Source of the DNA: an uncultured Cardiobacteriales bacterium
Lineage (GTDB): Bacteria; Pseudomonadota; Gammaproteobacteria; CAYWWW01
Direction of reading: 5' to 3'
NCBI GenBank assembly: GCA_964462205.1
Contig: CAYWWW010000006.1
Location: forward strand, 52,717-116,716
DNA length: 64,000 nucleotides
In this document: positions 1 through 64,000 of the stretch, in pieces
How the letters are laid out: every line of letters starts with the position of its first letter
Numbering within the stretch: position 1 is the first letter of the stretch
Translations under genes and position numbers: made by a program
The notes under the pieces: model-generated
What the model was told of the DNA's origin: nothing
Database searches by the model: none
What the model saw: only the letters and a program-made list of their open reading frames with translations

Positions 1-487
1 AAGGCGCTAAGCAGTTAGTGGTACAAGAGGCATTGGAAATCACCGTGTCGGTGGCTTTCAAAACCTGATGATTGACACCATAAACAATGGTGGCATCCAC
101 ATCTTCACCGCCTGGCGCGGAAATAATAACTTTTTTGGCACCGGCTTTCAGGTGCATGGCTGCTTTTTCTTTGCTGGTGAAAATACCCGTACATTCATGT
201 ACTACGTCAATATTTAATTCACCCCAAGGTAATTTGCTGGGGTCACGTTCGGCAAAAACACGGATTCTATCGCCATTGACCATCATGCTATCGCCTTCCA
301 CTACCACTTCGGCATTGAAACGGCCATGAACGGTGTCATAACGGGTTAAATGTGCGTTGGTATTGGCATCACATAAGTCATTGATGGCAACAATTTCCAC
401 TTCCCCTTTGCGGTGTCCTTCGTATAAGGCACGCAAAACATTGCGGCCAATACGGCCATAACCATTGATTGCGACACGAATTGCCAT
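1..487 (-). CDS. gap: Glyceraldehyde-3-phosphate dehydrogenase, N-terminal part (runs off the window edge)
   Basis: Reverse-strand translation begins [23 protein letters not shown], the classic GAPDH NAD-binding N-terminus. Start codon (CAT on + strand) at 485-487. Confidence 0.85.
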
Positions 488-599
488 AAATTGCTCCTTT
501 TTCGTTTATTGTATTGATAGATATAAAAAAGCCGGCTACCTTGATCATTCTAAAAGCACCGGCAACTTTTAGTGAGGCGAATATTTTTAAGGCAAACTT

Positions 600-2597
600 T
601 TAGGATGCTGCCAACATTTTTTCAGCGATAGCAACGACATTTTCAACTGTAAAACCAAAGGCTTTGAATAAATCTTTGGCCGGTGCCGACTCGCCAAAAC
701 GATCCAAACCTAAAACCTGGCCATCCAAACCGACGAAACGATACCAACCAGCGGTGGCACCCGCTTCAATGGCCAAACGCTTGCTACCGACTGGCAAAAC
801 TTTTGCTTGATAATCAGCATTTTGCGCCAAAAAGCGCTCCACGCAAGGCATGGAAACGACTTGCACCGCATAGCCTTTTTCACGCAATACTGCCGCCGCT
901 TGCATGGCCAACGCCACTTCCGAACCCGTCGCCAACAGAAGCATTTGTGGTGCTTCGGCAGCACTCAAGATATAACCGCCACGCGCGATTTCGGCAACTG
1001 CCTCGGCATTATGTGGCGGTTGCGGCAAGTTTTGGCGGGTCAAGGCCAAAGCCGAAGGACCGTCCTGACGTTCAATGGCACATTGCCAAGCCACGGTGGT
1101 TTCAAGGTCATCGGCAGGTCGCCAAACTTCTAAATTGGGAATCAAGCGCAAACTGGCGGTTTGTTCAATCGGTTGATGGGTGGGACCGTCTTCGCCTAAG
1201 CCGATGGAATCGTGGGTCAACACATAGATGACGCGCTGACGCATCAACGCCGACATCCGAATGCCATTGCGAGCATAATCGCTGAAAATCAAGAAAGTGC
1301 CGCCGTAGGGAATAAAACCACCGTGCAAGGCAATGCCGTTCATAATCGCCGCCATACCAAACTCGCGCACACCGTAATGCAGATAATTACCCTGCATCTT
1401 TTCCGGCGTGATGGATTTTGAACCTTTCCAATCGGTATTATTCGAGCCGGTTAAATCGGCAGAACCGCCGAGCATTTCAGGAATAAAACTGCAAAAGCCG
1501 TTCAAGGCATATTGGGAGGATTTACGGGTGGCATTGTCAGCGGTGCGCGCCAAGGTCGCGCTCAAAAAGGCTTGGGCTTTTTCAGCATAATCAGCAGGTA
1601 ATTCGCGACGGATGACGCGACGCTCAAATTCAGCAGCCAATTCAGGATAGGCCGCTTGATAGCTTTCAAAAACTTTATTCCATTCACTTTCAAGCACTTG
1701 ACCACGGGTTTTGGCATCCCAATGCTGATAAATCGCTTCAGGGATTTCAAACGGCGGATAATGCCAAGCCAAGGCTTCACGGGTGGCGGCCACTTCGGCA
1801 GCACCTAAAGCCGCGCCGTGGACATCATGGGTGCCGGCTTTATTGGGTGAGCCTTTACCGATGATAGTGCGGCAGCAGATCAAGGTCGGCTGGTCGGTAT
1901 TGGCGCGGGCTTCGGCAATGGCAGCCTTGAGCGCTTCGGCATCGTGACCGTCCACATTGGCGATCACCTGCCAACCATAGGCGCGAAAACGGCCTGGCGT
2001 ATCGTCGCTAAACCAGCCTTCGACATGACCATCAATGGAAATACCATTGTCATCCCAAAAAGCGATCAATTTACCGAGCTTCCAGGTGCCGGCCAAAGCA
2101 CAGGTTTCATGCGAAATGCCTTCCATCAAACAACCATCGCCCAAAAAAGCATAGGTGTAATGATCCACAACGGCATGACCATCGCGGTTAAATTCAGCGG
2201 CTAATAATTTCTCGGCCAAGGCCATGCCAACGGCATTACTGATGCCTTGACCCAAGGGACCGGTGGTCGTCTCCACGCCTGGCGTGTAGCCAAACTCAGG
2301 ATGACCGGGGGTTTTGGAGTGCAACTGACGGAAATTTTTGAGTTCTTCTAGCGGTAGGTCATAACCGGTTAAATGCAGCAGGGAATAGATCAGCATGGAG
2401 CCATGGCCGTTGGACAAAACAAAGCGGTCGCGATTAGGCCAAGCCGGATTTTGCGGATTATGTTTTAAGTAATCATTCCACAATACTTCGGCAATATCGG
2501 CCATGCCCATCGGCGCACCGGGATGCCCGGATTTGGCTTTTTCCACCGCATCCATGCTTAAGGCGCGAATGGCATTGGCAAGTTCAGTACGAGTCAT
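600..2597 (-). CDS. tkt: Transketolase
   Basis: 665-aa ORF. N-terminus [40 protein letters not shown] and the GDGCLMEG thiamine-PP motif are typical of TktA. Confidence 0.95.
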
Positions 2598-2858
2598 AAG
2601 AAAACTCCTTAAAATTTCTTTTTAACTACATGATTTTATTGGATTTTTTGCGACGCATCGCAAAATAAATCGCTGTATTGTGAAGCAATTGCCCAAGGTG
2701 AGCAAGTGCTTGGGTGAGTTCCTTTGACCTTCGGCAAATTTTGCTAATCAGAAAAAGTTTGCGTATGCTTAGCAAAGATTTTTCATAAAACAATTCAAGG
2801 ACGCTTGAATTTTTCTTCATTGAATCAATTTCTTAAAAATAACCCCCAAGGAGAAATC

Positions 2859-4010
2859 ATGTCCAATCGCTATCTATTTACCTCTGAATCCGTATCAGAA
2901 GGTCATCCCGATAAAATGTGTGATCAGATTTCCGATGCCGTGCTTGACGCGATTTTGGCGCAGGATGCCAATGCCCGCGTGGCCTGCGAAAGTTTAACCA
3001 AAACCGGCCTGGTGCTTTTGGCCGGTGAAATCACCACTTCGGCGATGGTGGACTATGAAAAACTCGCTCGCCAAGTGGTGCGTGACATCGGTTATACCGA
3101 CTCAGGCATGGGTTTCGATGCCGAAACTTGCGCGGTGTTAACGGCTATCGGCAAACAATCGGCGCATATCGCGCAAGGCGTGGATCGCGAAGACCGCAAG
3201 GCCCAAGGTGCCGGCGACCAGGGCTTAATGTTTGGTTTTGCTTGCAAAGAAACCCAAAATCTGATGCCAGCGCCCATTCAATACGCGCATCGCTTGATGG
3301 AAAAGCAGGCGGAAGTGCGCAAAAACGGCCAATTGCCTTGGCTGCGTCCCGATGCCAAAAGTCAAGTGACCTTTATTTATGAAAGTCATACACCGATAGC
3401 TATTGATACCGTTGTACTTTCTACCCAGCACGCGCCAAGCGTCAGCAATAGCATGATTGAGGAAGCAGTGCGCGAAGAAATCATCAAAGCGGTTTTACCT
3501 GCCGAATGGTTAAGCGAAAAAACCCGCTATTTGATCAATCCCACTGGTCGTTTTGAAATCGGCGGTCCTTTGGGGGATTGCGGTTTAACCGGTCGGAAAA
3601 TCATCGTGGACACTTACGGCGGCATGTCGCGGCATGGTGGCGGTGCCTTTTCTGGCAAAGACCCCTCGAAAGTGGATCGCTCTGCCGCTTATGCAGCACG
3701 ATATGTCGCCAAAAACATCGTGGCCGCCGGATTGGCCGAGCGTTGCGAAGTGCAGATTTCCTATGCGATTGGTGTTGCCGAGCCGACCTCGGTTTTGGTT
3801 GAAACCTTTGGCACAGCGCAAGTTCCAGAAGAAAAAATCAGCCAAGCGGTGCGCGATGTCTTTGATTTACGTCCTTATGGCATCGTTGAGATGCTCAATC
3901 TGTTGCGTCCCATTTACCGCGAAACCGCGAGCTACGGCCATTTTGGCCGCGACCATTTCCCCTGGGAACACACCGACCGTGTGGCCGCGTTACAAAAAGC
4001 CGTGGGCTAA
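2859..4010 (+). CDS. metK: S-adenosylmethionine synthetase
   Basis: [31 protein letters not shown] is a near-canonical MetK N-terminus. AAGGAGA ribosome-binding site sits just upstream of the ATG at 2859. The upstream in-frame extension to 2805 is rejected. Confidence 0.95.
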
Positions 4011-4203
4011 ATTGTTCATTATTGATAGTTCAGATTGATAGTTCAGCGTTTTTTTGCTGGCGTTCATTATTTTAGCTGTCATGCCAATTTTCAGCGGTCT
4101 GACCACGTTATTTTTGCTCATCAAACCATTTTCACAGGCAAGCGCATTTTTCACAAAAATGCAACTATAAGAAACTGATTTCGCTAAACTTCTGTTTAGC
4201 TGT

Positions 4204-4295
4204 CAAGGCGTGCTGCAACCGTGTTTTTTGAACATGGTCAGGCTTGACTCCGAACCTTTAACGGCACGCAACCTGCAAAAACGCAGGCTTTTCTT
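4204..4295 (+). promoter_or_regulatory. Putative SAH (S-adenosylhomocysteine) riboswitch in the ahcY leader, followed by a hairpin plus U-run
   Basis: GGCGUGCUGCAACC ... GGUCAGGCUUG ... AACGGCACGC closely match the conserved SAH-riboswitch blocks (GAGCGCUGCAACC / UCAGGCUCG / AACGGCGCUC). The 5' GCGUGC and 3' GCACGC segments can pair as P1. It lies immediately upstream of ahcY. Confidence 0.65.
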
Positions 4296-4313
4296 CTCTC
4301 TCCTGGAGTATTC

Positions 4314-5741
4314 ATGAATGCTGTTTTAAAAGCTACTGAAAAATTTAACGATTACCTCGTCACTGATCTTGCTCTCGCCGATTGGGGACGCAAGGAAATC
4401 GCCATTGCCGAAACCGAAATGCCCGGCCTTATGGCCGTCCGCGACAAGTACCGTGCCGACCAACCGCTCAAAGGTGCCAAAGTCGTTGGTTGTTTACATA
4501 TGACCATTCAAACCGCGGTACTGATTGAAAGTTTAGTGGATTTGGGTGCCGAAGTACGCTGGGCTTCTTGCAATATTTACTCCACGCAAGATCACGCTGC
4601 CGCCGCTATCGCCGCGCAAGGCATTCCGGTGTTTGCCAAAAAAGGCGAAACCCTCGACGAATACTGGGACTATGTGCATAAAATTTTTGAATGGCCGAAT
4701 GGCGAACTGCCGAATATGATTTTAGATGACGGCGGCGATGCGACGTTATTGATTAAATTGGGTTCTGCTGCCGAAAAAAATCCTGAAGTGTTGGCCAATC
4801 CGCAGGGTGAAGAAGAAATCGCTTTATTTAAGGCGATCAAAGCCAAATTAGCGGTTGACCGGCAATTTTATGCGCGCATTCAACCGGCGATCAAAGGCAT
4901 CACCGAAGAAACCACCACCGGCGTACAAAGGCTTTATCAATATGCACAAAAAGGTGAGTTGACCTGTCCGGCTATCAATGTCAATGATTCAGTTACTAAA
5001 TCCAAATTCGATAACCTTTATGGTTGCCGCGAGTCTTTGGTGGACGGCATTAAACGCGCCACCGATGTCATGGTTGCGGGCAAAATCGCCATCGTCTGCG
5101 GCTATGGCGATGTTGGCAAAGGCAGCGCTCAATCCTTACGCGCCTTGAGCGCCACGGTGTGGGTGACGGAAATTGATCCGATTTGCGCTTTACAAGCAGC
5201 GATGGAAGGCTATCGCGTGGTGAATTTAGATGACCCCGGCGTGATCGAGGCCGCCGATATTTTGGTGACGGCCACCGGCAATTATCATGTAATTACCCAT
5301 GATCATCTCAAACGCACCAAAAATCAGGCTATCGTTTGTAACATCGGCCACTTCGACAATGAAATTGATGTCGCAAGCCTCAAACAATACCCTTGGGAAA
5401 ATATCAAGCCGCAGGTGGATCATATAATTTTTCCTGATGGCAAGCGTTTGATTTTATTAGCAGAAGGCCGATTAGTCAATTTAGGTTGCGGCACTGGACA
5501 TCCAAGTTTTGTGATGTCCAATTCCTTTACCAATCAAGTTTTGGCGCAAATTGAATTATGGCAAAACACTGCGAACTATCAAAATCAAGTCTATGTTTTA
5601 CCAAAGAAACTTGATGAAGAAGTGGCACGTCTGCACCTTCACCGCGTTGGTGCGCGTTTAACCACCTTACGTGACGATCAAGCCAAGTATCTCAATGTCG
5701 AAGTGACCGGTCCTTACAAAGCTGATCACTACCGCTATTAA
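4314..5741 (+). CDS. ahcY: Adenosylhomocysteinase
   Basis: 475 aa with the NAD-binding motif [13 protein letters not shown] and a typical SahH N-terminus. Confidence 0.95.
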
Positions 5742-5838
5742 GCGTCTTGATGATTTATCAAGGCTTTCCTTTCCTCTCAATTTTTTTACCTGCCGGTTGA
5801 AGCCTCAACCGGTACGGTTTTCTTTTGGAAAATTCGCT

Positions 5839-6675
5839 ATGAATCGCTCCTTTAGCTTAGAATTTTTTCCACCACGCAATGCTGAAGCCGCTGAAAAACT
5901 TCAAAAAAGTTTAAGCGATCTCTTAACTTTGCAACCGGCCTATTGCTCGGTGACCTTTGGTGCTGGCGGCAGCACCCAAGAAGGCACCTTAGAAACGGTC
6001 AAAGACCTACAAGGCAGAGGCATAACTGTTGCGCCACATCTCTCTTGTGTCAGCAGCAGCAAAAAGGAAATCAAAGCCTTGGTGGAAAATTACCTGCACT
6101 TAGGCATTCGTCGTTTGGTGGCCTTGCGCGGGGATTTACCTTCCGGCAGCTACGGCCACGGCGAATTACGTTATGCCAATGAATTGGTGAGTTTTTTACG
6201 TCAGGAATTTGGCGATGTTTTGCATTTAGAAGTCGGCGCTTACCCGGAAATGCATCCGCAAGCCAAAAGTTTCGCGCATGATCTGGCCAATTTTGTCCGC
6301 AAGGCCAAAGCCGGTGCCAATGCCGCCATCACCCAATATTTTTTTAATGCGGCAGCCTATTTTGATTTTGTCGAACGTGTGCAAAAACAAGGCGTTGACA
6401 TACCGATTTATCCCGGCATCATGCCAATCACCAATGCCACGCAACTATTGCGTTTTTCCGAAGCCTGTGGTGCTGAAATTCCCCGCTGGATTCGTAAGCA
6501 TCTCGATGCCTATGCCGATGATAAAGCGGCACTTTTGGCCTTTGGTGAAAGCGTGGTGACGCGATTATGTGAAGATTTGCTGGCCGGCGGCGCACCAGGT
6601 TTACATTTTTATACCTTAAACCAAAGTGCGCCGGTATTGGCCTTATGGCGGAATTTAGGGTTGGATAAGCACTAA
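5839..6675 (+). CDS. metF: 5,10-methylenetetrahydrofolate reductase
   Basis: MNRSFSLEFFPPRN matches the MetF N-terminal FEFFPPRT motif. The upstream extension to 5797 would overlap a terminator-like hairpin (5783-5812), so ATG 5839 is preferred. Confidence 0.9.
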   Translation: MNRSFSLEFFPPRNAEAAEKLQKSLSDLLTLQPAYCSVTFGAGGSTQEGTLETVKDLQGRGITVAPHLSCVSSSKKEIKALVENYLHLGIRRLVALRGDLPSGSYGHGELRYANELVSFLRQEFGDVLHLEVGAYPEMHPQAKSFAHDLANFVRKAKAGANAAITQYFFNAAAYFDFVERVQKQGVDIPIYPGIMPITNATQLLRFSEACGAEIPRWIRKHLDAYADDKAALLAFGESVVTRLCEDLLAGGAPGLHFYTLNQSAPVLALWRNLGLDKH

Positions 6676-6878
6676 AGCCTTAACTTATTTTTTTTAAAAT
6701 CAATTTTTTATAAAATTTTTCAGCATTATTATTCCGGCGAAAAGTCAACTGCTAACGCCGGAAGATATAGCTGATTCGATATGGAACCAAACAGATTAAA
6801 GTTTTTATTTTATTGTTTATAAAAGCAAAAATTCTTAAAAATGTTCAGTTTTAGATCGATTTAGCTATAAATCAAAAA

Positions 6879-8345
6879 TCAATTTTCAGGACAAGCCAAA
6901 TTGATCAAGGCGGCGTTTTGCGCGCTACGCAGACGCTCGATCATTTTTTCCCGCGCCAAGTCCGTGTCAATGCTGATAATTGTCCGTGGTGCGCGACCAA
7001 TACCCGCATCGGCAAAAGTGGTTTTACCAACGGTGGGATCAAAAGTAATCGGGTCATACGGTGTCGCACTTTGCGCTAAACCTGGATTTAATTGATCAAC
7101 GGCAACAAACTGATTTTCTTGATTTTCAATGACACTCGGCTCTAAAAGCACCAAAGCGGCGATAATATCCCAGAGACGAATGACAGCATCCAAGGCAAAA
7201 TCGCCGCCTTGATCGCCACCTTCAAATTCCCGAATAGATTTCAATAATTCCGCCGTATAACAGGCCTCTGGCGTGGCACCAGCGGCCGCCAAAGCCTCTA
7301 TCGTCGCCAATTGCACCTTGGCATCGTCGGTGGCATTGGTTGGCACCAGCGTGGTGGGAATCAGTTTCAGCGCTAAATCTCCCAAGGCTTGTTGCGCCGC
7401 TGCTGGGTCTAAAAAGATATTAAATTCCTGATGGGTGCTGAAATCACTGTCACAATTAAAGCTCGGATGCGAGAAAATATTTCCGCCTAAATTCAAAGTT
7501 TTATCGCCAAAACATGCAGCTTGACGATCCGCCGTAAAAGGCGGCAAGCCTTGAAAACCACCACCCATGATCAGCACTTGTTCGATTTTTTGCACTTGAT
7601 CGTCTGGCAATTTGGCTAAGAAACGCGCCAAAGTCGTCAGTTTGCCGGTGTTGATAATGGTCACCGCTTGGCTTTCTTTGGCCAATTGTTCGAGCATTAT
7701 TTCCTCAGCTAAAACAAAGTTAAATGAGGAACCATTATTGGCACGATAATGATAATTTGCTTGACTAGCACGCGGAATCAGATGATCAGTGTTATATAAG
7801 GTGCTGCCATTGTCCCGCCACGGTCCGGGTACAAACTGTCCATACAAGTTCACGCCCATGACATTGCGCCGTTCCAAGTTCCACTCACCGGTATTAAAGT
7901 CTTGGGAATTCGGCAATTGATAGTCTTTTTTTCCTGGCAGGCTTTGATTATCTTCCACATCACTGCCGCTTAATTCGCCATTGGCACCCAAGGCGATTTC
8001 TTCTTGGGCAAAATAAGCACCACGAATAATTGCTACATCCCGATTCCCCAGCCATTCCAGAATGTTATAAGCATTATTTGCACTGGAAGCAACGGCATTA
8101 AAAGAGTCTTCCACAACCAAAAGTTTAATCTGATAATTGACATCTTTGGCCAAGAGCATCAAGGCAATCGCATCATCAAAATTATTAAAATCTCCTATCC
8201 AAATTAAAGGTTTAGCATTAGCAGCTTTTTCGGCGACCAAAGGCGTTGGCGTACTTTCTGCTTGATCATTGTCATCATCACAAGCAACCAAAATAAACAA
8301 AGCCGAAATGAACACCAGCAACAGCATAAAATAAAATTTTTTCAT
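6879..8345 (-). CDS. Lipoprotein with a nucleoside hydrolase-like (IU-nuc-hydrolase fold) domain
   Basis: Signal peptide with an LVAC lipobox. IWIGDFNNFDDAIALMLLA resembles the nucleoside hydrolase DxDxxxDDAxAL N-terminal motif but is partly degenerate (N in place of D). At 488 aa it is longer than classic IunH. Confidence 0.45.
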   Translation of the reverse strand: MKKFYFMLLLVFISALFILVACDDDNDQAESTPTPLVAEKAANAKPLIWIGDFNNFDDAIALMLLAKDVNYQIKLLVVEDSFNAVASSANNAYNILEWLGNRDVAIIRGAYFAQEEIALGANGELSGSDVEDNQSLPGKKDYQLPNSQDFNTGEWNLERRNVMGVNLYGQFVPGPWRDNGSTLYNTDHLIPRASQANYHYRANNGSSFNFVLAEEIMLEQLAKESQAVTIINTGKLTTLARFLAKLPDDQVQKIEQVLIMGGGFQGLPPFTADRQAACFGDKTLNLGGNIFSHPSFNCDSDFSTHQEFNIFLDPAAAQQALGDLALKLIPTTLVPTNATDDAKVQLATIEALAAAGATPEACYTAELLKSIREFEGGDQGGDFALDAVIRLWDIIAALVLLEPSVIENQENQFVAVDQLNPGLAQSATPYDPITFDPTVGKTTFADAGIGRAPRTIISIDTDLAREKMIERLRSAQNAALINLACPEN

Positions 8346-8503
8346 CTTTTTTCCTTAAAATTACCTCAATTATTAAACGTTCAACCAGCGACGGACACCA
8401 GGAACGGCGAAAATACTAACAAAAGGCCATTACCAAGATATGACAAAGTAGGAAATTTTATTTATGGTAAGGCAGTGGTTGATCGTTAAAGTGGTAAAAA
8501 TTT

Positions 8504-9844
8504 ATGCAAAAAACCTGGCAAGAACTTGATTTACAACATCTTTGGCATCCCTGCACCCAGATGCAAGACCATGAATGGCTGCCCTTACTTTCGATAGTTT
8601 CCGGCCAAGGGGTGTGGCTCTATGACGATAAAAATAAACGCTATCTTGATGCCATCAGCTCTTGGTGGGTCAACCTTTTTGGCCATTGTCACCCGTATAT
8701 TTCGCAAAAAATTTACGAACAACTGCAAACCCTAGAACACGTTATTTTGGCTGGTTGCAGTCACCAACCGGCGGTGGATTTGGCGGCACGCTTAGCGGCA
8801 AAAAGCGGCTTACCACGCTTATTTTTTGCCGATAATGGCTCGTCAGCGGTGGAAGCGGCCTTAAAAATGAGCTTTCATTATTGGCGGAATTTAGGCCAAG
8901 AACGAAAATTTTTCGTCGCTTTATCGAATAGTTATCATGGAGAAACCCTGGGTGCCTTGGCTGTCGGCGATGTTGGTTTATATCGTGATCTGTATCAACC
9001 TTTATTACTTGAACGCTTAATTGTGCCTTCCCCCGATTATTACCAAGGCGAAACGGGCGAAAGCGCTCAATCGGTGGCAGAACGGCAATTTAAAATATTG
9101 GAAAATCTTATAAAACAACGACATCACGAGATTGCCGCGGTGATCGTTGAACCTTTGGTACAATGCGCAGGTGGGATGCGGATGTATGACCCGCATTATC
9201 TAAACTTATTAGACCAGGCCTGCAAAAAATACCAAGTTCATTGGATTGCCGATGAAATCGCCGTCGGTTTTGGTCGAACCGGCAGTTTTTTTGCCTATCA
9301 ACAAGCCGCGGCGGTGCAACCAGATTTTCTTTGCTTAGGAAAAGGCTTAACTGGTGGTTTTTTACCCTTGGCGGTAGTCTTAACCAAAGAGCTTATTTAT
9401 CAAGCCTTTTATGATCGTTATGAGACCTTAAAAGCCTTTTTACATTCACATAGTTATGCCGGTAATCCTTTGGCCTGCGCGGCAGCCAATGCGACTTTAG
9501 ACCTTTTTGAAACTGAAGCAGTTTTGGAAAACAATCAAAAACTGAGCCAACAAATGTGGCAAAGCATCGCGCATTTGCAGGCGCATCCGAATGTCGGCGA
9601 TATTCGGCAAACCGGCATGATTTTAGCCATTGAGATGGTCAAAGATAAGGCCAATAAAACGCCATTTCCCTGGCAGGAGCGGCGCGGCTTGCGGGTCTAT
9701 CGTTATGGTTTGGAACGGGAAATGCTCTTGCGACCTTTAGGCAATGTCAGCTATTGGCTACCACCTTACGTCATCACCCCGGAAGAAATCACACAATTGG
9801 CCGAAGTAACCGCAGCCGGAATTATCAAAGCCGTGGAGGAGTAA
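8504..9844 (+). CDS. bioA: Adenosylmethionine-8-amino-7-oxononanoate aminotransferase
   Basis: 446 aa class-III aminotransferase. The N-terminus (HLWHP..., YDDKNKRYLDAISSWWVNLFGH) is typical of BioA. Confidence 0.85.
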   Translation: MQKTWQELDLQHLWHPCTQMQDHEWLPLLSIVSGQGVWLYDDKNKRYLDAISSWWVNLFGHCHPYISQKIYEQLQTLEHVILAGCSHQPAVDLAARLAAKSGLPRLFFADNGSSAVEAALKMSFHYWRNLGQERKFFVALSNSYHGETLGALAVGDVGLYRDLYQPLLLERLIVPSPDYYQGETGESAQSVAERQFKILENLIKQRHHEIAAVIVEPLVQCAGGMRMYDPHYLNLLDQACKKYQVHWIADEIAVGFGRTGSFFAYQQAAAVQPDFLCLGKGLTGGFLPLAVVLTKELIYQAFYDRYETLKAFLHSHSYAGNPLACAAANATLDLFETEAVLENNQKLSQQMWQSIAHLQAHPNVGDIRQTGMILAIEMVKDKANKTPFPWQERRGLRVYRYGLEREMLLRPLGNVSYWLPPYVITPEEITQLAEVTAAGIIKAVEE

Positions 9845-10578
9845 TGCGCGATAACCGACTTTTTTTGCCAGAAGATTTAATCATCGGCAAAGCTTGCTTA
9901 CTCAAAAGCGAACAAAGTCATTATCTTGTTAATGTACTGCGCTTAAAAAATAATGATCGTTTGCAGATTTTTAATAATCAAGGCGGGGAATACACTGCTT
10001 TACTACAGAATCAAGGAAAACAATGGCTAGTTATTCCAGAAACTTTTTTTGCTGACAACAACCTGCCAGCACGCAAAGTGCAGTTGATTGTCTGTTTATT
10101 GAAAGGTGAAAAACTGGAATGGCTGCTACAAAAAGTCACGGAACTTGGCGTGTATCGCATTATTTTTGTAGCTTGTCAGCGCAGCGTTTTACGCCTTAAA
10201 GCACATGATTTACCAAAGAAATTTGAGCATTGGCAAAAAATTTTGATTGCCGCCTGCGAACAAAGTGGCCGCAATCGCCTGCCTTTCCTGGATTATGCGG
10301 AAAATTTTGCAGGCGCTTTGGCAATTGCCAATCATGATCAGTTGCAAAATCAACACCTTTGGACTTCTCCGACTGGCGAAAACAGTTTACTGACCTTCTG
10401 TAGGCAGGCGGATGCCGATAGCCACACGCTAAGCCTCTGGGTTGGCGCGGAAGGCGGCTTTGCTGACGAGGAAACCGTTTTTTTACAACAACATAGCCAC
10501 GCCGTGCGCTTAACCCCGACCATTTTACGCGCCGAGACTGCCGCCATCAGCGCCGTGGCTTTGGCGGTGGTCTATTAG
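9844..10578 (+). CDS. rsmE: 16S rRNA (uracil1498-N3)-methyltransferase
   Basis: MRDNRLFLPEDLIIGKACLLKSEQSHYLVNVLRLKNNDRLQIFNNQGGEY is typical of RsmE. ATG overlaps the bioA stop by 1 nt. The ORF-track extension to 9754 is rejected. Confidence 0.8.
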   Translation: MRDNRLFLPEDLIIGKACLLKSEQSHYLVNVLRLKNNDRLQIFNNQGGEYTALLQNQGKQWLVIPETFFADNNLPARKVQLIVCLLKGEKLEWLLQKVTELGVYRIIFVACQRSVLRLKAHDLPKKFEHWQKILIAACEQSGRNRLPFLDYAENFAGALAIANHDQLQNQHLWTSPTGENSLLTFCRQADADSHTLSLWVGAEGGFADEETVFLQQHSHAVRLTPTILRAETAAISAVALAVVY

Positions 10579-10607
10579 TTAGGTGTCAGTTAGGTGTCAA
10601 TTACTTG

Positions 10608-12980
10608 TCAATACGGCCAGACCCAATCACGAACTTCGGGTAAGTCATCGCCATGCTCACAGATATAAGCTTGATGTTCCATGAGTTTTTCCTGCAAACG
10701 TTTTTTGGCATACACCCCAGGCGAACCAAGCTGCGGCAGGCGATCAATCACATCCATGGCCAAATGAAAGCGATCCATCTCATTTAACACCGTCATATCA
10801 AAAGGTGTGGTGGTCGTGCCTTCTTCTTTGTAACCGCGCACATGCAGATGTTGATGATTTTGCCGACGATAGGTTAAGCGATGAATCAACCACGGATAGC
10901 CGTGATAGGCAAAAATAATCGGCTTATCCAGAGTAAATAATTGATTAAAATCGCGATCATTTAAGCCATGTGGATGCTCGCTTTCCGGCTGTAAACGCAT
11001 TAAATCCACGACATTGATCACCCGTATCTTGATTTGCGGCAACTGTTCGCGTAACCAAGCCACCGCCGCCAAGGTTTCCAAAGTCGGCACATCGCCGGCG
11101 CAAGCCATGACCACATCGGGGTCTTGCATTTGATCATTGGATGCCCAATCCCAAATGCCTAAACCCTGGGTGCAATGCTTAGTCGCGGCATCGGCATCGA
11201 GATACTGCAAGGCCGCTTGTTTACCGGCCACAATGACATTGACGTAATCGCGGGAGCGTAAACAATGGTCGGCCACCGATAATAAGGTATTGGCATCGGG
11301 CGGCAGATAGACACGAATCACCTCGGCTTTTTTATTGACCACATGATCAATAAATCCCGGGTCTTGATGCGAAAAGCCATTGTGATCCTGCCGCCAAACG
11401 TGGCTGGTCAAAAGATAAGTCAAGGAAGCGATGGGTGCGCGCCAGGGAATATGCCGCGTGGTTTTTAACCATTTAGCATGTTGATTGAACATCGAATCAA
11501 TTAAATGAATAAAGGCTTCATAACACGAGAAAAAACCATGCCGACCAGTCAATAAATAGCCTTCCAACCAACCTTGGCAAGTATGTTCGGATAAAATTTC
11601 CATCACCCGACCATCGCTTGCTAAATCAGTATCAAAATCAAACTTTTCGCCTAACCAAGTCTTGCCACTGACCGCATACACTGGGTCTAGGCGATTGGAG
11701 GCGGTTTCATCGGGACCGAAAACACGGAAATTTTTGGCTTCGAGATTATCGCGCATCACTTCACGCAAAAATTGTCCCAGAACGCGGGTGGACTCGGCAA
11801 AGGTCGTGGCCGGTTTCGGCACCGGCAAACAAAAATCTTGGAAATTTTTTATTTTCAACGGTTTTAACAACAAGCCGCCATTGGCAAATGGTGTCGCCGA
11901 CATCCGCCAAGCGCCTTCGGGGGATAATCGCGCCGCCCAATCGCCGGGTTCGCCCTGATCATTAAACAGTTCTTCGGGACGATAACTTTTTAACCATTCC
12001 GCCAACAGTGCCAAATGTTCGGGATGTGCGCGCACCGCGCCAAAAGGCACCTGATGCGACCGCCAAAACCCTTCAGTTTTTTTACCAGCAACGGTTTTGG
12101 GTCCCGTCCAACCTTTGGGCGTGCGGAAAATCAACATCGGCCACAGCGGACGTTCGCTAGTCGCGCTTTGTTTAATGTCAGCAATCGCTTTCAGCATTGC
12201 CTCTAAAGTCGCCGCCAAACAGTGATGTACTTCTTCCGGGTCGTCGCCTGAAACGATATACGGCGTATAGCCATAGCCATAAAAGAGTGCCGTCAGTTCC
12301 TCTTCAGGAATGCGCGACAAAAGCGTCGGATTGGCAATTTTATAGCCATTGAGATGCAAAATCGGAATTACCACGCCGTCACGCTGGGGATGCAAAAATT
12401 TATTGGAATGCCAAGAAGCGGCCAGCGGACCGGTTTCGGCTTCACCATCGCCAACCACGGCAAAAACCACGAGTTCAGGATTGTCAAAGGCCGCGCCAAA
12501 GGCATGAGATAGGGCATAGCCCAGCTCGCCACCTTCGTGAATCGAACCTGGTGTTTCCGGCGCGACGTGCGAAGGAATACCGCCGGGGAAGGAAAACTGC
12601 TTAAACAAGCGGTGCATTCCAGCCACATCGCGGGAAACCTCAGGATAAACCTCGCTATAGGTGCCTTCGAGCCAAGTATTGGCGACCAAAGCCGGGCCAC
12701 CGTGACCGGGACCTGCAATATAAAGCGCCGGAAACGGCGATTTTTTAATGAGACGATTGATATGCGCATACAAAAAATTTAAGCCCGGCGTGGTTCCCCA
12801 ATGGCCCAGCAGCCGTGGTTTGACCTGCTCCGCCAACAAAGGCTCTTTAAGCAATGGATTGTTTAATAAATAAATTTGTCCGACCGAAAGATAATTCGCC
12901 GCCCGCCACCAGGCATCTACATCCGCATATTCCTGAACGCTTAAAGGTGAAGCGTCCCTTGTCAAACGTATTGCATCCAT
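10608..12980 (-). CDS. xfp: Xylulose-5-phosphate/fructose-6-phosphate phosphoketolase
   Basis: [38 protein letters not shown] is a canonical phosphoketolase N-terminus. Strong GGAGG ribosome-binding site before the ATG at 12978-12980. About 790 aa. Confidence 0.9.
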
Positions 12981-13040
12981 CCGATTTCCTCCTTTGAAAA
13001 TTATAGAAAAAACGTAAGCAACAAACACAAACCATTTCAC

Positions 13041-14249
13041 TTAATTTTTATTGTCTTCATTAACTGCCAAAACCCCACGCGCCAAGGTCAACATCGCCTG
13101 CGCTTCGTCGCTGTGAATGACCAAAATCGCCGTGGGACTCTGTTCACGATGAATGGCCTGCGGCAGATTTTTTAGATCAACCTGTTGATTTTTTTGTCTA
13201 TCTAAAAAAATACCAAAGGGTTCAGCGGCATCTAGCGCCAAGGCGCGCACCGTAGCATCGTGTTCGCCAATGCCGCCGGTAAAAATCAAGGCATCCACTT
13301 GTCCCAATTGAAAAAGATAAGCACCAAAATAATGCCGCAGCCGATGAATAAAGACCTGCAAAGCCAAGGTTGCTGCCGCTTGTTGGGGATGGGTGCTGTC
13401 GGCAATAGCGGCATGAATATCGCGTAAGTCACTGTAACCACACAGTCCTTTTAAGCCGCTGTCCTGATAAAGCATGTTGTCAATAACTGTCGGCGATAAT
13501 TGCGCTTGACGCGCCAAAAAATCAGGAATAGCCGGGTCTAAATCCCCCGCCCGCGTGCCCATGACCAAACCGGCCAAAGGCGTAAAACCCATGGAATGAT
13601 CCACGCTTTGGCCATGACGCAGCGCCGTGACGCTCGCGCCATTGCCGAGATGTGCGATAATTAAATTGAGATGTGACAAAGGTTTATGAAGAAACTCAGC
13701 CGCCGTCGCCGAAACCGCCGTCAAGGACAAGCCATGAAAACCATAGCGACGAATGCCAAGTTCCCGACAAAAGTCCGGCAGCGCATAGGTATAAGCCACT
13801 TCTGGCAAAGTTTGGTGAAAAGCACTATCAAAAACCGCCACTTGCGGTAATTCTGGCGCTAAAGTTGCAAGCATCTCAATGCTCGACAAGGCCAAAGGAT
13901 TGTGTAGCGGCGCTAACGGCGATAATTTTGCTAAGTCGTTGCGAATTTCAGGCGTTAAAAGAATGGGTTGCGTGAATTGACGGCCACCTTGCACCACACG
14001 ATGCACGGCGGCAGTAAGGATAAAAGCCTCGCCAAGCGCGGCAGTGAGCTGCGGAAAAAGCTGCGCCAGTGCTTCGGTAGGCGTGGACGCGGCGAAAGCT
14101 AGCGTTTTACCAGCGTGCTGCAAGCGGCTATCGCGACCGAGACGCTCAACCTGCCAGTCGGCAATTTTTTGGCCAGTCGGGCGATAAAGCGCAAGTTTTA
14201 AGGACGAAGAACCGGCATTAACCAATAACCAGGCGATTTTCTTAGACAT
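13041..14249 (-). CDS. ackA: Acetate kinase
   Basis: MSKKIAWLLVNAGSSSLKLALY is the acetate kinase N-terminal signature. It lies immediately upstream of, and co-directional with, xfp. Confidence 0.9.
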   Translation of the reverse strand: MSKKIAWLLVNAGSSSLKLALYRPTGQKIADWQVERLGRDSRLQHAGKTLAFAASTPTEALAQLFPQLTAALGEAFILTAAVHRVVQGGRQFTQPILLTPEIRNDLAKLSPLAPLHNPLALSSIEMLATLAPELPQVAVFDSAFHQTLPEVAYTYALPDFCRELGIRRYGFHGLSLTAVSATAAEFLHKPLSHLNLIIAHLGNGASVTALRHGQSVDHSMGFTPLAGLVMGTRAGDLDPAIPDFLARQAQLSPTVIDNMLYQDSGLKGLCGYSDLRDIHAAIADSTHPQQAAATLALQVFIHRLRHYFGAYLFQLGQVDALIFTGGIGEHDATVRALALDAAEPFGIFLDRQKNQQVDLKNLPQAIHREQSPTAILVIHSDEAQAMLTLARGVLAVNEDNKN

Positions 14250-14334
14250 TTTTTGCCTCCGTTTGGTGAATACTTTTTAGAATGCTGCGCTTTCACGGCT
14301 GACCATTAGATAACAATCAAATCCTGCTGTAGTT

Positions 14335-15201
14335 TTAGTCACCGCCACCACCATCGCCGCCGCCATCACCACTATCGCCGCCATCACTGCCGCTGCAACT
14401 GTCACCTTCACTACCGCCTTCAGAAAATTCAATGGCAAAAGTCCAAACGACAGCGGCATCACCCGCCGCTTGGCTATAAAAAGATAAAGCCGCAAAACCA
14501 AATACCGCCAAGAAAAACAACACCGAGGCATCGGCCGGCACTTGGCCAGTTCCTCTAAGATTTTGATACGGTTCATAAATGGCTTGTTGTTGTTCTTTGA
14601 GGATAGCATCACCAGCCAAGGTGCGGGCATAACGATGAAAAGGTTTTAATAACAACACCATAACGCTGATAACTAACCCCGGCAGCACTAAAAACCATAG
14701 TTGATCGGGTAAAAAAAACCAAACGCCAAGCAGCGCAGAAACCAGCAGCGTGAAAAAAAGTTTGCTGCGTTTTTTAAGTTTTTCCTGCTGCAAAACTGGC
14801 CGCAACAAACCCGCAGCGAGCAAATCTTGCGCTTTTTGCCGAATGCTTTGTTGAATGGGATAGGCGGCAAGCAAGGGCTTAAAATCTTTTTTAGTCAAAA
14901 TCTTACCCGCGGTTTTTTGTATGACAGCAGCGCGCAGCGGTTCATCAAGATTGGCTTCCGGCAGCGGAAATAGTTCGCTAGGGTTTTGATGAAACTTCAC
15001 TTTTCCCCGCAAAAACAACTCCAGCAACACAAAACGCAGCAAGCCCGCCGCGCCGCCACGCAGCAGCGCCCAGGTGTCGTCGGTGAAATTTGCTGGCATG
15101 TCCACTGTGGATTTAGTGGTTTGCCGTGCCAAGCGCCGCAATAAAAGATAGTTATAAACTAATAAAACATTGAGCAATAAAACAAAAATCAGCTCCGACA
15201 T
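14335..15201 (-). CDS. Polytopic membrane protein with a Gly/Asp/Ser-rich C-terminal tail (TIGR04222-like)
   Basis: Several hydrophobic helices. The C-terminus is EGGSEGDSCSGSDGGDSGDGGGDGGGGD. Start chosen at MSELIFVLLLN (ATG 15199-15201). Confidence 0.45.
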   Translation of the reverse strand: MSELIFVLLLNVLLVYNYLLLRRLARQTTKSTVDMPANFTDDTWALLRGGAAGLLRFVLLELFLRGKVKFHQNPSELFPLPEANLDEPLRAAVIQKTAGKILTKKDFKPLLAAYPIQQSIRQKAQDLLAAGLLRPVLQQEKLKKRSKLFFTLLVSALLGVWFFLPDQLWFLVLPGLVISVMVLLLKPFHRYARTLAGDAILKEQQQAIYEPYQNLRGTGQVPADASVLFFLAVFGFAALSFYSQAAGDAAVVWTFAIEFSEGGSEGDSCSGSDGGDSGDGGGDGGGGD

Positions 15202-15321
15202 AACCCCTCCCGATTTATTTGTACTGTGGATTGTGAAAGCAATTATCGAAACAGCATTATATTTTATAGCACAAAAAAAACACCGCAGACCAATAGCCAA
15301 GGCACTGCGGTGGGTTGGCGA

Positions 15322-15774
15322 CTAAATCCAGGATTGAATATCGTCTTCTGGCAGTTTTTGCAAAACTTCTTCTAAAAGCTCAACTTGTTCAACAATTTGC
15401 TGTGAATATTTTTCCATGATTTTGTAAAGCTCTTGTGCTTCAGTGACATGTTGCGCCTTGGCCTGTTTGGCTTTGCCCAGCCATTTGTCCCAAAAGGAAA
15501 AATTTTGATCTTCCACAAACAAGAGCTTAAAAATTTTCATGTAAGTTTCATGCAGACGCAAATGCGGTTGTTCAATGGCACGAAAACTTTGAATATGATG
15601 CAAAATTTGACCCTCGCCATAATACCAGCGGCCAAAAACGCATTCCGTACCATTGATGGGCACCTGCTCTTTTTCTAAGGGTAAGCCTTCGATTAAAGCG
15701 TGGGCATTCATCACCCAGCGCAAATGCGCGCCTTTGGCCTTGCGTAACACCGACAAAATTTCAAGTTTTTTCAT
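15322..15774 (-). CDS. Standalone CZB (chemoreceptor zinc-binding) domain protein
   Basis: H-x3-W ... C-x-FG-x-WYY ... H-x3-H spacing (AHLRW, TECVFGRWYY, HLRLHETY) matches the CZB zinc-binding motif. 150 aa. Confidence 0.7.
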   Translation of the reverse strand: MKKLEILSVLRKAKGAHLRWVMNAHALIEGLPLEKEQVPINGTECVFGRWYYGEGQILHHIQSFRAIEQPHLRLHETYMKIFKLLFVEDQNFSFWDKWLGKAKQAKAQHVTEAQELYKIMEKYSQQIVEQVELLEEVLQKLPEDDIQSWI

Positions 15775-15920
15775 TGCACACTCAATTGTTTACTAAAAAA
15801 AAACTACGCTTTGCCTACCATTATTAAAAAGAATAGTCAACGCTTTGTTTTTGCATTTTTATTATCATTATTTAATAAAAGCATTTACGAATTTTACCAA
15901 TCAAGATGCAGCCAATACCT

Positions 15921-16375
15921 TTAACCAAGTTTCGCAAAGGTTTCTTCGGGCATTTTTTCTAATTGTCCTTGCAAAGCATCGAGATGCTGAATCAACTCCC
16001 GCGAATAATCTTCTAACACGCTAAAGAGTGCCTCGGCTTCGCCTTGGTTTTTTCGTGATTTTTTTTCGTTTTACCAATCCAAGTATCCCAAAGCGTGCTT
16101 TTTTTGTCTTGCACAAACAACAAGGAAAAAATCTCTAAATAGGTCTTGTGTAATTTCAGATGTGCTTCTTCCATGGCGCGAAAATTAGCCAAAGGGTGCA
16201 AAAATTGGCCGGCACCGTAGTACCATTTGCCAAAATCGCAGTCAGTGCCAGTAAGCGGCACCTGGTCTTTTTCAAAGGGCAAGCCTTTGATCAAACCATG
16301 TGCATACATCGTCCAACGCAGATGTGCGCTTTTGGCTTTGTGTAAGGCGGCAAGGACTTCCACTTTTTTCATCAA
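15921..16375 (-). pseudogene. Second CZB-domain paralog, frameshifted in a homopolymer tract
   Basis: The first 108 aa are paralogous to the 15322-15774 protein (AHLRW, TDCDFGKWYY, HLKLHKTY). The annotated ORF stops at 16013. The -1 frame downstream encodes EAEALFSVLEDYSRELIQHLDALQGQLEKMPEE, which aligns to the C-terminus of the paralog. Adding one A to the A6 run (rc of ~16056-16063) restores a ~150-aa protein. Confidence 0.55.
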
Positions 16376-16432
16376 TACTCCTGTTATTGATCATACAATG
16401 GTTAATAAAATAGGTAAAAATTTAGGTAACAA

Positions 16433-16921
16433 ATGGCATATTGGCTAATGAAATCGGAACCAAACGTATTTAGTATTGCAGACTTAGCGCAACGCCAACG
16501 CGAGCCTTGGGATGGTGTGCGCAACTTTCAAGCACGAAATTTCTTAAAAAACATGCAGCTAGACGATTTAGCTTTGTTGTATCATTCCAACAGTACCCCT
16601 TCGGGACTGGCCGGTCTAATGCGTATTTCCCGCACGGCTTGGCCAGACGAAACGGCTTGGCAGGTCGGTCATAAGCATTTCGATGCCCGTTCCACGCCGG
16701 AAAAACCGCTGTGGTTTCAAGTAGAAGTAGCTTTTATCGCTACTTTCCCCAGCATTTTATCTTTAGCCAGACTGAAACAGGAAGCCAGCCTGGCCGATTG
16801 GCTACTGGTGAAAAAAGGCAATCGCCTATCAGTTTTGCCAATTAGTTCAGAGCAATGGGAAATTCTTGCCGACTTATTACAACGCGAACAAGGGATAACT
16901 TTACCATGTCAAAATCATTGA
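16433..16921 (+). CDS. EVE (PUA-like) domain protein
   Basis: MAYWLMKSEPNVFSIADL...WDGVRNFQARNFLKNMQLDDLALLYHS is typical of EVE-domain proteins. Confidence 0.75.
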   Translation: MAYWLMKSEPNVFSIADLAQRQREPWDGVRNFQARNFLKNMQLDDLALLYHSNSTPSGLAGLMRISRTAWPDETAWQVGHKHFDARSTPEKPLWFQVEVAFIATFPSILSLARLKQEASLADWLLVKKGNRLSVLPISSEQWEILADLLQREQGITLPCQNH

Positions 16922-17586
16922 ATGCCTTAAAACTTTATTATCAACCTTGGCGGCATGAAGGGAGCCGCCTGCGTTTAGCACTGGCGGCAAGCCACGGTCC
17001 TTATGAAACCATTGCTTTACCTTTTGCTGCCGACGAAGTGTTTTTTGAACTCGGCGTTGGTGAATATCCAGCGCTTTTACAAACAGAAACAAAACTTTAC
17101 ACCGACAGTTTAGAAGTTTTACAACAGTTTTCTGACCTTTGCCCAGCGTCTAGCTTGGCAACGGTAAGCCTAGCCGATTGGCAAGGTTTAAAAGCCTGGC
17201 ATTCAGCCAATGCTTTGTTATTAGAACGTTTATATGCGCCGGTGGCCTTAGCCGCCATAACTTTTAGCGAGGAAACGGCGCGGGAAGATTACAAAAACGC
17301 TATCGTCAACCGTTTTGGCCAAAGCGTCGAAGCCTTGGCCAATGATCGCTATGAAGCCTTTCAACAGTTTGCTCGGCAAAGCCAGTTAAATGCTTTAAGC
17401 CAACATCTAGAAAAAAATCGTTTTTACAATGGCCAATGTAGTGCCGCCGACTGTTGGCTCACCGCCGATTTATTTCCCTTGCAATTTTTAGATGGTATCA
17501 GTCTGCCGATAGGCTTGCGCTATTATTGGCAACGGGTGATGGCTTTCTGTGGTTGTGATTTAAGCCATGATTGGTTAGTTTTTTAA
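16906..17586 (+). CDS. Hypothetical protein, possibly glutathione S-transferase-like
   Basis: 226-aa ORF starting MSKSLNALKLYYQPW. Only a weak resemblance to a GST N-terminal thioredoxin-like fold. Confidence 0.3.
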   Translation: MSKSLNALKLYYQPWRHEGSRLRLALAASHGPYETIALPFAADEVFFELGVGEYPALLQTETKLYTDSLEVLQQFSDLCPASSLATVSLADWQGLKAWHSANALLLERLYAPVALAAITFSEETAREDYKNAIVNRFGQSVEALANDRYEAFQQFARQSQLNALSQHLEKNRFYNGQCSAADCWLTADLFPLQFLDGISLPIGLRYYWQRVMAFCGCDLSHDWLVF

Positions 17587-17623
17587 GTTTTATAAACCCT
17601 TTGGCGTTAATTTTGGAGGAAAA

Positions 17624-17950
17624 ATGCACTTCAATGCACTGCTTACTTTTTTAGAAAAAAAAGCTCCAGGCACTTTTTTAAGCAAAGACTTAGAGACAAC
17701 TTTGCAACTTGCTAAGCAAGTTCCTGAAAATTATGGACAAGAAATCGTCCAAGCCTTGGTGGAACACTGTCACATTGAAAGCGGCGACATGCCTTTAGAA
17801 CGCGCCATAGCAGTCAATGCCTTAGGAAAAATTCGCTTAAAATACATGAAAGATGATGCGCCAGTTGAAGGCTTTCGTTTGGTAGAAAAAACTATTCAGT
17901 GGATTGACGATGCTTTTAATGAAGAAGCCTGGCAGGAACGGCAGCGATAA
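17624..17950 (+). CDS. Hypothetical protein (108 aa)
   Basis: ORF with a plausible ribosome-binding site (GGAGGAAAAATG). No recognisable motif. Confidence 0.4.
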   Translation: MHFNALLTFLEKKAPGTFLSKDLETTLQLAKQVPENYGQEIVQALVEHCHIESGDMPLERAIAVNALGKIRLKYMKDDAPVEGFRLVEKTIQWIDDAFNEEAWQERQR

Positions 17951-18081
17951 CCTTTGATAAAATTAGTTAAATTTCAGTTGTTTAAATATAAAAATTAGAT
18001 TGGCAGAGAAAAAATTAAAAAAGCGGCTTGCGCCGCTTTCTTGTTCAATAACAACTTTTGCTTATTATATTGCTTTTATTT

Positions 18082-18993
18082 TCAGCCGTGTAAACGCGCA
18101 TAAGCACCGCTTTCCAAGGAAGCAATCCGCTCTTCTAATGGTGGATGCGTCATAAATAATCGTGCTAAACCCCCTTCTTGTTTGCCGGAAATCCCCATGC
18201 TTTTCATCTGTGCGGGCATGGCAGCGGCGACATCAGGTTGATAAATCGCTTGTAAACGCCGTAAGGCATTGGCCATTTTTTGTGGGCTGGTTAAACGTGC
18301 GCCACCGGCATCGGCACGAAATTCACGCTGCCGTGAGAACCAGTAAACAATAGTGCTGGCCAAAATTCCTAAGAAAATCTCGGCGATAATGGAAGTGATG
18401 AAATATCCTAAACCCGGACCGTCACCTTCATGTTTCAAAATCACCCGATCCACAATGTGACCAATCACGCGAGAAATAAAGATCACAAAAGTATTCACCA
18501 CGCCTTGAATTAAGGTCAAGGTCACCATGTCGCCATTGGCAATATGTGCGATTTCATGACCTAAAACCGCTTCAATTTCATCTTGCGTCATATTGGCCAA
18601 TAAACCGGTGCTGACCGCAACCAAAGCATTGTTTTTATTGGCACCAGTGGCAAAGGCATTGACATCCGGCGCGTCATAAATCGCCACTTCGGGCATCCCA
18701 ATGCCAGCTTGTTTGGACAAACGGCGCACGGTATCCATCAACCAGATTTCGGTAGGATTACTTGGATTTTTAATGACTTGCGCACCAGTGGACATTTTCG
18801 CCATCCACTTGGAAATTAACAAAGAAATAAATGATCCGCCCATACCAAAAACAAAGGCAAAAATCAGCAAGTTGTTGTAATTCAACATACCGCCTTGTTC
18901 AAACATGCTGTCCACGCCGAGCAAACGCAATACAATGCCTAAAACAACGATAATTGCCAAGTTCGTCAATAAAAACAAAATTATACGCTTCAT
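18082..18993 (-). CDS. htpX: Zinc metalloprotease HtpX
   Basis: [11 protein letters not shown] contains the HExxH motif. Transmembrane N-terminus and overall layout typical of HtpX. Confidence 0.85.
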
Positions 18994-19097
18994 AGTTCCT
19001 CGTTAAAATAAATGACAAAAACGTCGGCTTAGATAGCGACCAGCGGAAAAGTTTCAAGGGCAAAGCGCCGGTTGCCGCTCTTAAAGATACAAGGATT

Positions 19098-20276
19098 TTA
19101 ATTATCTGCCAAAAGAAAACCGCTGGCGACAAAAGCACCGCCGGTCATCGCCTGTTCGACAGCAAAGGCGCGAATACCTTGAAAAATGCTTTCGGCCAGT
19201 TCGCGTTGATAACGACTGCTTTGCAATTTTTTCTCTTCTTCGGGGTTAGAAATAAACGCTGACTCGACTAAAACCGAGGGCACATCCGGCAGCCGCAAAA
19301 CAAAAAAATTGGCTTGCTGGACACTTTTGAAGTGCAAACCACCAATGCCAGCAAGCTGCTGCAAAATTTTTTCACCCAAAGCCAAACTCCCGCGAATGGT
19401 CGCAGCTTGCGACATATTTAAGAGTGTCGCCGCGACCATGGCATCTTCTTCCAGTAAAAAATCAAGGTCTTTGCTGGAACTGCCGGAATTTTCACTATTT
19501 GCCAGTAAACGTGCCGCCTCTGATGTCGCACCTTTTAAGGAAAAGGCATAGACCGAGGCACCGCTTGGCTGTGGTCGCGCCACGGCATCGGCATGAATCG
19601 AAACAAAAAGATCGGCTTTTAATTCGCGGGCAATTTCTAAACGCCGTCGTAGAGATAAAAAAACATCTGTATCGCGGGTTAAAAACGCCTGCATCCCGCG
19701 ATGGCGATTGACGCGCTCAGCCAAGCGTTTGGCGATGGCCAATACGGCGCTTTTTTCTTGTAAACCACCTGGGCCAATAGCACCTGGGTCTTTGCCCCCG
19801 TGACCGGCATCAATCACCACGCGCAAAGGCGAAAAGGCCGTTCGCTTTTCCGATAAAAAATTATCCTTAAAATCAATAACAAAACGATATTTACTTTGGT
19901 TATTTTTTGGTGGAATGGCAAAACTATGCAGGCGCACCGGCTGACGCAAAGCAAATGTCAGAATGCTGGCATTCGGCTGGCGCTTCACCGTTAAACTTTC
20001 CAAAACAACATCTTCCAAGCGATAATAAGAACGCAAACTACTGGCAGAGGCATTGGGAAGATAAACGGTTAAGGTTTGCGCTTGCTCTCGTAACTGTGGG
20101 GAAAGTTTATGGAGGCTATCCAACACCGCCCGGGTGTAATGGTCATGGCGGTAATAACGGAAGCCTTCAATAGTGGCAATAGGCGTTTTTGCTAGGGCAC
20201 TTGGCTGCCATAACAATGGGATAGTGGCGCTTTTCAGCAATAATTGCACCAAAAAACTTCTTCTTGGCAAAGGCAT
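19098..20276 (-). CDS. amiC: N-acetylmuramoyl-L-alanine amidase (AMIN domain + Amidase_3)
   Basis: VVIDAGHGGKDPGAIG is the Amidase_3 motif, with an N-terminal AMIN-like region. Confidence 0.8.
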   Translation of the reverse strand: MPLPRRSFLVQLLLKSATIPLLWQPSALAKTPIATIEGFRYYRHDHYTRAVLDSLHKLSPQLREQAQTLTVYLPNASASSLRSYYRLEDVVLESLTVKRQPNASILTFALRQPVRLHSFAIPPKNNQSKYRFVIDFKDNFLSEKRTAFSPLRVVIDAGHGGKDPGAIGPGGLQEKSAVLAIAKRLAERVNRHRGMQAFLTRDTDVFLSLRRRLEIARELKADLFVSIHADAVARPQPSGASVYAFSLKGATSEAARLLANSENSGSSSKDLDFLLEEDAMVAATLLNMSQAATIRGSLALGEKILQQLAGIGGLHFKSVQQANFFVLRLPDVPSVLVESAFISNPEEEKKLQSSRYQRELAESIFQGIRAFAVEQAMTGGAFVASGFLLADN

Positions 20277-20492
20277 GGCACCCTCGAAATTTTTAGCAAA
20301 AGATGATTTTTTTCAAAGTTTTTTAATTCAAAAACTTTTTAGGGAAGGCGGCAATATAAAACACCCAGTTGCTTGGCTTTAAGTGTTTATTGTTAAAAAA
20401 GCAACAGTTTTTGCTTTATTACAACAGAAATGCTGCGCCGCCAGGGTTGCCAACAGAGCAAACCATCACAGACATTCAAGGCAGAGGTATAA

Positions 20493-20969
20493 CTAACGGA
20501 TGCGCGAGCGCTGCCAAGCCAGGCGCTGCCAATAGGCTTCTTGCGCCACGCTCAATGGCACAACCAATAAATTACGCCGGTCAACTTCTTGATGCCAAAA
20601 ACAAAACACGGCATCGGGATGCCAGCGTGTTAAAGCCGCCGCGCCGAGACGCTCTGGCCATTCAATAAAGCATAAAGCGCTGTTTTCAAAGTATTCTTTT
20701 CCGCCAATATCCAGCCATTCTTCCGCTGTCGCCAAGCGGTATAAATCGGCGTGACAATACTGACCATCGGCGTAGCTTTCGACCAGGCTATAACTGGGGC
20801 TAGGTATGGCAGCATTTTCGCCTAAAAGCGTTTTCAACCAAGCTCTTACAAAGGTAGATTTGCCGCTACCCAAAGCGCCGCGCAAAAAAAAGCGCCCCTT
20901 GGGGATGCTCAAGGCGCAGCTTCTGGCCAGCGCTTGCAAGGTGTTTTCATCGAGATTTTTAAGCCACAT
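20493..20969 (-). CDS. tsaE: tRNA threonylcarbamoyladenosine biosynthesis ATPase TsaE
   Basis: P-loop GALGSGKSTFVRAW. 158 aa, typical of YjeE/TsaE. Confidence 0.8.
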   Translation of the reverse strand: MWLKNLDENTLQALARSCALSIPKGRFFLRGALGSGKSTFVRAWLKTLLGENAAIPSPSYSLVESYADGQYCHADLYRLATAEEWLDIGGKEYFENSALCFIEWPERLGAAALTRWHPDAVFCFWHQEVDRRNLLVVPLSVAQEAYWQRLAWQRSRIR

Positions 20970-21136
20970 TTTTTATCCAATTCATGCTAAGCATTAAAGC
21001 CGCAAAGACTTTTTACGATAGTAAACTAAAGCCGCGATAGCAGGCCAGCAGGGATTATTTTTCTTTTGCCAACTTTAAGATAATAAAACTTGCCAAAGCG
21101 ATAAAATTGCGTATGCTTTTACCTTCCTTTCAAAAA

Positions 21137-21209
21137 GGGCGCGTAGCTCAGTTGGTAGAGCATCACCTTGACATGGTGGGGGTCGTTGGTTCGAGTCCAG
21201 TCGCGCCCA
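21137..21209 (+). tRNA. tRNA-Val (anticodon GAC)
   Basis: Cloverleaf with GGGCGCG/CGCGCCC acceptor stem, anticodon loop UUGACAU, and T-loop UUCGAGU. Confidence 0.85.
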
Positions 21210-21617
21210 ATTTTTGCCTTATTTCTGACGCTAAAGTACTTACCAGCTTTTTCTAAAAGCCAAGTATTTCAAATATTTTCTTTTCTAATTTTTCAGCTTT
21301 TCCTATTTTTATAAAAATTTTTCTCATAAGTACTTCCCTTTCAAGTGGCATTTTTTATGGCACTCAGTCCTTGTTGATAATTCTTTGATTTGTAACATTA
21401 AAAATTATTTCAGGCACGGCTTTCACCAATTGTACGGTTTTGAGCCAGCCAAGTGCTGACAGCGGGAATACGCGCTTCACATGTGCTTAAACGATTAGCA
21501 GTGGCTTACTTCGGCGTTGATTACCTTGTTTCTCTAACACTTCTTCCCGCCGCCTGCTACCCTAGCGACGGCTTCAGGCCATTTTTATCAATTATTTTAG
21601 AATCTAAGGAGTTTATA

Positions 21618-22664
21618 ATGGGACTTTCTCTACTTTCCCTTGTCGGCTTACCTTTTTTTGGCAGCATTTTTATGCCTTTCTTTTTGGCGGTTCTCTTACA
21701 AAGTGGCATGAATGAAGCACCCGACTTTGCCACAGAAGCATCTGAAACGGTTGAAACTCGGCCTTTCCTGGCTTTAAGCACAGAAGGCGGCGAAGGCTTA
21801 AGTCTCAGTGCCGATGGTCGTGTCGCAACCGGCGATAATAATGGCAATATCTTATTGTTTAGTCTGGAAGATGGCCAAGCGCTGGCGCAATTTGCGCATC
21901 CCGATGCCGCGTTGGTGAAAAGTTTGAGCTTTCATCCCAATGGCTTGCTGGCGGCGGGTTATGACAATAACGATATTATTTTATGGGAAGCCTCTGGCAA
22001 AATCGTACAAGTATTAAAAGAACATCAAGAGGTTGTGCAAACGGTTGCCTTTAGTGCCGATGGTCAATTTTTAGCTTCAGCCAGCAATGACAGCACCTTG
22101 ACTTTATGGAAATTAACCAAGGCAGAGGCATCGGAAAGCCTGTATGCCGAAAAATTATGGAGCGTGCCCCTGAGCCACGGCGAAAGCACCTGGATTTTAG
22201 CCTTAACTTTTTCACCATATAATCAATTACTTGCTTCCGGTGGCGACAATGGCACCATCAAACTCTGGTCTGTTGCCAGTGGCGAATTGCAATTAACCAT
22301 TGAAGGCCATGACGATTGGCTGCGGAGTTTGGCTTTTGCGGCCGATGGTTACAGCTTGCTTTCTGGCAGCGACGATACGTATGTTAAAGAATGGCTTATC
22401 AGCGATGGAAGTTTAAAAAATGCTTGGCAGGGCCACAGCGACTGGGTGCGCTATGTCACGGTGCTGGATGGTTATGTGGTATCTGGTGCTGACGATGCCA
22501 CGCTGCGCCTTTGGGAAGACGGTCAGGCCGAAGCCACCATCGTGCTGGAAGGTTTTGGATCAGGCGAAAATTATCACTATGAACAACTGATAACGCCCGA
22601 TGCACAATATTTCCTCGGGCTTTCGGAAACGGGCTTAAAGCGTTTTCTTATTGAAAAAGAATAA
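21618..22664 (+). CDS. WD40-repeat protein with an N-terminal hydrophobic segment
   Basis: Repeated LxGHxxxVxxxxFSxDGxxLASGSxDxTIKLW-like units (for example GTIKLWSVASGELQLTIEGHDDWLRSLAFAADG). AAGGAG ribosome-binding site before the ATG at 21618. Confidence 0.75.
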   Translation: MGLSLLSLVGLPFFGSIFMPFFLAVLLQSGMNEAPDFATEASETVETRPFLALSTEGGEGLSLSADGRVATGDNNGNILLFSLEDGQALAQFAHPDAALVKSLSFHPNGLLAAGYDNNDIILWEASGKIVQVLKEHQEVVQTVAFSADGQFLASASNDSTLTLWKLTKAEASESLYAEKLWSVPLSHGESTWILALTFSPYNQLLASGGDNGTIKLWSVASGELQLTIEGHDDWLRSLAFAADGYSLLSGSDDTYVKEWLISDGSLKNAWQGHSDWVRYVTVLDGYVVSGADDATLRLWEDGQAEATIVLEGFGSGENYHYEQLITPDAQYFLGLSETGLKRFLIEKE

Positions 22665-22723
22665 ATTTTTTTAATAATTTTTTCAGGCATTCCTTCCCAA
22701 TCACCCAAACCACGGCTGGACTT

Positions 22724-22983
22724 TCAACCGCCAGCCGTCGCCGCCTCTAAAGCCGCCAAGCGCGCCAAAGCCATGGCGTTATTCTCGCCGCAAAACTCTA
22801 CAGTTACTTGATATTGATGACAAAAATCTGGACGCTCCGGCTTGCCAAACAAACGACAATAATTTTTTTCATCCAGATGCGGACAAGGTAAACCGGCGGG
22901 TTTGCCCAAAGGTGCCAGCGGTAAAGGTGTGTGTATAGAAATCACAATGCAGCAAGCGGCACAGCCAGGACGACAATTCATGA
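22724..22983 (-). CDS. YkgJ/UPF0153-family cysteine-cluster (zinc/iron-chelating) protein
   Basis: MNCRPGCAACC...CPHLDEKNYCRLFGKPERPDFC shows the CxxCxxCC pattern of PF03692. The upstream ORF extension overlaps tRNA-His and is rejected. Confidence 0.55.
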
Positions 22984-23036
22984 TTTTGAAAAAATTTTGA
23001 ATAAATAGGAAAAGATAATATCGGGGAGGAGAAAGC

Positions 23037-23113
23037 TGGGGTGAATGACGGGGCTCGAACCCGCGGCCACAGGAATCACAATCCTGCGCTCTACCAACTG
23101 AGCTACATCCACC
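23037..23113 (-). tRNA. tRNA-His (anticodon GUG)
   Basis: Reverse complement gives G-1 GUGGAUG ... anticodon loop UUGUGAU ... CAUUCAC C CCA, with CCA encoded. Confidence 0.85.
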
Positions 23114-23175
23114 ATAGATAAATTTTTCGCCGCAAGCCACAACAGTAAATACACAATGCTAAACAGTATGCGTAT

Positions 23176-23249
23176 CGTGCCTGGCAGGACTCGAACCTGC
23201 TACCCTCGGCTTAGAAGGCCGATGCTCTATCCAGATGAGCTACAGACAC
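23176..23249 (-). tRNA. tRNA-Arg (anticodon UCU)
   Basis: Reverse complement gives GUGUCUG acceptor stem, anticodon loop CUUCUAA, and T-loop UUCGAGU. Confidence 0.85.
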
Positions 23250-23338
23250 AGGTGAAGTTTTTGAAAAAATGCAGGATAACTAAAGATAACTAAAGGATTT
23301 TGGGTAAGAATATTAGTGAAAACTTGCATGAAAAATGC

Positions 23339-23412
23339 TCGGGGTAGCAGGATTCGAACCTACGGCCTTCAGTACCCAAAACTGACGCGCTACCAAACTG
23401 CGCTATACCCCG
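23339..23412 (-). tRNA. tRNA-Pro (anticodon UGG)
   Basis: Reverse complement gives CGGGGUA acceptor stem, anticodon loop UUUGGGU, and T-loop UUCGAAU. Confidence 0.85.
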
Positions 23413-23556
23413 AAAAATGAAGTGCGGATGATAAAAAGATTTTCTCTGGTCGTCAAGTCTTTTGCCTTCCAACAAAATCCGGCCACCTGGCGTTGAGGAT
23501 TGCGATGCTGATACTTTTTCGGTATTCATCGGCCTTTTCTTCGAGTAAAAACACCG

Positions 23557-24438
23557 ATGATCGCACAACTTCTCGATGGCAAAGCCTTGGCACAACGCCT
23601 ACAAATGCAATTAAAACAATCCCTTCAAGAAAAAATGGCGGCATTGGGATGCCCGCGTCCGCCTGGTTTGGCGGTGATCATCGTCGGTGATGATCCCGCT
23701 TCAGAAGTCTATGTTTCCCATAAGCAAAAAGCCTGCGCCAGCATTGGCATCCGCTCGCAAAAATTTGCTTTACCAAAAAATACTATGCCTGAAGAATTAT
23801 TGGCCTTGATCGCGCAGTTAAATGCCGACCCTGCTATTGACGGCATCTTGGTGCAATTGCCGCTACCTTGCCATTTTTCGACCTGGGAAATCACCCAAGC
23901 GATTGATCCCCAAAAAGACGTGGACGGTTTTCATGCCATAAATCTCGGCAGTTTGGCGCTGCGGCAACCGCAATTGCGCCCCTGTACGCCGAAAGGGGTG
24001 ATGCGCTTATTATCTGAATATGAAATTGATCTCAAAGGTAAAAATGTAACGATCATCGGTGCCTCCAATATCGTTGGCCGACCGATGGCCTTGGAATGCC
24101 TCTTGGCAGGTGCCACCGTCACAGTAGGACATCGCTTTACAAAAAATTTAGAGAAAATCGTTGCATCTGCCGAAGTTTTAATCAGCGCCACCGGCAAACC
24201 AGGTTTAATTGACAGCGACTGGCTTGCTCCTGAGGTGGTCGCCTGTGACATCGGCATCACGCGCTTACCCGATGGCCGCTTGGTAGGCGACTTGGATTTT
24301 GACAGTGCTAAGACCAAGGCAGCTTTTATTACCCCAGTGCCGGGCGGCGTTGGGCCGATGACAGTAGCGATGCTTTTGGACAATACCTGTCAGTGTTATA
24401 GCCAAGGCTATTGCCAAACGCTTGGCTGCGAAAATTGA
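23557..24438 (+). CDS. folD: Bifunctional methylenetetrahydrofolate dehydrogenase/cyclohydrolase
   Basis: MIAQLLDGKALAQ...AVIIVGDDPASEVYVSHKQKAC is the FolD signature. Confidence 0.9.
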   Translation: MIAQLLDGKALAQRLQMQLKQSLQEKMAALGCPRPPGLAVIIVGDDPASEVYVSHKQKACASIGIRSQKFALPKNTMPEELLALIAQLNADPAIDGILVQLPLPCHFSTWEITQAIDPQKDVDGFHAINLGSLALRQPQLRPCTPKGVMRLLSEYEIDLKGKNVTIIGASNIVGRPMALECLLAGATVTVGHRFTKNLEKIVASAEVLISATGKPGLIDSDWLAPEVVACDIGITRLPDGRLVGDLDFDSAKTKAAFITPVPGGVGPMTVAMLLDNTCQCYSQGYCQTLGCEN

Positions 24439-24551
24439 TAAAAAATCGGCGCGAAAATTGCCAAGCCTGGTCAAGGTTGGTCTCAATCCATAAAAAGCTG
24501 TTATAGTGCGCCTCGGCACTTGCCAAGGTTTTATCATCAAGGAGAAGATTT

Positions 24552-24911
24552 ATGCGTTTTATCATGTTGGTTTTGTTTGCTTTTACTCTGCCTGTTCTCG
24601 CCGAAATGCCGGCTATGCCACAAGCACCAACCCCGCCGACCATGCCTGTCGCACCAACGATGCCCAGCGCTCCAGCAATGCCTGATTTTACTAAAGAAAT
24701 GGACGCGGTTAAAAAAGCGGTAGAAGCCGATGCTGCCGCCAACAGTGGCTTGGAAAGTGCTTTAGAAAATGCCGTCGCTGCCGAAGGCGATAAAATCAAA
24801 CAAGAATCTGCTGATTTCACCGCACCCGCCATGCCTGCTGCGCCAACAATGCCCATGGAAATGCCAAGCGCACCAGCAATGCCTGCACCACCAGCCATGC
24901 CGAAGTTTTAA
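24552..24911 (+). CDS. Secreted low-complexity protein with (A/T)P(A/T)MP pentapeptide repeats
   Basis: Signal peptide MRFIMLVLFAFTLPVLA. Repeat blocks MPAMPQAPTPPTMPVAPTMPSAPAMP and APAMPAAPTMPMEMPSAPAMPAPPAMP flank an acidic helical core. Confidence 0.6.
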   Translation: MRFIMLVLFAFTLPVLAEMPAMPQAPTPPTMPVAPTMPSAPAMPDFTKEMDAVKKAVEADAAANSGLESALENAVAAEGDKIKQESADFTAPAMPAAPTMPMEMPSAPAMPAPPAMPKF

Positions 24912-24949
24912 TTTTTCGGTTATTTCATTTACGTTTTGATTTGATTAAA

Positions 24950-24978
24950 GAAAAGCGAGCTGAAGCTCGCTTTTTTTA
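24950..24978. terminator. Rho-independent (bidirectional) terminator
   Basis: GAAAAGCGAGC-UGAA-GCUCGCUUUUUUU hairpin between two convergent genes. Confidence 0.7.
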
Positions 24979-24990
24979 TGACCTGTTATT

Positions 24991-26691
24991 TTAGGGCAGG
25001 GTCGCAGGCGTTTTATCGCTCGGCGACATTACTGGACGCGGTAACCAATTGACAATATTGGAAGCACCGAGAACCGCTGCCGCGCCTTCCAAACTGTTGC
25101 CCGTGCCAGTCACTGACACTGTAGGTACTTTGACAATATTGGGATTGCTTGCCGCCGCTGCCAGAATTTCTTTCAACATCGCCAATTGCAACGCGCTTTC
25201 CTGACCTAAAACCTCTACTTGCGCTTTTTGGCCAGCAGCAATTTCAATCAAGCGCAATTTTTCACCTTCGCCTTGTAGTTGTAGTTGCAGTTTATTTTGC
25301 TCGGCAATTTTGACGTTAAACTCCGCCGCCACCAAACGCGGTTGCTCGACGGCTTCCGCGCGCGCCCGCTCGACTTCGGCACGTTTTAACTGCGCCTGTC
25401 GCTCCTGTTCATAGGTCGCCCCCAGTTGGGTCGCCAACTGTTCGCGCTGACGGGTGACTAATAATTCCGGCGGAATCACCGGATCGCCAAAGCGCACTTC
25501 TTTCAAAGTCACGCCAGCTTTGGCTAATTCGCCGCTTAAGGCCGCTTCTACGGCTTTTTCTAACTCTTGGCGTTTATTGATTAAATCCAGAATCTTGCGA
25601 TCTTCGGCACCAGTGACATTCCGTACCACACTGCGCAGTGCCGGCGTGGCAATGCGTTGTTCCACTTCGGCAATGGAACCTACCAAAGCCACCATTTTTG
25701 CCGCATCTTCCGGCGTCACCTGAATTAAAATCCGCACTTCAATCGGCACCCGCCAACCTTCAATGGTAGCGATCACTGCCCGATCCACAGCTTCTGACGG
25801 CACTAAATCGGTGTAAGGCTTGGAAACTTGACTGATATTACCCTCGCTATCCACGGTTAAATTGATCTGCCGTGACTCAAAACCACCTTTATAGAGCAAG
25901 GCTTGAATGGTCGTTGGCACTATCGTCGGGTTATAGGCAATGGTATTGAGATAATAGCGTCCCGGCATCAAGGGTTCGGATTGGACACCGGCGCAGCCTT
26001 TGGCCACCAAAGGCAAGGCCACGGCACCAACCAAGGGCTTACAATCGTCACGCTCATTAACGTTGGATTTGATCACTGCCACCGTGCCGCGTGGTACATC
26101 TAAGGCATCCACCAGCGTGACATCAAAAAGATATTGATTTAACCGATATTTCCCTGGCGATAAATACGCTAGTTGTGGGCCACGCTGCCCATCTTGCTTA
26201 AGAAATTCAATGGCATTGATCAGGGTATCCAGCGCATTTTGTGCAAATACTCTACTGACAAACTCATTATCTGTTAATGGGTTGCCATCTTTTGCCACCA
26301 AAATCCCCGCTTTGCCTTCGGGGACTTCAATCAGCGGCAACTGTTCAACGCTAAATAAAAGATTAACAAAGGGAATCACATAAAAACCTGGGCCTAAAAT
26401 TTCCGCTTGCGGTCCTTGTTCACCGGGGAGCGCGATCACCCGACCGTCCGGCAGGGGTTTGCCTAAATAAATACGTTTTAAGTGACCAACACGATCTTGA
26501 TCAATCACCACCATACTTAGCATTAAAAAAGTTACTACCGCCAAGCTACTGAATAATAACAAACCAAAAGAACGATAAAAGGTATCAGGTATATCAACTT
26601 GATATTGATCCGAGAGCGTTTTGCGGCCAAAGCCCGTTGCTGTCGCAATCGCCAAAGCGATAAAAACCACCGTTGCCAGTAAAAGTAACAT
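24991..26691 (-). CDS. Flotillin/SPFH (band 7) family membrane protein
   Basis: N-terminal membrane helix and SPFH domain. A Glu/Arg/Ala-rich coiled coil (ERQAQLKRAEVERARAEAVEQ) is typical of YqiK/flotillin. Start chosen at MLLLLATVVF. Confidence 0.75.
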   Translation of the reverse strand: MLLLLATVVFIALAIATATGFGRKTLSDQYQVDIPDTFYRSFGLLLFSSLAVVTFLMLSMVVIDQDRVGHLKRIYLGKPLPDGRVIALPGEQGPQAEILGPGFYVIPFVNLLFSVEQLPLIEVPEGKAGILVAKDGNPLTDNEFVSRVFAQNALDTLINAIEFLKQDGQRGPQLAYLSPGKYRLNQYLFDVTLVDALDVPRGTVAVIKSNVNERDDCKPLVGAVALPLVAKGCAGVQSEPLMPGRYYLNTIAYNPTIVPTTIQALLYKGGFESRQINLTVDSEGNISQVSKPYTDLVPSEAVDRAVIATIEGWRVPIEVRILIQVTPEDAAKMVALVGSIAEVEQRIATPALRSVVRNVTGAEDRKILDLINKRQELEKAVEAALSGELAKAGVTLKEVRFGDPVIPPELLVTRQREQLATQLGATYEQERQAQLKRAEVERARAEAVEQPRLVAAEFNVKIAEQNKLQLQLQGEGEKLRLIEIAAGQKAQVEVLGQESALQLAMLKEILAAAASNPNIVKVPTVSVTGTGNSLEGAAAVLGASNIVNWLPRPVMSPSDKTPATLP

Positions 26692-26757
26692 TCTCACTCC
26701 CTTAAGTTTTGAAAAACGCCCAAAAAAAACGCCAGATAACATCTGGCGTCGGTAATA

Positions 26758-28851
<2,094 letters not shown>

Positions 28852-28999
28852 ATTTTTCCTTTTCTTTCAATAAACAAACTACAGATAAATCAACTACAAA
28901 ACTATCAAGGTGAAGCATTTTGATGGCATAAAACGGCATAATTTTTTTAATTACTATATCTTAACTAAAGCAAAACAAAATCAAAATTTTAATTAAAAA

Positions 29000-29995
29000 T
29001 TAACCTTGATAATAGGCAACAGCCGTCTCTACTTCGTTTTTCGACCCTAAAATCACTGGAATGCGTTGATGCAATTCCGTCGGTTGCACTTCAAGCATGG
29101 ACAATTCGCCGGTGTGACACGCGCCACCGGCTTGTTCGGTGATCAAGGCCATCGGGTTGGCTTCATACATCAAGCGCAGACGGCCAGGTTTGCCGGGGTC
29201 ACGGCTGTCAGCAGGATAACTAAAAATACCGCCACGGTTCAAAATGCGATGCACTTCCGCCACCATCGAGGCCACCCAACGCATATTAAAGTCCTTACCG
29301 CGTTTGCCGGTTTTACCCGCCAAACAATCAGCGATATAGGCTTGCATCGGCGGCTGCCAAAAACGCTGATTGGACATATTGATAGCAAATTCTTTGGTAT
29401 CCATAGGCACTTGGACATGTGGATGCGTTAAAACAAATTCGCCAATGCCACGATCCAAAGTAAAGCCATAAGTGCCACGGCCAAAAGTGATGACCAACAT
29501 CGTCGAAGGACCGTAAAGTGCATAACCGGCAGCAATTTGATTTTTGCCAGGTTGCAGATAATCTTTAAGCGTCGGCGTGCCTTGGCCAGCAAAGGGCAAT
29601 ACGGAAAAAATCGTGCCGACGGAAATATTGACATCAATATTGGAAGAACCATCCAAAGGGTCAAATAAAATCAAAAACTTACCGCTGTCATTGCCAGGCA
29701 ACGGGTCATCCATTTCTTCCGAGGCTAAACCGGCAAAAAGTCCGCTCTCGGTTAATACTTTGACCATGACATCATTGGAGATGACATCGAGTTTTTTCTG
29801 CACTTCGCCTTGGACATTTTCGGATTCATTGCTACCTAAAATGCCGGCCAAATCGCCTTTACCAATGGCATCGGCAATATACTTACACGCCAAAGCAACA
29901 TTGCTAAAAATGTCTGGCAATAATGGTGATAGGGAAGCATCGGCGGCCACCGCTTGCTGCATACATAAAGTTAAGGTTTGTCCTTTTTTCATCAT
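29000..29995 (-). CDS. fbp: Fructose-1,6-bisphosphatase class 1
   Basis: [11 protein letters not shown]...[18 protein letters not shown]... and the [10 protein letters not shown] metal-binding motif. Confidence 0.9.
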
Positions 29996-30082
29996 CCTGA
30001 CCCTAAATTACTAAAAAAAACGCCCAAAAACCTGTCAAACCACGCGATCATGAGTCCATAACGGGCGCTGAGCGCAGGCATC

Positions 30083-30958
30083 TTACTTGGCTTTTGCTGG
30101 AAACGAAATATAGACCGCCTGGCCTTTGCGGATTTGCGGTTGGCTTTTTTGCCAAGCGATAGCGTAGATGATTTCATAGCTCAAAGGCAGCCGACCGTCG
30201 GCCAAGGCCAATTCCCGATAGGCAGCTTCCACCTTCGCCAAGGCAGCTTTAGTCAATAAACCACGGCGAGTTCTCGGGGTATAAATCGCGCCAACCTGCT
30301 GTAAATCTTTCAAAATATCCAAGACAGAGGTATAGGTTAAGCAAATACGTTCGGTATCTACCACCGGTGCCTCAAAACCTTCGGCCAATAACCAATCGCC
30401 AAGATTTTCCAAGGGAATTAACCCAGGCGGCGGCGGACGGACTTCAATGACCGACCAGGCTTGCCGTAACTCCTGCAAAGTCAATGGGCTTAAGGTCGCA
30501 AACAACAGCAAACCTTCCGGCGCTACGACCCGCTGCCATTCGCGCAAGGTCTGGCGCACCTCAAGACTCCACTGCAAGGCCAAATTGGAAAACAACAGCG
30601 ATAGGCTCTGTGAAGGCAGAGGCATAAGGTTCATATCGGCAAGCACCGGCCAGACACGCGGCCGACGCCAAAAAGCCTTTGACCACGGCGGCGGCTTGGC
30701 GATTTTCTTGAGCAGTGGCAAGGAAAAATCCACAGCGACGCCCAAGGCATCGGGATACAGTTGCTGTAGGCTTGGCAAGGCGGCACCAGTGGCGCAACCA
30801 ACATCGGCAAAGCGGCGCACCGGCACCCGAATGCCGGGCAGACGCGACAGCAACTCGTCGCGGCTGTGTTGTTGTACTGCCGCCGCTTGCGCATAAAAAG
30901 GCGCGGCTTTGCTAAAAGCGCGTTGAATCGCTTCAAGTTTCCAGGTTGTTTCTGTCAT
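30083..30958 (-). CDS. bioC: Malonyl-ACP O-methyltransferase
   Basis: SAM methyltransferase motif I VADVGCATG. Located directly downstream of bioH. Confidence 0.65.
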   Translation of the reverse strand: MTETTWKLEAIQRAFSKAAPFYAQAAAVQQHSRDELLSRLPGIRVPVRRFADVGCATGAALPSLQQLYPDALGVAVDFSLPLLKKIAKPPPWSKAFWRRPRVWPVLADMNLMPLPSQSLSLLFSNLALQWSLEVRQTLREWQRVVAPEGLLLFATLSPLTLQELRQAWSVIEVRPPPPGLIPLENLGDWLLAEGFEAPVVDTERICLTYTSVLDILKDLQQVGAIYTPRTRRGLLTKAALAKVEAAYRELALADGRLPLSYEIIYAIAWQKSQPQIRKGQAVYISFPAKAK

Positions 30959-31094
30959 TTCTTTTGTTTCTTTCCTTATCTTTTCAGTGCTTCTCTAAAA
31001 AATTTTGCTTTTCCATAAAAAATCAAAAAAAGCCTTCGGCTGACCCGGTTGCAGTGGTTTTTGTATGACCTTTTCTTTAAGTCCTTAAAAAACT

Positions 31095-31928
31095 TTATGC
31101 AAAGGAAATAGGCTTAGACGACCCACCGAGAACCACTTCCTGTCCCGCCAACCAATTTGTCAAGGCAGAGGCATAGGCCAAGGGGAGACCATGACTGGCG
31201 GCAGGCCAAACACTGATTTCGCGATACCCCGCTGCTGGCGACAAGGACAAAGCGGAAAGCGCGGTTGCAACATTAACCGGCACCAGGTGATCTTGACCCG
31301 CAAACAGCGCCGAAATAGCCTGCGGCAAGCACTGCCACAGCGGACGGGCATCCTGTTCTAGCCAGAAAAAACCCTGTGCTAAAGCCGTCGCTTGCGGCAA
31401 ACCCTCGGCCTGTAACCGCATCTGCCACTGTTTAACCAAGGCGCGGGCATTGGGCTGCTGCCAAAATTGCCAATGCAAGAATTGCTGCCAGGTTTTTTCG
31501 GTATCGTCTAAAAGTTGTTTTTGAAAAAGTTGATAATTTTTCAAAGGCATCCCCGGCCAATTTTCCTGAGCTAAAAAGCAAGGATTGGTTGCCAAAAGTG
31601 TCACCGCTGCAACCTTTTCGGGATAGGCTTGCGCCAAGGCCAAGGCCAGTCGCCCCCCCAAAGACCAACCGATAAGCCAAGAAGGTGCTGCCGGGAGTTG
31701 TTCGGCCAAAAACGGCAACCAGTCTAAGGCGGAAGCCACCGACGGTGCCGCGGCATGACCGGGGAGGGATAAACAGCGGTCGGTACTTCGCATGACTTCT
31801 GTAAAAACAAGGGGATTCATGGTAAAGCCAGGTAAAAATACCCGTTGCATGGTCGGTAAGCCTTCAAAAAATGCCTCAGTATAGGTCATTTCCGCGCTTG
31901 CTTCGACCAAGGTTTTTTTAATAAGCAC
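31095..31928 (-). CDS. bioH: Pimeloyl-ACP methyl ester esterase (alpha/beta hydrolase)
   Basis: Nucleophile elbow GWSLGG. BioH-like length and its position next to bioC. Confidence 0.65.
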   Translation of the reverse strand: MLIKKTLVEASAEMTYTEAFFEGLPTMQRVFLPGFTMNPLVFTEVMRSTDRCLSLPGHAAAPSVASALDWLPFLAEQLPAAPSWLIGWSLGGRLALALAQAYPEKVAAVTLLATNPCFLAQENWPGMPLKNYQLFQKQLLDDTEKTWQQFLHWQFWQQPNARALVKQWQMRLQAEGLPQATALAQGFFWLEQDARPLWQCLPQAISALFAGQDHLVPVNVATALSALSLSPAAGYREISVWPAASHGLPLAYASALTNWLAGQEVVLGGSSKPISFA

Positions 31929-32154
31929 AAATGTAAAGAAAAAATTTCTGGCTAAAATTAACAGTAAAAATTAACCAGTTGATTATAAAAATTTTTTCAA
32001 GAAAGAGGCATAAGATTTTGTGCCACAATAAAAAGCGCTAGACTACCGATAGGCAAGCGTTTTGCGCTATGCTGGCGCGGTTTTTTATCAGTTTTATTCA
32101 CTTTTTATTTGTTTTATCGGTAAAGCAAAAATCAACACATCATAGAGAGAAAAA

Positions 32155-32760
32155 ATGGAATGGTTGACCATTGCTGCCTTATGGTTGGCAGCATATCTTT
32201 TGGGTTCAATTAACAGTTCGATTTTATTAGCAAAAGCCTTTGGTTTACCTGATCCGCGTTTGGTCGGTTCCGGGAATCCAGGTGCCACCAATATCTTGCG
32301 TAGTGGTAAAAAATGGTTGGCTTTATTCACCTTACTTGGCGATTTAAGCAAAGGTTTTATTCCGGTATTTTTAGCGACTTGGTTATTTCAGGAACAATTA
32401 TGGTTAGCCGGAGTCACCGCCGTATTTGCTTTTCTTGGTCATCTTTATCCGCTCTACTTTCGTTTTCAAGGCGGTAAAGGAGTAGCAACCGGTTTGGGTG
32501 TTTTTCTGGGACTTTCACCTTGGTTGGGGTTAAGCACTTTGGCCGTTTGGTTAAGTGTGGCGATGATAACTCGTTATTCGTCTTTGTCGGCTTTAACAAC
32601 GGCTTTGGCTGCGCCTTTATTGACTTATATATTTTTCAAAGACTTATGGTTGACCATTATCGTCATCATGCTTTCTTTATTAAGCATTTTCCGGCATCGC
32701 AGTAATATCGCACGTTTACTCAAAGGCGAAGAGCAAAAAATCGGCGCTAAGAAAGTTTAA
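32155..32760 (+). CDS. plsY: Glycerol-3-phosphate acyltransferase PlsY
   Basis: LGSINSSILLAK...GSGNPGATNILRSGKK is the PlsY signature. Confidence 0.9.
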   Translation: MEWLTIAALWLAAYLLGSINSSILLAKAFGLPDPRLVGSGNPGATNILRSGKKWLALFTLLGDLSKGFIPVFLATWLFQEQLWLAGVTAVFAFLGHLYPLYFRFQGGKGVATGLGVFLGLSPWLGLSTLAVWLSVAMITRYSSLSALTTALAAPLLTYIFFKDLWLTIIVIMLSLLSIFRHRSNIARLLKGEEQKIGAKKV

Positions 32761-32797
32761 GCAACGCTCTCGAAAAATTCTTAGAAAAGGATAAATC

Positions 32798-33820
32798 ATG
32801 ATCAATCACATTTTTACCCTGATAAGTTTGTTTTTCCTAATCACAGGTTATCTAAATTCTCTGGAAAAAACCCTTCATAGCGATAGCACTGACAACAAGA
32901 CCTATATCAGACAAGTTGCAGCAACACCAGGTTTCAAGGTCACCAGTGCCTCAGACGTACGTCTGCGGGCGGCGGCGAGCACCAGCGCTAACGTCTTGGC
33001 AACATTGCCTTTGGGGGAAGTATTGACGGTTATTGGCAGTCAACCTGGGATCATTGCTGGTCAAAAAAACTTTTGGTATCAAGTGCGTCGTGCTAATGGT
33101 CAGAGCGGTTTTATCTTTGGTAGTCTCTTAACCGAATATGATCCAGACAATCCTTTAGACAGTGTTCTTACCATTACCGAAAATCGTCTTGCCAAAACCG
33201 ACCTTATCCTCAATCAAGCATTTGATTTATACCAATTTTTAGAAAAAACTGAACAAGCAGCGCATCCTTTAGATCAAGGCTTGATCGCTGAATTGCGCTT
33301 AAAAAGTTTAAGCCGTTATGCAGAAATTTTATCAGCAGCAAATAATTATGCGCCGACGGAAAACTTGCCAAAAGAAATCAAAGAAAGCATTTATTATCAT
33401 GAACTTGCTGGCGGTTATTTTGTTAAACCGGAAACCTATTGGCAAGCTGCCAAACAATATGCCAATAGCCAAAGTGGCGATAATTTAGCTTTTGCTGCTG
33501 CCACCGCCATTTATCCAGGTGAATGTGAAGGCGAGGCTTTTTGTGTACTTATGCGTTTTGCCAATACCGGTGGTTTATACTTAGAAAATTATCCGCGTGG
33601 TCAGCATGTTGATGCTGTATTGCAGAGCTTAAAAGAAGGTTTGCCAAATGAAGCCGCCATCAAAGAAACCATTACTTATTTCGTCAATAACAATGAATAC
33701 GCCAATTTGACCTTACTTGAAAATGCTATCAAAACCTTAAAACGCCAGGTCGAACGCAGCCGCAGCCTTGAAAAAGCCGATGCATTACAAGAGCTTTTAC
33801 TATTGGAAAAGTCTTTTTAA
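32798..33820 (+). CDS. Hypothetical exported protein with an SH3b-like domain
   Basis: N-terminal hydrophobic anchor. FWYQVRRANGQSGFIFGSLL resembles a bacterial SH3_3 domain. Confidence 0.45.
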   Translation: MINHIFTLISLFFLITGYLNSLEKTLHSDSTDNKTYIRQVAATPGFKVTSASDVRLRAAASTSANVLATLPLGEVLTVIGSQPGIIAGQKNFWYQVRRANGQSGFIFGSLLTEYDPDNPLDSVLTITENRLAKTDLILNQAFDLYQFLEKTEQAAHPLDQGLIAELRLKSLSRYAEILSAANNYAPTENLPKEIKESIYYHELAGGYFVKPETYWQAAKQYANSQSGDNLAFAAATAIYPGECEGEAFCVLMRFANTGGLYLENYPRGQHVDAVLQSLKEGLPNEAAIKETITYFVNNNEYANLTLLENAIKTLKRQVERSRSLEKADALQELLLLEKSF

Positions 33821-33834
33821 TCATTTATAGATAG

Positions 33835-34800
33835 ATGAAATATACTTTATTGTTCATTGCATTGCTTAGCGCTTGTACCATTTTGGCCGAGGAAAAAAAG
33901 CCTCCTTATTTTTATCTGGGTGAGATAACCCTTGGCTATAAATATCAGTTTTTACAGCCAGATGATATTGCTGAAGCCTATGTTAAAACTATCGGCTTAA
34001 ATCTTTTAAGCCTTGAATTAAATCTGCAAAAAGCCAGTTGGAGTAACAAATGGTCGAGGCTATTTTTACCCACATTAACTTATGAGTTCACCCCAAACAA
34101 TAGTGCTGAACAAAAGCAATTGATTGCATTAAATCAAGGTAGTAGCAATGCCAGCAGCCGCTTTGCCGCCGATCTTAACGCTGATATTGGTGAATTTTTT
34201 AATCGGCCAGATCGTCATTTTCTTGTTGGTTATTATGATCGGCAAGCCTTTTTATACAATGTACAAACTACTGATTTTTATTGGTTTTTCTCCAATAACC
34301 GCGCCACACTTTTATTGCCTGGTGATGCAATCAGCGTGGCTACGGTATTTGAACAAAGTCGCCTGGGTTATCGTCAACAACGCAAGCGTTGGCAAGCAGA
34401 GTTCGGTGCTTTTCAATTACGCTATCAAAAACCTTTACTCTCCCCCCTATTAACCAGCACCGATGCTTTATTTGAGTCCACTTTAAAATCCCAGGGTCTT
34501 TATTTTGGCGCAGGTTATTTTTATCGTGGAAAAAGCGGCGTTTTCTTAAATTATAACAAGGGTCTTCAATCTGATATTGAGTTGGTTGAAGGTTTTAGTC
34601 AGGCTTATAATCCTGCCAAAGATCGCACTGAGGATATTAACTTCTCTGCTTGGCAAATAGATATGGTATTGACCAGCACAGATTTTGGCTTGAAACGACT
34701 ACCCTTGCAGCTTATGACCAGTGTTATTTATCGGGATTTTGAAGGCTACAATGATGATTTAATTTACAGTATCAATATTATCTATCAAGTGAAGTTTTAA
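33835..34800 (+). CDS. Putative outer-membrane lipoprotein / beta-barrel protein
   Basis: Signal peptide with LSAC lipobox. The C-terminus ...INIIYQVKF ends in an aromatic residue, the usual beta-barrel outer-membrane protein signature. Confidence 0.45.
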   Translation: MKYTLLFIALLSACTILAEEKKPPYFYLGEITLGYKYQFLQPDDIAEAYVKTIGLNLLSLELNLQKASWSNKWSRLFLPTLTYEFTPNNSAEQKQLIALNQGSSNASSRFAADLNADIGEFFNRPDRHFLVGYYDRQAFLYNVQTTDFYWFFSNNRATLLLPGDAISVATVFEQSRLGYRQQRKRWQAEFGAFQLRYQKPLLSPLLTSTDALFESTLKSQGLYFGAGYFYRGKSGVFLNYNKGLQSDIELVEGFSQAYNPAKDRTEDINFSAWQIDMVLTSTDFGLKRLPLQLMTSVIYRDFEGYNDDLIYSINIIYQVKF

Positions 34801-34835
34801 CATTTTATCCTTTAATTTCCCATCATTTATCAATT

Positions 34836-37061
34836 ATGAAAAAGATCGGCTTTTTATTTTTGCTTAGTTTTGTTTATCTTTTGACTGGCTGTAGCCAAGA
34901 AAACGGTAGTCCTTACACTCCCTTAACCCCAGATACAATGCCAACGGTGAATCTTGGTGCCGATATTGATGGCGGTGGCGGGCTTTATGTACCAAACTTC
35001 TTAAGTTTTGATGAAAACAGTGCTGATCCTGTCGTATATTTTGGACAACAAGAATTTCGTTTTCTCAATAGTCAACATCCACCCTTGTATTTTTACCTTG
35101 ATCTCAACAATGACGAAATCAATGACTTAGAAATTGAAACTCAAAAGATTACCGAACAAATTATCCAAGAAGATATTCGTGGCATCCGCACCCTCCAAGA
35201 AACCAGCTATACAGATATCAATAAGGACAGTGAGAATTTCAACCTTGCTCAAGAAATCATTCAAAGCACTTACGCACAAGATCGCTTGGGCAATGTGCAT
35301 TTTTTAGCCTTTTCACGGCAAGGTATTAGCGATAGTGAACCAACCGTAATAACAAATCCAATACCTTACCCGGTTTATCCTGCCAAAGTGCAAGTTGGCG
35401 AAACATGGTTGACTGCTTTTGCGCCAAACACTTCCTTAGTGCCGGAGAGTGGTTGGCAAGTAACGCTATTAGATGATGATGCTACCGCGCCTATCAGCGG
35501 CGAAGAAAATACTATTCTTCTTCTTTTTCAGTATATTGATGGCGGATTTTATCTTTATCTTAAGCCAGGAATTGGTGTAGTAGAGCAATTGGCACTATGG
35601 ACTGATGAAAATGGAAAAGTGAAACCAATTGTAGGACTTGCCAAGCAAATTCAAAAAGATATTGGCCTTGGCAGCGATTTCATCACTGGCGGCCACAATA
35701 ACCCGCTGGTTGGTGTTTTACAATTACCCATGTTAGTACAGAGTTATCAGGATAAACTTTATTTTAATTATCAATATAGTGAATCCATCTATTTATGCCG
35801 ACTGTTCTTTCCAGCATCAGAATATGGCCGTTGTTATAGCGAAGATGGCACCAATAGCGATTATTTTAGTTTTAGCTTTCTCTTTGATCCACAAAGCAAA
35901 GCATTAACCCTAGCCAATCAAGCCTTGGCATTACCAGCAGAAGATAATTATTTTCAACCAATTTTTGAGATACAACTCAATGGCCAGCAATTTTTTGTCA
36001 ATGCCGAAGCAGGCGACATCCAAGCGCGTTCTTATTATCCCCTAGAACAACCCTATGGCTTTGCTATGCTTAACTTTTATGGCAATCTTTATAATGCCGA
36101 GAGCAAGCAAACTTTTCCTTTTAACACGATTATTGCGAGTCCATTTTTCAACCAACAACAACTGGGTAGTGTTATTTTAGATGCTGATATTGATCGCATT
36201 TTACCTAGACAAAACAAAGACCAAACTATCCGCCTTCATTGGTTAAACCCAACAGGCGACCGCACAGAACAGCTCTTTTGGGGAAACAGCCCAGAAAACA
36301 TCAATAACAGCTTTGAAAATATACAATATTTTTGCTTTAGCGATAGTGGAGCGACAAGCAACTGCGAAGGAACCAACAATCGGGCAGCAACCTTTACCAG
36401 CACCATGACTGGCACCATATATCTGCAATTACGCACCGATAATCCTTTCTTTAATAGTCTTATTTATCAACTATCTATTGAAGAAAATACGCTTAAACAA
36501 CTACCCATTGCGCGTATTACTTCTGTTGAAAACATTATTGAGCCATTAACCTTAACTTTGCCAGAAAGTAACACCATCACTGCTGCCTTTAGTGCTATCC
36601 ACTCCCGTGCGCTAGCGAGAAGCATTGTGGATTATCATTGGACTATCAATGGCGAAGTATTGCCGGAAACTTTCTGGACGATTCGTCAGACTTTTCAAGA
36701 ACCTGGCGACTATACTGTTGGTTTAACCGTCACCGACAGTCTTGGTCAAACCGCAACCACCACCTATCAAGTCCTAGTGAGAAAACAGGGCGAAATTATT
36801 TTTCGTAATATCTCACTCGCACAACAAGTGATTGAATTAGAAATTTATACGCTAAGCGACACCGGCGCACAAACTTTCCTCAAGTCCATTTCACAACGCC
36901 TCGCACATACCGAAGAATGGTTAGTGGAATTGCCTGTTGGCCAGGTCTATGCCTTGCGCTATGCCATACAAGGCACGGCTCCCGATGCTGAAAAAAAGCT
37001 AGAAGAAAAAACCGTCGCCATCTTTGCAGGTTTTACTGAAGTCATCACCATCACACCATAA
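34836..37061 (+). CDS. Large lipoprotein with a PKD domain
   Basis: LTGC lipobox. 741 aa. DYTVGLTVTDSLGQTATTTYQVLV is a PKD-domain signature near the C-terminus. Confidence 0.55.
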   Translation: MKKIGFLFLLSFVYLLTGCSQENGSPYTPLTPDTMPTVNLGADIDGGGGLYVPNFLSFDENSADPVVYFGQQEFRFLNSQHPPLYFYLDLNNDEINDLEIETQKITEQIIQEDIRGIRTLQETSYTDINKDSENFNLAQEIIQSTYAQDRLGNVHFLAFSRQGISDSEPTVITNPIPYPVYPAKVQVGETWLTAFAPNTSLVPESGWQVTLLDDDATAPISGEENTILLLFQYIDGGFYLYLKPGIGVVEQLALWTDENGKVKPIVGLAKQIQKDIGLGSDFITGGHNNPLVGVLQLPMLVQSYQDKLYFNYQYSESIYLCRLFFPASEYGRCYSEDGTNSDYFSFSFLFDPQSKALTLANQALALPAEDNYFQPIFEIQLNGQQFFVNAEAGDIQARSYYPLEQPYGFAMLNFYGNLYNAESKQTFPFNTIIASPFFNQQQLGSVILDADIDRILPRQNKDQTIRLHWLNPTGDRTEQLFWGNSPENINNSFENIQYFCFSDSGATSNCEGTNNRAATFTSTMTGTIYLQLRTDNPFFNSLIYQLSIEENTLKQLPIARITSVENIIEPLTLTLPESNTITAAFSAIHSRALARSIVDYHWTINGEVLPETFWTIRQTFQEPGDYTVGLTVTDSLGQTATTTYQVLVRKQGEIIFRNISLAQQVIELEIYTLSDTGAQTFLKSISQRLAHTEEWLVELPVGQVYALRYAIQGTAPDAEKKLEEKTVAIFAGFTEVITITP

Positions 37062-37090
37062 CTATTTTTTTATAAACTTTTTAGGAAATT

Positions 37091-37513
37091 ATGCATTGTT
37101 TTTATCATCCCGATGCCGCTGCGGTGGCGACTTGTAAATCTTGTCAGCGTGGACTTTGCTTCGCTTGCGCAGTATCTCTACCCAACGCCGAACAACCGTT
37201 GGGCATGGCTTGCAAAGACCGTTGTGAAAACGAAGTCAATGAAGTCAACGCCTTGATCCAAAGCAACAAAAAATTAACCAAGGCGGCTCCTGGACAATTC
37301 AAAGCGAATGCCAATGTTTACTACAATCTCGCTTTTGGCAGTATTGCCTTAGCAAGTGTTTTCATTGGTTATGGCAGTTATGAACTAATTGTTTTTGATA
37401 GCTTTGGTTTAAGCACTTTTTTAATCGCTGGCGGCTTAATTTTCCTTTGGTCAGGCTTTGGCTATTGGCAAACTGCACAACGCTTAAAAAAAGCCAATCA
37501 ATCGCATGAATAA
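37091..37513 (+). CDS. B-box-type zinc-finger membrane protein
   Basis: CFYHPDAAAVATCKSCQRGLCFAC cysteine/histidine cluster at the N-terminus, followed by two or three predicted transmembrane helices. Confidence 0.5.
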   Translation: MHCFYHPDAAAVATCKSCQRGLCFACAVSLPNAEQPLGMACKDRCENEVNEVNALIQSNKKLTKAAPGQFKANANVYYNLAFGSIALASVFIGYGSYELIVFDSFGLSTFLIAGGLIFLWSGFGYWQTAQRLKKANQSHE

Positions 37514-37552
37514 ATCAAACGCTTAATTTATATCTTTATAAATCAAAATTTT

Positions 37553-38692
37553 ATGTCAGAACTACCGGCGCTCGAAAAAATTTTACCCTTGTTGCCGCCC
37601 GAAGAAACGCCTTGGTTGCGTGCCTTGGTAGCGCGTGATTATGGTGAGACTTTAGCGATTTTTAATCCACAAGCCTTTGTTTTACAAACACCTAAAGCGG
37701 CTATTCCCTGGCCAGAACAAGCGCCGGACAAACCCTGGCCAGAAATTTGCTTGTACTTACGCGCCAGTCAGCCGTTGAGCACAGAAGAGCTTGCTTGGTT
37801 AGAAAAATTTAAGCGTTTTTTTGCCACATTAACGCTACATCCCGTTTACTATCCGGGGGAAAAGCTATCCCTTTGGATGCATTGGCAATTAACGATATAT
37901 CTACGCAAAAAAATTTTTCATCACTTGGCGATGCCTTGCCAAATTAAGCCATTGATTGCTTTAGAAAATGCGCAAAGCCTATTGACCACAGCACCAGCAC
38001 AACGCGCCTGGCAACAACAGCAACAGCGCGCTTTAATTTTTTATTGTCAACAATACCGAAAAACAACGGAAAATCAGCAAACTGCCACAAGTCAACTACA
38101 AGCTATCGAACAGGCGAGCCAATTGGCCTTTGATCAGTTATCCAGCCGCTTAATACAGTTACAAAAAAATCAAAGCCCTAAGGAAATACTTTTCACTTGG
38201 CAACAAGATTTAAGCTATCAATCCTTAGCACAAGCCTTAGAAACAATAGCTATTTCTCTTGATTCTGCTTCGATCATAGCTTTAGCCGAACAACATTTAC
38301 AATGGCAAAAACAACCACGCTTTCGCTTGGAACGCTATAAAAAAAGCCGCTTCTCAGCAAAAAATCCTTGGGGAATCCTGCAAGAAATACTAAAACAAGG
38401 CGAGCGATTATTTCAGTCTTTATTATTCAGCACCTTAATTGGCATCATTGCTTGGGCTTTTGGCATTGACCACGGCATCTTGTTGACCTTTATTTTATTA
38501 AGCGCCTTCCTTTTAGGTTGGCGATTTCAGCTTAAAAAAACCATTTCTTATACTTTGATAGGCCGCACAACCTTTTTCAAAGCCTTGAGCGAATCCTGGC
38601 AAGCCTCAACAGCTTTTCAAAAAATTCAAACCCTTGTCCTTTGGGAACAATCATGTCCGCCGATATCCACCACGCGCAACGCCAAGCATTAG
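37553..38692 (+). CDS. Hypothetical Gln-rich protein with a C-terminal membrane anchor
   Basis: 379 aa. Gln-rich helical middle (QQQQQRALIFYCQQYRK). C-terminal hydrophobic helices LLFSTLIGIIAWAFGIDHGILLTFILLSAFLLGW. The 3' end overlaps the start of the downstream GTPase gene. Confidence 0.5.
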   Translation: MSELPALEKILPLLPPEETPWLRALVARDYGETLAIFNPQAFVLQTPKAAIPWPEQAPDKPWPEICLYLRASQPLSTEELAWLEKFKRFFATLTLHPVYYPGEKLSLWMHWQLTIYLRKKIFHHLAMPCQIKPLIALENAQSLLTTAPAQRAWQQQQQRALIFYCQQYRKTTENQQTATSQLQAIEQASQLAFDQLSSRLIQLQKNQSPKEILFTWQQDLSYQSLAQALETIAISLDSASIIALAEQHLQWQKQPRFRLERYKKSRFSAKNPWGILQEILKQGERLFQSLLFSTLIGIIAWAFGIDHGILLTFILLSAFLLGWRFQLKKTISYTLIGRTTFFKALSESWQASTAFQKIQTLVLWEQSCPPISTTRNAKH

Positions 38693-41520
38693 CCTTTGCT
38701 TGTGAGCGTTTATCCTTGTTTGTCAAAACATTAAATTTGCCTGTACAGCATCTGGATGAACAAACCAAGGTGATTCGTGAAGATCGTTTCAGAATTTTAG
38801 TGCTTGGGGAATTTAAGCGTGGAAAATCCACTTTAATCAATGCCTTGCTTCAGGAAGATTTACTTCCACATCAAGCCACCCCGGCCACGCCTTTACCCAT
38901 TCGCTTAGGTTATGGGGAAAAAAGAACTTTATTCTTAAAAAATCAACAGGGTGAACTTGAGGAACAGGCTTTTTCCAGCCTCAGCCAATTGCGCTTAAAA
39001 AGTGATGATCTTGGTCAAGATCGCTTTGGTCTATGGGAGGAAGCCTTGGTCACATTGCCCAATGCTTTTCTTTTACAAGGCATTGAAATTATTGACTCTC
39101 CGGGTTTACATGAGGATGCTTTACGCACCGCGCGGAGTGAAGCGGCTTTATTAAAGGCTGATGCCATCATCATGGTCTTGGATGCCACGCAGTTGCTTTC
39201 CAGTGCTGAACAAGCATTTTTAGAGAAATTACAAGCCTTTGGTAACGAAAATCTCTTTTTTGTCATCAATCGCTATGATGTCTTTTTGCAAAGCATTCCA
39301 ATGCCGCAACAGGCTGAACAACAAGCACAATTAACCGCACGCTTAAGCCATGCTTGGCAACGGCTCTGGCCAAAACAACAACCGCGTATTTTTTATTTAA
39401 GCGCTCTACAAGCCTTAAAAGCTGCACAACGTGGCCAAGAAGATAGCGATTTTGCTATTTTTTTGCTTCACCTTAAAAACTTTTTACAACAAGATCGTAT
39501 CCGCCAACGCAAACAACGCTTACTGGGGTTTTTTCAAGAAGAACAACGAACTTTACAACGTTATTGGCAAAAGCTCGATCAATTAACCCAGTTAAATCTT
39601 CACGAGGCGCTCCAACAAGAAGAAATGTTGCGCCGACAGATCAAACGCTTAGAAGAACAGCAGCAAAGTCTTACCATTTGGTTAAACAAACAACAAATAG
39701 AATGGCGGAAATGGTTAGGACAAGAGAAAAATTATCTTGAGAATCAATGGTTAAAACTTATTCAACAAACTATAGAAACAGCGCTCAGCGAAAAAACCTT
39801 CACTGCGAAAGAATTAAGCGAAAAACCTTTATTTGAACTCTTGCCGCATGGCGAACAAGTCTTAAAAACCGCTGCCGAAACTTGGCAACAAGAACGCTTA
39901 CAACCGCAACTTGAACTCACCCGTCAAGATTTGAAAAATTATTTAGCTAAGGAAATAGCACTTTATAAACAAACATTTACTTGGGATGACGAAGTAGAAA
40001 ATCAAGACTTACCCAGGCAGACAGCGCCCGAAAATTATGCACTGTCTCTCAATGTTGATAGCTTGGCGGCACGGCATTTTCTCTATGGTTTACCGCTGGT
40101 AAGTGGCGCGGGTATTTGGCTTATTGGCTTAAGCAGTTTTAGTTTACCGTTGGCTTTGGTGTTGGCTTTATTTGGTTTTGTGGTAGAACGGCAATTGCGC
40201 TGGCAAAAAATTCAAAAAGAATTAAGTAGTTATCTTAAGCCGGTGCTGGCAAACATCACTGAAAGTTTTATTCATGATCATGAAATTTATGTTTTAGAAA
40301 AATTAAAGCGCTGGCAACTGCCTTTTTCTGAGCTTTTACAAGAAATTCACAACACTACGGCGCGATTACGACAATTATTAAAGACAACCCAAGCGCAACG
40401 TCAGAATAATCAACAGCAAAATCAAGCGGCATTCAAGAAAAAACAACGTGAGGAAAGCGAAGCAAAAGAATTATTTCAAGCGATTTATGATCTTTTAAAC
40501 CAATGGCAACAGGTCAATGTCAGCAAAAAAACCTTATTTAACGGCGAGATTATCGAAGCCTTAGGCCAGCAACTCCCCGGTCTATTGCCGCAATTGCCAG
40601 CAAATTTATATGTTCGCGCTCAAGTGCTTATGCAGCAAATTGCCGATTGGCAAAATGAAAAAGCGCCGGCATTGTGGTGCTGTGGCAGCGCCGGCAGTAG
40701 TAAAAGTAGTATTGTGCAGTTTTTATTGGGTCAAGCCTTTTTGCCGCCGCCGGCTTTGGCAAATTTTGCCGGTCTTCTGCATTTTTCTCCAGGGGAAACT
40801 TGGCAGCTTTATGTTTTTTATCAAGAAAAGTTAAGCCATCAACAAACCATCTCTCCAGATCATGCCTTAGCGGTTTTGTTAGCAGAATTTGCTAAAAATC
40901 ATGATAGCGCTTGTTATCGTTATCAATTTACCGTGCCAGGTCTTACCTATCAACTCTATGATTGTCCAGCTTTTTTTAATGCACAGCATCCGCTCTGGCC
41001 GTATTTTCAAAAGCACAGTTGGCGGGCGCGAATTATCTATAGTTTGGATAGATTGGAACTCGGGCAGTTTTCAGAATTTTATCAACAAGTTTATAAAGAA
41101 AACAATTTATCAGCTTGGTTTTTCTGGTCAAGCACTGCCTTGTCTGCCAATCATCAAGAAACCTTGAAGAAGCACTTGGCTGATCGTTTTCATCCCCAGT
41201 GCATTCAGATGCTGTCGCCAAATTTAGCGCTTTTGAAACAAATACTTAATGCTAAAAGTTATCTTCCTTGGCAAGCGCTGTGGTCAGAAAATACTTTAAT
41301 GCAGTTTTTACTGCCCGGTTGGCAAGCAAAGCATCTTGATTTTTTTTGGCGGTTTTGGTTGCAATGGCGACTGCAAAAGGTCGCCTGTGCAGAGGTTTTA
41401 GAGGCTTGGCGGGGCAAGGTAGCGGATTTTCAACAGGAAGATCAACAGCAGTTGGAAAATAGGAGTTTGCTATTGGCCGCAAATTTGGCACCGTTATTGG
41501 ATAGCGGCCTTGGTCAGTGA
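38653..41520 (+). CDS. Dynamin-like GTPase (bacterial dynamin-like protein) with a membrane paddle and an extra C-terminal domain
   Basis: G1 LVLGEFKRGKSTLINALL, G3 IIDSPGLHE, G4 NRYD. Long coiled-coil stalk. Hydrophobic hairpin LPLVSGAGIWLIGLSSFSLPLALVLALFGFVV. The ORF track begins at a TTG at 38641; the first ATG is at 38653. Confidence 0.75.
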   Translation: MSADIHHAQRQALAFACERLSLFVKTLNLPVQHLDEQTKVIREDRFRILVLGEFKRGKSTLINALLQEDLLPHQATPATPLPIRLGYGEKRTLFLKNQQGELEEQAFSSLSQLRLKSDDLGQDRFGLWEEALVTLPNAFLLQGIEIIDSPGLHEDALRTARSEAALLKADAIIMVLDATQLLSSAEQAFLEKLQAFGNENLFFVINRYDVFLQSIPMPQQAEQQAQLTARLSHAWQRLWPKQQPRIFYLSALQALKAAQRGQEDSDFAIFLLHLKNFLQQDRIRQRKQRLLGFFQEEQRTLQRYWQKLDQLTQLNLHEALQQEEMLRRQIKRLEEQQQSLTIWLNKQQIEWRKWLGQEKNYLENQWLKLIQQTIETALSEKTFTAKELSEKPLFELLPHGEQVLKTAAETWQQERLQPQLELTRQDLKNYLAKEIALYKQTFTWDDEVENQDLPRQTAPENYALSLNVDSLAARHFLYGLPLVSGAGIWLIGLSSFSLPLALVLALFGFVVERQLRWQKIQKELSSYLKPVLANITESFIHDHEIYVLEKLKRWQLPFSELLQEIHNTTARLRQLLKTTQAQRQNNQQQNQAAFKKKQREESEAKELFQAIYDLLNQWQQVNVSKKTLFNGEIIEALGQQLPGLLPQLPANLYVRAQVLMQQIADWQNEKAPALWCCGSAGSSKSSIVQFLLGQAFLPPPALANFAGLLHFSPGETWQLYVFYQEKLSHQQTISPDHALAVLLAEFAKNHDSACYRYQFTVPGLTYQLYDCPAFFNAQHPLWPYFQKHSWRARIIYSLDRLELGQFSEFYQQVYKENNLSAWFFWSSTALSANHQETLKKHLADRFHPQCIQMLSPNLALLKQILNAKSYLPWQALWSENTLMQFLLPGWQAKHLDFFWRFWLQWRLQKVACAEVLEAWRGKVADFQQEDQQQLENRSLLLAANLAPLLDSGLGQ

Positions 41521-41843
41521 GGTTTTTTTGTCGTCATAAGTAGCGTCGCCTAGAGGTACAGGATTTAGGCTAAGGCTTCACAGCCAAGCGCAGCTTTTGG
41601 CATTTTTTTAATTATTTAACAAGTAGTTGACTTGGCAGCGGTCTGTTCGCCTTGGCCGCGTAAAGTTGAGGTTTTGCTTTGATTTACGCTATGTGCAATC
41701 TTTGGCTTTGCCTGCTGTGGCTGGTCAAGCGGACTGTGCAAAAACCCTGCCGAACCCCAAAAAACTGCCTAGCAACTTGCTGTATCCTAAAGTTTATGCT
41801 AGGTTCCAACGTCTTTTTTTCAGCGTAGGATCAAAGCTCTGGC

Positions 41844-43805
41844 ATGAGTCTCACCATCACCCTTCCCGACGGTAGCCAAAAAATCTTTCCTGCCGCTATT
41901 TCCGGCAGCGAACTCGCGCAAAGCATCGGTTCTGGCCTCGCCAAAGCCGCGCTGGCCATGCGTGTCAATGGCCGTTTACAAGACCTCACTTTGCCGATTA
42001 ACGCCGATGCCGAGGTCGCGATTATCACCGCTAAAAGCGAAGAAGCACTTGATTTACTTCGGCATTCCACGGCGCATTTACTTGCGCACGCCGTCAAACG
42101 TCTGTATCCCAGCGCACAAGTCACCATAGGTCCGGTGATTGACGATGGCTTTTATTACGACTTTGCTTTTGAACGCGCCTTTACGCCGGAGGATTTAACG
42201 GCTATCGAAAAAACTATGCAGGAAATCGTCAAAGAAAACATTGACGTACAACGGGAAGAATGGGATCGCGCTGCCGCTATCGCTTTTTTCAAAGACCAAG
42301 GCGAAGTCTATAAAGCGGAAATCATTGCCGATTTACCAGAAGATGAAGTCATCAGCATCTATCGCCAGGGCGATTTTTTAGACCTGTGTCGCGGCCCGCA
42401 TGTACCGAATATCAACAAATTAGGCGTATTTAAGCTCACCAAAGTCGCCGGTGCCTATTGGCGCGGCAATAGCAAAAACGCCATGTTGCAACGCATTTAT
42501 GGCACCGCTTGGGCTTCGCAAAAGGATTTAGATACTTATCTTTTTCGCCTCGCAGAAGCCGAAAAACGCGACCATCGTAAAATCGGTAAGGAGTTGGATT
42601 GGTTCCATTTTCAAGCCGAAGCGCCGGGGATGGTCTTTTGGCATGACAAAGGTTATCGCTTATACAAAAGCGTTGAAAATTACATTCGCCACTTACTTAA
42701 AGGTTACGATTATCAAGAAGTTCACACACCGCAAGTCTTGGATCGCAGTTTATGGGAACGCTCTGGTCATTGGGATAAATTTCGCAATATGATCTTCGCC
42801 ACCGAAATTGATGAACGCGATTATGCCATTAAACCCATGAACTGTCCTGGCCATGTTCTACTTTTTAATCAAGGACTTAAGAGCTATCGTGATTTACCGC
42901 TACGGCTGGCAGAATTTGGTATTGTGCATCGCAATGAACCCTCCGGCACCTTGCATGGTTTGATGCGCGCGCGACGCTTTACCCAAGACGATGCGCATGT
43001 TTTTTGTAGCGAAAGCCAATTGGCGGAAGAAGTCAGCACCTTGCTTGATTTAACCTTTCAGGTCTATGCCGATTTTGGCTTTGAAAACATCATGCTGGCC
43101 TTATCCACCCGGCCAGAAGTGCGGGTGGGCGAGGATGCGCTCTGGGATAAAGCCGAGGCAGCTTTACAGGAATCTTTAGAAAGCAAAGGCATACACTTTA
43201 AATTGCAGCCTGGCGAAGGCGCTTTTTATGGCCCGAAAATTGAATTTGCCTTGCAAGATTCTATCGGTCGGGTGTGGCAATGCGGCACCATTCAGGTGGA
43301 TTTTTCGATGCCCGGGCGTTTAGGTGCCAGTTATGTGGATGATCAAAGTGTTCGGCAAGTACCGGTGATGATTCATCGGGCGATTTTGGGATCATTGGAA
43401 CGCTTTATCGGCATTTTAATTGAGCATTACGCCGGCGATTTACCGCTGTGGCTGGCACCAACGCAGGTGATGGTTTTAACTATCAGCAACAAGCATGAGG
43501 CTTACGCCAAAGAAGTCGTCAAAACTTTGGAAAAGGCTGGTTTACGCGCCGAAGCGGATCTTGGTAACGACAAAATCGGTGCCAAAATTCGCAAGCACAC
43601 CTTGGAAAAAATTCCTTATTTGTTCATCGTCGGTGATAAAGAACAGGAAAGCGGCCAAGTGGCGGTACGCAGTCGGCAAAGCGAAGACTTTGGCAGTCTG
43701 GCTTTAGCCAATGCAATCAAACTATTGCAAGATGAAAACCAACCGCGTGGCCAAAGACAATTTGGCCTTGCTCAAGACGTAAACCCAGGAGCAGCCGATG
43801 CGTGA
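41844..43805 (+). CDS. thrS: Threonyl-tRNA synthetase
   Basis: [15 protein letters not shown]... aligns with E. coli Thr[16 protein letters not shown] along the full length. Confidence 0.95.
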
Positions 43806-44346
43806 TTTACGGGAAACGCGAGAAGCGGAAAAAGATCAATATCGCTTAAACCATGCCATCCGCGCCGCGCAGGTGCGGGTGCTGGATGCCAATGGCGGCA
43901 CTATTGGGATTTTAAGTCGGGAAGAAGCCTTGGCCGTGGCTGAACAAGCCGAGCTTGACCTGGTGGAAATCGCGCCGCAGGCCGAGCCGCCAGTGTGCAA
44001 AATCATGGACTATAGCAAGTTCAAATATGAACAAGCTAAAAAAGCACAAATAGCGAAAAAGAACCAAAAGCAGATCGAAATCAAAGAATTAAAATTCAGA
44101 CCCAACATTGACGATGCCGACTATCAAGTCAAACTGCGTAACGGCATCCGCTTTTTAGAAGAAGGCGATAAAGTCAAATTCACCATTCGCTTTCGCGGTC
44201 GGGAAATTGTCCATCAATCCCTGGCCTTAAAATTGATGGAACGGGTGGAAGCCGACATTGGCGAACTCGGCAGCGTCGAGCAAGCCGCCAAAATTGAAGG
44301 CCGGCAGATGTCCATGCTGATTGCACCGCAAAAGAAGAAAAAATAA
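43798..44346 (+). CDS. infC: Translation initiation factor IF-3
   Basis: [22 protein letters not shown] and [17 protein letters not shown] match IF3. The true start may be an upstream non-ATG codon. Confidence 0.9.
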
Positions 44347-44456
44347 GTTTTTTCTTGTTTTATTTCAAAGATTTATTTTTTACTCACTCGGCTCCTGTCA
44401 CGGTGGCTACGACCTGGCGGGGCTTTTTTTATTTCTTTATTTTAAGGAGAAAACCT

Positions 44457-44660
44457 GTGGCCAAACAAAAACTCAAAACCAATCGCGGCGCCGCCAAACG
44501 CTTCCGCGTCCGAGGGGACGGCAGCTTCAAAGCCTATAGTTCGCATCGTCGGCATTTGTTGACCTCAAAATCCACCAAACGCAAACGTCATTTACGCGGC
44601 GTGTTAACCGTGCATCCTTGTGATCAGGCCGAAGTACGGCAGATGCTTCCCCACCATTAA
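44457..44660 (+). CDS. rpmI: 50S ribosomal protein L35
   Basis: GTG start preceded by an AAGGAGA ribosome-binding site. VAKQKLKTNRGAAKRFRVRGDGSFK. Confidence 0.85.
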   Translation: MAKQKLKTNRGAAKRFRVRGDGSFKAYSSHRRHLLTSKSTKRKRHLRGVLTVHPCDQAEVRQMLPHH

Positions 44661-44686
44661 CTAACTAAAATTTAAGGAGAAAAATC

Positions 44687-46124
<1,438 letters not shown>

Positions 46125-46159
46125 GCACTGATTTCTAAATAGTTTAAGGATTAAAAAAG

Positions 46160-48586
46160 ATGAACATCAGTAGCAACTGGCTGAAAAGTTTAGTCAATTA
46201 TCAAGAAACGCCGCAAGAATTAGCCAATCTTTTAAGCCTAGCCGGTTTAGAAGTCGCGGCGATAACGCCAGCAGCAGCGGCATTTTCCGGCGTGAACAGT
46301 GGCGAAATTGTCAGCGCCGAGCGGCATCCCGATGCCCAGAAGTTACAAGTTTGTCAAGTGAAAATCGGCGAAAATCAACCCCCTTTGCAAATTGTTTGCG
46401 GTGCCGCCAATGCCCGCGCCGGTCTTAAAGTCGCCGTCGCGCAAGTCGGCGCCGTGTTGCCGGCGCTGACCATTCAACAAAGCGAAATTCGCGGCGTGGC
46501 AAGCCATGGCATGTTGTGTTCAACCAGCGAATTGGCCTTGAGCGAAAAAAGTGACGGCATTTGGGAACTGCCCACAGCAGCACCGCTCGGTATGGATATC
46601 CGCAACTATTTTGACTTGGATGAGCTTATTTTAACCGTGGAATTAACGCCCAATCGCGGCGATTGCTTAAGTATGCACGGCCTCGCTCGCGAAGTGGCGG
46701 CTTTAACCGGTCAAACCTTTACCCCGCCGACTATTGAAGCAATTGCCGGTCAGGGCGAGACCTTGGCCGTGCGTTTGGCGAGTCCCGCCTGTCCGCGTTA
46801 TTGTGGCCGGATCATTCGTGGCGTTAATAATCAACCAACAAGTCCCTGGTGGTTACAGGAGCGTCTGCGCCGTGCCGGTTTGCGCAGCCTACAACCGATT
46901 GTTGATATTACCAATTTAGTGATGCTGGAACTCGGACAACCGCTGCACGCCTTTGATCTCGCGGCAATCCATGCTGAGGGCATCGTGGTGCGGCCAGCGC
47001 AAGACGGCGAAACCTTAAAAGCCTTGGATGGCAAAACGTTAACCTTGAGCGATAAAGATTTAGTCATTGCCGATGCCGAAAAAATTCTGGCCTTAGCTGG
47101 GGTCATCGGCGGTGCTGACAGCGCCTGTCAGCCTGACACCGTGGACATTTTCCTCGAAAGTGCTTTTTTTAGCGCCAAAGCCTTGGCCGGACGCGCCCGT
47201 GCCCACGGCTTAAACACCGATGCCGCCTATCGTTTTGAACGCGGTGTGGACTTTGCGCAAACCCGTAGCGCTTTGGAATACGCCACCGCTTTGATTGTAG
47301 AAGTGTGCGGCGGAGAGGCGAGCGCGGTTACGGAAAAACTCCAAAGTGAATTTTTGCCGGTACGTCAAGGCATTGCGCTGCCTTTGGCCAAACTCAACCG
47401 GCTTTTAGGCAGCGCGTTGTCGCTTAGCACGGTCAAGGAAAAACTTTCGGCTTTAAATATCAGCATCTTGGACGAAAATACCGACAGCATCACCGTGCTG
47501 CCTCCAAGCTATCGCTTTGATTTACAAATTACCGAAGACCTGATCGAAGAAGTGGCACGGTTAGTCGGTTACGACCAGTTGCCGGTGGCAGCGCAAGCAC
47601 AAGCACTGCCGGTGGTGCGCGCCGAAGAAAAACGCTTGACGGCAACGCTCTGGCGCAATCGGCTACACAGCTTTGGTTATCAAGAAGTTATCAATTATAG
47701 TTTTATTGATCCCAGTTGGCGCACCTGGTTTGCCGCTGGCAGTCAAAGGCCGTTTGGCGCGGTGGTTTCAAACACTGAACATTCTGAAAAACAAAGTATT
47801 TTAACCCTCGCCAATCCGATCAGCGCCGATTTAAGCGAGATGCGGCCAAGTTTATTGCCAGGACTTTTAAAAACCGCGACTTATAACTTCAATCGCCAAC
47901 AGGAACGCTTTGCCGCTTATGAAAGTGGTCGGGTGTTTTGGCTGGATAGTCACGGAAAAATTCAGGAGCAAGAACAAGTTGCCGGTATTGCCTATGGCGC
48001 AAGTCAAGGCAATCATTGGCAAAACAAAAGCCTTGCTCGCGATTTTTTCCGTTTGAAAGGCGAAATTGAGAGCCTCTTGGCCTTGAGTGACAGCGACTAC
48101 CGGCTTGAAAAAATTGATGTTTCCTATTTACATCCGGGACAAAGCCTCGGCATCTGGCAGCAAGGACAATGCTGCGGGGTTTTTGGCCAAATTCACCCAC
48201 GTTTACAAAAAAGCCTCGGCATTCCAATGCCCTTGTGGGGCTTTAGCCTGTTGGCAGACCTATTGCAAAGCCGGGCGCTGCCACATTATCAAGCGCTTTC
48301 CGCCTATCCCATGATTCGCCGCGACTTGGCCTTTGTCGCACCGCGCAGTCAAGCCGTGGCACCGCTTTTGGACTTGATTGCCGAAAGTGGCGGCAATTTA
48401 TTGCAAAAAGTCGAGCTTTTCGATGTTTATCAAGGCACTGGCTTGAGCGACCAAGAGCAAAGTTTGGCCTTTGCCTTGTGGTTGCAAGCCACTGATCGCA
48501 CCTTAACCGATGGCGATGTCAATGATTGTATTGCCAAAGTCTGTGAAGCATTGCAAAATGCCTATGCCTTACGTTTACGCACCTAA
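46160..48586 (+). CDS. pheT: Phenylalanyl-tRNA synthetase beta subunit
   Basis: 808 aa. N-terminus MNISSNWLKSLVNY... Sits in the conserved pheS-pheT-ihfA arrangement. Confidence 0.95.
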   Translation: MNISSNWLKSLVNYQETPQELANLLSLAGLEVAAITPAAAAFSGVNSGEIVSAERHPDAQKLQVCQVKIGENQPPLQIVCGAANARAGLKVAVAQVGAVLPALTIQQSEIRGVASHGMLCSTSELALSEKSDGIWELPTAAPLGMDIRNYFDLDELILTVELTPNRGDCLSMHGLAREVAALTGQTFTPPTIEAIAGQGETLAVRLASPACPRYCGRIIRGVNNQPTSPWWLQERLRRAGLRSLQPIVDITNLVMLELGQPLHAFDLAAIHAEGIVVRPAQDGETLKALDGKTLTLSDKDLVIADAEKILALAGVIGGADSACQPDTVDIFLESAFFSAKALAGRARAHGLNTDAAYRFERGVDFAQTRSALEYATALIVEVCGGEASAVTEKLQSEFLPVRQGIALPLAKLNRLLGSALSLSTVKEKLSALNISILDENTDSITVLPPSYRFDLQITEDLIEEVARLVGYDQLPVAAQAQALPVVRAEEKRLTATLWRNRLHSFGYQEVINYSFIDPSWRTWFAAGSQRPFGAVVSNTEHSEKQSILTLANPISADLSEMRPSLLPGLLKTATYNFNRQQERFAAYESGRVFWLDSHGKIQEQEQVAGIAYGASQGNHWQNKSLARDFFRLKGEIESLLALSDSDYRLEKIDVSYLHPGQSLGIWQQGQCCGVFGQIHPRLQKSLGIPMPLWGFSLLADLLQSRALPHYQALSAYPMIRRDLAFVAPRSQAVAPLLDLIAESGGNLLQKVELFDVYQGTGLSDQEQSLAFALWLQATDRTLTDGDVNDCIAKVCEALQNAYALRLRT

Positions 48587-48610
48587 GTTTTTTTCATTGA
48601 AGGAGTTTTT

Positions 48611-48913
48611 ATGGCATTAACCAAAGCACATATTGCCGAGCGTTTATTTAGCGAAGTTGGCTTAAACAAACGCGAAGCCAAGGAATTTGTTGAAGTATTT
48701 TTTGAAGAAATTCGTATTGCCTTGGAAAAAGGCGAACATGTAAAATTATCTGGTTTTGGCAATTTTACCCTGCGCGATAAAGGTGAGCGTCCGGGTCGCA
48801 ACCCCAAAACCGGCGAAGACATCCCGATTTCTGCGCGTCGCGTCGTCACTTTTCGTCCTGGACAAAAATTGCGCGCTCGCGTGGAAGGCAGCAGCGAAAA
48901 AGACGACGATTGA
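48611..48913 (+). CDS. ihfA: Integration host factor alpha subunit
   Basis: [13 protein letters not shown]...[40 protein letters not shown]. Confidence 0.95.
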
Positions 48914-48964
48914 TTTTATTTCGCGCTATTGCTGACCAAAGCTTAACTTTTTGTCAATAAAAAC

Positions 48965-49303
48965 ATGCCGCTCACTATTCCCGATAAGCGCTATTTCACC
49001 ATCGGCGAAGTCAGTGAACTCTGTCAAGTTCGCCCACATGTCTTGCGCTATTGGGAACAGGAATTTCCACAACTCAAACCCCAACGCCGAGGCAATCGGC
49101 GTTATTATTCCCGCAACGAAGTGTTTCTGGTGTGGGAAATAAAAAAATTGCTTCATGAACAAGGTTTTACAACTTCCGGTGCGCGACAAAAACTCGAAGA
49201 AAGCGCTGCCAACAAGCCCGTCCTGTTCAAAAAAGATGCTTTACGCGCCTTGCAAAACGAACTCAAAGCGATTGCCGCCTTATTGAAAAACCCCGCCGAC
49301 TAA
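48965..49303 (+). CDS. MerR-family transcriptional regulator (small, HTH only)
   Basis: YFTIGEVSELCQVRPHVLRYWEQEF is a MerR-type helix-turn-helix. The position downstream of ihfA is conserved in many Gammaproteobacteria. Confidence 0.7.
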   Translation: MPLTIPDKRYFTIGEVSELCQVRPHVLRYWEQEFPQLKPQRRGNRRYYSRNEVFLVWEIKKLLHEQGFTTSGARQKLEESAANKPVLFKKDALRALQNELKAIAALLKNPAD

Positions 49304-49324
49304 CCTATACTTCGCGCCTTCATT

Positions 49325-49401
49325 CGGGATGTAGCGCAGCCTGGTAGCGCACCAGTCTGGGGGACTGGTGGTCGCAGGTTCAAATCCTGTCATCCCGACC
49401 A
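49325..49401 (+). tRNA. tRNA-Pro (anticodon GGG)
   Basis: CGGGAUG acceptor stem, anticodon loop CUGGGGG, T-loop UUCAAAU, and a 3' CCA encoded. Confidence 0.85.
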
Positions 49402-49613
49402 TTTTTTCCTTAAGCTGCCTTTTTGCTTCTGCCTTTCTTGTCCATTTCACAATTCCCTTGTTTTTCCACCAAACAACTTTTCTGGCCAAGGAACCAACAC
49501 CAACGCCGCCAAGGCGGTTGCCAGCAGCCAGCCGCATTGCGTACCATGCGCCTTTGGCCGCCAAATACTTTGGCAATGTTTAGAAAAACACCCGCTTAAC
49601 TTGGGAAACGTCT

Positions 49614-49736
49614 ATGCCGCTTCTTTATCTCTTATTGCTTACCTTAGCCGTGTCGAATTTGGTCGGCTGTGGTCAAAAAGGTGATCTGTACTTACCGAAA
49701 AGCACTACGTCCACTTTTATGCACAAGGCTCTATGA
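49614..49736 (+). CDS. lptM: Small LptM (YifL)-like lipoprotein, 40 aa, absent from the ORF track
   Basis: MPLLYLLLLTLAVSNLVGCGQKGDLYLPKSTTSTFMHKAL has a signal peptide, LVGC lipobox and the conserved GQKGDLYLP. Its stop overlaps the lysA-dapF start. The E. coli locus is yifL-dapF-yigA. Confidence 0.6.
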   Translation: MPLLYLLLLTLAVSNLVGCGQKGDLYLPKSTTSTFMHKAL

Positions 49737-51808
49737 CTTTTCATTATAAAAATCATCAACTTTTCTGTGAAGCACTGGCTTTAGAAACTTTAGCCACCGC
49801 GCATGGTACGCCCTTGTATGTCTATAGCGCCTCAGAAATTATTCAAAACTATCAAGCCTTTGATCAAGCATTAACTGCTGTACCGCATCATCTCTGCTAT
49901 GCTGTCAAAGCCAATGCCAACCTCTCGATTTTGGCGTTATTGGCCGAACAAGGGAGTTTTTTCGATGTGGTATCTATTGGCGAATTACAAAAAGTGGAAA
50001 CCGCTGGCGGCAAAGCCGCACAATGTATTTTTTCTGGCGTTGGCAAAGGCCTAGAGGAAATTGCCTATGCCTTAGAACAAGGCATCTTGACTTTAAACAT
50101 TGAATCGCTAGACGAATGGCAAGCTATTGAACAAGTTGCTAAAACCCACGGCGTAACCGCACCTGTGGCCATCCGCGTCAATCCTGATATTGATGCCAAA
50201 ACCCACCCTTATATTTCAACTGGCCTGAAAGAAAATAAATTTGGGATTGGGATGCCGGAGGCCGAAAAACTCTATCATCAGCTCAACGACAGCCAACACG
50301 CCGACATTCATGGTCTGGCGGCGCATATCGGTTCGCAAATGCTCGACCCGGCACCCTACCAAGCCGCTGCCCGCCGCCTACTCAGCCTCGCCGAGCGTCT
50401 TCAAGACAGAGGCATAAAACTCAAGCATCTGGATGTCGGTGGCGGCTTTGGCATTCGCTATCAGCAAGAACAACCACCCACGGCAACGGCTTGGTTTGCA
50501 CCACTATTAGCCGATTTTGCCGCTGCTGGTTTAACGATCTTGATTGAACCTGGCCGTGCGCTGGTTGGCAATGCCGGCGCACTGCTCACCCAGGTACGCT
50601 ATCGCAAGGAAAATCAAGGCAAACATTTTGCCATTGTGGATGCCGCGATGACGGAATTGCTGCGTCCCAGTCTCTATCAAGCACACCATGAAATTTTGCC
50701 GCTCAAGGCCGCCTTAGCCGAAAGTTATCCGCCGCTGGATATTGTTGGCCCGGTCTGCGAAAGCGGCGATTTTTTAGGCAAAAATCGGCAAATTCCCGCT
50801 GAAGTTGGCGATTTTTTAGCGATCTTAAGCACTGGTGCCTATGGCGCGGTCATGGCCTCGCAATACAATGCCCGACCGCTGGCTGCGGAAGTTTTAGTCT
50901 ATAAAAATCAAGCAGCAGTGATACGGCAACGGCAACCCTTGGCCGATTTATGGCGCTACGACACCTTGGCCAAACCTTGGACCAGCGCCGAAAAGCCGTT
51001 GCGTTTTCGCAAAATGCAAGCCTTAGGCAATGATTTTATTGTTATTGATCACCGTGAGCCGCGAGACTTCAAAACAGCAGACTGGCAAAAACTTGCCGAC
51101 CGGCATTTCGGTGTTGGTGCCGATCAGATTTTGCTGGTGGAAAAAAGCGCTGTCGCGGATTTTCGCTATCGCATCATCAATGCCGATGGCTCGGAAGTCG
51201 GCCAATGCGGCAACGGTGCGCGCTGTTTTATGGAATTTTTACGGCTGGAAGGTATCAGTCAGGCCGATACCGTGCGTGTTGAAACCTTAAGCGGCGCGAT
51301 GCTTCTGCATCGGGATGCCAAAGGAAATACTCGTGTGGACATGGGCTTAGCGCGTTTTGCGCCCAAAGCAATTCCCTTGGCGGTCGCCGAAGAACAAGCG
51401 GTTTATACCTTAAGCCTTGACGGTCAAGCACTTGACTTTCATGCGCTTTCCCTGGGGAATCCCCATGCGGTGTTCAAAGTCGAAGACGTAGATTTTGCGC
51501 CCGTCCAACAGCTCGGTGCGCGGCTTTCCGTACATCCGCTGTTTCCCGAACGTGCCAACATCGGTTTTATGCAGATCATTGACCACAACACTTTGAAATT
51601 GCGCGTATTTGAACGCGGTGCCGGGGAAACTTTAGCCTGTGGCAGTGGTGCCGCCGCCGCCGCGGTGATCGCCATACGCTTTTTTGGCGCGCACAGTCCC
51701 GTTCAGGTACAGCTACCTGGCGGCCGCTTAGAAATTTTCTGGGATGGCGGCGCGGTGATCTTGTGCGGGCCGGCCAGCAGCGTCTTTTCAGGAGAAATCG
51801 TTTTATGA
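49733..51808 (+). CDS. Apparent bifunctional diaminopimelate decarboxylase / diaminopimelate epimerase fusion (LysA-DapF)
   Basis: Residues 1-~410 align with LysA. Residues ~422-691 align with full-length DapF (LRFRKMQALGNDFIVID versus E. coli MQFSKMHGLGNDFMVVD; GQCGNGARCF active site). No stop codon between the two domains. Confidence 0.75.
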   Translation: MTFHYKNHQLFCEALALETLATAHGTPLYVYSASEIIQNYQAFDQALTAVPHHLCYAVKANANLSILALLAEQGSFFDVVSIGELQKVETAGGKAAQCIFSGVGKGLEEIAYALEQGILTLNIESLDEWQAIEQVAKTHGVTAPVAIRVNPDIDAKTHPYISTGLKENKFGIGMPEAEKLYHQLNDSQHADIHGLAAHIGSQMLDPAPYQAAARRLLSLAERLQDRGIKLKHLDVGGGFGIRYQQEQPPTATAWFAPLLADFAAAGLTILIEPGRALVGNAGALLTQVRYRKENQGKHFAIVDAAMTELLRPSLYQAHHEILPLKAALAESYPPLDIVGPVCESGDFLGKNRQIPAEVGDFLAILSTGAYGAVMASQYNARPLAAEVLVYKNQAAVIRQRQPLADLWRYDTLAKPWTSAEKPLRFRKMQALGNDFIVIDHREPRDFKTADWQKLADRHFGVGADQILLVEKSAVADFRYRIINADGSEVGQCGNGARCFMEFLRLEGISQADTVRVETLSGAMLLHRDAKGNTRVDMGLARFAPKAIPLAVAEEQAVYTLSLDGQALDFHALSLGNPHAVFKVEDVDFAPVQQLGARLSVHPLFPERANIGFMQIIDHNTLKLRVFERGAGETLACGSGAAAAAVIAIRFFGAHSPVQVQLPGGRLEIFWDGGAVILCGPASSVFSGEIVL

Positions 51809-52482
51809 ACGAAGCTGAAGTGTGTCAATATCTTGAAAATAATCCTGATTTTCTGCTTAAACATCCCGAAGTCTTGGCAAAACTGGAGTTATCCTTCAGT
51901 CAATCCGGCCTACCGTCGCTGCCGCTGTTGCGACTACAACAACTCCGCAGCCGCTTGGACGATTGTCAAAACGCCTTGCAGGGGGAACGGCAAAAGCAAG
52001 ACCTGCACAACCGCCGCTGCCGCGCCATGCAGCAGTTAGCGATAGAATTTTTGTATATTCAAAAAGTTGAAGAGCTGGTGGACAGCATTGATAGCATCTG
52101 TAGTGATGAAATGTCGGTGAGTAAAACCGTGCTGCGCTTTTGGCAAGCCGCGCCCGGCATTCCGGCCTCGTATCTCTTGCCGAAAATCAGCCAAAGTCCG
52201 CTCTTGCACCGCTTGGATCACGATGGCTTTTTTTGGGGTTCTCCGCCAAAAGCCGAGAAAAATCTCTTGGTTGCACAAGGTGATAACTTTGATAGTTTTG
52301 TTATGGCCGCCTTGAGCGATGCCCAGGAACATACCGTTGGCTTATTGGTTTGTGCAGGCCGCGATGCCACTTTATTAAATCAAGAACTGGATCGACCTTT
52401 TTTACGTTTCTTTCGGGATTTGGTTCGTCAAATGCTGATCAAATGCCTGCATCTCAATGACTTGGAACTCGGAAATGACTAA
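51805..52482 (+). CDS. yigA: DUF484 family protein (YigA-like)
   Basis: [24 protein letters not shown] matches the YigA N-terminus. Located downstream of dapF, as in E. coli. Confidence 0.7.
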
Positions 52483-53011
52483 TTTTCATGGCACCACCAT
52501 TCTTGCCGTGCGGCGCGGCCAAGACTTTGCCTTAGGCGGCGATGGCCAAGTAACCCTGGGCAATATCAAAATCAAAGGTAATGCTAATAAAATCAGAAAG
52601 CTGCACCAGGGAAAAATTATCGCTGGTTTTGCTGGCGGCACTGCCGATGCTTTTACTTTATTTGAACGCTTTGAAGCAAAACTTGCTGATTTTCAAGATC
52701 TTAAACGTGCCGCTGTCGAACTCGCCAAAGATTGGCGCAGCGATAGAGTTTTGCGCCGACTCGAAGCCATGCTGTTGCTGGGCGATGCCAATTATACCTT
52801 ACTTTTAAGTGGCGCTGGCGATGTTTTAGAACCTGATCAAGGGGTTATCGGTATTGGTTCTGGTGGTGCTTATGCGCAATCCGCCGGTTTAGCACTGTTA
52901 AAACATAGTGCTTTGACTGCTGAAAAAATTGTCGAAGAAAGTTTAACCATCGCCGCGAGTCTTTGTATTTACACCAATAATAATTTCACTATCGTCAATT
53001 TAGCCGCTTAA
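52475..53011 (+). CDS. hslV: ATP-dependent protease subunit HslV
   Basis: [43 protein letters not shown] is the HslV Thr-protease N-terminus. Confidence 0.95.
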
Positions 53012-53035
53012 CCTATTTTATTCAAAAACAATTAC

Positions 53036-54382
53036 ATGGAAAAAGACTCTTTTGATCATTTCACCCCGGAAGCGATTGTCCAAGAATTAGACCGTTTTAT
53101 CATTGGACAACAGGCTGCCAAATGTGCCGTTGCCATCGCTTTGCGTAACCGCTGGCGGCGTTTGCAATTGCCGGTAGCCTGGCAACGCGACATCACCCCG
53201 AAAAACATCTTGATGATAGGTCCCACCGGCGTTGGCAAAACCGAAATTGCGCGGCGTTTGGCGCGGTTAAGTGCAGCGCCATTTGTCAAAGTCGAAGCCA
53301 GCAAATTTACCGAAGTTGGTTATGTTGGTCGAGATGTTGATAGCATTATCAGGGACTTAGCCGAAGTCGCCTACCAATTGGCCGAAACACAGGCCAAAGC
53401 GCGGGTTCATGCGCAAGCGGTTGCGCAAGCCGAGGAAAAACTTCTGGATATTTTGTTACCGCGTCCGAAAAACATCAGTTTTGATGTCAGCGCTGACCAA
53501 CCGCCAGACAATACCCGTGAAAAATTTCGGCAAAAATTACGGCAAGGGCAGCTCGATGCCCGCGAAATTGACATTGACTTACCGGAAATCGGTGAAATGC
53601 AAGTCTTTGCGCCGCCGGGCTTGGAAGAAATGACCCAACAGTTTGAAAAATTATTTCAAAGTTTTCAACAACAACGCCAAAAAAAGCAGCGTCTGACTAT
53701 CGCCAAAGCCTGGCCATTATTGATAGATCAAGAAGCCAAACAACTCCTCAATACCGTCGAGGTCAAAAGCGCGGCTGTGCAACTGGCTGAAGAAAAAGGT
53801 ATTGTTTTCATTGACGAAATTGACAAAATCGCGCGTTCTCGTCAACAGCAGATGGGAGCCGATATTTCCGGTGAAGGCGTGCAGCGTGATTTATTACCGT
53901 TAATTGAAGGCAGTCGGGTGACGACGAAATATGGCGCAATCAATACTGATCATATTTTATTTATCACCTCAGGCGCGTTTCATGTCAGTAAACCTTCCGA
54001 TTTAATTCCAGAATTACAAGGACGCTTGCCGATTCGTGTGGAACTCAATGCTTTACAAAGCGCCGATTTTATTCGCATTTTACAAGAACCTGAGCATAGT
54101 TTATTAAAGCAATATCAAGCCTTATTACAAGTGGAAAAAGTCCAGTTGACTTTTAGTGACGATGGTATTGCGCGTATGGCAGAAGTGGCGTTTACCATGA
54201 ATCAACGCTTGGAAAATATCGGTGCGCGTCGCTTGCATACCGTGGTGGAAAAAGTTTTAGAAGAAGTCTCTTTCTTAGCGTCACATTATGCTAATCAAAC
54301 GGTTATAATTGATGCCGCTTTTGTGGATCGGCGTTTACAACCCGTGCTTGGCGATGAAAACCTTCAACACTATATTTTATAA
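53036..54382 (+). CDS. hslU: ATP-dependent protease ATPase subunit HslU
   Basis: TPEAIVQELDRFIIGQ...ILMIGPTGVGKTEIARRLA is the AAA+ HslU signature. Confidence 0.95.
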   Translation: MEKDSFDHFTPEAIVQELDRFIIGQQAAKCAVAIALRNRWRRLQLPVAWQRDITPKNILMIGPTGVGKTEIARRLARLSAAPFVKVEASKFTEVGYVGRDVDSIIRDLAEVAYQLAETQAKARVHAQAVAQAEEKLLDILLPRPKNISFDVSADQPPDNTREKFRQKLRQGQLDAREIDIDLPEIGEMQVFAPPGLEEMTQQFEKLFQSFQQQRQKKQRLTIAKAWPLLIDQEAKQLLNTVEVKSAAVQLAEEKGIVFIDEIDKIARSRQQQMGADISGEGVQRDLLPLIEGSRVTTKYGAINTDHILFITSGAFHVSKPSDLIPELQGRLPIRVELNALQSADFIRILQEPEHSLLKQYQALLQVEKVQLTFSDDGIARMAEVAFTMNQRLENIGARRLHTVVEKVLEEVSFLASHYANQTVIIDAAFVDRRLQPVLGDENLQHYIL

Positions 54383-54457
54383 ATTTCATATATTTTATAA
54401 ATTTCATCCAAAGTCCTGCCAAAACCCTTAACTTTTTTTCAATACATTGAAATTATT

Positions 54458-54817
54458 ATGAGCAAACATCTTCCCACCGATTTAATTTTGGATCAAAAAT
54501 CCCGTGCTTTAGAAGTGCGTTTTGCCGATGGCAGTAGTTTTTCCCTCCCTTGTGAATACTTACGAGTATTTTCGCCGTCGGCGGAAGTCAAAGGCCACGG
54601 TCCCGGACAAGAAGTGCTGCAAATTCATAAGGAAAACGTCAATATCAGTGCCATTGAACCCGTCGGCAACTACGGCGTAAAACTCATTTTTAGCGACGGT
54701 CACGACACTGGCATTTACGACTGGAACTATTTGTATTTTCTCGGCATTGAACAAGAAAAAAACTGGCAAGGTTATCTAGCGCGTTTAAGTGCGGCGGGGA
54801 TTGCGCGGGGAAGTTGA
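54458..54817 (+). CDS. DUF971 (gamma-butyrobetaine hydroxylase-like N-terminal domain) protein
   Basis: FADGSSFSLPCEYLRVFSPSAEVKGHG...DGHDTGIYDWNYL is typical of DUF971. Confidence 0.7.
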   Translation: MSKHLPTDLILDQKSRALEVRFADGSSFSLPCEYLRVFSPSAEVKGHGPGQEVLQIHKENVNISAIEPVGNYGVKLIFSDGHDTGIYDWNYLYFLGIEQEKNWQGYLARLSAAGIARGS

Positions 54818-54960
54818 TCAATCTATGCATCCGTCACCAAGGTTACTGTTACATAAGACTATCCACTGATGTATTAAAAATAACTCTAGTGAAGAATTAA
54901 CTATAATCCTTCTTGATATCTTTAACCTTTATCAAAATCAAACTTGTACTTGGAGCGACA

Positions 54961-55656
54961 ATGGCAAAGTTTCTGAACACAAGCGCAACAAATTATTTTC
55001 TGGAAGAACTCATTAAAAGTGCCAAAGATCGGCTTATTTTAATTAGTCCTTTTCTTCGGCTCAACGATAGAATTAAAGAGCTTCTTGAAGACAAAAACCG
55101 CCTTAAAATTGATGTTCGGGTCGTTTATGGCAAAAACGAACTACAGCCCGAAGAAATCAATTGGTTAAAAGAGCTTACCTATCTAAGAACAAGTTTCTGC
55201 AAGAATCTTCATGCCAAGTGTTATCTGAATGAAGAGCTTTGCATTATCACAAGCCTGAATCTTTATGAGTTTAGCCAAGTAAATAACAACGAAATGGGGG
55301 TTCTGATTCGCCGCAGCGAAGACCATGAACTGTACAAAGAAGCCTACGAAGAAGCGCAACGCATCGTCCGCATCAGTGATGAAATACGCATCTCCGTAGA
55401 AACCATCAATAAAGAACCTGAAGCACCTGTGGAAACTGAAGAAAATACACCTGATAAACTCACTACTTCAAAACTAGCTCAAAAATTAGGAATAAAAACT
55501 AATGAACTGAATGATCGGCTGGTAAGGAATGGCTATCTGGAAGTAAAAGAAGGAAAACACTATATCACCGCCAAAGGCAAAGAAGTCGGCGGCGAATTTC
55601 GCAAGAGTACAAAATTCGGTCATTATTTTTTATGGCCTGAAAGTTTTCGACCATAA
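54961..55656 (+). CDS. Phospholipase D (HKD)-family nuclease-like protein with a C-terminal putative DNA-binding domain
   Basis: Single HxK(x)4D motif (LHAKCYLNEELCIITSLN). C-terminal basic region KLGIKTNELNDRLVRNGYLEVKEGKHYITAKGKEVGG. The gene and its flanks are AT-rich, with atypical AGA/AGG/ATA codons. Confidence 0.6.
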   Translation: MAKFLNTSATNYFLEELIKSAKDRLILISPFLRLNDRIKELLEDKNRLKIDVRVVYGKNELQPEEINWLKELTYLRTSFCKNLHAKCYLNEELCIITSLNLYEFSQVNNNEMGVLIRRSEDHELYKEAYEEAQRIVRISDEIRISVETINKEPEAPVETEENTPDKLTTSKLAQKLGIKTNELNDRLVRNGYLEVKEGKHYITAKGKEVGGEFRKSTKFGHYFLWPESFRP

Positions 55657-55722
55657 TTTTTTCATATTTTTCTGCATTTCACGTGCGTTTCTCTCAAATA
55701 ACATTTCACCATACAGAATTTT

Positions 55723-56469
55723 ATGAACAAAGATCAAGATGTTGATTTTGGCTATCAAAAAGTAAGCGCTGCTGAGAAAACCGAAAAAGTCCAAAGCGTC
55801 TTTCGCTCGGTTGCTCCCCGCTATGATTTAATGAACGATGTTATGTCTTTGGGGCTGCATCATCTGTGGAAAGATTTTGCGATAGATCGCCTATTATTAC
55901 GACCGGGGCTGCGGGTCTTGGATTTAGCAGCAGGCACTGGTGATTTAACTTGGCGTTTGGCCAAAAAACTCGGCAAGGAAAGCCAAATTATCGCCGCCGA
56001 TCTCAATGCCGAAATGCTGACTTTAGGGCGGGAACGGCTTTTCGATCAAGGTCATATTAAAACCAACTGGCTTTTGGCCAATGCCGAAGCACTGCCTTTG
56101 GCGGACAATAGCTTAGATCGTGCCATCATGGCCTTTGGTCTGCGTAATGTCACTGACAAAGCCCAAGCCTTGAGTGAACTTTATCGGGTGTTGACCCCAG
56201 GCGGCATCTTGGTGGTGTTGGAATTTTCGCATTTGCTCTTACCGTGGTTGCAGCCGGTTTATGATCTGTATTCCTTCCAAGTATTGCCGCGTCTGGGACA
56301 ACTATTGGCTAACGATTCACAAAGTTATCAATATCTTGCCGAATCCATCCGCCAGCATCCCAATCAAGAAAGTCTCAAAACTTTGCTTGAAATCGTCGGT
56401 TTTGAACAAGTCGAAGTATTTAATCTTAATGCTGGACTGGTGGCAGTCCATCGGGGCTATAAGCTATGA
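55723..56469 (+). CDS. ubiE: Ubiquinone/menaquinone C-methyltransferase UbiE
   Basis: FRSVAPRYDLMNDVMSLGLHHLWK and LDLAAGTGD are UbiE signatures. Confidence 0.95.
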   Translation: MNKDQDVDFGYQKVSAAEKTEKVQSVFRSVAPRYDLMNDVMSLGLHHLWKDFAIDRLLLRPGLRVLDLAAGTGDLTWRLAKKLGKESQIIAADLNAEMLTLGRERLFDQGHIKTNWLLANAEALPLADNSLDRAIMAFGLRNVTDKAQALSELYRVLTPGGILVVLEFSHLLLPWLQPVYDLYSFQVLPRLGQLLANDSQSYQYLAESIRQHPNQESLKTLLEIVGFEQVEVFNLNAGLVAVHRGYKL

Positions 56470-56993
56470 AAAATCTTAAAAATTTATTAAGCAAAAATAG
56501 ATCGAGTGCAACTGCCAAAAACACGCTTAGCGAAAAGGACTGGCGACGTTTGACCGAACAACCTTTTGGCACGCCGCGTTTAAGCCATCAACAGCCGGAA
56601 CTAGCCAACTTCAATCAACGGCTTGGCGCGTTATTCCTAGACGCTTGGCTAATCATTTTCCTCACGCTATGGCTTTGGTTGTTTTTTGGTGGTCAGTGGT
56701 GGTTTGCGCTGGCACTAGGGTTATTGTTGCCGTTGTTAAGCTGGCCGATTTTTAGCGCCACCCCTGGCCAATGGCTTATCGGCATTATGGTGCTTCAAGA
56801 AAAAACGTTGGCCAAAATTTCTTTTCAGCAAGCGGTGTTACGACTGATTGCCGGACTTTTTACCTTAGGCAGCGCTGGTATGTTGCGGCTGTGGCACGAT
56901 GCGCAAGACCGCGATATTGAGGCGCGGTTGAGCCATAGTCTGGTGGTGGTGGACAGCCTACGGCTTCTGGCGAAACGACGAGAAAGCCCATGA
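56466..56993 (+). CDS. RDD-family-like membrane protein inserted between ubiE and ubiJ
   Basis: 175 aa. Hydrophobic helices. GQWLIGIMVLQEK and RLWHDAQDRDIEARL resemble RDD-family conserved positions. 4-nt overlaps at both ends. Confidence 0.4.
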   Translation: MKNLKNLLSKNRSSATAKNTLSEKDWRRLTEQPFGTPRLSHQQPELANFNQRLGALFLDAWLIIFLTLWLWLFFGGQWWFALALGLLLPLLSWPIFSATPGQWLIGIMVLQEKTLAKISFQQAVLRLIAGLFTLGSAGMLRLWHDAQDRDIEARLSHSLVVVDSLRLLAKRRESP

Positions 56994-57649
56994 ATAATAA
57001 AAATTTTAATGCTTCATGGTGGCTTTGGCCTGGACAACAATTGCTCAATCAAGCGCTGCGCCTAGACCCAGGTTTTGGTGAACGCGCTAAAAATCTCGAA
57101 GGTAGTCATTTTTTACTTAATATTCAAGGTATTGGTAGTTTTTTATTGACCATTGACCAGGCGCAACTCAAGCTCTCAAACGCTAGGCCAAGCACGCCTG
57201 CTGAAGTGACGCTCACCGCCGCACCCTTCACTTTATGGCGGCTATTCCAGGGCGAAACGGCGCTTTTGGCTGACTGCGATTTACAAGGTGACAGTCGGCT
57301 GCTGGCACGCTGGCAGCGCTTGTTTCAAGACAGCACTGTGGACTGGGGAGAATATCTGTCGCGCTTTCTTGGCCTACCCTTGGCCAATTTTTTGGAAGCC
57401 AGTGCCGCAGCGCAAAGGCACTATTGGCAAGAGCGACAACAACGCCTGCACGAACAACTGCATGATTATCTTTGTTACGAGGGAAAAATTTTGGCCAATC
57501 CACAAGATATTCGCTTACTTCTCAATGCTATAGATGATCTGCGTAATGACCTGGCGCGTCTGGAACAACGCTTCACCCAACTCGAAAAAATCAAGGCAGC
57601 AGGCGACACCGCTGCCGGCGACACATCCGCTGGAGGCAATCATGCCTAG
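56990..57649 (+). CDS. ubiJ: Ubiquinone biosynthesis accessory factor UbiJ (SCP2 domain)
   Basis: SCP2-like N-terminal region and C-terminal coiled coil ([19 protein letters not shown]) align with E. coli YigP/UbiJ. Position between ubiE and ubiB. Confidence 0.7.
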
Positions 57650-59261
57650 TTTGCGCTTATTGTTGATTTTTTGGGTAGCAATGCGACATGGTTTGGATGA
57701 TTTATTGTTTAGTTTGCGTCCCTTGCGACCGTTTCGTCCGATTATCAGGCTCTGGCGTTGGCGCAAACCACCCACGACATCGCGTGGCGAGCGGCTACGT
57801 CTGACTTTAGAAGATTTGGGGCCGGTTTTTGTCAAACTCGGTCAGATGCTCTCCACCCGCCGCGATCTCTTGCCGGAAGACATTGCCAATGAATTAACAC
57901 GCTTACAGGATCAAGTGCCGCCTTTTCCCAGTGACATCGCCGTGGAAATCATTGAAAAAGCCTTTGGCGCCCCCTTGATGAAGATTTTTCAGGAATTTGA
58001 GCCGCTGCCCTTGGCTTCGGCCTCGATAGCTCAGGTGCATACGGCGCGGCTGCATGACGGTCGCAGCGTGGTGGTCAAAGTGGTGCGTCCCGGCATTGAA
58101 AAAATCATTCGCCGCGACATCGCGCTGATGTATGCCATTGCCGATTTTTTACAGGCGACCTGGCCGGAAGCACGCCGCTTACGGCTACGCGAAGTCGTTG
58201 CTGAATACGAAGTGACGATTTTAGATGAACTGGATTTAATTCAAGAAGCCGCCAATGCTTCGCAAATTCGTCGGAATTTTCTGCACAGTCCCCATCTCTA
58301 TATCCCAGATATCTATTGGGATTACTGTCGGCAACAAGTGATGGTGATGGAGCGGATTTATGGCATTTCCTTAAACAATATCCAAGCAATGCGCGACCTT
58401 GGCGTGGACTTAAAAAAATTATCGCATCGCGGTGTCGAAATTTTCTTCACCCAGGTGTTTCGGCATAATTTTTTTCATGCCGACATGCACCCGGGCAATC
58501 TCTTTGTTTCTTATGAACACCCCAAAGACCCACAGTATATCGCCGTGGACTTTGGCATTGTCGGCACACTTTCTCCCGATGATCAACGCTATCTTGCGGA
58601 AAACTTTGTGGCTTTTTTTAACCGCGACTATCGCCGCGTCGCCGAACTGCATATAGATTCCGGCTGGGTGCCGCCTTCCACGCGCATGGATCAACTGGAA
58701 ACGGCCATTCGCACCGTCTGTGAGCCAATTTTTCAAAGGCCAATCAAAGAGATCTACTTCGGACATTTGCTTTTACGCTTATTTCAGATCGCCCGCCGTT
58801 TCGACATGCAGGTGCAACCGCAACTGGTGCTTTTACAAAAAACCTTGTTAAATATCGAGGGCTTAGGCCGACAATTAGACCCAGACTTGGATTTATGGCA
58901 GACCGCCAAACCCTTTTTGGAACGCTGGATGAGTGAACGCATGGGGCCTCGCGCTATTTTCAATGGCTTACGGCGAAATATCCCGTTTATTGCCGAAAAA
59001 GTGCCGGAATTGCCGATGCTGATGCACCAAGCCTTAAGTCAGATGGCGCGACAGGAAGAATACTTTGAACAACAGCGTGAGCGTTTAAGTGCTATTCAAA
59101 TCGCTTTGCAGCAGCAAAAACGTCAACAGAGTCAATTTTTCTTGTTTTTTATCATTGGCTTAATGCTTTTACTTTGGCTGTTATTATTACCACCTTTGCC
59201 GTGGTGGTCACTCCCTTTAGCCTTCACCCTCACTTGGTTTGGCCAACGATTGATCAAATAA
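57642..59261 (+). CDS. ubiB: Ubiquinone biosynthesis protein kinase-like UbiB
   Basis: [22 protein letters not shown]...[23 protein letters not shown] is the UbiB/ABC1 signature. Two C-terminal transmembrane helices. Confidence 0.9.
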
Positions 59262-59382
59262 TTTTTCTACACACTATCAGCAGTGAAATGGATTTTTTAC
59301 CAAAAGCACTTAACTTTTTTTCAATTTATACAAATATTTAATCAATTTCATAGTTAATCAATTTTAATGCTAATCAACTTTT

Positions 59383-61428
59383 ATGGCTGACCAGTTTTTG
59401 CATCTCAATCCCGAACAACAGCAAGCGGCGCAAAGTGCTGAGGCACAGATTTTGCTTTTGGCGGGTGCAGGTAGCGGCAAAACCCGCACGCTGACTGCGC
59501 GCTTTTTGCATTGGCAACAACAAGATGCAAAACCTTGGCAGTTTTTAATTTTAACCTTTACCAACAAAGCGGCGCTGGAATTGCGCCAACGCTTACGCAA
59601 CGTCTTGGGCGATGCCTATCCTTGGTCGCAACTCTGGCTCGGGACTTTTCACAGTTTGGCCTATCGGTTGTTGCGTCAGCATTATTTAATCGCGGGGTTA
59701 AGTGCAGATTTTCCCTTATTAGACGGCTATGGTCAACGGCAACTCTTAAAAAGAATTCTTAAAGAACAAAATCTTACATCTGATGATCTATTCAGCATCG
59801 GCAATGTCGTGCAAGGCATCCAGACGCAAAAAGAAGCATCAGAAACGCACTTGGCACTCTATCAAGACCGACGCTGGCCGGCGGTTTTTGCCGCCTATCA
59901 AGCGCAATGTCAGCAGCTTTGTGCTTTAGATTTCAGTGATTTACTCTTAAAAAGTCAGGAACTATTGGTTAAAAAGCAGCTTGGCGATTGGCCAAAACGT
60001 TTTCGCTATGTCTTGGTGGACGAATTTCAAGACACCAATCCCTTGCAATACCGTTTTTTGCAAGCGATAGCCCAGGAAAATATCTTTGTGGTTGGCGATG
60101 ATGATCAATCCATTTATGGTTTTCGCGGTGCGAAGCCATTGTTATTAAAAACTTTTTTGCAAGACTTTCCGCAAGCCAAACTCTATCGTTTAGAAGAAAA
60201 TTATCGTTCCAGTCCAGAAATTTTACACTTAGCCAATACACTGATTGCGCAAGCGACTGACCGCTTAGGGAAAACCTTGCATAGTCAACAACCTAGCGGT
60301 GAATTACCGCAACTTTTGGCCTTTCGCGACAGCGAAGCCGAAGCGCAAGGCATCGCACAAATTTTAACGCATTGGCAAAGCCAAGGTGTTGATTATCAAG
60401 ATATGGCCGTACTATATCGGCAACACCGGTTAGGCCAACACCTTGAACCGGCGCTATTGCGCTACAGCCTCCCTTATCAACTGGCCAGCGACACCGCTTT
60501 TTATCAACAACGCGACATCCAGATGGCGCTGGCCTATTTGCGGCTTTATCTCAACCGGGCAGATAACTTTGCTTTTCAAGAAATTATCAATGTACCATCG
60601 CGTGGTTTAGGGGAAAAAAGCCAAGCGAAAATTATTGCTTATGCGCAAAGCCACGGCATATCGCATTGGGATGCCGGCTTGGCATTATTAAAAACCGCCG
60701 CTTTACGCAAAAATCTAGCCGAAAAACTAGAGGCGTTTTATAAAATTTTTAATGAGTTAGCGCTTGATTTTCAAACCTTTCCCAAGTTATTACAACAGAG
60801 CGGCCTTTTTGCGGCTAACAAAGAAAAACAAAGCAGCCTGGGACAATTACTGCGCCTTTATCAAAATTTTTGGCAAGACGCTTTAGCCGACGAAAATTTA
60901 CACCAGGATCATGCGCGGTTAAGCGCCTTTCTTGCACATACTGCTTTGTTTTCCAATGAAAATAGTTCAGGTCAAGGCATTACCCTAGCAAGTATTCATG
61001 GGGTAAAGGGATTGGAATTTACGGCGGTGATTATCGTTGGTTTAGAAGAAGGTCAACTGCCGCATTATCGCAGTGAAGAAGACCCGGCAGCTTTGGCCGA
61101 AGAACGGCGGTTATTGTATGTCGCAATTACCCGCGCTAAAAAGCAGTTAGTCTTAACTTTTTCTGAATATCGTCAAGGCTTTTATCAACAAAATATCAGC
61201 ATACCTTCACGTTTTTTATTGGGTCTGGAAAAATGCTTACGCTTACCGACGCGCTGGCAACCAGCTTTCGCCAAAACCCTTGAGAGCACGATAAGCAAAG
61301 GCCGTTGGGTTGAGCACCCGCAATTTGGTTTTGGTGAGGTCGTGGATAGCCGGCCACCGAATCAAGTTTTGGTGGCGTTTAGCGATAAAACGCGTTGGTT
61401 ACGTTTGGAATTTGTTAAGCCGCGTTGA
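59383..61428 (+). CDS. UvrD/Rep-family ATP-dependent DNA helicase
   Basis: Motifs I AGAGSGKT, Ia TFTNKAA, II VDEFQDTN, III GDDDQSIYGFRGA, IV YRSS, and a C-terminal Tudor-like tail. Confidence 0.85.
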   Translation: MADQFLHLNPEQQQAAQSAEAQILLLAGAGSGKTRTLTARFLHWQQQDAKPWQFLILTFTNKAALELRQRLRNVLGDAYPWSQLWLGTFHSLAYRLLRQHYLIAGLSADFPLLDGYGQRQLLKRILKEQNLTSDDLFSIGNVVQGIQTQKEASETHLALYQDRRWPAVFAAYQAQCQQLCALDFSDLLLKSQELLVKKQLGDWPKRFRYVLVDEFQDTNPLQYRFLQAIAQENIFVVGDDDQSIYGFRGAKPLLLKTFLQDFPQAKLYRLEENYRSSPEILHLANTLIAQATDRLGKTLHSQQPSGELPQLLAFRDSEAEAQGIAQILTHWQSQGVDYQDMAVLYRQHRLGQHLEPALLRYSLPYQLASDTAFYQQRDIQMALAYLRLYLNRADNFAFQEIINVPSRGLGEKSQAKIIAYAQSHGISHWDAGLALLKTAALRKNLAEKLEAFYKIFNELALDFQTFPKLLQQSGLFAANKEKQSSLGQLLRLYQNFWQDALADENLHQDHARLSAFLAHTALFSNENSSGQGITLASIHGVKGLEFTAVIIVGLEEGQLPHYRSEEDPAALAEERRLLYVAITRAKKQLVLTFSEYRQGFYQQNISIPSRFLLGLEKCLRLPTRWQPAFAKTLESTISKGRWVEHPQFGFGEVVDSRPPNQVLVAFSDKTRWLRLEFVKPR

Positions 61429-61449
61429 TAATTGTTGGTAGCGCTGGTT

Positions 61450-61794
61450 TTAATTTTTACCCAACAACCACACGGGGCGTTTCAAGGGTAAAATTACCGC
61501 CAAAAAAATCAAAAAACCAAAAGTTATCAATAAAATCGGCCATTCATAACGCAGGGGCAAATAGTCTAATTGCCGCAACACTGAAAACCCCGAACCTAAG
61601 AAAAAAAAGCCACTCAGCACCCAGGTGACACGATCTAAACCCAATAAAATCAAAATTAAAAATCCTGAGGCGAGCAGACCTAAAGTCCATAGCCAGTGAA
61701 TTTGTGGAAAAAGCGCCAATTCATCCAATAACCAAGCCAAACCTAACAGCATGATAACTAAAGCTATCGCTAACCAAGTTCTCTGTGCAGACAT
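61450..61794 (-). CDS. Small hypothetical membrane protein (114 aa)
   Basis: Three or four hydrophobic helices. No recognisable motif. Confidence 0.4.
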   Translation of the reverse strand: MSAQRTWLAIALVIMLLGLAWLLDELALFPQIHWLWTLGLLASGFLILILLGLDRVTWVLSGFFFLGSGFSVLRQLDYLPLRYEWPILLITFGFLIFLAVILPLKRPVWLLGKN

Positions 61795-61898
61795 AAATCA
61801 TTCCCCAAGCGGTTTTAGGTGTGGTGACCAACAAGGATAAAAAAATTCCGGTTGTTACCGGAATTATTAAATCAAAAAATCTTAACTTTTATTATTTT

Positions 61899-62732
61899 TT
61901 ACAATGGCTTACGGCTGTCGTGCTCTTGGACTGTTGGTTCAATGCGCAGATTCCGTCCATAAAAAATTTCCATCATTTCCCGCCGCAAGCTGTCTTCTAT
62001 CGCCAACTGTTCTTCAGGACTTAAAGCGCTTTTGCCAACGCCAAAAAGATAATTGTCAATATCGAAGGATTTCAAGAGCATCTTGGTGTGAAAAATGCTG
62101 TCCTGATAAACATTGACATCAATCATCTGATACATGGCCTTGGTTTCTGGCGCGATATAGTTTTGAATGGAATGAATCGTGTGATCAATAAAATGCTTTT
62201 TGCCTTGAATATCTCGGGTAAAACCGCGCACCCGATAATCAATGGTGACAATATCGGACTCTAAGCTATGAATCAGATAATTCAAGGCTTTTAACGGTGA
62301 AATCCGGCCACAGGTGGACACGTCAATATCGGCGCGAAAGGTGCTGATACCATTATGCGGATGACTTTCTGGGTAGGTATGCACGGTAATATGGCTTTTA
62401 TTCAAATGTGCCACCACGCTTTCCGGCAAAGGCCCGGGGGACTCGCTATTGGATAAGTCCAAAGAGGCTACCGGTTCCTCAGAAATCAACATAGTAACGC
62501 TTGCGCCCTGCGGGTCATAATCCTGGCGAGCAATGTTTAAGATATTGGCACCAATGATATTGCTGACCTCGCTTAAAATTTGCGTCAATCGTTCGGCATT
62601 GTATCTTTCGTCAATGTATTCAATGTATTCCTGCATGTGCCTAGCGCTTTTGGCATAACAGATATCGTAGATACAAAAACTCAAACTTTTGCTCAAATTA
62701 TTGAAGCCATGCAAAGAAATCGGCTCCTCCAT
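61899..62732 (-). CDS. speD: S-adenosylmethionine decarboxylase proenzyme
   Basis: [34 protein letters not shown] and LNYLIH are near-identical to E. coli SpeD motifs. Confidence 0.95.
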
Positions 62733-62898
62733 CCTCTCGCCCTCCCAAAATGCTTTTTAGGCAGAAAATATAAAAAAATACTGAAAAATCAAATTACTGG
62801 CAAAACCGCTTTTTCGTGTTGTCGCGCATTATAAAGAGGGCTTGCCAAAAATAAAGTCTTGCCGAGTAGCCTTCGGCAATTGTGTACTTGATAGCCAA

Positions 62899-63324
62899 TT
62901 ACGCACATGAGCGGATTTCGATGCTTTCGGTGATTTTTGCAGTTTGTTCAACAATATGCGACACCGAACAGTATTTTTCTCGGCTGAGTTTGACCGCCTG
63001 TTCGACTTTGGCGGCATCGAGATGCCCACCAACCAACACATAGGTCAGATGAATCTTGGTAAAAATTTTCGGATGGTCAGCGGCGCGTTCGGCCTGAATT
63101 TCCACAAAGGCTTCCTGAAAGTCTTGGCGCATTTTCTGCAAAATGGACACCACATCCATCATGGTGCAACCGCCCAAGGCCATCAGTAGCAATTCCATCG
63201 GTCGTGCGCCTTGATTTTCGCCGCCAAATTCTGGCGCGGCATCCAAAACCACCGGTTTTTGACTGTCGGCCACGGCTTCAAAACGCATTTTTTCAAGCCA
63301 ACGCACATTTGCCTGATAGGTCAT
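62899..63324 (-). CDS. OsmC/Ohr-family protein
   Basis: PMELLLMALGGCTMMDVVSILQKMRQ and CSVSHIV are OsmC-family signatures. Confidence 0.75.
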   Translation of the reverse strand: MTYQANVRWLEKMRFEAVADSQKPVVLDAAPEFGGENQGARPMELLLMALGGCTMMDVVSILQKMRQDFQEAFVEIQAERAADHPKIFTKIHLTYVLVGGHLDAAKVEQAVKLSREKYCSVSHIVEQTAKITESIEIRSCA

Positions 63325-63333
63325 TTTTTCCTC

Positions 63334-64000
63334 TTACTTTTCAAAAGTTAATAAATCTTTTAAGGCTTGACCTGGGTCGTCCGCCCGCAGCAACTGCTCA
63401 CCGATTAAAAAAGCAAAAACGCCTTTTTCATTCAATTTTTCAATGTCTTGCTTTGAAGAAATACCGCTTTCACTGATGACCAAAGCCGAAGCTGGCAGCA
63501 CGGTAAGCAAGTCCAAAGTGGTTGCCAAGTCGGTGTGAAAAGTCCGCAGATTGCGATTGTTAATGCCGACAAGTTCCGGTTCTAAAGGAATAATTCTTTG
63601 TAATTCTTCGAGATTATGCACTTCAAACAAGCTCGCCATACCTAAATCGGCGGCTAAAAGCGATAACTCGCGCAATTGTGCATCACCTAAAGCCGCAACA
63701 ATCAATAAGATGGCATCGGCACCCCACACCCGCGCCTCATAAACCTGATAGGCATCAAGCAGAAAATCTTTACGCAAAATCGGCAACCCACTGTGTTGAC
63801 GAACGTTTTGCAGATATTCCGGCGCCCCTTGAAAAAAATCGCGGTCGGTTAAAATGGAGAGTGCTGTCGCGCCTGCCGCCGCATAACGCGCCGCCAACCA
63901 CAACGGATCAAAATCAGCGCGTAACAAGCCTTTGCTGGGTGAGGCTTTTTTGATTTCGGCAATCACGGCATTGTGATGATTTTCCACACGATTAGTTAAG
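63334..64000 (-). CDS. trpC: Indole-3-glycerol phosphate synthase (C-terminal two-thirds; N-terminus beyond the window)
   Basis: VIAEIKKASPSKGLLR...ALSILTDRDFFQG...ILRKDFL are canonical TrpC motifs. The reading frame stays open to the window edge. Confidence 0.85.
   Translation of the reverse strand, partial: LTNRVENHHNAVIAEIKKASPSKGLLRADFDPLWLAARYAAAGATALSILTDRDFFQGAPEYLQNVRQHSGLPILRKDFLLDAYQVYEARVWGADAILLIVAALGDAQLRELSLLAADLGMASLFEVHNLEELQRIIPLEPELVGINNRNLRTFHTDLATTLDLLTVLPASALVISESGISSKQDIEKLNEKGVFAFLIGEQLLRADDPGQALKDLLTFEK

Follow-up and report, generated by a model that had tools for sequence, protein, structure and literature searches.

A dynamin-like GTPase and its overlapping orphan partner, a predicted membrane-hairpin protein, in an uncultured Cardiobacteriales bacterium

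Which genes belong with a dynamin-like GTPase that lies at the end of a run of uncharacterized genes, and what might the resulting unit do? This question is raised by a 64,000-nucleotide stretch of DNA from an uncultured Cardiobacteriales bacterium (contig CAYWWW010000006.1; the whole stretch is referred to as the window), in which genes for a 140-aa cysteine-cluster protein, a 379-aa protein, and a dynamin-like protein (DLP) follow each other between plsY and thrS. Bacterial dynamin-like proteins are common, and few have a known role. The preliminary description of this locus had considered them rare, a view not borne out by the searches: at least 530 relatives of the DLP were found at E<=0.001 among 8000 candidates scored, and at least 568 in species-representative genomes among the matches listed. 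The same description had proposed that the three genes form one membrane module. Its three plus-strand ORFs were recovered, as was the run of genes between plsY and thrS, and all genes were found to be under purifying selection (dN/dS of 0.08-0.20 versus relatives), which marks these ORFs as genuine genes that did not arise by chance. The window locus (L005) was compared with the related loci L001, L002, L003, and L004; features are collected in Table 1.

Table 1. Positions of the features discussed, numbered from the first nucleotide of the window
Feature	Position	Strand	Basis
Variable envelope gene block	32798-37061	+	Pfam SH3_3 and PKD matches, LPAM-like lipobox
SH3b protein	32798-33820	+	Pfam SH3_3
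321-aa secreted protein (outer membrane [OM]-like), ends in Phe	33835-34800	+	
741-aa PKD lipoprotein	34836-37061	+	Pfam PKD, LPAM-like lipobox
Cysteine-cluster (B-box-like) gene, 140 aa	37091-37513	+	ORF check
Partner gene, 379 aa	37553-38692	+	ORF check
Orphan partner: putatively cytoplasmic N-terminal region, Gln-rich helices, two-helix hairpin, ~50-aa tail	37553-38692	+	
Partner two-helix membrane hairpin, aa 287-327	38411-38533	+	Hydrophobicity
Overlap of partner 3' end and DLP 5' end, 40 nt	38653-38692	+	Sequence; same overlap in L001 and L004
DLP gene, from TTG (959 aa)	38641-41520	+	ORF check
DLP gene, from ATG (955 aa)	38653-41520	+	ORF check
Dynamin-like GTPase, BDLP/mitofusin class	38653-41520	+	Pfam, PDB phmmer, AF2, Foldseek
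GTPase (G) domain, aa ~45-262	38785-39438	+	Motifs read from sequence
G1 GEFKRGKST	38806-38832	+	Sequence
G3 DSPG	39094-39105	+	Sequence
G4 NRYD	39268-39279	+	Sequence
Hydrophobic paddle/membrane hairpin of DLP, aa 470-512	40060-40188	+	Kyte-Doolittle
Orphan C-terminal domain of DLP, ~315 aa, aa 641-955	40573-41517	+	Profile search, Pfam, hhalign, dN/dS
Relic Walker A GSAGSSKS in C-terminal domain	40684-40707	+	
DCPA motif of C-terminal domain	40960-40971	+	
Terminator-like hairpin and T-run, ~60 nt past DLP stop	41583-41611	+	Consensus scan and sequence; pattern match only

The dynamin-like GTPase and its C-terminal domain

The DLP is a dynamin-like GTPase of the bacterial dynamin-like protein (BDLP)/mitofusin class, and this identity, already proposed in the preliminary description, is fully supported by the Dynamin_N score, the motifs conserved in a 94-sequence BDLP alignment, phmmer, AF2, and Foldseek. 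Pfam PF00350 (Dynamin_N) matched aa 52-211 of the 959-aa form with 92.6 bits (cut-off 27, E=3.7e-26), whereas models of other TRAFAC GTPases (EngA/Der, Era, and others) scored far under their cut-offs. The top match of a phmmer search of the PDB was the Nostoc BDLP 2j68 (E=1.2e-22). The AF2 model of residues 1-660 was confident, pLDDT exceeding 90 for most residues within aa 1-445 and 513-660, and its best Foldseek match was BDLP 2j69 (E=3.9e-19, 713 columns); IniA, SynDLP, Cj-DLP1/2, and mitofusins were matched as well, the alignments to BDLP and IniA covering 640-713 columns at E values of 1e-11 to 1e-19. In this model, helical bundles corresponding to neck and trunk flank the G domain (helices 265-443 and 513-647, pLDDT mostly >90). 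The G1, G3, and G4 motifs are present as previously read, and G52, G57, T79 (switch-I, G2), D148, and G151 are invariant in the 94-sequence alignment, while K58, S59, T60, and N206 are nearly so; with G1 to G4 present, the G domain appears intact for catalysis.

The putative paddle consists of two hydrophobic segments (aa 476-511, Kyte-Doolittle peaks of 1.57-2.26) that the AF2 model places between long helices of the trunk, in a region where pLDDT is low and the assignment is sequence-based. It is 88% identical to that of the database protein P0002, versus 68% for the whole protein. Of the 80 loci retained from the species-representative genome matches listed, the closest relative is 41% identical to the DLP. 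The ATG is the likelier of the two candidate start codons (Table 1), and the database protein P0001, which is identical to the DLP, is called from this ATG.

The C-terminal domain is an orphan. A profile search run exhaustively against 1.84 billion representatives returned no homologue besides the domain itself, it was not found in the viral and metagenome scans, and Pfam gave only a sub-threshold P-loop match to NPHP3_N. It is under purifying selection (dN/dS 0.18), and AF2 modeled most of the segment aa 669-916 with a pLDDT below 50. The domain lacks its own stalk and paddle and carries decayed motifs, GSAGSSKS and DCPA; the counterpart of the relic Walker A in L001 is a canonical GSAGSGKT. 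When compared by hhalign with the P-loop/switch-I region of BDLPs, it aligned at 66% probability, in register with the P-loop and an 'LLGxxxLP' stretch. An independent BDLP profile, built without this DLP family, aligned it in register as well, at a score that was not significant. These similarities suggest that the domain may derive from a dynamin G domain.

The overlapping partner and its neighbors

The 379-aa partner is mostly helical and rich in glutamine (10.8%), and it overlaps the next gene, all as initially described; the plain C-terminal membrane anchor assigned to it then gives way to a predicted two-helix hairpin followed by a tail of ~50 aa. In a comparison with a relative, the hairpin is 83% identical versus 67% overall, and dN/dS is 0.18-0.19. 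Both the partner and the 140-aa protein lack an N-terminal hydrophobic segment and have a basic stretch directly after the hydrophobic hairpin, features that are consistent with cytoplasmic termini in both proteins. Only three clusters of partner homologues were retrieved by a word-indexed search of 5.8 billion proteins, and nothing significant was found in Pfam, NCBIfam, PADLOC, PHROGs, or the PDB, or in the metagenome scan. A permissive HMM applied to all ORFs around the best 80 of at least 568 relatives revealed no partner homologue near BDLP genes. The AF2 model, built from three sequences, was uninformative (pLDDT 45).

The overlap between the partner and DLP genes probably causes their translational coupling. 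A fusion by programmed frameshift was also considered, and no canonical slippery heptamer was seen by eye in the overlap. Upstream, a gap of 39 nt separates the partner gene from that of the 140-aa protein. From plsY to the DLP there are seven same-strand genes with gaps of 14-39 nt, and the consensus scan revealed no convincing terminator between them, the terminator-like hairpin occurring only after the DLP; this arrangement makes co-transcription of the pair with the envelope genes possible in the window genome. The neighbors comprise plsY, bioC/bioH-like genes, envelope proteins, and thrS-infC-rpmI-rplT-pheS, and an Rfam scan of the window detected tRNAs only. The order of the thrS cluster here and the ndk-rlmN-...-hisS order in L001 point to a probable gammaproteobacterium. 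The low G+C content of the block is unconvincing as a sign of horizontal transfer because plsY has the same value (0.42).

The 140-aa protein had been described as a B-box zinc-finger protein with transmembrane helices. Its Cys/His cluster (C3-x2-H6-x8-C15-x2-C18-x4-C23-x2-C26-x14-C41-x3-C45) and two adjacent hydrophobic, transmembrane-type segments (aa 84-123) are present, and all eight ligands are kept in an 89%-identical homologue; the B-box label is less secure, as the ligand spacing fits a B-box but Pfam PF00643 (zf-B_box) remained below its cut-off (15.8 bits versus 24.1, E=0.015). The segment C18-x4-C23-x2-C26-x14-C41 also resembles an SdhB-type [2Fe-2S] motif (E=0.22).

Comparison of the related loci shows which genes stay together. 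Three lineages, those of the window, L001, and L004, possess one or the other gene, and in each of them the pair of partner and DLP is adjacent, with the partner immediately upstream, a 40-nt overlap, and a location downstream of plsY. Identity to the window pair is 67-68% in L001, which originates from a Yellowstone mat (44 C, pink/white/grey; PMC9600594) and has the gene order ndk-rlmN-...-hisS, and 85% in L004. The zinc-finger gene behaves differently. In L004, the pair is intact, whereas this gene is cut to fused short 5' and 3' fragments and the three genes upstream are deleted. Conversely, L002 and L003 have an intact zinc-finger gene (dN/dS 0.16) and have lost the pair, a dead stub of ~30 nt from the 5' end of the 379-aa gene following the zinc-finger gene. 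In L001, the pair is present, the zinc-finger gene is absent, and the SH3b gene beside the pair is the sole member of the envelope block; in L002, the envelope block travels with the zinc-finger gene. The zinc-finger and envelope genes have thus come and gone irrespective of the pair, and the zinc-finger gene is a neighbor of the pair and not an obligate part. Adjacency and overlap in all three lineages support a tight functional link between the DLP and the 379-aa protein. These lineages are closely related, so that the adjacency could partly reflect shared ancestry, an explanation weakened by the conservation of the overlap and by the persistence of the pair despite deletions on its flanks.

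Proposed function and alternative readings

We propose, with a probability of roughly 0.6, that the conserved unit is the two-gene tail of a chromosomal operon, in which translational coupling links a hairpin protein of the inner membrane with a DLP of the BDLP/mitofusin class. By analogy with Nostoc BDLP, Cj-DLP1/2, IniA, and DynA, the DLP would use its paddle to attach to the inner membrane from the cytoplasmic side, and GTP binding would lead to dimerization of the G domains and opening of neck and trunk. The opened protein would then tether and deform the membrane, resulting in fusion, fission, or repair. From this analogy we infer GTP-driven membrane tethering, fusion, or repair by the DLP. 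Among the best 80 of at least 568 relatives listed, 55 of the 80 loci contain a tandem second DLP, whereas a single ORF matches the BDLP G-domain HMM at the window locus and at L001. The 379-aa protein may replace the second tandem DLP of most relatives as a membrane-resident heterotypic partner or adaptor, and the C-terminal pseudo-NTPase domain may serve as a regulatory or oligomerization module.

It is doubtful, though conceivable, that the locus is a decayed tandem DLP array with one active GTPase, in which the partner is a pseudo-DLP and the C-terminal domain a captured, inactivated G domain. On this view, the partner would be stripped down yet retain a hairpin together with part of the G-domain beta4-alpha3 element, and the captured G domain would have come from a former neighbor. 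The hhalign match of the C-terminal P-loop speaks weakly for such an origin, as does the resemblance of partner aa 64-89 to DLP aa 171-196 (shuffle p=0.0075 for the window pair and 0.001 for the L001 pair), to which hhalign assigned a probability of 1.5%. However, BDLP profiles do not detect a dynamin domain in the partner; those built without this family miss it, so that the partner as a degenerate DLP stays a low-probability idea, and the same profiles score the C-terminal domain non-significantly. If true, the decayed array would represent a single-motor heterotypic membrane machine with two pseudo-GTPase relics as regulators, and a bacterial case in which pseudoenzymes exert control within the dynamin superfamily.

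A role in anti-phage defense of the Eleos/LeoABC or Bacillus subtilis DynA type, in which the DLP would delay lysis or block phage at the membrane, appears unlikely. Phage protection has been described for dynamin-like operons and for DynA (Millman et al. 2022, bioRxiv 10.1101/2022.05.11.491447), and PADLOC gave weak matches to LeoA (E=1.3e-13) and LeoBC (E=7.7e-12). However, both fall on the single DLP, whereas two consecutive DLP genes (LeoA plus LeoBC) are the defining feature of Eleos/LeoABC, and neither PADLOC nor PHROGs yielded a match to the partner. The flanks are housekeeping and envelope genes at a syntenic chromosomal site and not a defense island, with no PADLOC matches among five neighboring proteins. 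Nothing related was found in viral contigs; together with the lack of PHROG matches for the three proteins, this also led to the rejection of a phage origin.

We consider it improbable that the DLP is a signaling GTP sensor that, with an accessory protein, regulates a membrane enzyme without remodeling. The precedent is RdcA/RdcB, a DLP encoded with a non-DLP accessory protein, in which a C-terminal domain takes part in effector binding (PMC13463826), and the DLP studied here also has an extra C-terminal domain. However, the partner shows no similarity to RdcB (BLASTP E=0.95) and contains a membrane hairpin, whereas RdcB is cytosolic; the DLP matches RdcA only at the G-domain motifs, no diguanylate cyclase or comparable effector adjoins the pair, and the paddle is of the BDLP type, typical of remodeling members.

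It is likewise unlikely that the run from plsY to the DLP is a single operon for envelope biogenesis or stress, in which the pair would support the SH3b, OM-like, PKD lipoprotein, and zinc-finger proteins. The close spacing up to the terminator-like hairpin, the constant position downstream of plsY, and the retention of the SH3b gene in L001 agree with this idea; but L004 keeps the pair without the envelope genes, L002 and L003 keep the envelope genes without the pair, and, in relatives this close, adjacency says little about a functional link. Least probable of all is the three-gene system initially proposed, in which the DLP, the 379-aa protein, and the B-box-like zinc-finger protein would work together: the genes are consecutive on one strand in the window and each product has a hydrophobic hairpin, but the co-occurrence check revealed reciprocal loss in L004 and L002/L003 and absence of the zinc-finger gene from L001.

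Significance and comparison with known systems

What is unusual at this locus is an orphan partner in place of the usual tandem DLP, as well as the orphan C-terminal domain of the DLP. Nothing at the locus points to a new mechanism, and BDLPs themselves are known, widespread membrane-remodeling proteins. The locus can be seen as a natural variant that combines one active-looking BDLP, an unrelated hairpin partner in an overlapping frame, and an orphan P-loop relic. To our knowledge, the effects of heterotypic partners on DLP activity have so far been studied only for DLP-DLP pairs and for RdcA/RdcB. If the partner replaces the second DLP, the locus would show that a non-dynamin adaptor can supply the heterotypic function, and tethering and fusion could be dissected in a simpler system. 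The locus is of limited practical use, and few lineages, all uncultured and probably gammaproteobacterial, are known to carry the family.

Several characterized systems share individual features with this locus. The similarity to Eleos/LeoABC is reflected in the weak PADLOC matches, which arise through the shared dynamin architecture; these systems have two DLP genes and are usually located in defense islands (bioRxiv 10.1101/2022.05.11.491447), neither of which holds for the window locus. B. subtilis DynA, a fusion of two DLP units, is likewise a membrane-associated BDLP with two P-loop-containing regions in one chain, but the DLP scores 29.8 bits with NCBIfam NF052648 (cut-off 1600), and its second region is shorter (~315 aa), lacks stalk and paddle, and has decayed motifs.

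The combination of a DLP and a non-DLP accessory protein has a precedent in Escherichia coli RdcA/RdcB (YjdA/YjcZ), which are encoded in an overlapping operon and of which RdcA needs the non-dynamin accessory RdcB for its function (PMC13463826). The window locus also encodes a DLP in an overlapping operon with a non-dynamin protein, but its two genes stand in the opposite order, its partner protein is predicted to be membrane-embedded and is unrelated to RdcB, and the DLP is not an RdcA orthologue. Campylobacter DLP1/DLP2 (5owv/5oxf), Streptomyces DynA/DynB, and mycobacterial IniA/IniC are operon-encoded two-protein membrane machines composed of BDLP-fold GTPases (PMC6104087). Unlike in these heterotypic pairs, the second gene at the window locus is located upstream and has no detectable dynamin domain, leaving one active-looking G domain. 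The best match of the DLP by both sequence and structure is Nostoc punctiforme BDLP (PDB 2j68/2j69/2w6d), with which it shares the order of parts, namely, N-terminal helices, G domain, neck and trunk bundles, and a paddle between the trunk helices. It differs from this protein in its sequence (~18% identity in the structural alignment), in the extra C-terminal domain with a relic P-loop, and in being encoded together with an orphan non-DLP partner.

Gene content of the locus across related contigs

The preliminary description had proposed a three-gene membrane module consisting of a zinc-finger protein, a 379-aa protein (here, the partner) and a dynamin-like GTPase (DLP). All three plus-strand ORFs were found, with the coordinates compiled in the table below. 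For the DLP, the ATG at 38653 is a likelier start than the TTG, since the identical database protein P0001 has 955 aa and starts there, the N-terminus MSAD... is kept in relatives, and GGGAA is located about 8 nt upstream. With this start, the partner and DLP genes overlap by 40 nt. Comparison with related contigs gave dN/dS values of 0.08-0.20 for every gene of the run (0.18-0.19 for the partner gene, 0.16 for the zinc-finger gene, and 0.18 for the C-terminal third of the DLP gene), and these are therefore real coding genes.

Features of the locus, its related contigs and other parts of the window (window positions unless a contig is named)
Feature	Position	Strand	Content or correspondence
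Zinc-finger ORF, 140 aa	37091-37513	+	ORF as described
Zinc-finger protein aa 18-45	37142-37225		C-x4-C-x2-C-x14-C
Partner ORF, 379 aa	37553-38692	+	ORF as described
Partner aa 64-89	37742-37819		ICLYLRASQPLSTEELAWLEKFKRF
DLP ORF, 959 aa from TTG	38641-41520	+	ORF as described
DLP aa 171-196	39163-39240		IIMVLDATQLLSSAEQAFLEKLQAF
321-aa protein	33835-34800
741-aa protein	34836-37061
Window and contigs L005 and L006 (both identical to the window)			plsY, SH3b, 321-aa, 741-aa PKD lipoprotein, zinc-finger, 379-aa, DLP
L001 (67-68% identity)			plsY, longer SH3b protein, 378-aa protein, DLP; overlap as in window
L004 (85%)			plsY, 192-nt internal SH3b fragment, 741-aa/zinc-finger remnants, intact 379-aa and DLP genes
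L002 and L003 (zinc-finger protein 89%)			plsY, SH3b, 321, 741, intact zinc-finger gene
L004 deletion remnants	L004:677-1075		window 33295-33486, 37056-37134, 37423 onward
5' stub of dead 379-aa gene	L002:4884-4915; L003:580-611		window 37553-37579
Upstream synteny	24991-32760		L001:1-7136
691-aa ORF	49733-51808
Phosphoketolase and acetate kinase genes	10608-14249	-

Four gene arrangements were identified among the related contigs. In L004, three clean deletions (about 0.5, 3.6 and 0.3 kb) took out the four upstream genes for the SH3b, 321-aa, 741-aa and zinc-finger proteins and spared the partner-DLP pair. Short fragments remain in order; among them, the very end of the 741-aa gene is retained along with ~40 nt from the 5' end of the zinc-finger gene, which are fused to that gene's last ~90 nt. 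A k-mer assembly chimera is an unlikely source of this arrangement, given that the junction overlaps amount to only ~5-19 nt. L002 and L003, which stem from two samples and share 94% identity, keep the zinc-finger gene; homology to the 379-aa gene ends after 27 nt. In this stub the ATG is mutated to ACT and a stop follows after ~10 codons; a WD40-repeat gene on the opposite strand lies beyond it. In this lineage, which is distinct from that of L004, the pair was either lost or moved. L001, from a Yellowstone mat metagenome (44 C), has no space for a zinc-finger gene.

Hence there are lineages that lack the zinc-finger gene and kept the pair, and others that show the reverse. Among the related contigs, no lineage has partner or DLP alone, and the overlap is present wherever the two occur. 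Co-occurrence thus ran against the three-gene module, and the predicted functional unit is that of two genes, partner and DLP. The pair is possibly co-transcribed with the envelope genes in this genome, as intergenic gaps measure 14-39 nt and a terminator-like hairpin follows the DLP gene only, but in view of the reciprocal losses such co-transcription is not required.

The zinc-finger protein possesses two TM segments and eight conserved Cys/His ligands, the spacing of which resembles that of a B-box. The Pfam B-box match remained under threshold. Its aa 18-45 resemble the [2Fe-2S] motif of the Fe-S subunit of succinate dehydrogenase (SdhB), though without significance (phmmer E=0.22), and the Cys cluster could bind Fe-S instead of zinc. 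It is treated here as a predicted metal-binding membrane protein that goes with a variable envelope block, the members of which are an SH3b protein, a PKD lipoprotein and a secreted protein with a terminal Phe. In the 321-aa protein, a signal-peptide-like N-terminus is combined with a C-terminus (...YQVKF) reminiscent of outer-membrane beta-barrel signals. The lipobox LLTGC and one PKD domain were seen in the 741-aa protein. Both are without family assignment.

Synteny with L001 is kept upstream, in the order EF-G-like GTPase, FBPase, BioC-like methyltransferase, BioH-like hydrolase and plsY, and by this synteny a 583-aa window ORF would correspond to the L001 Band_7 gene. Downstream of the DLP gene the two differ, with thrS in the window and two minus-strand genes followed by ndk-rlmN in L001. 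The gene order points to a gammaproteobacterium as the source. Elsewhere in the window, a single 691-aa ORF combining Orn_Arg_deC_N/C (diaminopimelate decarboxylase) and diaminopimelate epimerase domains looks like a LysA-DapF fusion, and a phosphoketolase (XFP) gene adjoins an acetate kinase gene, forming a phosphoketolase-pathway pair.

The dynamin-like protein and its C-terminal domain

The assignment of the large protein to the dynamins was borne out by its Pfam Dynamin_N score (92.6 bits, E=3.7e-26), its motifs, and sequence and structure matches in the PDB. G1 (GEFKRGKST), switch-I Thr79, G3 (DSPG) and G4 (NRYD) are intact, and an alignment of 94 relatives shows the columns concerned to be invariant or nearly so. 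By sequence, the best solved relative is the bacterial dynamin-like protein (BDLP) of Nostoc punctiforme (E=1.2e-22), with mitofusins, Fzo1, IniA, a Campylobacter DLP and SynDLP next. The AlphaFold2 model based on the same alignment has high confidence in the N-terminal helices, G domain and two long helical bundles (block mean pLDDT mostly >85 across aa 11-445 and 521-620), and Foldseek against the PDB placed BDLP on top (E=3.9e-19, 713 aligned columns), before IniA, SynDLP, Cj-DLP1/2 of Campylobacter and mitofusins. A hydrophobic hairpin of 40 residues (aa 470-512) lies at the position of the BDLP paddle and is 88% identical to that of the 68% relative, above the whole-protein value. The rival fold named in the preliminary description, a different TRAFAC GTPase such as EngA or Era, was checked: ribosome-associated members (Der/EngA, Era, YlqF, others) scored 12-34 bits, far under the cut-offs of 124-515.

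Two features set this DLP apart from its relatives, namely, a C-terminal extension and its occurrence as a single DLP rather than in tandem. Among the matches listed from species-representative genomes, the closest is 41% identical, and in 55 of the nearest 80 BDLP loci a second DLP gene stands in direct tandem; most of the others have another DLP at a distance of up to 10 kb. In the window locus and in L001 there is a single dynamin-domain ORF each.

The extension comprises ~315 residues (aa 641-955). A collection of 5.8 billion proteins contains only one other full-length homologue, P0002 (68% identity), and >500 further matches that span the N-terminal ~600 residues only. When 1.84 billion representative proteins were searched exhaustively with its profile, the domain itself was the sole match, and viral and metagenome scans were empty. 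The domain has a Walker-A-like motif, which in the relative takes the canonical form GSAGSGKT and in the window has decayed to GSAGSSKS. After it comes 'IVQFLLGQAFLP', which corresponds to the 'LINALLxxxLLP' that follows the true P-loop; ~90 residues further on, 'DCPA' occupies the counterpart position of DSPG in the true G domain. hhalign aligned the stretch with the BDLP P-loop/switch-I region (probability 66%), and other BDLPs gave the best weak matches of the domain HMM, in their P-loop regions. With a BDLP profile from which the domain's own family had been left out, the alignment was in register but not significant; Pfam gave a single sub-threshold P-loop match, and the AF2 model is unreliable across the domain. 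The domain is therefore called an orphan domain with a relic P-loop, and a G domain may have been its source.

The partner protein

The partner forms three clusters in the 5.8-billion-protein collection (itself, an 85% and a 67% relative) and searches of Pfam, NCBIfam, PADLOC, PHROGs and the PDB gave nothing significant for it. The surroundings of the nearest 80 BDLP genes among the matches listed yielded no relative, even at E<=10 in this small database. An AF2 model of the partner, with a pLDDT of 45, is not informative. By sequence, the protein comprises an N-terminal region of ~285 residues that lacks a signal peptide, Gln-rich helices, and two hydrophobic helices (aa 287-327) with GIDHG as the break between them; a basic stretch comes next, and then a helical tail of ~50 residues. 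There is consequently a membrane element near the C-terminus, as had been described, but in the form of a hairpin and not of a plain C-terminal anchor. Both ends of the hairpin are probably cytoplasmic, and it is 83% identical to that of the 67% relative, above the whole-protein value.

Functional readings and comparison with known systems

The data establish the domain anatomy, the intactness of the catalytic motifs, conservation of the overlap, and selection. Going by the literature on BDLP, Cj-DLP1/2, IniA and DynA (PMC6104087, PMC6715688, PMC6162298), the DLP would be held at the cytoplasmic leaflet via its paddle, GTP would cause G-domain dimerisation and neck/trunk opening, and the membrane would be tethered or deformed for fusion, fission or repair. 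It is our own proposal that the hairpin partner would act as a membrane-resident heterotypic subunit standing in for the usual second DLP, and that the C-terminal relic domain would regulate assembly.

A speculative joint reading, which takes the partner for a reduced DLP and the C-terminal domain for a G domain that was captured, seems unlikely. It is based on the C-terminal P-loop alignment and on the resemblance of partner aa 64-89 to DLP aa 171-196, which form the beta4-alpha3 element conserved in dynamin G domains; for this resemblance, shuffling gave p=0.0075 and 0.001, and hhalign a probability of 1.5%. Independent profiles confirm neither the partner similarity nor the G-domain origin. 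To our knowledge, E. coli RdcB is the one non-dynamin accessory protein described for a bacterial DLP; an RdcA/B-type sensor is not supported, as the partner is unrelated to RdcB, no effector adjoins and the DLP has a paddle. Nor is a defence role of the Eleos/LeoABC type, with one DLP here instead of two, no defence genes among the neighbours and only weak PADLOC matches.

The partner-DLP pair is a lineage-restricted variant of a known, widespread kind of system, in which the BDLP is accompanied by a hairpin partner and has a C-terminal P-loop relic, both of them orphans.

Follow-up and report, generated by a model that had tools for sequence, protein, structure and literature searches.

A bacterial dynamin-like protein with a lineage-restricted C-terminal domain that probably has a P-loop-like core

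What is the tail of about 335 residues that follows an otherwise ordinary bacterial dynamin-like protein (BDLP) in the 64 kb stretch of DNA analyzed here (the window)? Bacterial dynamin-like proteins (DLPs) usually occur as hetero-pairs or as two-headed fusions, and the need for a second head is an open question (PMC6162298). The first-pass annotation proposed that the tail (40560-41520, equal to aa 641-959 plus the stop codon) is a degenerate second P-loop GTPase domain that arose when the G domain was duplicated within the protein. One part of this proposal, a conserved P-loop-like core, is supported by the analysis, but a dynamin-type G domain is not demonstrated, with unrelated P-loop controls scoring equally. 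The best explanation as a whole, with a probability of roughly 0.6, is a BDLP joined to a lineage-restricted P-loop-like regulatory domain. The analysis shows the architecture, the motif with its conservation, the lack of sequence relatives and the setting with a single DLP, whereas we infer the fold, nucleotide binding, position and role of the domain.

Residues 1 to about 625 are a complete, canonical BDLP with a Dynamin_N G domain bearing G1-G4, a helical neck/trunk and a paddle. This segment matches Pfam Dynamin_N (PF00350, E = 3.7e-26) and, by PDB sequence search, the Nostoc BDLP 2j68 (E = 1.2e-22); the AF2 model has a pLDDT of about 90 over aa 1-625, and its best Foldseek matches are 2j69/2j68 (E = 1.8e-18). 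Across 60 BDLPs there is no variation at G56, G61, K62 and S63 of G1, at D152, S153, P154 and G155, or at N210, and a Kyte-Doolittle scan places the hydrophobic stretch of the paddle at aa 489-517. The motifs quoted in the first-pass annotation (the G1 segment, IIDSPGLH, the membrane hairpin, the Walker-A-like block and YQLYDCPAFF, the last at aa 770-779, nt 40948-40977) were all located in the ORF at the places given for them (Table 1). Translation probably begins at the ATG of codon 5 (38653), giving a protein of 955 aa; P0001, an identical database protein, and P0002, with 68% identity across 99% of the length, both use this start. Because an uninterrupted ORF of this kind is present in each of two independent assemblies, we rejected the possibility that a frameshift or an assembly error had fused two genes.

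Table 1. Positions of the dynamin-like protein, its segments and its flanking features in the window.
Feature	Residues	Position (nt)	Strand	Remarks
Upstream partner gene	379 aa	37553..38692	+	Overlaps DLP start; 67% identical orthologue, same position in L001
Whole ORF	959 aa	38641..41520	+	BDLP core plus C-terminal extension
BDLP core	1 to about 625	38641..40515	+	N-terminal helix, G domain, stalk, paddle, two long return helices
True G1 / P-loop of catalytic G domain, ILVLGEFKRGKSTLINALL (GEFKRGKS)	52-70	38794..38850	+	
True G3, IIDSPGLH (DSPG)	150-157	39088..39111	+	
G4 motif of true G domain, NRYD	210-213	39268..39279	+	
Hydrophobic membrane hairpin (paddle)	480-515	40078..40185	+	89% identity with P0002
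Poorly conserved linker, core to tail	621-670	40501..40650	+	40% identity to P0002; pS 0.92, pN 0.44
Walker-A-like block, ALWCCGSAGSSKSSIVQFLLG	677-697	40669..40731	+	GSAGSSKS here, GSAGSGKT in P0002
Loop and beta-hairpin after P-loop helix, LPPPALANFAGLLHFSPGETWQLYVF...	698-745	40732..40875	+	75-85% identity to P0002
Most conserved tail block, with YQLYDCPAFF	760-800	40918..41040	+	85-95% identity to P0002
Distal tail	801-959	41041..41517	+	Trp/Phe-rich; 30-60% identity to P0002; dN/dS 0.24
Terminator-like hairpin, then T-run		41583..41601	+	63 nt past DLP stop; consensus match only

The GTDB relatives all align to the protein only as far as about residue 623. The tail beyond the variable linker is known from two sequences only, the window protein (with its identical P0001) and P0002, and is probably a lineage-restricted accessory domain appended to the BDLP core. 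A HMMER profile search of 1.84 billion protein representatives with the tail returned only its own cluster, and DNA-level scans found no relatives in GTDB genomes, JGI metagenomes (two scans) or viral contigs. Searches against NCBIfam and PADLOC gave no tail match, and a stalk-like or partner-like duplicate was rejected as an origin of the tail, which resembled neither. A word-based homologue search with the tail alone also gave no match, though this search is unreliable, having missed the identical P0001 in its own database.

The substitution pattern of the tail indicates that it is a selected, functional domain with a P-loop-like core and not a decaying relic. Identity between the window protein and P0002 peaks at aa 680-729 and aa 760-799, such that conservation in the tail is highest in the two motif blocks (75-95% identity), and synonymous differences are present within the invariant motifs. 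The dN/dS of 0.15 for aa 671-800 is the same as that of the true G domain. Decay is argued against because purifying selection here matches in strength that acting on the catalytic G domain, and a selected domain with a P-loop-like core is favored because the same motif blocks are those best conserved. With only two sequences in existence, conservation does not distinguish catalytic constraint from structural constraint.

The Walker-A-like block is where the P-loop signal is concentrated. The first-pass annotation described this motif as lacking the Gly before Lys, which holds for the GSAGSSKS of the window but not for P0002, where the aligned site is a canonical GSAGSGKT; the codon differences between the two are GGC to AGT and ACC to AGT. 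The missing Gly is therefore peculiar to the window protein. The relaxed pattern G-x4-[GS]-K-[ST] was found in 0.5% of tail shuffles and the canonical G-x4-GK[ST], as in P0002, in 0.18%. Alignment of the P-loop block (aa 660-700) with a P-loop-containing profile using hhalign gave z = 9.8 over column shuffles, and an extension anchored on the Walker A and running through aa 698-745 scored 39.2 against 30.0 +/- 1.2 (0/200 shuffles), adding 9 units of P-loop-family score. Against the D1 profile the tail scored 31.5-39.2, compared to 26.6-36.8 for P-loop NTPase controls (TsaE-like, HslU and EF-G), and a PDB sequence search with the tail retrieved the P-loop of an ABC-transporter nucleotide-binding domain (NBD) at E = 0.04. 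The Walker A sits in a strand-loop-helix context, as in a generic P-loop NTPase, with the strand and helix taken from low-confidence models. Further downstream, YQLYD774 is invariant in both orthologues and is a Walker B candidate by pattern (hhhhD) and spacing only: the distance from K688 to D774 is 86 aa, similar to the 90 aa from K62 to D152 in the true G domain. Asp774 has no supporting acidic residue or Gly nearby (DCPAFF).

Collectively, the first half of the tail (aa about 660-800) is probably built like a P-loop NTPase core, and its predicted order would be a helix, a beta-strand, the Walker A, a helix, a loop, a beta-hairpin, a helix and beta-strands leading to the conserved Asp. Against such a core are the confinement of all sequence signal to about 85 residues, the Ser that replaces a near-invariant Gly in the Walker A of the window, and the failure of any curated family to match at threshold. 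Structure prediction is also of little help: AF2 reaches a pLDDT of 40 for the tail alone (2-sequence MSA) and <50 for the tail in the full-length protein (60-sequence MSA), with the tail left unfolded in both, and the best Foldseek match of the low-confidence (pLDDT 40) tail model has E = 0.47. In a different interpretation, the tail is a novel domain that lacks the fold of P-loop NTPases, and its Walker-A-like string arose by convergence or is incidental. AF2 is least confident exactly around the P-loop (pLDDT 24-31), the tail is a total sequence orphan with a non-canonical motif in the window, and past aa 745 it bears no resemblance to any NTPase. Yet the canonical motif of P0002 lies in the correct strand/helix context within the most conserved block, the chance probability of the motif is 0.2-0.5%, true P-loop proteins have profile scores equal to those of the tail and the hhhhD is conserved at the proper spacing. 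A novel fold is accordingly judged improbable.

Given a probable P-loop-like core, it can be asked if that core is a second dynamin G domain. The proposed internal duplication was not borne out, with self-similarity between aa 30-300 and aa 640-959 falling short of significance. Self-BLASTP of the tail against the N-terminal part gave E = 0.13 in a tiny search space, and when the tail was aligned by hhalign with the G domain of the same protein, the probabilities were 8.6% (aa 660-905) and 14.7% (aa 660-745). Essentially no significant internal similarity was found, the outcome that the first-pass annotation had itself named as counting against duplication. The tail scored 25.1 with its own G domain, 26.3 with a TsaE-like protein and 23.8 with HslU, the latter two being unrelated P-loop proteins of the window. 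Pfam Dynamin_N detects the 46-aa P-loop block of the true G domain at 9e-6 but has no match at E <= 10 to the tail or its P-loop block, and a custom BDLP G HMM gave the tail 3.8 bits in the window protein and -0.6 bits in P0002.

The motifs expected downstream of a G1 are likewise missing in both orthologues. The switch-I Thr of G2 (T83, invariant in 60 BDLPs) aligns with Phe709 in ALANFAG, and neither orthologue has a conserved Thr 19-23 residues after the tail Lys. The DxxG of G3 is DCPA in both tails, with Ala for Gly, and the G4 N/TKxD (NxxD in BDLPs) is missing, the candidate strand being WFFWSST in the window protein and WTWWSSE in its orthologue P0002. The reading of YQLYDCPAFF as a counterpart of the G3 IIDSPGLH lacks statistical support because, once the P-loop block is removed, aa 698-905 score below the shuffle mean, and because extension beyond aa 745 gains nothing over shuffles in local or global mode; from the supposed G3 onward there is no profile signal.

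A degenerate second dynamin-type G domain, that is, a pseudoGTPase head derived from internal duplication or from the remnant of a fused second DLP in the manner of DynA, is nonetheless a tentative possibility, if a doubtful one. The order and spacing of its motifs parallel the true G domain (86 vs 90 aa), the Pro of D-x-P is kept, and in low-confidence models the order of secondary structures mirrors that of a G domain. In an ungapped comparison the best windows lie on co-linear diagonals, one at G1 with an offset of 626 (p about 0.015) and one in the G4-G5 region with an offset of 638 (p about 0.03). At low stringency, hhalign aligns the tail co-linearly along 226 columns, with DCPA beneath DSPG. 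Additionally, P0003, the nearest relative apart from the orthologue, is a genuine two-headed DLP whose second G1 is FGGFSSGKSSLINALLG. Against this reading, the tail is no more similar to the G domain of its own protein than to unrelated P-loop proteins, DLP G profiles give the controls TsaE-like and EF-G scores that match or exceed that of the tail (EF-G 52.0 and the tail 45.7 against the upstream-type profile), and the signal is gone without the P-loop block and beyond aa 745. A probability of 88.6% (E = 2.7e-6) from hhalign of the tail with the BDLP G profile was rejected as a sign of dynamin ancestry, as unrelated P-loop controls equal it, and the co-linear alignment was set aside since the segment past aa 745 does no better than shuffles. 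Kinship to the D2-type heads of two-headed DLPs was also rejected, with scores of 36.1, 37.3 and 45.7 against the D1-type, D2-type and upstream-type DLP profiles and no clear preference among them.

The tail could instead be a non-GTPase P-loop ATPase module, whether STAND/NACHT-like, another ASCE type or kinase-type, consisting of an NBD of ~160 aa followed by a helical domain. Low-confidence models fit this layout, with ~160 aa of alpha/beta structure before ~125 aa of helices, and the distal tail (aa 801-959) is mostly helical in such models. Among Pfam families, NPHP3_N (PF24883) alone matches the tail, and it does so in each orthologue (E = 0.0017-0.017). A block of the form helix-W-x9-hhW-x-x-G-x-A-G-x-GK[ST] is presumably typical of this family, which is no more than a lead. 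The corresponding block of P0002 touches AAA_33 too, and the PDB sequence matches are P-loops of ABC NBDs. These matches weaken on closer inspection, as NPHP3_N reaches 15-19 bits against a gathering score of 24.8, and they are confined to a 32-residue P-loop block and persist when the remaining sequence is shuffled. Further, DCPAFF has no acidic residue after the Walker B Asp, which ASCE and STAND ATPases need, and no NACHT, NB-ARC or AAA model matches the remainder of the tail. An ATPase module of this kind is unlikely. Sequence does not place the tail in any one P-loop class, be it TRAFAC GTPase, STAND/ASCE ATPase or another.

The genomic setting of the protein differs from that of most relatives. 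In most cases, bacterial DLPs are reported to be encoded by two neighboring genes, and the second DLP may be regulatory (PMC6162298); a tandem second DLP is present at 73 of the 80 relatives' loci. No second DLP was found in the 64 kb window or in 19 kb of L001. Immediately upstream lies a co-conserved gene for a 379-aa partner without a P-loop, which had no match in family searches and in which a hydrophobicity scan places a double hydrophobic segment toward the C-terminus, at aa about 286-327. The terminator-like hairpin downstream of the DLP likely marks the end of a two-gene unit, though the count of terminator-like sites in the region is not above shuffle expectation.

For the preferred reading, a BDLP with a P-loop-like regulatory domain, the topology of BDLP suggests where the tail might act. 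The BDLP chain would return from the paddle via the trunk and neck, leaving the C-terminus next to the G domain, and because of this the tail may sit beside the catalytic head. It would most likely be a nucleotide-binding regulatory or assembly head, in the window possibly only derived from a nucleotide site, and may modulate G-domain dimerization or oligomerization, or couple the DLP to the 379-aa membrane-hairpin partner. The lineage in which this would take place differs from most relatives in having no second gene for a DLP. A more speculative extension is a rewired pair, in which the partner DLP that most relatives encode immediately upstream would have decayed to the 379-aa G-less membrane-hairpin protein and the surviving DLP would have gained a partly eroded second nucleotide-binding head in cis. 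Such a 'one-and-a-half-headed' dynamin, with a pseudo-head replacing DLP2 in gating G-domain dimerization and membrane tethering, is a long shot.

Should the preferred reading be correct, a solo BDLP with an unrelated or eroded nucleotide-binding module would be a natural experiment on what a second head contributes, nucleotide sensing or scaffolding, and the orthologues, which differ at the Walker A glycine, provide a built-in comparison. The practical weight of this is limited by the availability of only two sequences, a putative fold and a dynamin-duplication idea that was not borne out.

Several known systems resemble parts of this protein. The Nostoc punctiforme BDLP (2J68/2J69) and other single-headed BDLPs are like aa 1 to about 625, with about 700 aligned Foldseek columns, but typical BDLPs end about 90-110 residues past the paddle (650-700 aa in total), whereas the window protein runs on for ~335 residues, and none of the other BDLPs found has the P-loop-like tail. 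The NPHP3_N model, which represents the N-terminal P-loop region of NACHT-type STAND NTPases, covers the helix, strand, Walker A and helix of the tail (E about 0.002); the match spans only profile positions 10-43, and the STAND Walker B (D-D/E) and downstream NACHT elements were not found. PseudoGTPase domains are nucleotide-site-derived, with eroded G motifs, and are kept for protein-protein interaction or regulation (PMC12490416). The likeness of the tail to such domains (p190RhoGAP pG1/pG2, the septin pseudoGTPases and AAGAB) is in concept only, as their GTPase folds are proven by crystal structures, while the fold of the tail is putative, the Walker A of P0002 is intact and a GTPase ancestry is not demonstrated.

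The two-headed DLPs, Bacillus subtilis DynA and P0003 (1510 aa, the first half 31% identical to the window protein, E = 8e-41), likewise have a G domain and a Walker-A-containing module downstream of the first paddle. Their second half is a full DLP, with a Dynamin_N G domain, a stalk and canonical G1/G3 (GGFSSGKS, DTPG), unlike the second module of the window protein, which at ~335 aa has no Dynamin_N match, DxxG, G4, stalk or paddle. A second complete DLP module, which defines a two-headed DLP, is therefore lacking: the protein has a single Dynamin_N stretch, a G-domain HMM detects one domain only, and the tail has no stalk similarity. In the tandem pairs (Campylobacter jejuni DLP1/DLP2, IniA/IniC and LeoA/LeoBC) the second component is another DLP, whereas the upstream slot here holds a 379-aa protein without a P-loop. 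Even so, the PADLOC LeoA and LeoBC models match the BDLP core, and these systems share with the window locus the arrangement of a membrane-binding DLP encoded in an operon with a second component.

The N-terminal two-thirds of the dynamin-like protein (DLP) encoded in the window is a complete bacterial DLP (BDLP). Dynamin_N (Pfam) matches residues 52-211 (E = 3.7e-26), the Nostoc BDLP 2J68 is the solved relative closest in sequence (E = 1.2e-22), and every position invariant in 60 BDLPs (G56, G61, K62, S63, T83, D152-S-P-G155 and N210) is retained. The AlphaFold2 full-length model (60 sequences) has a pLDDT of ~90 over residues 1 to ~625, contains two long helices (residues 517-588 and 592-651) that come back from the paddle, and in Foldseek recovers 2J69/2J68 first (E = 1.8e-18), with IniA, SynDLP, the C. 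jejuni DLPs and mitofusins ranking next. Across 185,579 GTDB species representatives, matches at the 80 best BDLP loci all stop by query residue ~623; together with the evidence for the core, this places the end of the BDLP at residues ~620-625 and makes the rest, the tail, an addition. Residue numbering throughout follows the 959-aa version with the TTG start; both database counterparts, the identical P0001 (955 aa) and P0002 (962 aa; the sole other full-length relative, 68% identity, 99% coverage), begin at codon 5, an ATG (38653). The strings quoted in the first-pass annotation (G1, G3, hairpin, ALWCCGSAGSSKSSIVQFLLG and YQLYDCPAFF) are all present where it placed them.

Coordinates of the DLP, its segments and the gene upstream, with identity between the window DLP and P0002
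Feature	Residues	Nucleotides	Strand	Identity	Remark
Upstream gene, 379 aa		37553-38692	+		overlaps DLP start; co-conserved, at 8904-10040 in L001
DLP ORF, 959 aa from TTG codon		38641-41520	+		ORF call
G domain				83%	
True G1	52-70		+		
True G3 (DSPG)	150-157		+		
Hydrophobic hairpin	480-515		+		
Linker	621-670			40%	
Tail range in first-pass annotation	641-959				
Walker-A-like block ALWCCGSAGSSKSSIVQFLLG	677-697	40669-40731	+		
First conserved tail stretch	680-729			75-85%	
Second conserved tail stretch	760-799			85-95%	
YQLYDCPAFF	770-779	40948-40977	+		

A HMMER profile search with the two-sequence tail alignment against 1.84 billion representatives returned only the tail's own cluster, and scanning genomes, metagenomes and viral contigs at the DNA level revealed no further tail relatives. 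The 359-aa tail also had no match in a word-indexed protein search, but this negative is unreliable because the identical full-length P0001 in the same database was missed, and such sub-sequence negatives are untrustworthy alone. The two conserved stretches of the tail coincide exactly with its two motif blocks. For the two orthologues, dN/dS (Nei-Gojobori, with dS near saturation) is 0.15 over residues 671-800, equal to the G domain, and 0.24 over residues 801-959, and the invariant tail motifs contain synonymous changes. Based on this conservation, the dN/dS and the synonymous changes, the tail is a functional domain. A decaying remnant is ruled out by the purifying-type dN/dS and the synonymous changes inside invariant motifs, and an assembly artefact by an identically continuous ORF in both an NCBI assembly and a JGI metagenome.

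Judged from its sequence, the tail is probably P-loop-like. The first-pass annotation called the domain degenerate, with a P-loop lacking the Gly before the Lys, which holds for the window copy (GSAGSSKS) and not for P0002, where the aligned site is canonical (GSAGSGKT; codon differences from P0002 to the window, GGC to AGT and ACC to AGT). Shuffles of the tail yield a canonical Walker-A-like motif in 0.18% of cases and a relaxed one in 0.5%. Compared in HH-suite with a BDLP G-domain profile (100 sequences, self excluded), residues 660-700 score 29.5 against 9.8 +/- 2.0 for column shuffles, and residues 701-745, when anchored on the P-loop block, add ~9 units (39.2 vs 30.0 +/- 1.2, 0/200 shuffles). 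The sole Pfam match of the tail is a sub-threshold one to the STAND-type P-loop family NPHP3_N (E ~0.002), confined by partial-shuffle experiments to the 32-residue Walker A block, and its PDB sequence matches are the P-loops of ABC transporters (E = 0.04). In YQLYD774, an invariant hydrophobic strand closes with an Asp 86 residues past the Walker Lys, compared to 90 in the true G domain. We put the probability that the tail domain is P-loop-derived at roughly 0.7.

The first-pass annotation went further and read the tail as a degenerate second dynamin GTPase domain that arose by internal duplication. In self-BLAST of the tail with the N-terminal part the two P-loops do pair up, though only at E = 0.13 (359 x 480 residue search space), and hhalign of the tail with its own G domain gives a probability of 8.6-14.7%, such that duplication is undemonstrated. 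Without the P-loop block, residues 698-905 score 11.4, under the shuffle mean of 13.6, and adding residues 746-835 or 746-905 to the anchored block brings zero gain in local and global mode; with nothing past residue 745 exceeding shuffles, the proposed G3 parallel between IIDSPGLH and YQLYDCPAFF is visually appealing and statistically unsupported. The G2 Thr, DxxG Gly and G4 are absent from the tail in both orthologues, and Dynamin_N does not match the tail's P-loop block, compared to 9e-6 for the true 46-residue P-loop block. Decisively, unrelated P-loop proteins were put through the same profile comparison as controls. A TsaE-like ATPase, a P-loop ORF in the window (20496-20972, minus strand; GALGSGKST) scored as well as the tail, with 36.8 (probability 85%) against the D1-type (first-head) BDLP G profile and 39.8 against the upstream-type (tandem partner) DLP profile; HslU-like reached 27.5 and 31.3, EF-G from L001 26.6 and 52.0, and the tail itself 31.5-35.6 (single sequences) or 39.2 (pair) and 45.7. 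Compared directly, the tail block scores about equally with TsaE-like (26.3), its own G domain (25.1) and HslU (23.8), and has no clear preference among D1-type, upstream-type and D2-type heads, the last profiled from the second half of the two-headed DLP P0003 and its relatives. The resemblance is thus generic P-loop likeness: the P-loop-like domain stands, the dynamin-type origin is undemonstrated, and descent from a dynamin-type G domain appears unlikely. The TsaE-like result also advises caution in reading hhalign probabilities for P-loop blocks. The tail models have low confidence (pLDDT 40 alone, <50 inside the full-length model; best Foldseek E = 0.47 for the former), and in them alpha1 is followed by two strands, a helix, two more strands ending at D774, a further helix, a strand and a last helix. 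This order would fit a BDLP-type G domain and would also fit other P-loop folds.

Bacterial DLPs are mostly encoded by neighbouring gene pairs (PMC6162298), and the GTDB loci agree: 73 of the 80 closest have two tandem DLP genes on one strand, and in 53 the second DLP gene is upstream of the closest homologue (median gap 26 nt, often overlapping). Neither the 64-kb window nor the 19-kb L001, a JGI metagenome contig with the orthologous locus, contains a second DLP. The 379-aa upstream protein is 67% identical and in the same position in L001, where the other neighbours differ; it has no family match, and its Q-rich helical middle is followed by a C-terminal hairpin of two hydrophobic stretches (residues ~286-327). 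In this lineage, therefore, the DLP is solo and tailed, and the slot that normally houses the partner DLP is occupied by a non-DLP partner. Residues 64-102 of the upstream protein (EICLYLRASQPLSTEELAWLEKFKRFF...) align to beta4-alpha3-beta5 of the DLP G domain (residues 175-218), with an hhalign score of 32.4 against 16.7 +/- 2.7 for shuffles (0/200) at a probability of only 10%, and broad DLP profiles align weakly to the same region (E = 0.06-0.1); the protein may be a decayed partner DLP.

Just 5' of the two-gene unit, and missing from the L001 locus, is a 140-aa protein (37091-37513, plus strand) that has a Cys-rich motif resembling a B-box zinc finger at its N-terminus (sub-threshold match to Pfam zf-B_box, E = 0.015) and hydrophobic segments towards its C-terminus; upstream of it is a 741-aa predicted lipoprotein (34836-37061, plus strand) with a lipobox-like N-terminus and a PKD domain near the C-terminus. 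A 320-nt untranslated stretch (41521-41843) from the DLP stop to thrS, itself followed by infC-rpmI-rplT, has terminator-like hairpins (41583-41601 and 41649-41672) and no Rfam family at gathering threshold, and may contain a leader or regulatory element of thrS. Five tRNA genes occur in the window, three clustered at 23040-23412 (minus strand) and the others at 21137-21209 and 49325-49398 (plus strand).

In Nostoc BDLP (PDB 2J68/2J69), Low and Löwe reportedly saw in 2006 that the chain comes back from paddle to neck, a return mirrored by modelled helices 517-651. Since the chain returns in this way, the tail would, by BDLP topology, emerge beside the catalytic G domain. Its most likely role would be that of a regulatory or assembly head that binds nucleotide, perhaps a degenerate one in the window copy; it would act on G-domain dimerisation/oligomerisation or link the DLP to the 379-aa membrane partner, and would functionally take the place of the missing second DLP. 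The intact Walker A of P0002 speaks for nucleotide binding as a past or present part of tail function, and the Ser-for-Gly Walker A and DCPA speak against efficient GTP hydrolysis of the canonical kind in the window copy.

Two-headed DLPs and pseudoGTPases are each already known, and no paper linking bacterial DLPs to pseudo-GTPase domains was found in the literature searched. The weight of the present case is limited by the tiny distribution of the tail and a fold modelled only at low confidence, and we consider the chances somewhat better than even that both the overall framing and the reading of the core as P-loop-derived are right. The window DLP is best described as a BDLP to which an orphan, P-loop-like accessory tail has been added. 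Leaving aside its orthologue, the BDLP core has its closest relative in the first half of the metagenomic P0003 (1510 aa), a genuine two-headed DLP outside the Firmicutes-type DynA annotation with a second G1 (FGGFSSGKSSLINALLG) and a second G3 (DTPG).

Follow-up and report, generated by a model that had tools for sequence, protein, structure and literature searches.

The window analysed here, a stretch of DNA of 64,000 nucleotides, carries a fused lysA::dapF gene that lies between a gene for a small lipoprotein and a DUF484 gene (Table 1). When the 691-aa open reading frame was re-translated, its sole stop codon was the terminal one, and the other two frames contained stops across the junction region. 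An earlier, sequence-only reading of this DNA had proposed a continuous frame of 691 amino acids comprising LysA and DapF. That proposal held: there is one ORF, and the equivalog models of both enzymes matched it end to end. The proposed extents, with LysA reaching to about residue 410 and a full DapF domain following it, also agreed with the boundaries of the two models (residues 5–410 for TIGR01048 and 424–689 for TIGR00652). The sole part of the protein outside both NCBIfam models consists of residues 411–423 (TLAKPWTSAEKPL). The mass of the fusion polypeptide would be roughly 76 kDa by our estimate.

Table 1. Genes and protein domains at the lysA::dapF locus (positions in the window).
Feature	Position	Strand	Description
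lptM (yifL-like)	49614..49736	+	small lipoprotein gene, first in operon; Pfam LptM_cons 38.1 bits, E=1.2e-9
lysA::dapF fusion gene	49733..51808	+	single ATG-start ORF, 691 codons + TGA stop
LysA domain	49745..50962	+	residues 5-410; PLP-dependent meso-diaminopimelate decarboxylase; TIGR01048
Linker TLAKPWTSAEKPL	50963..51001	+	residues 411-423, ~13 residues, between two equivalog matches
DapF domain	51002..51799	+	residues 424-689; PLP-independent LL-/meso-diaminopimelate epimerase; TIGR00652
DUF484 (yigA-like)	51805..52482	+	Pfam DUF484 48.1 bits; ATG overlaps fusion TGA (ATGA)

The N-terminal part of the protein scored 477.8 bits with the lysA equivalog (cutoff 297.9), and the match covered model positions 4–416 of 417. 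The same half was matched by the Pfam families Orn_Arg_deC_N (residues 34–278) and Orn_DAP_Arg_deC, and by the LysA chains 4xg1 and 3n2b in the PDB (E about 1e-122). Its closest LysA matches were proteins of sulfur oxidisers and Ectothiorhodospiraceae-like proteins. The hallmark residues of LysA, which we take to be a fold-type III PLP enzyme, were examined in two alignments of fused proteins, one with 9 sequences and one with 18. In both, K59 (YAVKAN), H198 (HIGSQ), GGG236–238 and EPGR272–275 were invariant, as were C342-E343-x-x-D346 (the CE(S/T)xD motif, CES here) and Y378. The roles of these motifs (a PLP-binding lysine in YAVKAN; HIGSQ, GGG, EPGR and CE(S/T)xD) are assumed here from what is known of the family. 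Judged by full-length-model and motif tests, the LysA domain is complete.

The C-terminal part gave a similar picture. It matched the DapF equivalog with 270.8 bits (cutoff 114.65) over model positions 2–268 of 270, and Pfam PF01678 (DAP_epimerase) recognised it as two stretches, or half-domains, the first of them starting at residue 425. The DapF chains 8qzy, 4ijz and 1gqz were matched over their full length with E values of 1e-78 to 1e-68, and the closest DapF matches in databases, 54–58% identical, came from Methylococcales. In pairwise alignments with E. coli DapF (5ygu and 4ijz) the motifs QCGNGARC (C492) and ACGSGA (C636) were identical. These contain the two catalytic cysteines of DapF, Cys73 and Cys217 in the numbering of the E. 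coli and H. influenzae enzymes. Among the fused proteins aligned, C492 never varied, and the conservation of C636 was 90% or more. By the full-length-model and two-cysteine tests the DapF domain, too, is complete.

The alignment with E. coli DapF (PDB 4ijz/5ygu) also located the point at which the two genes became one. Leu423, encoded by TTG at 50999–51001, aligns with Met1 of the E. coli protein, and the residues that follow it, RFRKMQALGNDF, align with QFSKMHGLGNDF. This accords with the suggestion, made from the sequence, that the DapF initiator Met had been replaced and the N-terminal residues kept. In the closest orthologue of the fusion, P0002, the linker reads TLAKPWTPAVKTL, there is no indel, and codon 423 is CTG. 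In an unfused LysA taken for comparison (P0010) the C-terminus ends in ...DETIPF*. From such alignments, the linker appears to be composed of the former LysA C-terminal tail, the lost stop, the former intergenic spacer and the former DapF start, with the ancestral lysA stop placed near residue 415–417 and followed by about 6–7 spacer codons up to the old dapF start. An AF2 monomer model, built from an alignment of nine fused sequences, showed both domains folded with a mean pLDDT of 81.8, and its pTM of 0.60 means that the inter-domain geometry is not confident. In the linker region pLDDT fell below 50 at residues 403–408, and the means of the 10-residue blocks over 401–420 were 50 and 69. The linker is thus predicted to be flexible.

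The window protein is identical (100%) to a public protein, P0001, represented by an NCBI contig of 124,912 nt and by the Logan assembly of SRR7048221; these two records may derive from the same reads. The orthologue P0002, a fused protein of 691 aa with 85% identity, is encoded on a 60-kb contig (L008) of JGI metagenome 3300040982, which was sampled from a hot-spring mat in Yellowstone (44.2 °C, pH 8.3; PMC9600594). Genes on this contig follow the order thrS-infC-rpmI-rplT-pheS-pheT-ihfA-merR-tRNA-Pro(GGG)-lptM-fusion-DUF484-hslV-hslU, and the synteny of pheST-ihfA-merR-tRNA-Pro-lptM-fusion-DUF484-hslVU is identical in the window and in L008. A comparison of the junction DNA of the two genes revealed both synonymous and non-synonymous differences and no indels. 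The dS was about 1.2 (Nei–Gojobori). The dN/dS ratio was 0.062 for the LysA domain, 0.097 for the DapF domain and 0.074 for the gene as a whole, and that of the neighbouring DUF484 gene (0.093) was similar to those of the fusion domains. Both domains are, by these substitution ratios, under strong purifying selection, and the fusion itself is real, selectively maintained and conserved in a second species.

The sequence-only reading had raised the concern that a stop codon or a frameshift could have been missed at the junction. There would then be two real genes, with an error near 50960–51014. That the window protein occurs in just one cluster with a single member, that the Logan SRR7048221 contig may come from the same reads, and that most other fused homologues are singletons known from a single contig would all fit such an artefact. 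However, no stop or frameshift was found there, and P0002, which comes from an independent metagenome and a different organism, shares the 691-aa frame with a stop-free, indel-free junction despite 15% protein divergence. An identical error arising twice at one place is not credible, and as a Leu codon stands where DapF once began in each of the two genes (TTG and CTG), a separate dapF would be without a normal start. An orthologue with an open junction at a dS of about 1.2 excludes a missed stop or frameshift for practical purposes, and we give the artefact next to no probability. Scarcely more probable is that one domain is a mere passenger, decaying or no longer catalytic, with the true enzyme encoded by another gene of the genome. 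Gene fusions do sometimes precede the loss of one domain, and the genome was seen through the 64-kb window only. Against this, both domains are full length and score far above the equivalog cutoffs, the catalytic residues are intact in both, and there is no second lysA or dapF in the 64-kb window; the strong purifying selection on both halves, at a dS of about 1.2, excludes a decaying domain for practical purposes.

A cell could also continue to make two separate enzymes from the fused gene, either by initiating translation internally, at Met428 or at the TTG of Leu423, or by cleaving the linker after translation. Met428 (ATG at 51014) is conserved, in the window a TTG stands exactly at the old start position, and a predicted flexible linker of low pLDDT could be accessible to proteases. 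However, Met428 sits within the near-universal DapF motif KM(H/Q)GLGNDF, so that its conservation needs no start-codon role, and a DapF started from it would be without R-F-R-K, residues of the first beta-strand that the whole family conserves. The TTG at codon 423, being CTG in the orthologue, was not kept as a potential start. Moreover, in neither species was a Shine-Dalgarno-like (purine-rich) motif found upstream of Leu423 or Met428. By contrast, a clear AGGAG stands 9 nt before the ATG of DUF484, the gene that follows (upstream sequence CAGGAGAAATCGTTTTATG). A scan of the fusion gene for promoter- and terminator-like sequences gave nothing at the junction, and counts were at chance level. 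Separate products are in our judgement improbable, and we favour, with good though not full confidence, one bifunctional polypeptide over two products.

The neighbourhood of the fusion proved to be that of a compact operon. The lptM ORF encodes 40 aa with the lipobox LVGC, and its stop overlaps the ATG of the fusion gene (ATGA); the same ORF with the same overlap is present in L008. In both the Logan and the JGI contigs the DUF484 gene was called at the equivalent start. The presence of lptM upstream and of a yigA-like gene downstream, read previously from the sequence, is thus supported by matches to LptM_cons and DUF484, and the ATGA overlaps at both ends of the fusion gene indicate a tightly coupled operon. 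In the window xerC is absent downstream of DUF484. The synteny is gammaproteobacterial and, with the best LysA and DapF matches, places the organism broadly among the gammaproteobacteria.

A scan of genome contigs retrieved relatives at 52% identity or less in which lysA and dapF are separate. In one of them (L002) only 8 nt separate lysA from the dapF that directly follows it, and in another (L003) the gap between the two separate genes is 214 nt and DUF484 follows. Separate genes are also found in Thiolapillus brandeum (L012), in the order lptM-lysA-methyltransferase-dapF-DUF484-xerC, and in a hydrothermal-vent contig (L013), in the order small ORF-lysA-x-dapF-DUF484-xerC-hslV-hslU. Two further fused loci differ in context: L010 has the canonical order cyaY...lptM-fusion-DUF484-xerC-hslVU, and in L009, unlike in L010, the fusion is followed by dksA. 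In the reconstruction of Price, Arkin and Alm (PLoS Genet 2006, PMC1480536), lysA and dapF formed an operon ancestrally; E. coli gained lysR-lysA2 and then lost lysA from this operon, keeping the flanking genes on both sides. The order lptM-lysA-dapF-DUF484 is therefore the ancestral gammaproteobacterial one, and the E. coli neighbourhood is derived from it by the removal of lysA. This is contrary to the earlier suggestion that an E. coli-like dapF locus had received lysA by insertion: the nearest relatives have lptM-lysA-(x)-dapF-DUF484-xerC, with lysA and dapF separate or, in L010, fused, and as the window keeps the ancestral order, nothing was inserted and adjacent genes merely lost their boundary. 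Since the gap between lysA and dapF in unfused relatives can be as small as 8 nt, the loss of the stop codon is enough for fusion. The gammaproteobacterial lineage of the window had lptM-lysA-dapF-DUF484 in its ancestral form; there the stop codon of lysA would have been lost where the short intergenic spacer happened to lie in frame, and the dapF ATG would subsequently have drifted to a Leu codon, TTG in the window and CTG in the orthologue.

The database search for LysA-DapF fusions that had been suggested along with the sequence-only reading yielded about 18 others among the matches listed, out of billions of database proteins. An exhaustive HMMER scan of 1.84 billion representatives at 50% identity contained at least 10 two-domain proteins of 676–730 aa among its best 150 matches (P0001, P0121-P0125, P0130, P0134, P0153 and P0174), and more divergent fusions could rank lower. 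Searches of 5.8 billion clusters added P0002-P0009 and the truncated P0270. All fused proteins are singleton clusters, either unnamed or labelled 'diaminopimelate decarboxylase'. The top match in a search with DapF alone, P0374 (424 aa), was considered as a partial fusion and dismissed; it contains an internally duplicated DapF segment and no LysA part.

The other fusions (P0003-P0009, P0121-P0125, P0130, P0134, P0153 and P0174) have the same domain order as the window protein, lengths of 676–734 aa and conserved catalytic residues, but are only 31–48% identical to it. Their linkers vary in sequence and in length (13–33 residues between anchor columns), and only the P0001/P0002 pair shares a linker. 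When LysA domains were compared, almost all fused proteins had unfused LysAs as their nearest neighbours; the distance of P0001 to P0002 was 0.15, and next came unfused proteins at 0.66–0.70. For the DapF domain, all 119 retrieved unfused DapFs were closer to P0001 than every fused protein except P0002, the best unfused ones being 54–57% identical to it and the other fused proteins at most 50.5%. For each domain, over 100 unfused proteins are nearer to the window protein than any other fusion save P0002. The other fusions are therefore independent events and not one family, and the LysA-DapF architecture has arisen several times wherever lysA and dapF are adjacent. The fusion in the window is a lineage-specific event common to at least two species. 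A candidate for the same fused clade was P0121, with the FRKMQALGNDFIVID N-terminus in common. It was rejected, its DapF being 48% identical and so ranking below the 119 unfused DapFs; KMQALGNDF is present in unfused DapFs too.

In lysine synthesis DapF turns LL-DAP into meso-DAP, from which LysA makes L-lysine; the domain order in the fusion follows the gene order and is the reverse of the reaction order. The parent enzymes LysA and DapF are both homodimers, and meso-DAP is normally also the substrate of MurE for peptidoglycan. The protein would be one polypeptide that begins with a PLP-dependent meso-DAP decarboxylase and, after a flexible linker of ~13 residues, ends with a DAP epimerase of the two-cysteine type. 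Its DapF domain would make meso-DAP from LL-DAP, and its LysA domain would then decarboxylate this product to L-lysine, so that both activities would reside in one chain. Chiefly, the two enzymes would then necessarily be co-expressed 1:1 and co-localised. A coupling of the two reactions by the fusion, as had been put forward from the sequence, is plausible, and the transfer of meso-DAP between the domains would be at most proximity-assisted and leaky. Strict channelling of meso-DAP is doubtful because meso-DAP also feeds MurE, and wall synthesis would starve without another source.

We consider it unlikely that the tether does more than provide stoichiometric convenience, whether by a channel or proximity route that takes LL-DAP straight to lysine, or because two obligate homodimers, once joined, are forced into a higher-order assembly that is new and differs in kinetics or regulation. 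If it did, the tether would be a means of physical flux partitioning between lysine and peptidoglycan at the meso-DAP branch where the lysA operon is constitutive, and the repeated independent fusion would reflect a selective advantage rather than neutral loss of a stop codon. LysA and DapF are antibiotic targets and are used in the engineering of lysine production. A natural, conserved single chain of DapF and LysA would offer a ready-made test of the effect of tethering on flux partitioning; artificial scaffolds of lysine-pathway enzymes have reportedly already been built for that aim (for example PMC12206723). The locus also illustrates cleanly how two closely spaced genes of an operon turn into one, with the same fusion recurring independently. 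It also has a practical side, as under the current labels (unnamed or 'diaminopimelate decarboxylase') pathway reconstruction would wrongly report dapF as missing.

Among known systems, the stand-alone LysA/DapF operon (lptM-lysA-dapF-DUF484-xerC, for example that of L012) has the same protein families, gene order and flanking genes, and the closest unfused homologues are 53–58% identical to each domain. In contrast to that operon, the window has neither the lysA stop nor the dapF start codon, contains a 13-residue linker and has no xerC downstream of DUF484. No NCBIfam model describes the LysA-DapF architecture, a sequence search of the PDB retrieved no chain with both LysA and DapF, and no account of a LysA-DapF fusion turned up in the literature searched, where the word 'fusion' referred to tags, to LysC-LysA or to DapF-RppH. 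A scan of the sequence with Rfam gave tRNAs only. Bifunctionality within the DapF family has been described for the Chlamydia DapF/glutamate racemase (NF038284; PMC5885031), but there a single DapF fold, with no additional domain, has both activities. With 100.2 bits against a cutoff of 350, the window protein does not belong to that model. Another known system is LysC-LysA, the bifunctional aspartate kinase/diaminopimelate decarboxylase (NF006515), described as lysAC in Salpingoeca rosetta (bioRxiv 10.1101/2020.06.28.176636), which is likewise a natural fusion of LysA with an enzyme of the same pathway. Membership in NF006515 was rejected as well, since the score was 233.9 bits against a cutoff of 802 and only model positions 495–859, the LysA half, were matched. 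The partner of LysA in LysC-LysA is aspartate kinase, the first enzyme of the pathway, whereas in the window it is the immediately preceding one, DapF. Taken together, these comparisons place the fusion as rare but ordinary in kind: it joins adjacent genes for consecutive enzymes of one pathway, analogous to LysC-LysA.

The tRNA-Pro(GGG) gene upstream of the operon that carries the lysA-dapF fusion keeps its position, between a MerR-family gene and lptM, in the orthologous Yellowstone mat locus. A promoter scan of the spacer that follows it (49402-49613) yielded nothing beyond one weak sigma-70-like match (9/12, at 49518-49547), and because this spacer holds just that weak match, no promoter was assigned to the operon. 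Elsewhere in the window, four tRNA genes are clustered within 21137-23412.

Features located in the window and in L014
Feature	Sequence	Position	Strand	Remark
tRNA	window	21137-21209	+
tRNA	window	23040-23112	-
tRNA	window	23176-23249	-
tRNA	window	23339-23412	-
tRNA-Pro(GGG)	window	49325-49401		between MerR-family gene and lptM
Spacer, ~210 nt	window	49402-49613		3' of tRNA-Pro(GGG), before lptM
P0374, 424-aa DapF	L014 (ENA contig k141_312191)	1893-3167

Another LysA-DapF fusion, P0008, is encoded on contig CAZYYU010000001.1 (GCA_964651735.1), where its neighbours are non-canonical: a thiamine pyrophosphokinase gene lies upstream and dksA downstream. Several large ORFs of ~400 aa each on this contig (1-4000 and 7717-9018) have no Pfam match, and its source looks like an unusual lineage.

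The top match of the DapF-only search, P0374, contains a segment of ~137 residues (roughly 100-233) twice, with ~90% similarity between the copies. The repeat probably reflects strain variants that were collapsed during assembly; failing that, it is a true internal duplication.

A different LysA fusion was seen in the representative library: in P0202 (663 aa), an SH3_16 domain and then a cell-wall peptidase domain of the NlpC/P60 type come after a complete LysA. This domain make-up hints at a tie between peptidoglycan-peptide recycling and lysine formation.

Downstream of the fusion, the DUF484 gene leads directly into hslV, with a 26-nt overlap of both genes (52457-52482). xerC is missing after DUF484 in the window (51805-53011), and likewise in the orthologous locus L008, whereas it comes directly after DUF484 in the relatives: L010, with another LysA-DapF fusion, and Thiolapillus brandeum (L012) and a hydrothermal-vent contig (L013), both with separate lysA and dapF.

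What the first reader, a model, noticed from the sequence alone, without database searches (positions are those of the whole stretch)
54830..55700. AT-rich, codon-atypical islet with a single-HKD phospholipase-D-family nuclease between a DUF971 gene and ubiE
The gene at 54961-55656 and its flanks are visibly more AT-rich than their surroundings and use AGA/AGG/ATA codons that are otherwise rare here. That pattern suggests horizontal acquisition. The protein has one HxK(x)4D motif (HAKCYLNEELCIITSLN), as in Nuc/BfiI-type nucleases that dimerize to form one active site. It also has a basic C-terminal region resembling a DNA-binding domain. Standalone PLD-family nucleases are recurrent components of anti-phage defence systems, so this may be a minimal single-gene defence or restriction-like nuclease.
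Basis: partly seen in the sequence, partly recalled or inferred. Interest (0 to 1): 0.6.

Follow-up and report, generated by a model that had tools for sequence, protein, structure and literature searches.

The report
Acquired stand-alone PLD nuclease gene islet
A 905-base, AT-rich insert sits exactly at the junction of two housekeeping genes and carries one intact gene for a small DNA-cutting enzyme fused to a DNA-binding domain; this uncharacterised family travels on filamentous phages, conjugative plasmids and defence islands, so it most likely destroys foreign DNA.

Summary
Window 54818-55722 is a 905-bp insert with GC 0.371, in the lowest 0.11% of same-size windows. Its one gene (54961-55656, 231 aa) fits the local codon usage worst of 49 genes. 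A syntenic relative has the empty site, with the DUF971 stop overlapping the ubiE start. A contig 97.7% identical from 5 nt upstream of ubiE carries a decayed type III R-M remnant at the same spot instead.

The protein has an N-terminal single-HKD PLD domain. The best structural matches are Nuc, NucT, Zucchini, SauUSI and BfiI. An acidic linker joins it to a basic C-terminal winged-helix domain of the KilAC/antirepressor type, not the DpnI type.

The family is very large and strongly conserved: 83-87% amino-acid identity across phyla, with synonymous sites saturated. It occurs in 73 viral contigs (62 with an inovirus Zot gene), in 621 plasmids (576 conjugative), and beside TIR, McrBC-like, AbiU-like and methyltransferase genes. 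It matches no known defence model over its full length and is PHROG 9329, "unknown function".

Horizontal acquisition is shown. The nuclease assignment is well supported. A defence or exclusion role is plausible but untested. I class it as a new variant of the known "PLD nuclease plus DNA-reader domain" kind.

The parts
54818..55722 (+). The whole inserted islet (905 bp), lying between the DUF971 stop codon and the ubiE start codon
   Evidence: It is absent from syntenic relative L034, where the DUF971 stop and the ubiE ATG overlap (CAATGAAT). GC is 0.371, in the lowest 0.11% of 905-bp windows. No flanking direct or inverted repeats stand out among the short, low-identity matches of the kind the tool warns are often chance, and no terminator-like site was found on the + strand.
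54818..54960 (+). Upstream non-coding part of the insert. It holds a perfect TATAAT at 54902-54907 and a GGAG ribosome-binding site at 54952-55955 region (GGAG 54952-54955, 5 nt before the ATG)
   Evidence: Read directly from the sequence; GC is 0.32. The consensus scan called no promoter here because the -35 is weak, so the promoter is an inference. Only the last 10-20 nt, the ribosome-binding region, are conserved with homologous loci.
54961..55656 (+). Coding sequence for the 231-aa PLD-winged-helix nuclease
   Evidence: ORF. An identical protein is on record (P0001). PHROG 9329 matches at 6e-108 over the full length. dN/dS is below 0.05 against homologues from other phyla.
54961..55380 (+). 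N-terminal PLD (single-HKD) catalytic domain, aa 1-140
   Evidence: Pfam PLDc_2 at 9.7e-10 over aa 15-129. The AF2 model has pLDDT above 90 over most of the domain. Foldseek against the PDB gives Nuc 1byr at 5e-8, NucT 6ehi, Zucchini 4ggk, SauUSI 7clg and BfiI 2c1l.
55210..55260 (+). Catalytic motif H84-x-K86-x4-E91-x6-S98-x-N100 (HAKCYLNEELCIITSLN)
   Evidence: Read from the sequence. K86 and S98 are invariant. H84, E91, N100 and E111 are conserved in at least 90% of 43 homologues.
55381..55452 (+). Acidic, disordered linker, aa 141-164
   Evidence: pLDDT is below 50 for aa 145-163. Length and sequence vary across homologues. pI is 4.1.
55453..55653 (+). C-terminal basic winged helix-turn-helix domain with an extra beta-hairpin, aa 165-231 (conserved LTxKGKxxGGE and YFLWP)
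   Evidence: PADLOC PDC-S69 N-terminal region at 8.8e-15. Pfam ANT/KilAC matches 14 of 33 members, best 7e-6, alongside HTH_45. Profile against PDB gives the winged helices of AdcR, DtxR/MntR-type and RbkR regulators. The domain model has pLDDT 82.8. Foldseek returns generic winged-helix matches and phage antirepressors. pI is 9.8.
55657..55722 (+). Downstream non-coding part of the insert, running into the ubiE start
   Evidence: GC is 0.29. No terminator-like site was found on the + strand. Homology to L115 resumes at 55718 and to L034 at about 55723.
54458..54817 (+). Left flank: DUF971 / GBBH-like_N gene (119 aa). Its last few codons differ from those of the relative
   Evidence: Pfam PF06155 at 7e-31. 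The alignment to L034 shows the C-terminus ...GIARGS* in the window against ...GITRSTQ* in the relative.
55723..56469 (+). Right flank: ubiE (248 aa)
   Evidence: Pfam Ubie_methyltran at 1.6e-83.

Best explanation
The islet is a horizontally acquired one-gene cargo. It encodes a cytoplasmic, stand-alone phospholipase-D-family endonuclease fused to a winged-helix DNA-binding domain.

**Proposed mechanism**
- *Inferred, by analogy with Nuc and BfiI:* two N-terminal domains dimerise. Each supplies His84, Lys86, Ser98, Asn100 and Glu91/Glu111 to one shared, metal-independent active site. That site cuts phosphodiester bonds through a covalent phospho-histidine intermediate.
- *Inferred:* the two basic KilAC-type winged-helix domains sit on flexible acidic linkers. 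They bring the enzyme to its nucleic-acid target, and probably restrain it until that target is bound.
- *Inferred from context:* the role is to destroy incoming foreign DNA, from phages or rival plasmids and phages. This is a restriction-like single-gene immunity or exclusion function. Filamentous phages, conjugative plasmids and defence islands carry it as an accessory gene.
- *Not known:* how the enzyme spares its own genome. No methyltransferase is linked to it in the window. Because the protein is nearly invariant across phyla, the feature it reads is probably universal (a DNA modification or a DNA form) rather than a host-specific sequence.

**Shown here**
- The gene was inserted.
- The fold and catalytic residues are those of PLD nucleases.
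- The C-terminal domain has a winged-helix fold.
- The family is mobile and under strong purifying selection.
For: **Insertion**
- Relative L034 has the empty site.
- Composition and codon usage are outliers.
- In L115, whose DNA is 97.7% identical to the window from 5 nt upstream of the ubiE start through ubiE into the next gene (928 bp), a decayed type III R-M remnant occupies the same spot.

**Enzyme**
- PLDc_2 match.
- Conserved H, K, E, S, N and E residues.
- The structure model's best matches are Nuc, NucT, Zucchini, SauUSI and BfiI.
- There is one HKD per chain, and I saw no signal or transmembrane segment when reading the sequence.

**DNA-binding domain**
-.
- The same domain is fused to a different nuclease fold (DUF2726) on a Vibrio plasmid.
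- The PLD module is combined with other C-termini in many 50%-identity clusters.

**Mobility and context**
- More than 7,600 homologues.
- Each of the nine distinct contexts looked up (seven by the look-up of encoding contigs, two more on plasmids) is different. They include an inovirus prophage, an IS3 element, ThsB/TIR, an McrBC-like pair with LexA and PemK, a Cas9 gene nearby, a type II methyltransferase-DUF3800-PLD-AbiU-like row, and plasmid accessory regions.
- 621 plasmids carry it, 576 of them conjugative.
- 73 IMG/VR contigs carry it, 62 with Zot within 8 kb.
- 7 Vibrio inoviruses carry it.
- The gene is AT-richer than its surroundings in 8 of 9 loci.

**Selection**
- dN is 0.08-0.12 while pS is 0.71-0.87, which is saturated.
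- DNA similarity between copies stops at the ORF plus its ribosome-binding site.

**Precedent**
- Single-gene PLD nucleases with a C-terminal reader domain do defend against phages: END nucleases (PMC12191111) and the PLD-wH class (PMC11037411).
Against: - There is no experimental datum for any member of this family. PHROGs lists it as unknown function.
- PADLOC v2 and NCBIfam have no full-length model for it.
- The defence-island association is qualitative, resting on about ten loci and not on an enrichment test.
- Defence genes usually evolve fast. This one is far more conserved across phyla (83-87%) than the adjacent HslU, UbiE and UbiB are across gammaproteobacterial orders (43-66%). That fits poorly with an arms race.
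- A constitutively active nuclease with no partner should be toxic, and I found no gating mechanism.
- The family's commonest recognisable homes are inoviruses and conjugative plasmids. The function may therefore serve those elements rather than the cell.
Confidence: 0.6

Rival explanations
1. It is a modification-dependent (type IV) restriction enzyme of the published PLD-wH class. The winged helix would read N6-methyladenine in the Dam G(m6A)TC context and the PLD domain would cut nearby.
For: - The domain order matches PLD-wH (Aba4572I, CbaI; PMC11037411).
- It stands alone with no linked methyltransferase in the window.
- That paper argues that stand-alone wH-nuclease fusions are likely to read modified DNA.
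Against: - The C-terminal domain shows no DpnI-type signal. None of 33 members hits a DpnI-type Pfam model. The profile finds no DpnI chain in the PDB at E up to 10. DpnI is not among the top 50 Foldseek matches. The matches that do appear are KilAC/antirepressor and generic winged helices.
- Full-length relatives live in hosts that are Dam-positive by established knowledge. These are Vibrio parahaemolyticus inoviruses at 64-67% identity, an Aeromonas plasmid at 75%, and Klebsiella, E. coli and Salmonella plasmids at 43%.
- Dependence on some other modification is not excluded.
Confidence: 0.12
2. It is primarily a tool of mobile elements that enter cells as single-stranded DNA (filamentous phages, conjugative plasmids). 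It might exclude competing elements, or process DNA in the element's own life cycle. The chromosomal copy here would be a stranded cargo gene with little benefit to the host.
For: - 62 of 73 viral contigs carrying it have a Zot gene.
- In Vibrio inoviruses it lies in the cargo region downstream of zot, toward the regulator, with one intervening gene in vB_VipaK.
- 576 of 621 plasmid records are conjugative.
- The strong conservation suggests a fixed molecular target.
- By established knowledge, PLD nucleases such as Zucchini, PLD3/4 and SauUSI act on single-stranded substrates.
Against: - The window copy is intact and keeps all catalytic residues.
- Many copies lie in chromosomal defence islands with no phage or plasmid genes nearby.
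- No conserved partner gene or phage module travels with it.
- This rival overlaps the best explanation, because exclusion is a form of defence.
Confidence: 0.2
3. It is the nuclease of a classical restriction-modification pair, like BfiI. Its protective methyltransferase would be encoded elsewhere in the genome.
For: - BfiI and NgoAVII are PLD-family restriction enzymes. BfiI is among the structural matches.
- In L112 an 86%-identical homologue lies two genes from a type II methyltransferase.
- Methyltransferases lie within 3 kb on the Aeromonas plasmid and on R27.
Against: - Those methyltransferases belong to three unrelated families (Eco57I-like, EcoRI-like, C5). Most contexts, including the window, have none.
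- A single gene that hops alone between phyla could not depend on a specific partner.
- The C-terminal domain is not the B3-like barrel of BfiI.
Confidence: 0.06
4. It is a lipid-metabolising PLD (cardiolipin or phosphatidylserine synthase-like), as some automatic annotations say.
For: - JGI's automatic name is 'phosphatidylserine/phosphatidylglycerophosphate/cardiolipin synthase-like enzyme'.
- PssA structures appear among weaker matches.
Against: - It has one HKD motif, not two.
- It is only 231 aa, and I saw no membrane segment when reading the sequence.
- It is fused to a winged-helix DNA-binding domain.
- The best structural matches are nucleases.
- It is carried by phages and plasmids.
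Confidence: 0.02

Closest known systems
PLD-wH fusion endonucleases (Aba4572I, CbaI) of Helbrecht et al. 2024 (PMC11037411)
   Same: Same domain order: an N-terminal single-HKD PLD nuclease and a C-terminal winged helix. Both are stand-alone genes without a dedicated methyltransferase. Both are predicted restriction-like function. Neither has been purified or shown active in vitro.
   Different: - That class was defined through DpnI-like winged helices that read G(m6A)TC, and only 27 members were reported.
- Here the winged helix is KilAC/antirepressor-like with an extra hairpin and shows no DpnI signal.
- This family has thousands of members and lives in Dam-positive hosts.
- I could not obtain the published sequences, so direct homology was not tested.
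END nucleases (END-PaCF1; PMC12191111)
   Same: A single-gene anti-phage system built from an N-terminal BfiI/SauUSI-like PLD nuclease and a C-terminal sensor domain. It has no methyltransferase. PADLOC and DefenseFinder missed it when it was discovered.
   Different: The END sensor is an inactivated endonuclease III domain that reads hypermodified bases. Here the C-terminal domain is a 65-aa winged helix. The END authors mention PLD-wHTH combinations only in passing.
BfiI / NgoAVII type IIS restriction enzymes
   Same: Single-HKD PLD nuclease. By established knowledge it dimerises to give one active site and is metal-independent. A separate C-terminal DNA-recognition domain is joined by a linker. 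BfiI (2c1l) is a structural match at E = 1.6e-5.
   Different: The BfiI C-terminal domain is a B3-like pseudobarrel, and the enzyme has cognate methyltransferases. Neither is present here.
Nuc (pKM101 / Salmonella, PDB 1byr) and NucT (H. pylori, 6ehi)
   Same: These are the best structural matches (E = 5e-8 and 1e-7, target TM-score 0.71-0.74). They are minimal one-HKD nucleases, and Nuc is plasmid-borne.
   Different: By established knowledge Nuc and NucT are exported, non-specific nucleases with signal peptides and no DNA-binding domain. The protein here has no signal peptide by my reading and does have a winged-helix domain. Sequence identity is only about 15%.
PLD components of multi-gene defence systems (DISARM DrmC, Mokosh MkoB/MkoC, Dpd DpdK)
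   Same: Weak PLD-domain similarity: DrmC 4e-7, MkoB 2e-8, NCBIfam DrmC_I 33.8 bits.
   Different: The scores fall far below the family cut-offs (33.8 against 133 bits). None of the partner genes is nearby.
PADLOC candidate PDC-S69
   Same: The first ~65 residues of the PDC-S69 model match the C-terminal domain here at E = 8.8e-15. The DNA-binding module is therefore shared with a candidate single-gene defence protein.
   Different: Only that domain matches. The rest of PDC-S69 (about 220 residues) is unrelated to PLD, and the domain order is reversed.

Membership tests
PLD superfamily (Pfam PLDc_2, PF13091) | HxK(x)4D(x)6G/SxN catalytic motif within a PLD fold | tested here: met
   PLDc_2 scores 38.8 bits against a cut-off of 27. 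The motif is H84-K86-E91-S98-N100, with Glu in place of Asp, and is conserved in homologues. The PLD fold is confirmed by Foldseek.
Single-HKD dimeric PLD nucleases (Nuc / BfiI / Zucchini type) | One HKD motif per chain | tested here: met
   There is one PLDc_2 stretch. The best structural matches are one-HKD nucleases.
Single-HKD dimeric PLD nucleases (Nuc / BfiI / Zucchini type) | Homodimer forming one composite active site; metal-independent nuclease activity | not testable with these tools
   No multimer prediction or biochemistry was available. This step is inferred by analogy.
Nuc / NucT exported nucleases | N-terminal signal peptide (periplasmic or secreted enzyme) | tested here: not met
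   The N-terminus MAKFLNTSATNYFLEELIKSAKDRL is polar and forms a strand then a helix of the domain core. I read this from the sequence and ran no signal-peptide predictor.
PLD-wH modification-dependent endonucleases (Helbrecht 2024) | N-terminal PLD nuclease plus C-terminal winged-helix domain in one chain | tested here: met
   Domain models and fold searches.
PLD-wH modification-dependent endonucleases (Helbrecht 2024) | Winged helix of the DpnI type, carrying the m6A / GATC recognition motif | tested here: not met
   None of 33 members hits a DpnI-type Pfam model at E up to 0.1. No DpnI chain appears in the PDB profile search at E up to 10. DpnI is not in the top 50 Foldseek matches. A direct superposition on 4KYW could not be run.
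PLD-wH modification-dependent endonucleases (Helbrecht 2024) | Avoidance of genomes that carry Dam methylation | tested here: not met
   Full-length relatives occur in Vibrio inoviruses and in plasmids of Aeromonas, Klebsiella, E. coli and Salmonella. That these hosts are Dam-positive is established knowledge and was not tested here.
BfiI-type type IIS R-M | B3-like pseudobarrel DNA-recognition domain and adjacent methyltransferase(s) | tested here: not met
   The C-terminal domain is a winged helix. The neighbours are DUF971 and the quinone methyltransferase UbiE.
END nucleases | C-terminal inactivated endonuclease III (iEndoIII) sensor | tested here: not met
   No EndoIII/OGG signal in Pfam or PDB searches, and the domain is a 65-aa winged helix.
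DISARM DrmC | Score above the NCBIfam equivalog cut-off, and presence of drmA/drmB/methyltransferase neighbours | tested here: not met
   NF038319 scores 33.8 bits against a cut-off of 133. No such neighbours are present.
Mokosh (MkoB / MkoC) | Full-length match and an associated MkoA helicase | tested here: not met
   Only the PLD core matches (profile positions 309-446 of 610, E = 1.8e-8). There is no helicase partner next to the gene.
Lipid PLDs (cardiolipin / phosphatidylserine synthases) | Two HKD motifs in one chain, usually with membrane association | tested here: not met
   One HKD, 231 aa, fused to a DNA-binding domain.
Known anti-phage defence systems (PADLOC-DB v2.0.0) | Full-length match to a system model | tested here: not met
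   Only partial-domain matches were found. Newer releases of PADLOC or DefenseFinder could not be searched.

The most novel reading that the evidence does not exclude
This would be an unrecognised, nearly invariant one-gene nuclease module that specialises in mobile elements entering cells as single-stranded DNA (inoviruses and conjugative plasmids). Its KilAC-type winged helix, with the conserved LTxKGKxxGGE and YFLWP hairpin, would read a universal DNA feature rather than a sequence. That feature could be a modification or a replication or entry intermediate. This would explain why the same protein works unchanged from Campylobacterota to Alpha-, Beta- and Gammaproteobacteria and Desulfobacterota. 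In addition, the DUF971|ubiE junction in this lineage would be a recombinase-free hotspot where single defence cassettes (the PLD nuclease here, type III R-M in a 97.7% relative) are exchanged.
Probability: 0.2. Interest if true: 0.7.

Novelty: new variant of a known kind. Interest (0 to 1): 0.5.

Why it matters
If the prediction holds, this is one of the most widespread single-gene nucleases still missing from defence catalogues. More than 7,600 relatives were scored. It occurs on hundreds of clinical Klebsiella, E. coli and Salmonella conjugative plasmids and in Vibrio parahaemolyticus inoviruses.

- A nuclease that filamentous phages and plasmids bring with them could shape which other phages and plasmids a cell accepts. 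That bears on phage therapy and on the spread of resistance plasmids.
- Its unusual conservation raises a clear, testable question: what universal feature of DNA does the winged-helix domain read, and how is self-DNA spared without a methyltransferase?
- The locus is also a clean natural example of a single gene inserted at a 4-nt gene overlap with no mobility gene. A different defence remnant sits at the same point in a near-identical relative.

Tried and rejected
1. **Transposon, integron or homing element.** Repeat searches of the insert and its flanks returned only short, low-identity matches of the kind the tool warns are often chance. blastn against 110+ homologous loci shows similarity confined to the ORF plus 10-20 nt of ribosome-binding site. 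The nine distinct contexts looked up are all different from one another, so homing to a fixed site is rejected.
2. **LexA/SOS control.** One homologue lies next to lexA, which raised the idea. The only candidate box upstream (CTGT-N8-ACTA, near 54847) fits the consensus poorly, so I dropped it.
3. **A conserved partner or immunity gene.** Clustering ORFs within 900 nt of the gene in 73 viral loci found only phage core and regulator genes of the Vibrio group.
4. **Homologue search with the C-terminal domain alone**. It returned only short fragments and was uninformative. tblastn against plasmids worked better and found the DUF2726 fusion.
5. **Close relatives through the two public contig scans with UbiE**. 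Only relatives at 56% identity or less were found. The informative relatives came from exact-cluster look-ups of HslU and UbiE instead.
6. **DUF971-ubiE as a general hotspot in other Gammaproteobacteria.** Four distant loci have 2-4 kb between the two genes, but the content is metabolic or unknown, not defence. The hotspot idea is therefore limited to the window's own lineage.
8. **Literature.** I found no paper on this family. The Vibrio inovirus paper does not discuss the gene.
Full report
**1. What is at the coordinates**

The region lies in a conserved row of genes:
- hslV (52457-53011)
- hslU (53036-54382)
- a DUF971/GBBH-like_N gene (54458-54817)
- the gene in question (54961-55656, +, 231 aa)
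- ubiE (55723-56469)
- an RDD-family gene
- ubiJ (SCP2)
- ubiB

The gene starts at the ATG at 54961, which a GGAG precedes by 5 nt. The longer TTG start that the ORF list offers is not used by any homologue.

**2. The compositional claim**

- The window GC is 0.462. The gene GC is 0.384-0.389 (the longer TTG-start ORF versus the ATG-start gene), with GC3 0.355.
- The 905-bp stretch between the DUF971 stop and the ubiE start has GC 0.371. Only 0.11% of all 905-bp windows in the 64 kb are as low, and almost all of those overlap the stretch itself.
- A leave-one-out synonymous-codon likelihood ranks the gene last of 49 (z = -2.9).
- AGA/AGG are enriched: 3 of 15 Arg codons against 5% elsewhere (p = 0.039).
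- ATA is not enriched: 2 of 16 against 7% (p = 0.32).

The observation therefore holds apart from the ATA detail.

**3. Proof of insertion**

An exact-cluster look-up of the window's HslU found a JGI metagenome contig, L034, with the same gene order over 13 kb: pheT, an HU/IHF-type DNA-binding protein gene, merR, a lysA-dapF fusion, DUF484, hslVU, DUF971, ubiE, RDD, ubiJ, ubiB and a UvrD-family helicase. It is about 80% identical in DNA and about 90% identical close to the junction.
- In L034 the DUF971 stop and the ubiE start overlap (CAATGAAT), and the 905 bp are absent.
- Twelve more distant gammaproteobacterial loci also have DUF971 directly upstream of ubiE. None of the 48 ubiE loci examined contains a relative of the gene.

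A second relative is more telling. L115 is a 1.8-kb Logan contig.
- Its DNA is 97.7% identical to the window from position 55718 (5 nt before the ubiE ATG) through ubiE and into the next gene, 928 bp in all.
- The 892 bp upstream are unrelated to both the PLD gene and DUF971.
- They encode the C-terminal motif of an N6/N4 DNA methyltransferase. This is followed by the C-terminal endonuclease part of a type III Res subunit, interrupted by a stop. The Res part is 65-68% identical to the res gene of mod-res pairs on Aminobacter and Sinorhizobium plasmids.

So three states of one site exist in one lineage: empty, PLD nuclease, and decayed R-M. One caution applies: L115 is a short metagenomic contig. 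However, its breakpoint coincides with the insert's right edge to within a few bases, which argues against a random chimera.

**4. No sign of how it moved**

- The insert has no flanking repeats that stand out from the short, low-identity matches the tool flags as often chance. It also has no recombinase gene and no terminator-like site on the + strand.
- Across 110+ homologous loci, DNA similarity covers only the ORF and 10-20 nt of ribosome-binding site.
- In Desulfonatronum the gene is bracketed by 523-bp direct repeats that are 91% identical, formed by a duplicated ACT-domain gene whose downstream copy is broken. This looks like integration by homologous recombination with flanking DNA.

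The mechanism in the window remains unknown. Only an insertion exactly at the 4-nt overlap leaves both flanking genes intact, and that may explain the sharp boundaries.

**5. The protein**

*N-terminal domain.*
- Residues 15-129 match Pfam PLDc_2.
- The motif is H84-x-K86-x4-E91-x6-S98-x-N100, with Glu where the canonical motif has Asp. K86 and S98 are invariant. H84, E91, N100 and E111 are at least 90% conserved in 43 diverse homologues.
- An AlphaFold2 model has mean pLDDT 86.7. Residues 145-163 are disordered.
- Foldseek against the PDB puts the one-HKD nucleases first: Nuc (1byr, 5e-8), NucT, Zucchini, SauUSI and BfiI. Lipid synthases score lower.
- I saw no signal peptide or membrane segment when reading the sequence.

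*C-terminal domain.*
- Residues 165-231 are basic (pI 9.8) and follow an acidic linker.
- Modelled alone (pLDDT 82.8), they form a winged helix-turn-helix with an extra beta-hairpin.
- Sequence profiles link them to the KilAC/antirepressor domain (14 of 33 members, best 7e-6), to HTH_45, and to DtxR/MntR/MarR-type winged helices.
- Fold searches return generic winged helices and phage antirepressors.
- The domain matches the N-terminal ~65 positions of the PADLOC candidate PDC-S69 (8.8e-15).
- On a Vibrio alginolyticus plasmid it is fused to a DUF2726 nuclease-fold protein instead.
- Conversely, the PLD module is joined to other C-termini in many 50%-identity clusters.

This is the modular "nuclease plus reader" layout of restriction-like enzymes.

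**6. The family**

There are 225 clusters at 50% identity with E of 1e-30 or better.
- The closest relatives are 79-87% identical. Those that carry a name come from Beta-, Gamma- and Alphaproteobacteria, Desulfonatronum and Campylobacterota.
- Synonymous sites between these copies are saturated (pS 0.71-0.87) while dN is 0.08-0.12, so dN/dS is below 0.05. These are therefore not recent transfers of one allele. The protein is under unusually strong constraint.
- For comparison, the window's HslU, UbiE and UbiB are only 43-66% identical to those of other gammaproteobacterial orders.
- The gene is AT-richer than its surroundings in 8 of 9 loci checked.

**7. Where the family lives**

| Setting | Finding |
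|---|---|
| IMG/VR viral contigs | 73 carry it, nearly all 5-17 kb; 62 have an inovirus Zot gene within 8 kb |
| Vibrio inoviruses | 7 carry it, annotated "DNA repair protein", in the cargo region downstream of zot toward the regulator (one intervening gene in vB_VipaK) |
| Methyloterricola | the copy abuts an inovirus prophage |
| Plasmids | 621 carry it, 576 predicted conjugative; they include R27 and hundreds of Klebsiella plasmids at about 43% identity |
| Chromosomes | it sits beside an IS3 element; ThsB-like and TIR genes; an McrBC-like pair with LexA and PemK; a type II methyltransferase-DUF3800-PLD-AbiU-like row; and 4 kb from Cas9 |

PHROGs holds the family as phrog_9329, "unknown function". 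PADLOC v2 and NCBIfam give only weak partial matches to DrmC and MkoB, far below their cut-offs.

**8. How it most likely works**

*Shown:*
- The gene was horizontally inserted.
- The PLD-nuclease fold has intact catalytic residues.
- A winged-helix domain sits on a flexible linker.
- The family is mobile and under purifying selection.

*Inferred by analogy with Nuc and BfiI (established knowledge):*
- Two chains dimerise to form one metal-independent active site, which cuts through a phospho-histidine intermediate.
- The two winged helices recruit the enzyme to its substrate, and may restrain it.

*Inferred from context:*
- The substrate is incoming foreign nucleic acid, so the gene is a one-gene restriction-like immunity or exclusion factor.

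*Unknown:*
- How self-DNA is spared.

I put the overall defence or exclusion reading at about 0.6, the nuclease assignment at about 0.85, and horizontal acquisition above 0.95.

**9. Comparison with what is known**

- The architecture equals the PLD-wH class of predicted type IV enzymes (PMC11037411). That class was defined through DpnI-like, m6A-reading winged helices, and only 27 members were reported.
- Here no DpnI-type signal is found. Relatives also live in Dam-positive hosts (Dam status is from established knowledge). Membership in that functional class is therefore not supported, even though the enzyme may work similarly.
- END nucleases (PMC12191111) are the best experimental precedent for a single-gene PLD nuclease with a C-terminal sensor. 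Their sensor is an inactivated EndoIII domain.
- BfiI has a different DNA-binding fold and cognate methyltransferases.
- Nuc and NucT are exported and lack a DNA-binding domain.

I conclude that this is a new variant of a known kind.

**10. Verdict**

- Its inference of horizontal transfer is now demonstrated.
- Its nuclease assignment is supported.
- Its defence idea is reasonable but untested.

- the exact empty site;
- the alternative R-M remnant at the same junction in a near-identical relative;
- the family's strong link to inoviruses and conjugative plasmids;
- its striking cross-phylum conservation.

Interest is moderate (0.5).

Noticed in passing
L115:1-892 (Logan ERR14790935_16844), equivalent to the position just upstream of window 55718: The DNA of this contig is 97.7% identical to the window from 5 nt upstream of ubiE onward (928 bp). 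At the exact place of the PLD islet it carries a decayed type III restriction-modification remnant instead: a Mod C-terminal motif plus a Res C-terminal endonuclease with an internal stop. This suggests turnover of defence cargo at this junction. The contig is short, so chimerism is not excluded.
   Followed up: partly
window 32798-41520: A second low-GC block of about 9 kb (GC 0.38-0.43) lies between plsY and thrS. It encodes an SH3_3 protein, a 741-aa PKD-domain protein, three proteins with no Pfam match and a 959-aa dynamin-family GTPase. It may be another acquired island or a bacterial dynamin-like operon.
   Followed up: no
L002:5099-5618 and L002:6766-7286 (Desulfonatronum thiosulfatophilum FMXO01000012.1): The PLD homologue there is bracketed by 523-bp direct repeats that are 91% identical. 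They come from a duplicated ACT-domain gene whose downstream copy is frameshifted. This hints at integration by homologous recombination with flanking DNA.
   Followed up: partly
L112:2162-2959 and L032:6988-8034 (plasmid R27): A DUF3800 gene lies immediately next to the PLD gene in two very different contexts: an 86%-identical chromosomal copy and the 43%-identical R27 plasmid copy. DUF3800 has no PADLOC match. It may be a recurrent partner.
   Followed up: no
L031:492-1115 (Vibrio phage vB_VipaK) and L036:4837-5391 (Aeromonas caviae plasmid p1): A small 3'-5' exonuclease gene lies close to the PLD gene in both a Vibrio inovirus and an Aeromonas conjugative plasmid. 13 of 73 viral loci carry a relative of it.
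   Followed up: no
window 49733-51808: This is a 691-aa fusion protein. An N-terminal diaminopimelate decarboxylase (LysA-type PLP decarboxylase domains) is joined to a C-terminal diaminopimelate epimerase (DapF). The fusion is conserved in relative L034.
   Followed up: partly
window 56466-56993: An RDD-family membrane protein gene is wedged between ubiE and ubiJ and overlaps both by 4 nt. It is also present in relative L034, but tblastn at E <= 1e-6 found no match to it in any of the 48 distant ubiE loci.
   Followed up: no
window 22724-23140 (-) and 56990-57649 (+): Two further codon-usage outliers: a 138-aa ORF with no Pfam match (z = -2.5) and ubiJ (z = -2.4).
   Followed up: no
L035:4452-5213 (Vibrio alginolyticus plasmid pAUSMDU00064140): A 253-aa DUF2726 (restriction-endonuclease-fold) protein carries the same C-terminal winged-helix domain as the PLD protein (39% identity, E = 3e-8). 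This is a second nuclease-reader combination.
   Followed up: partly
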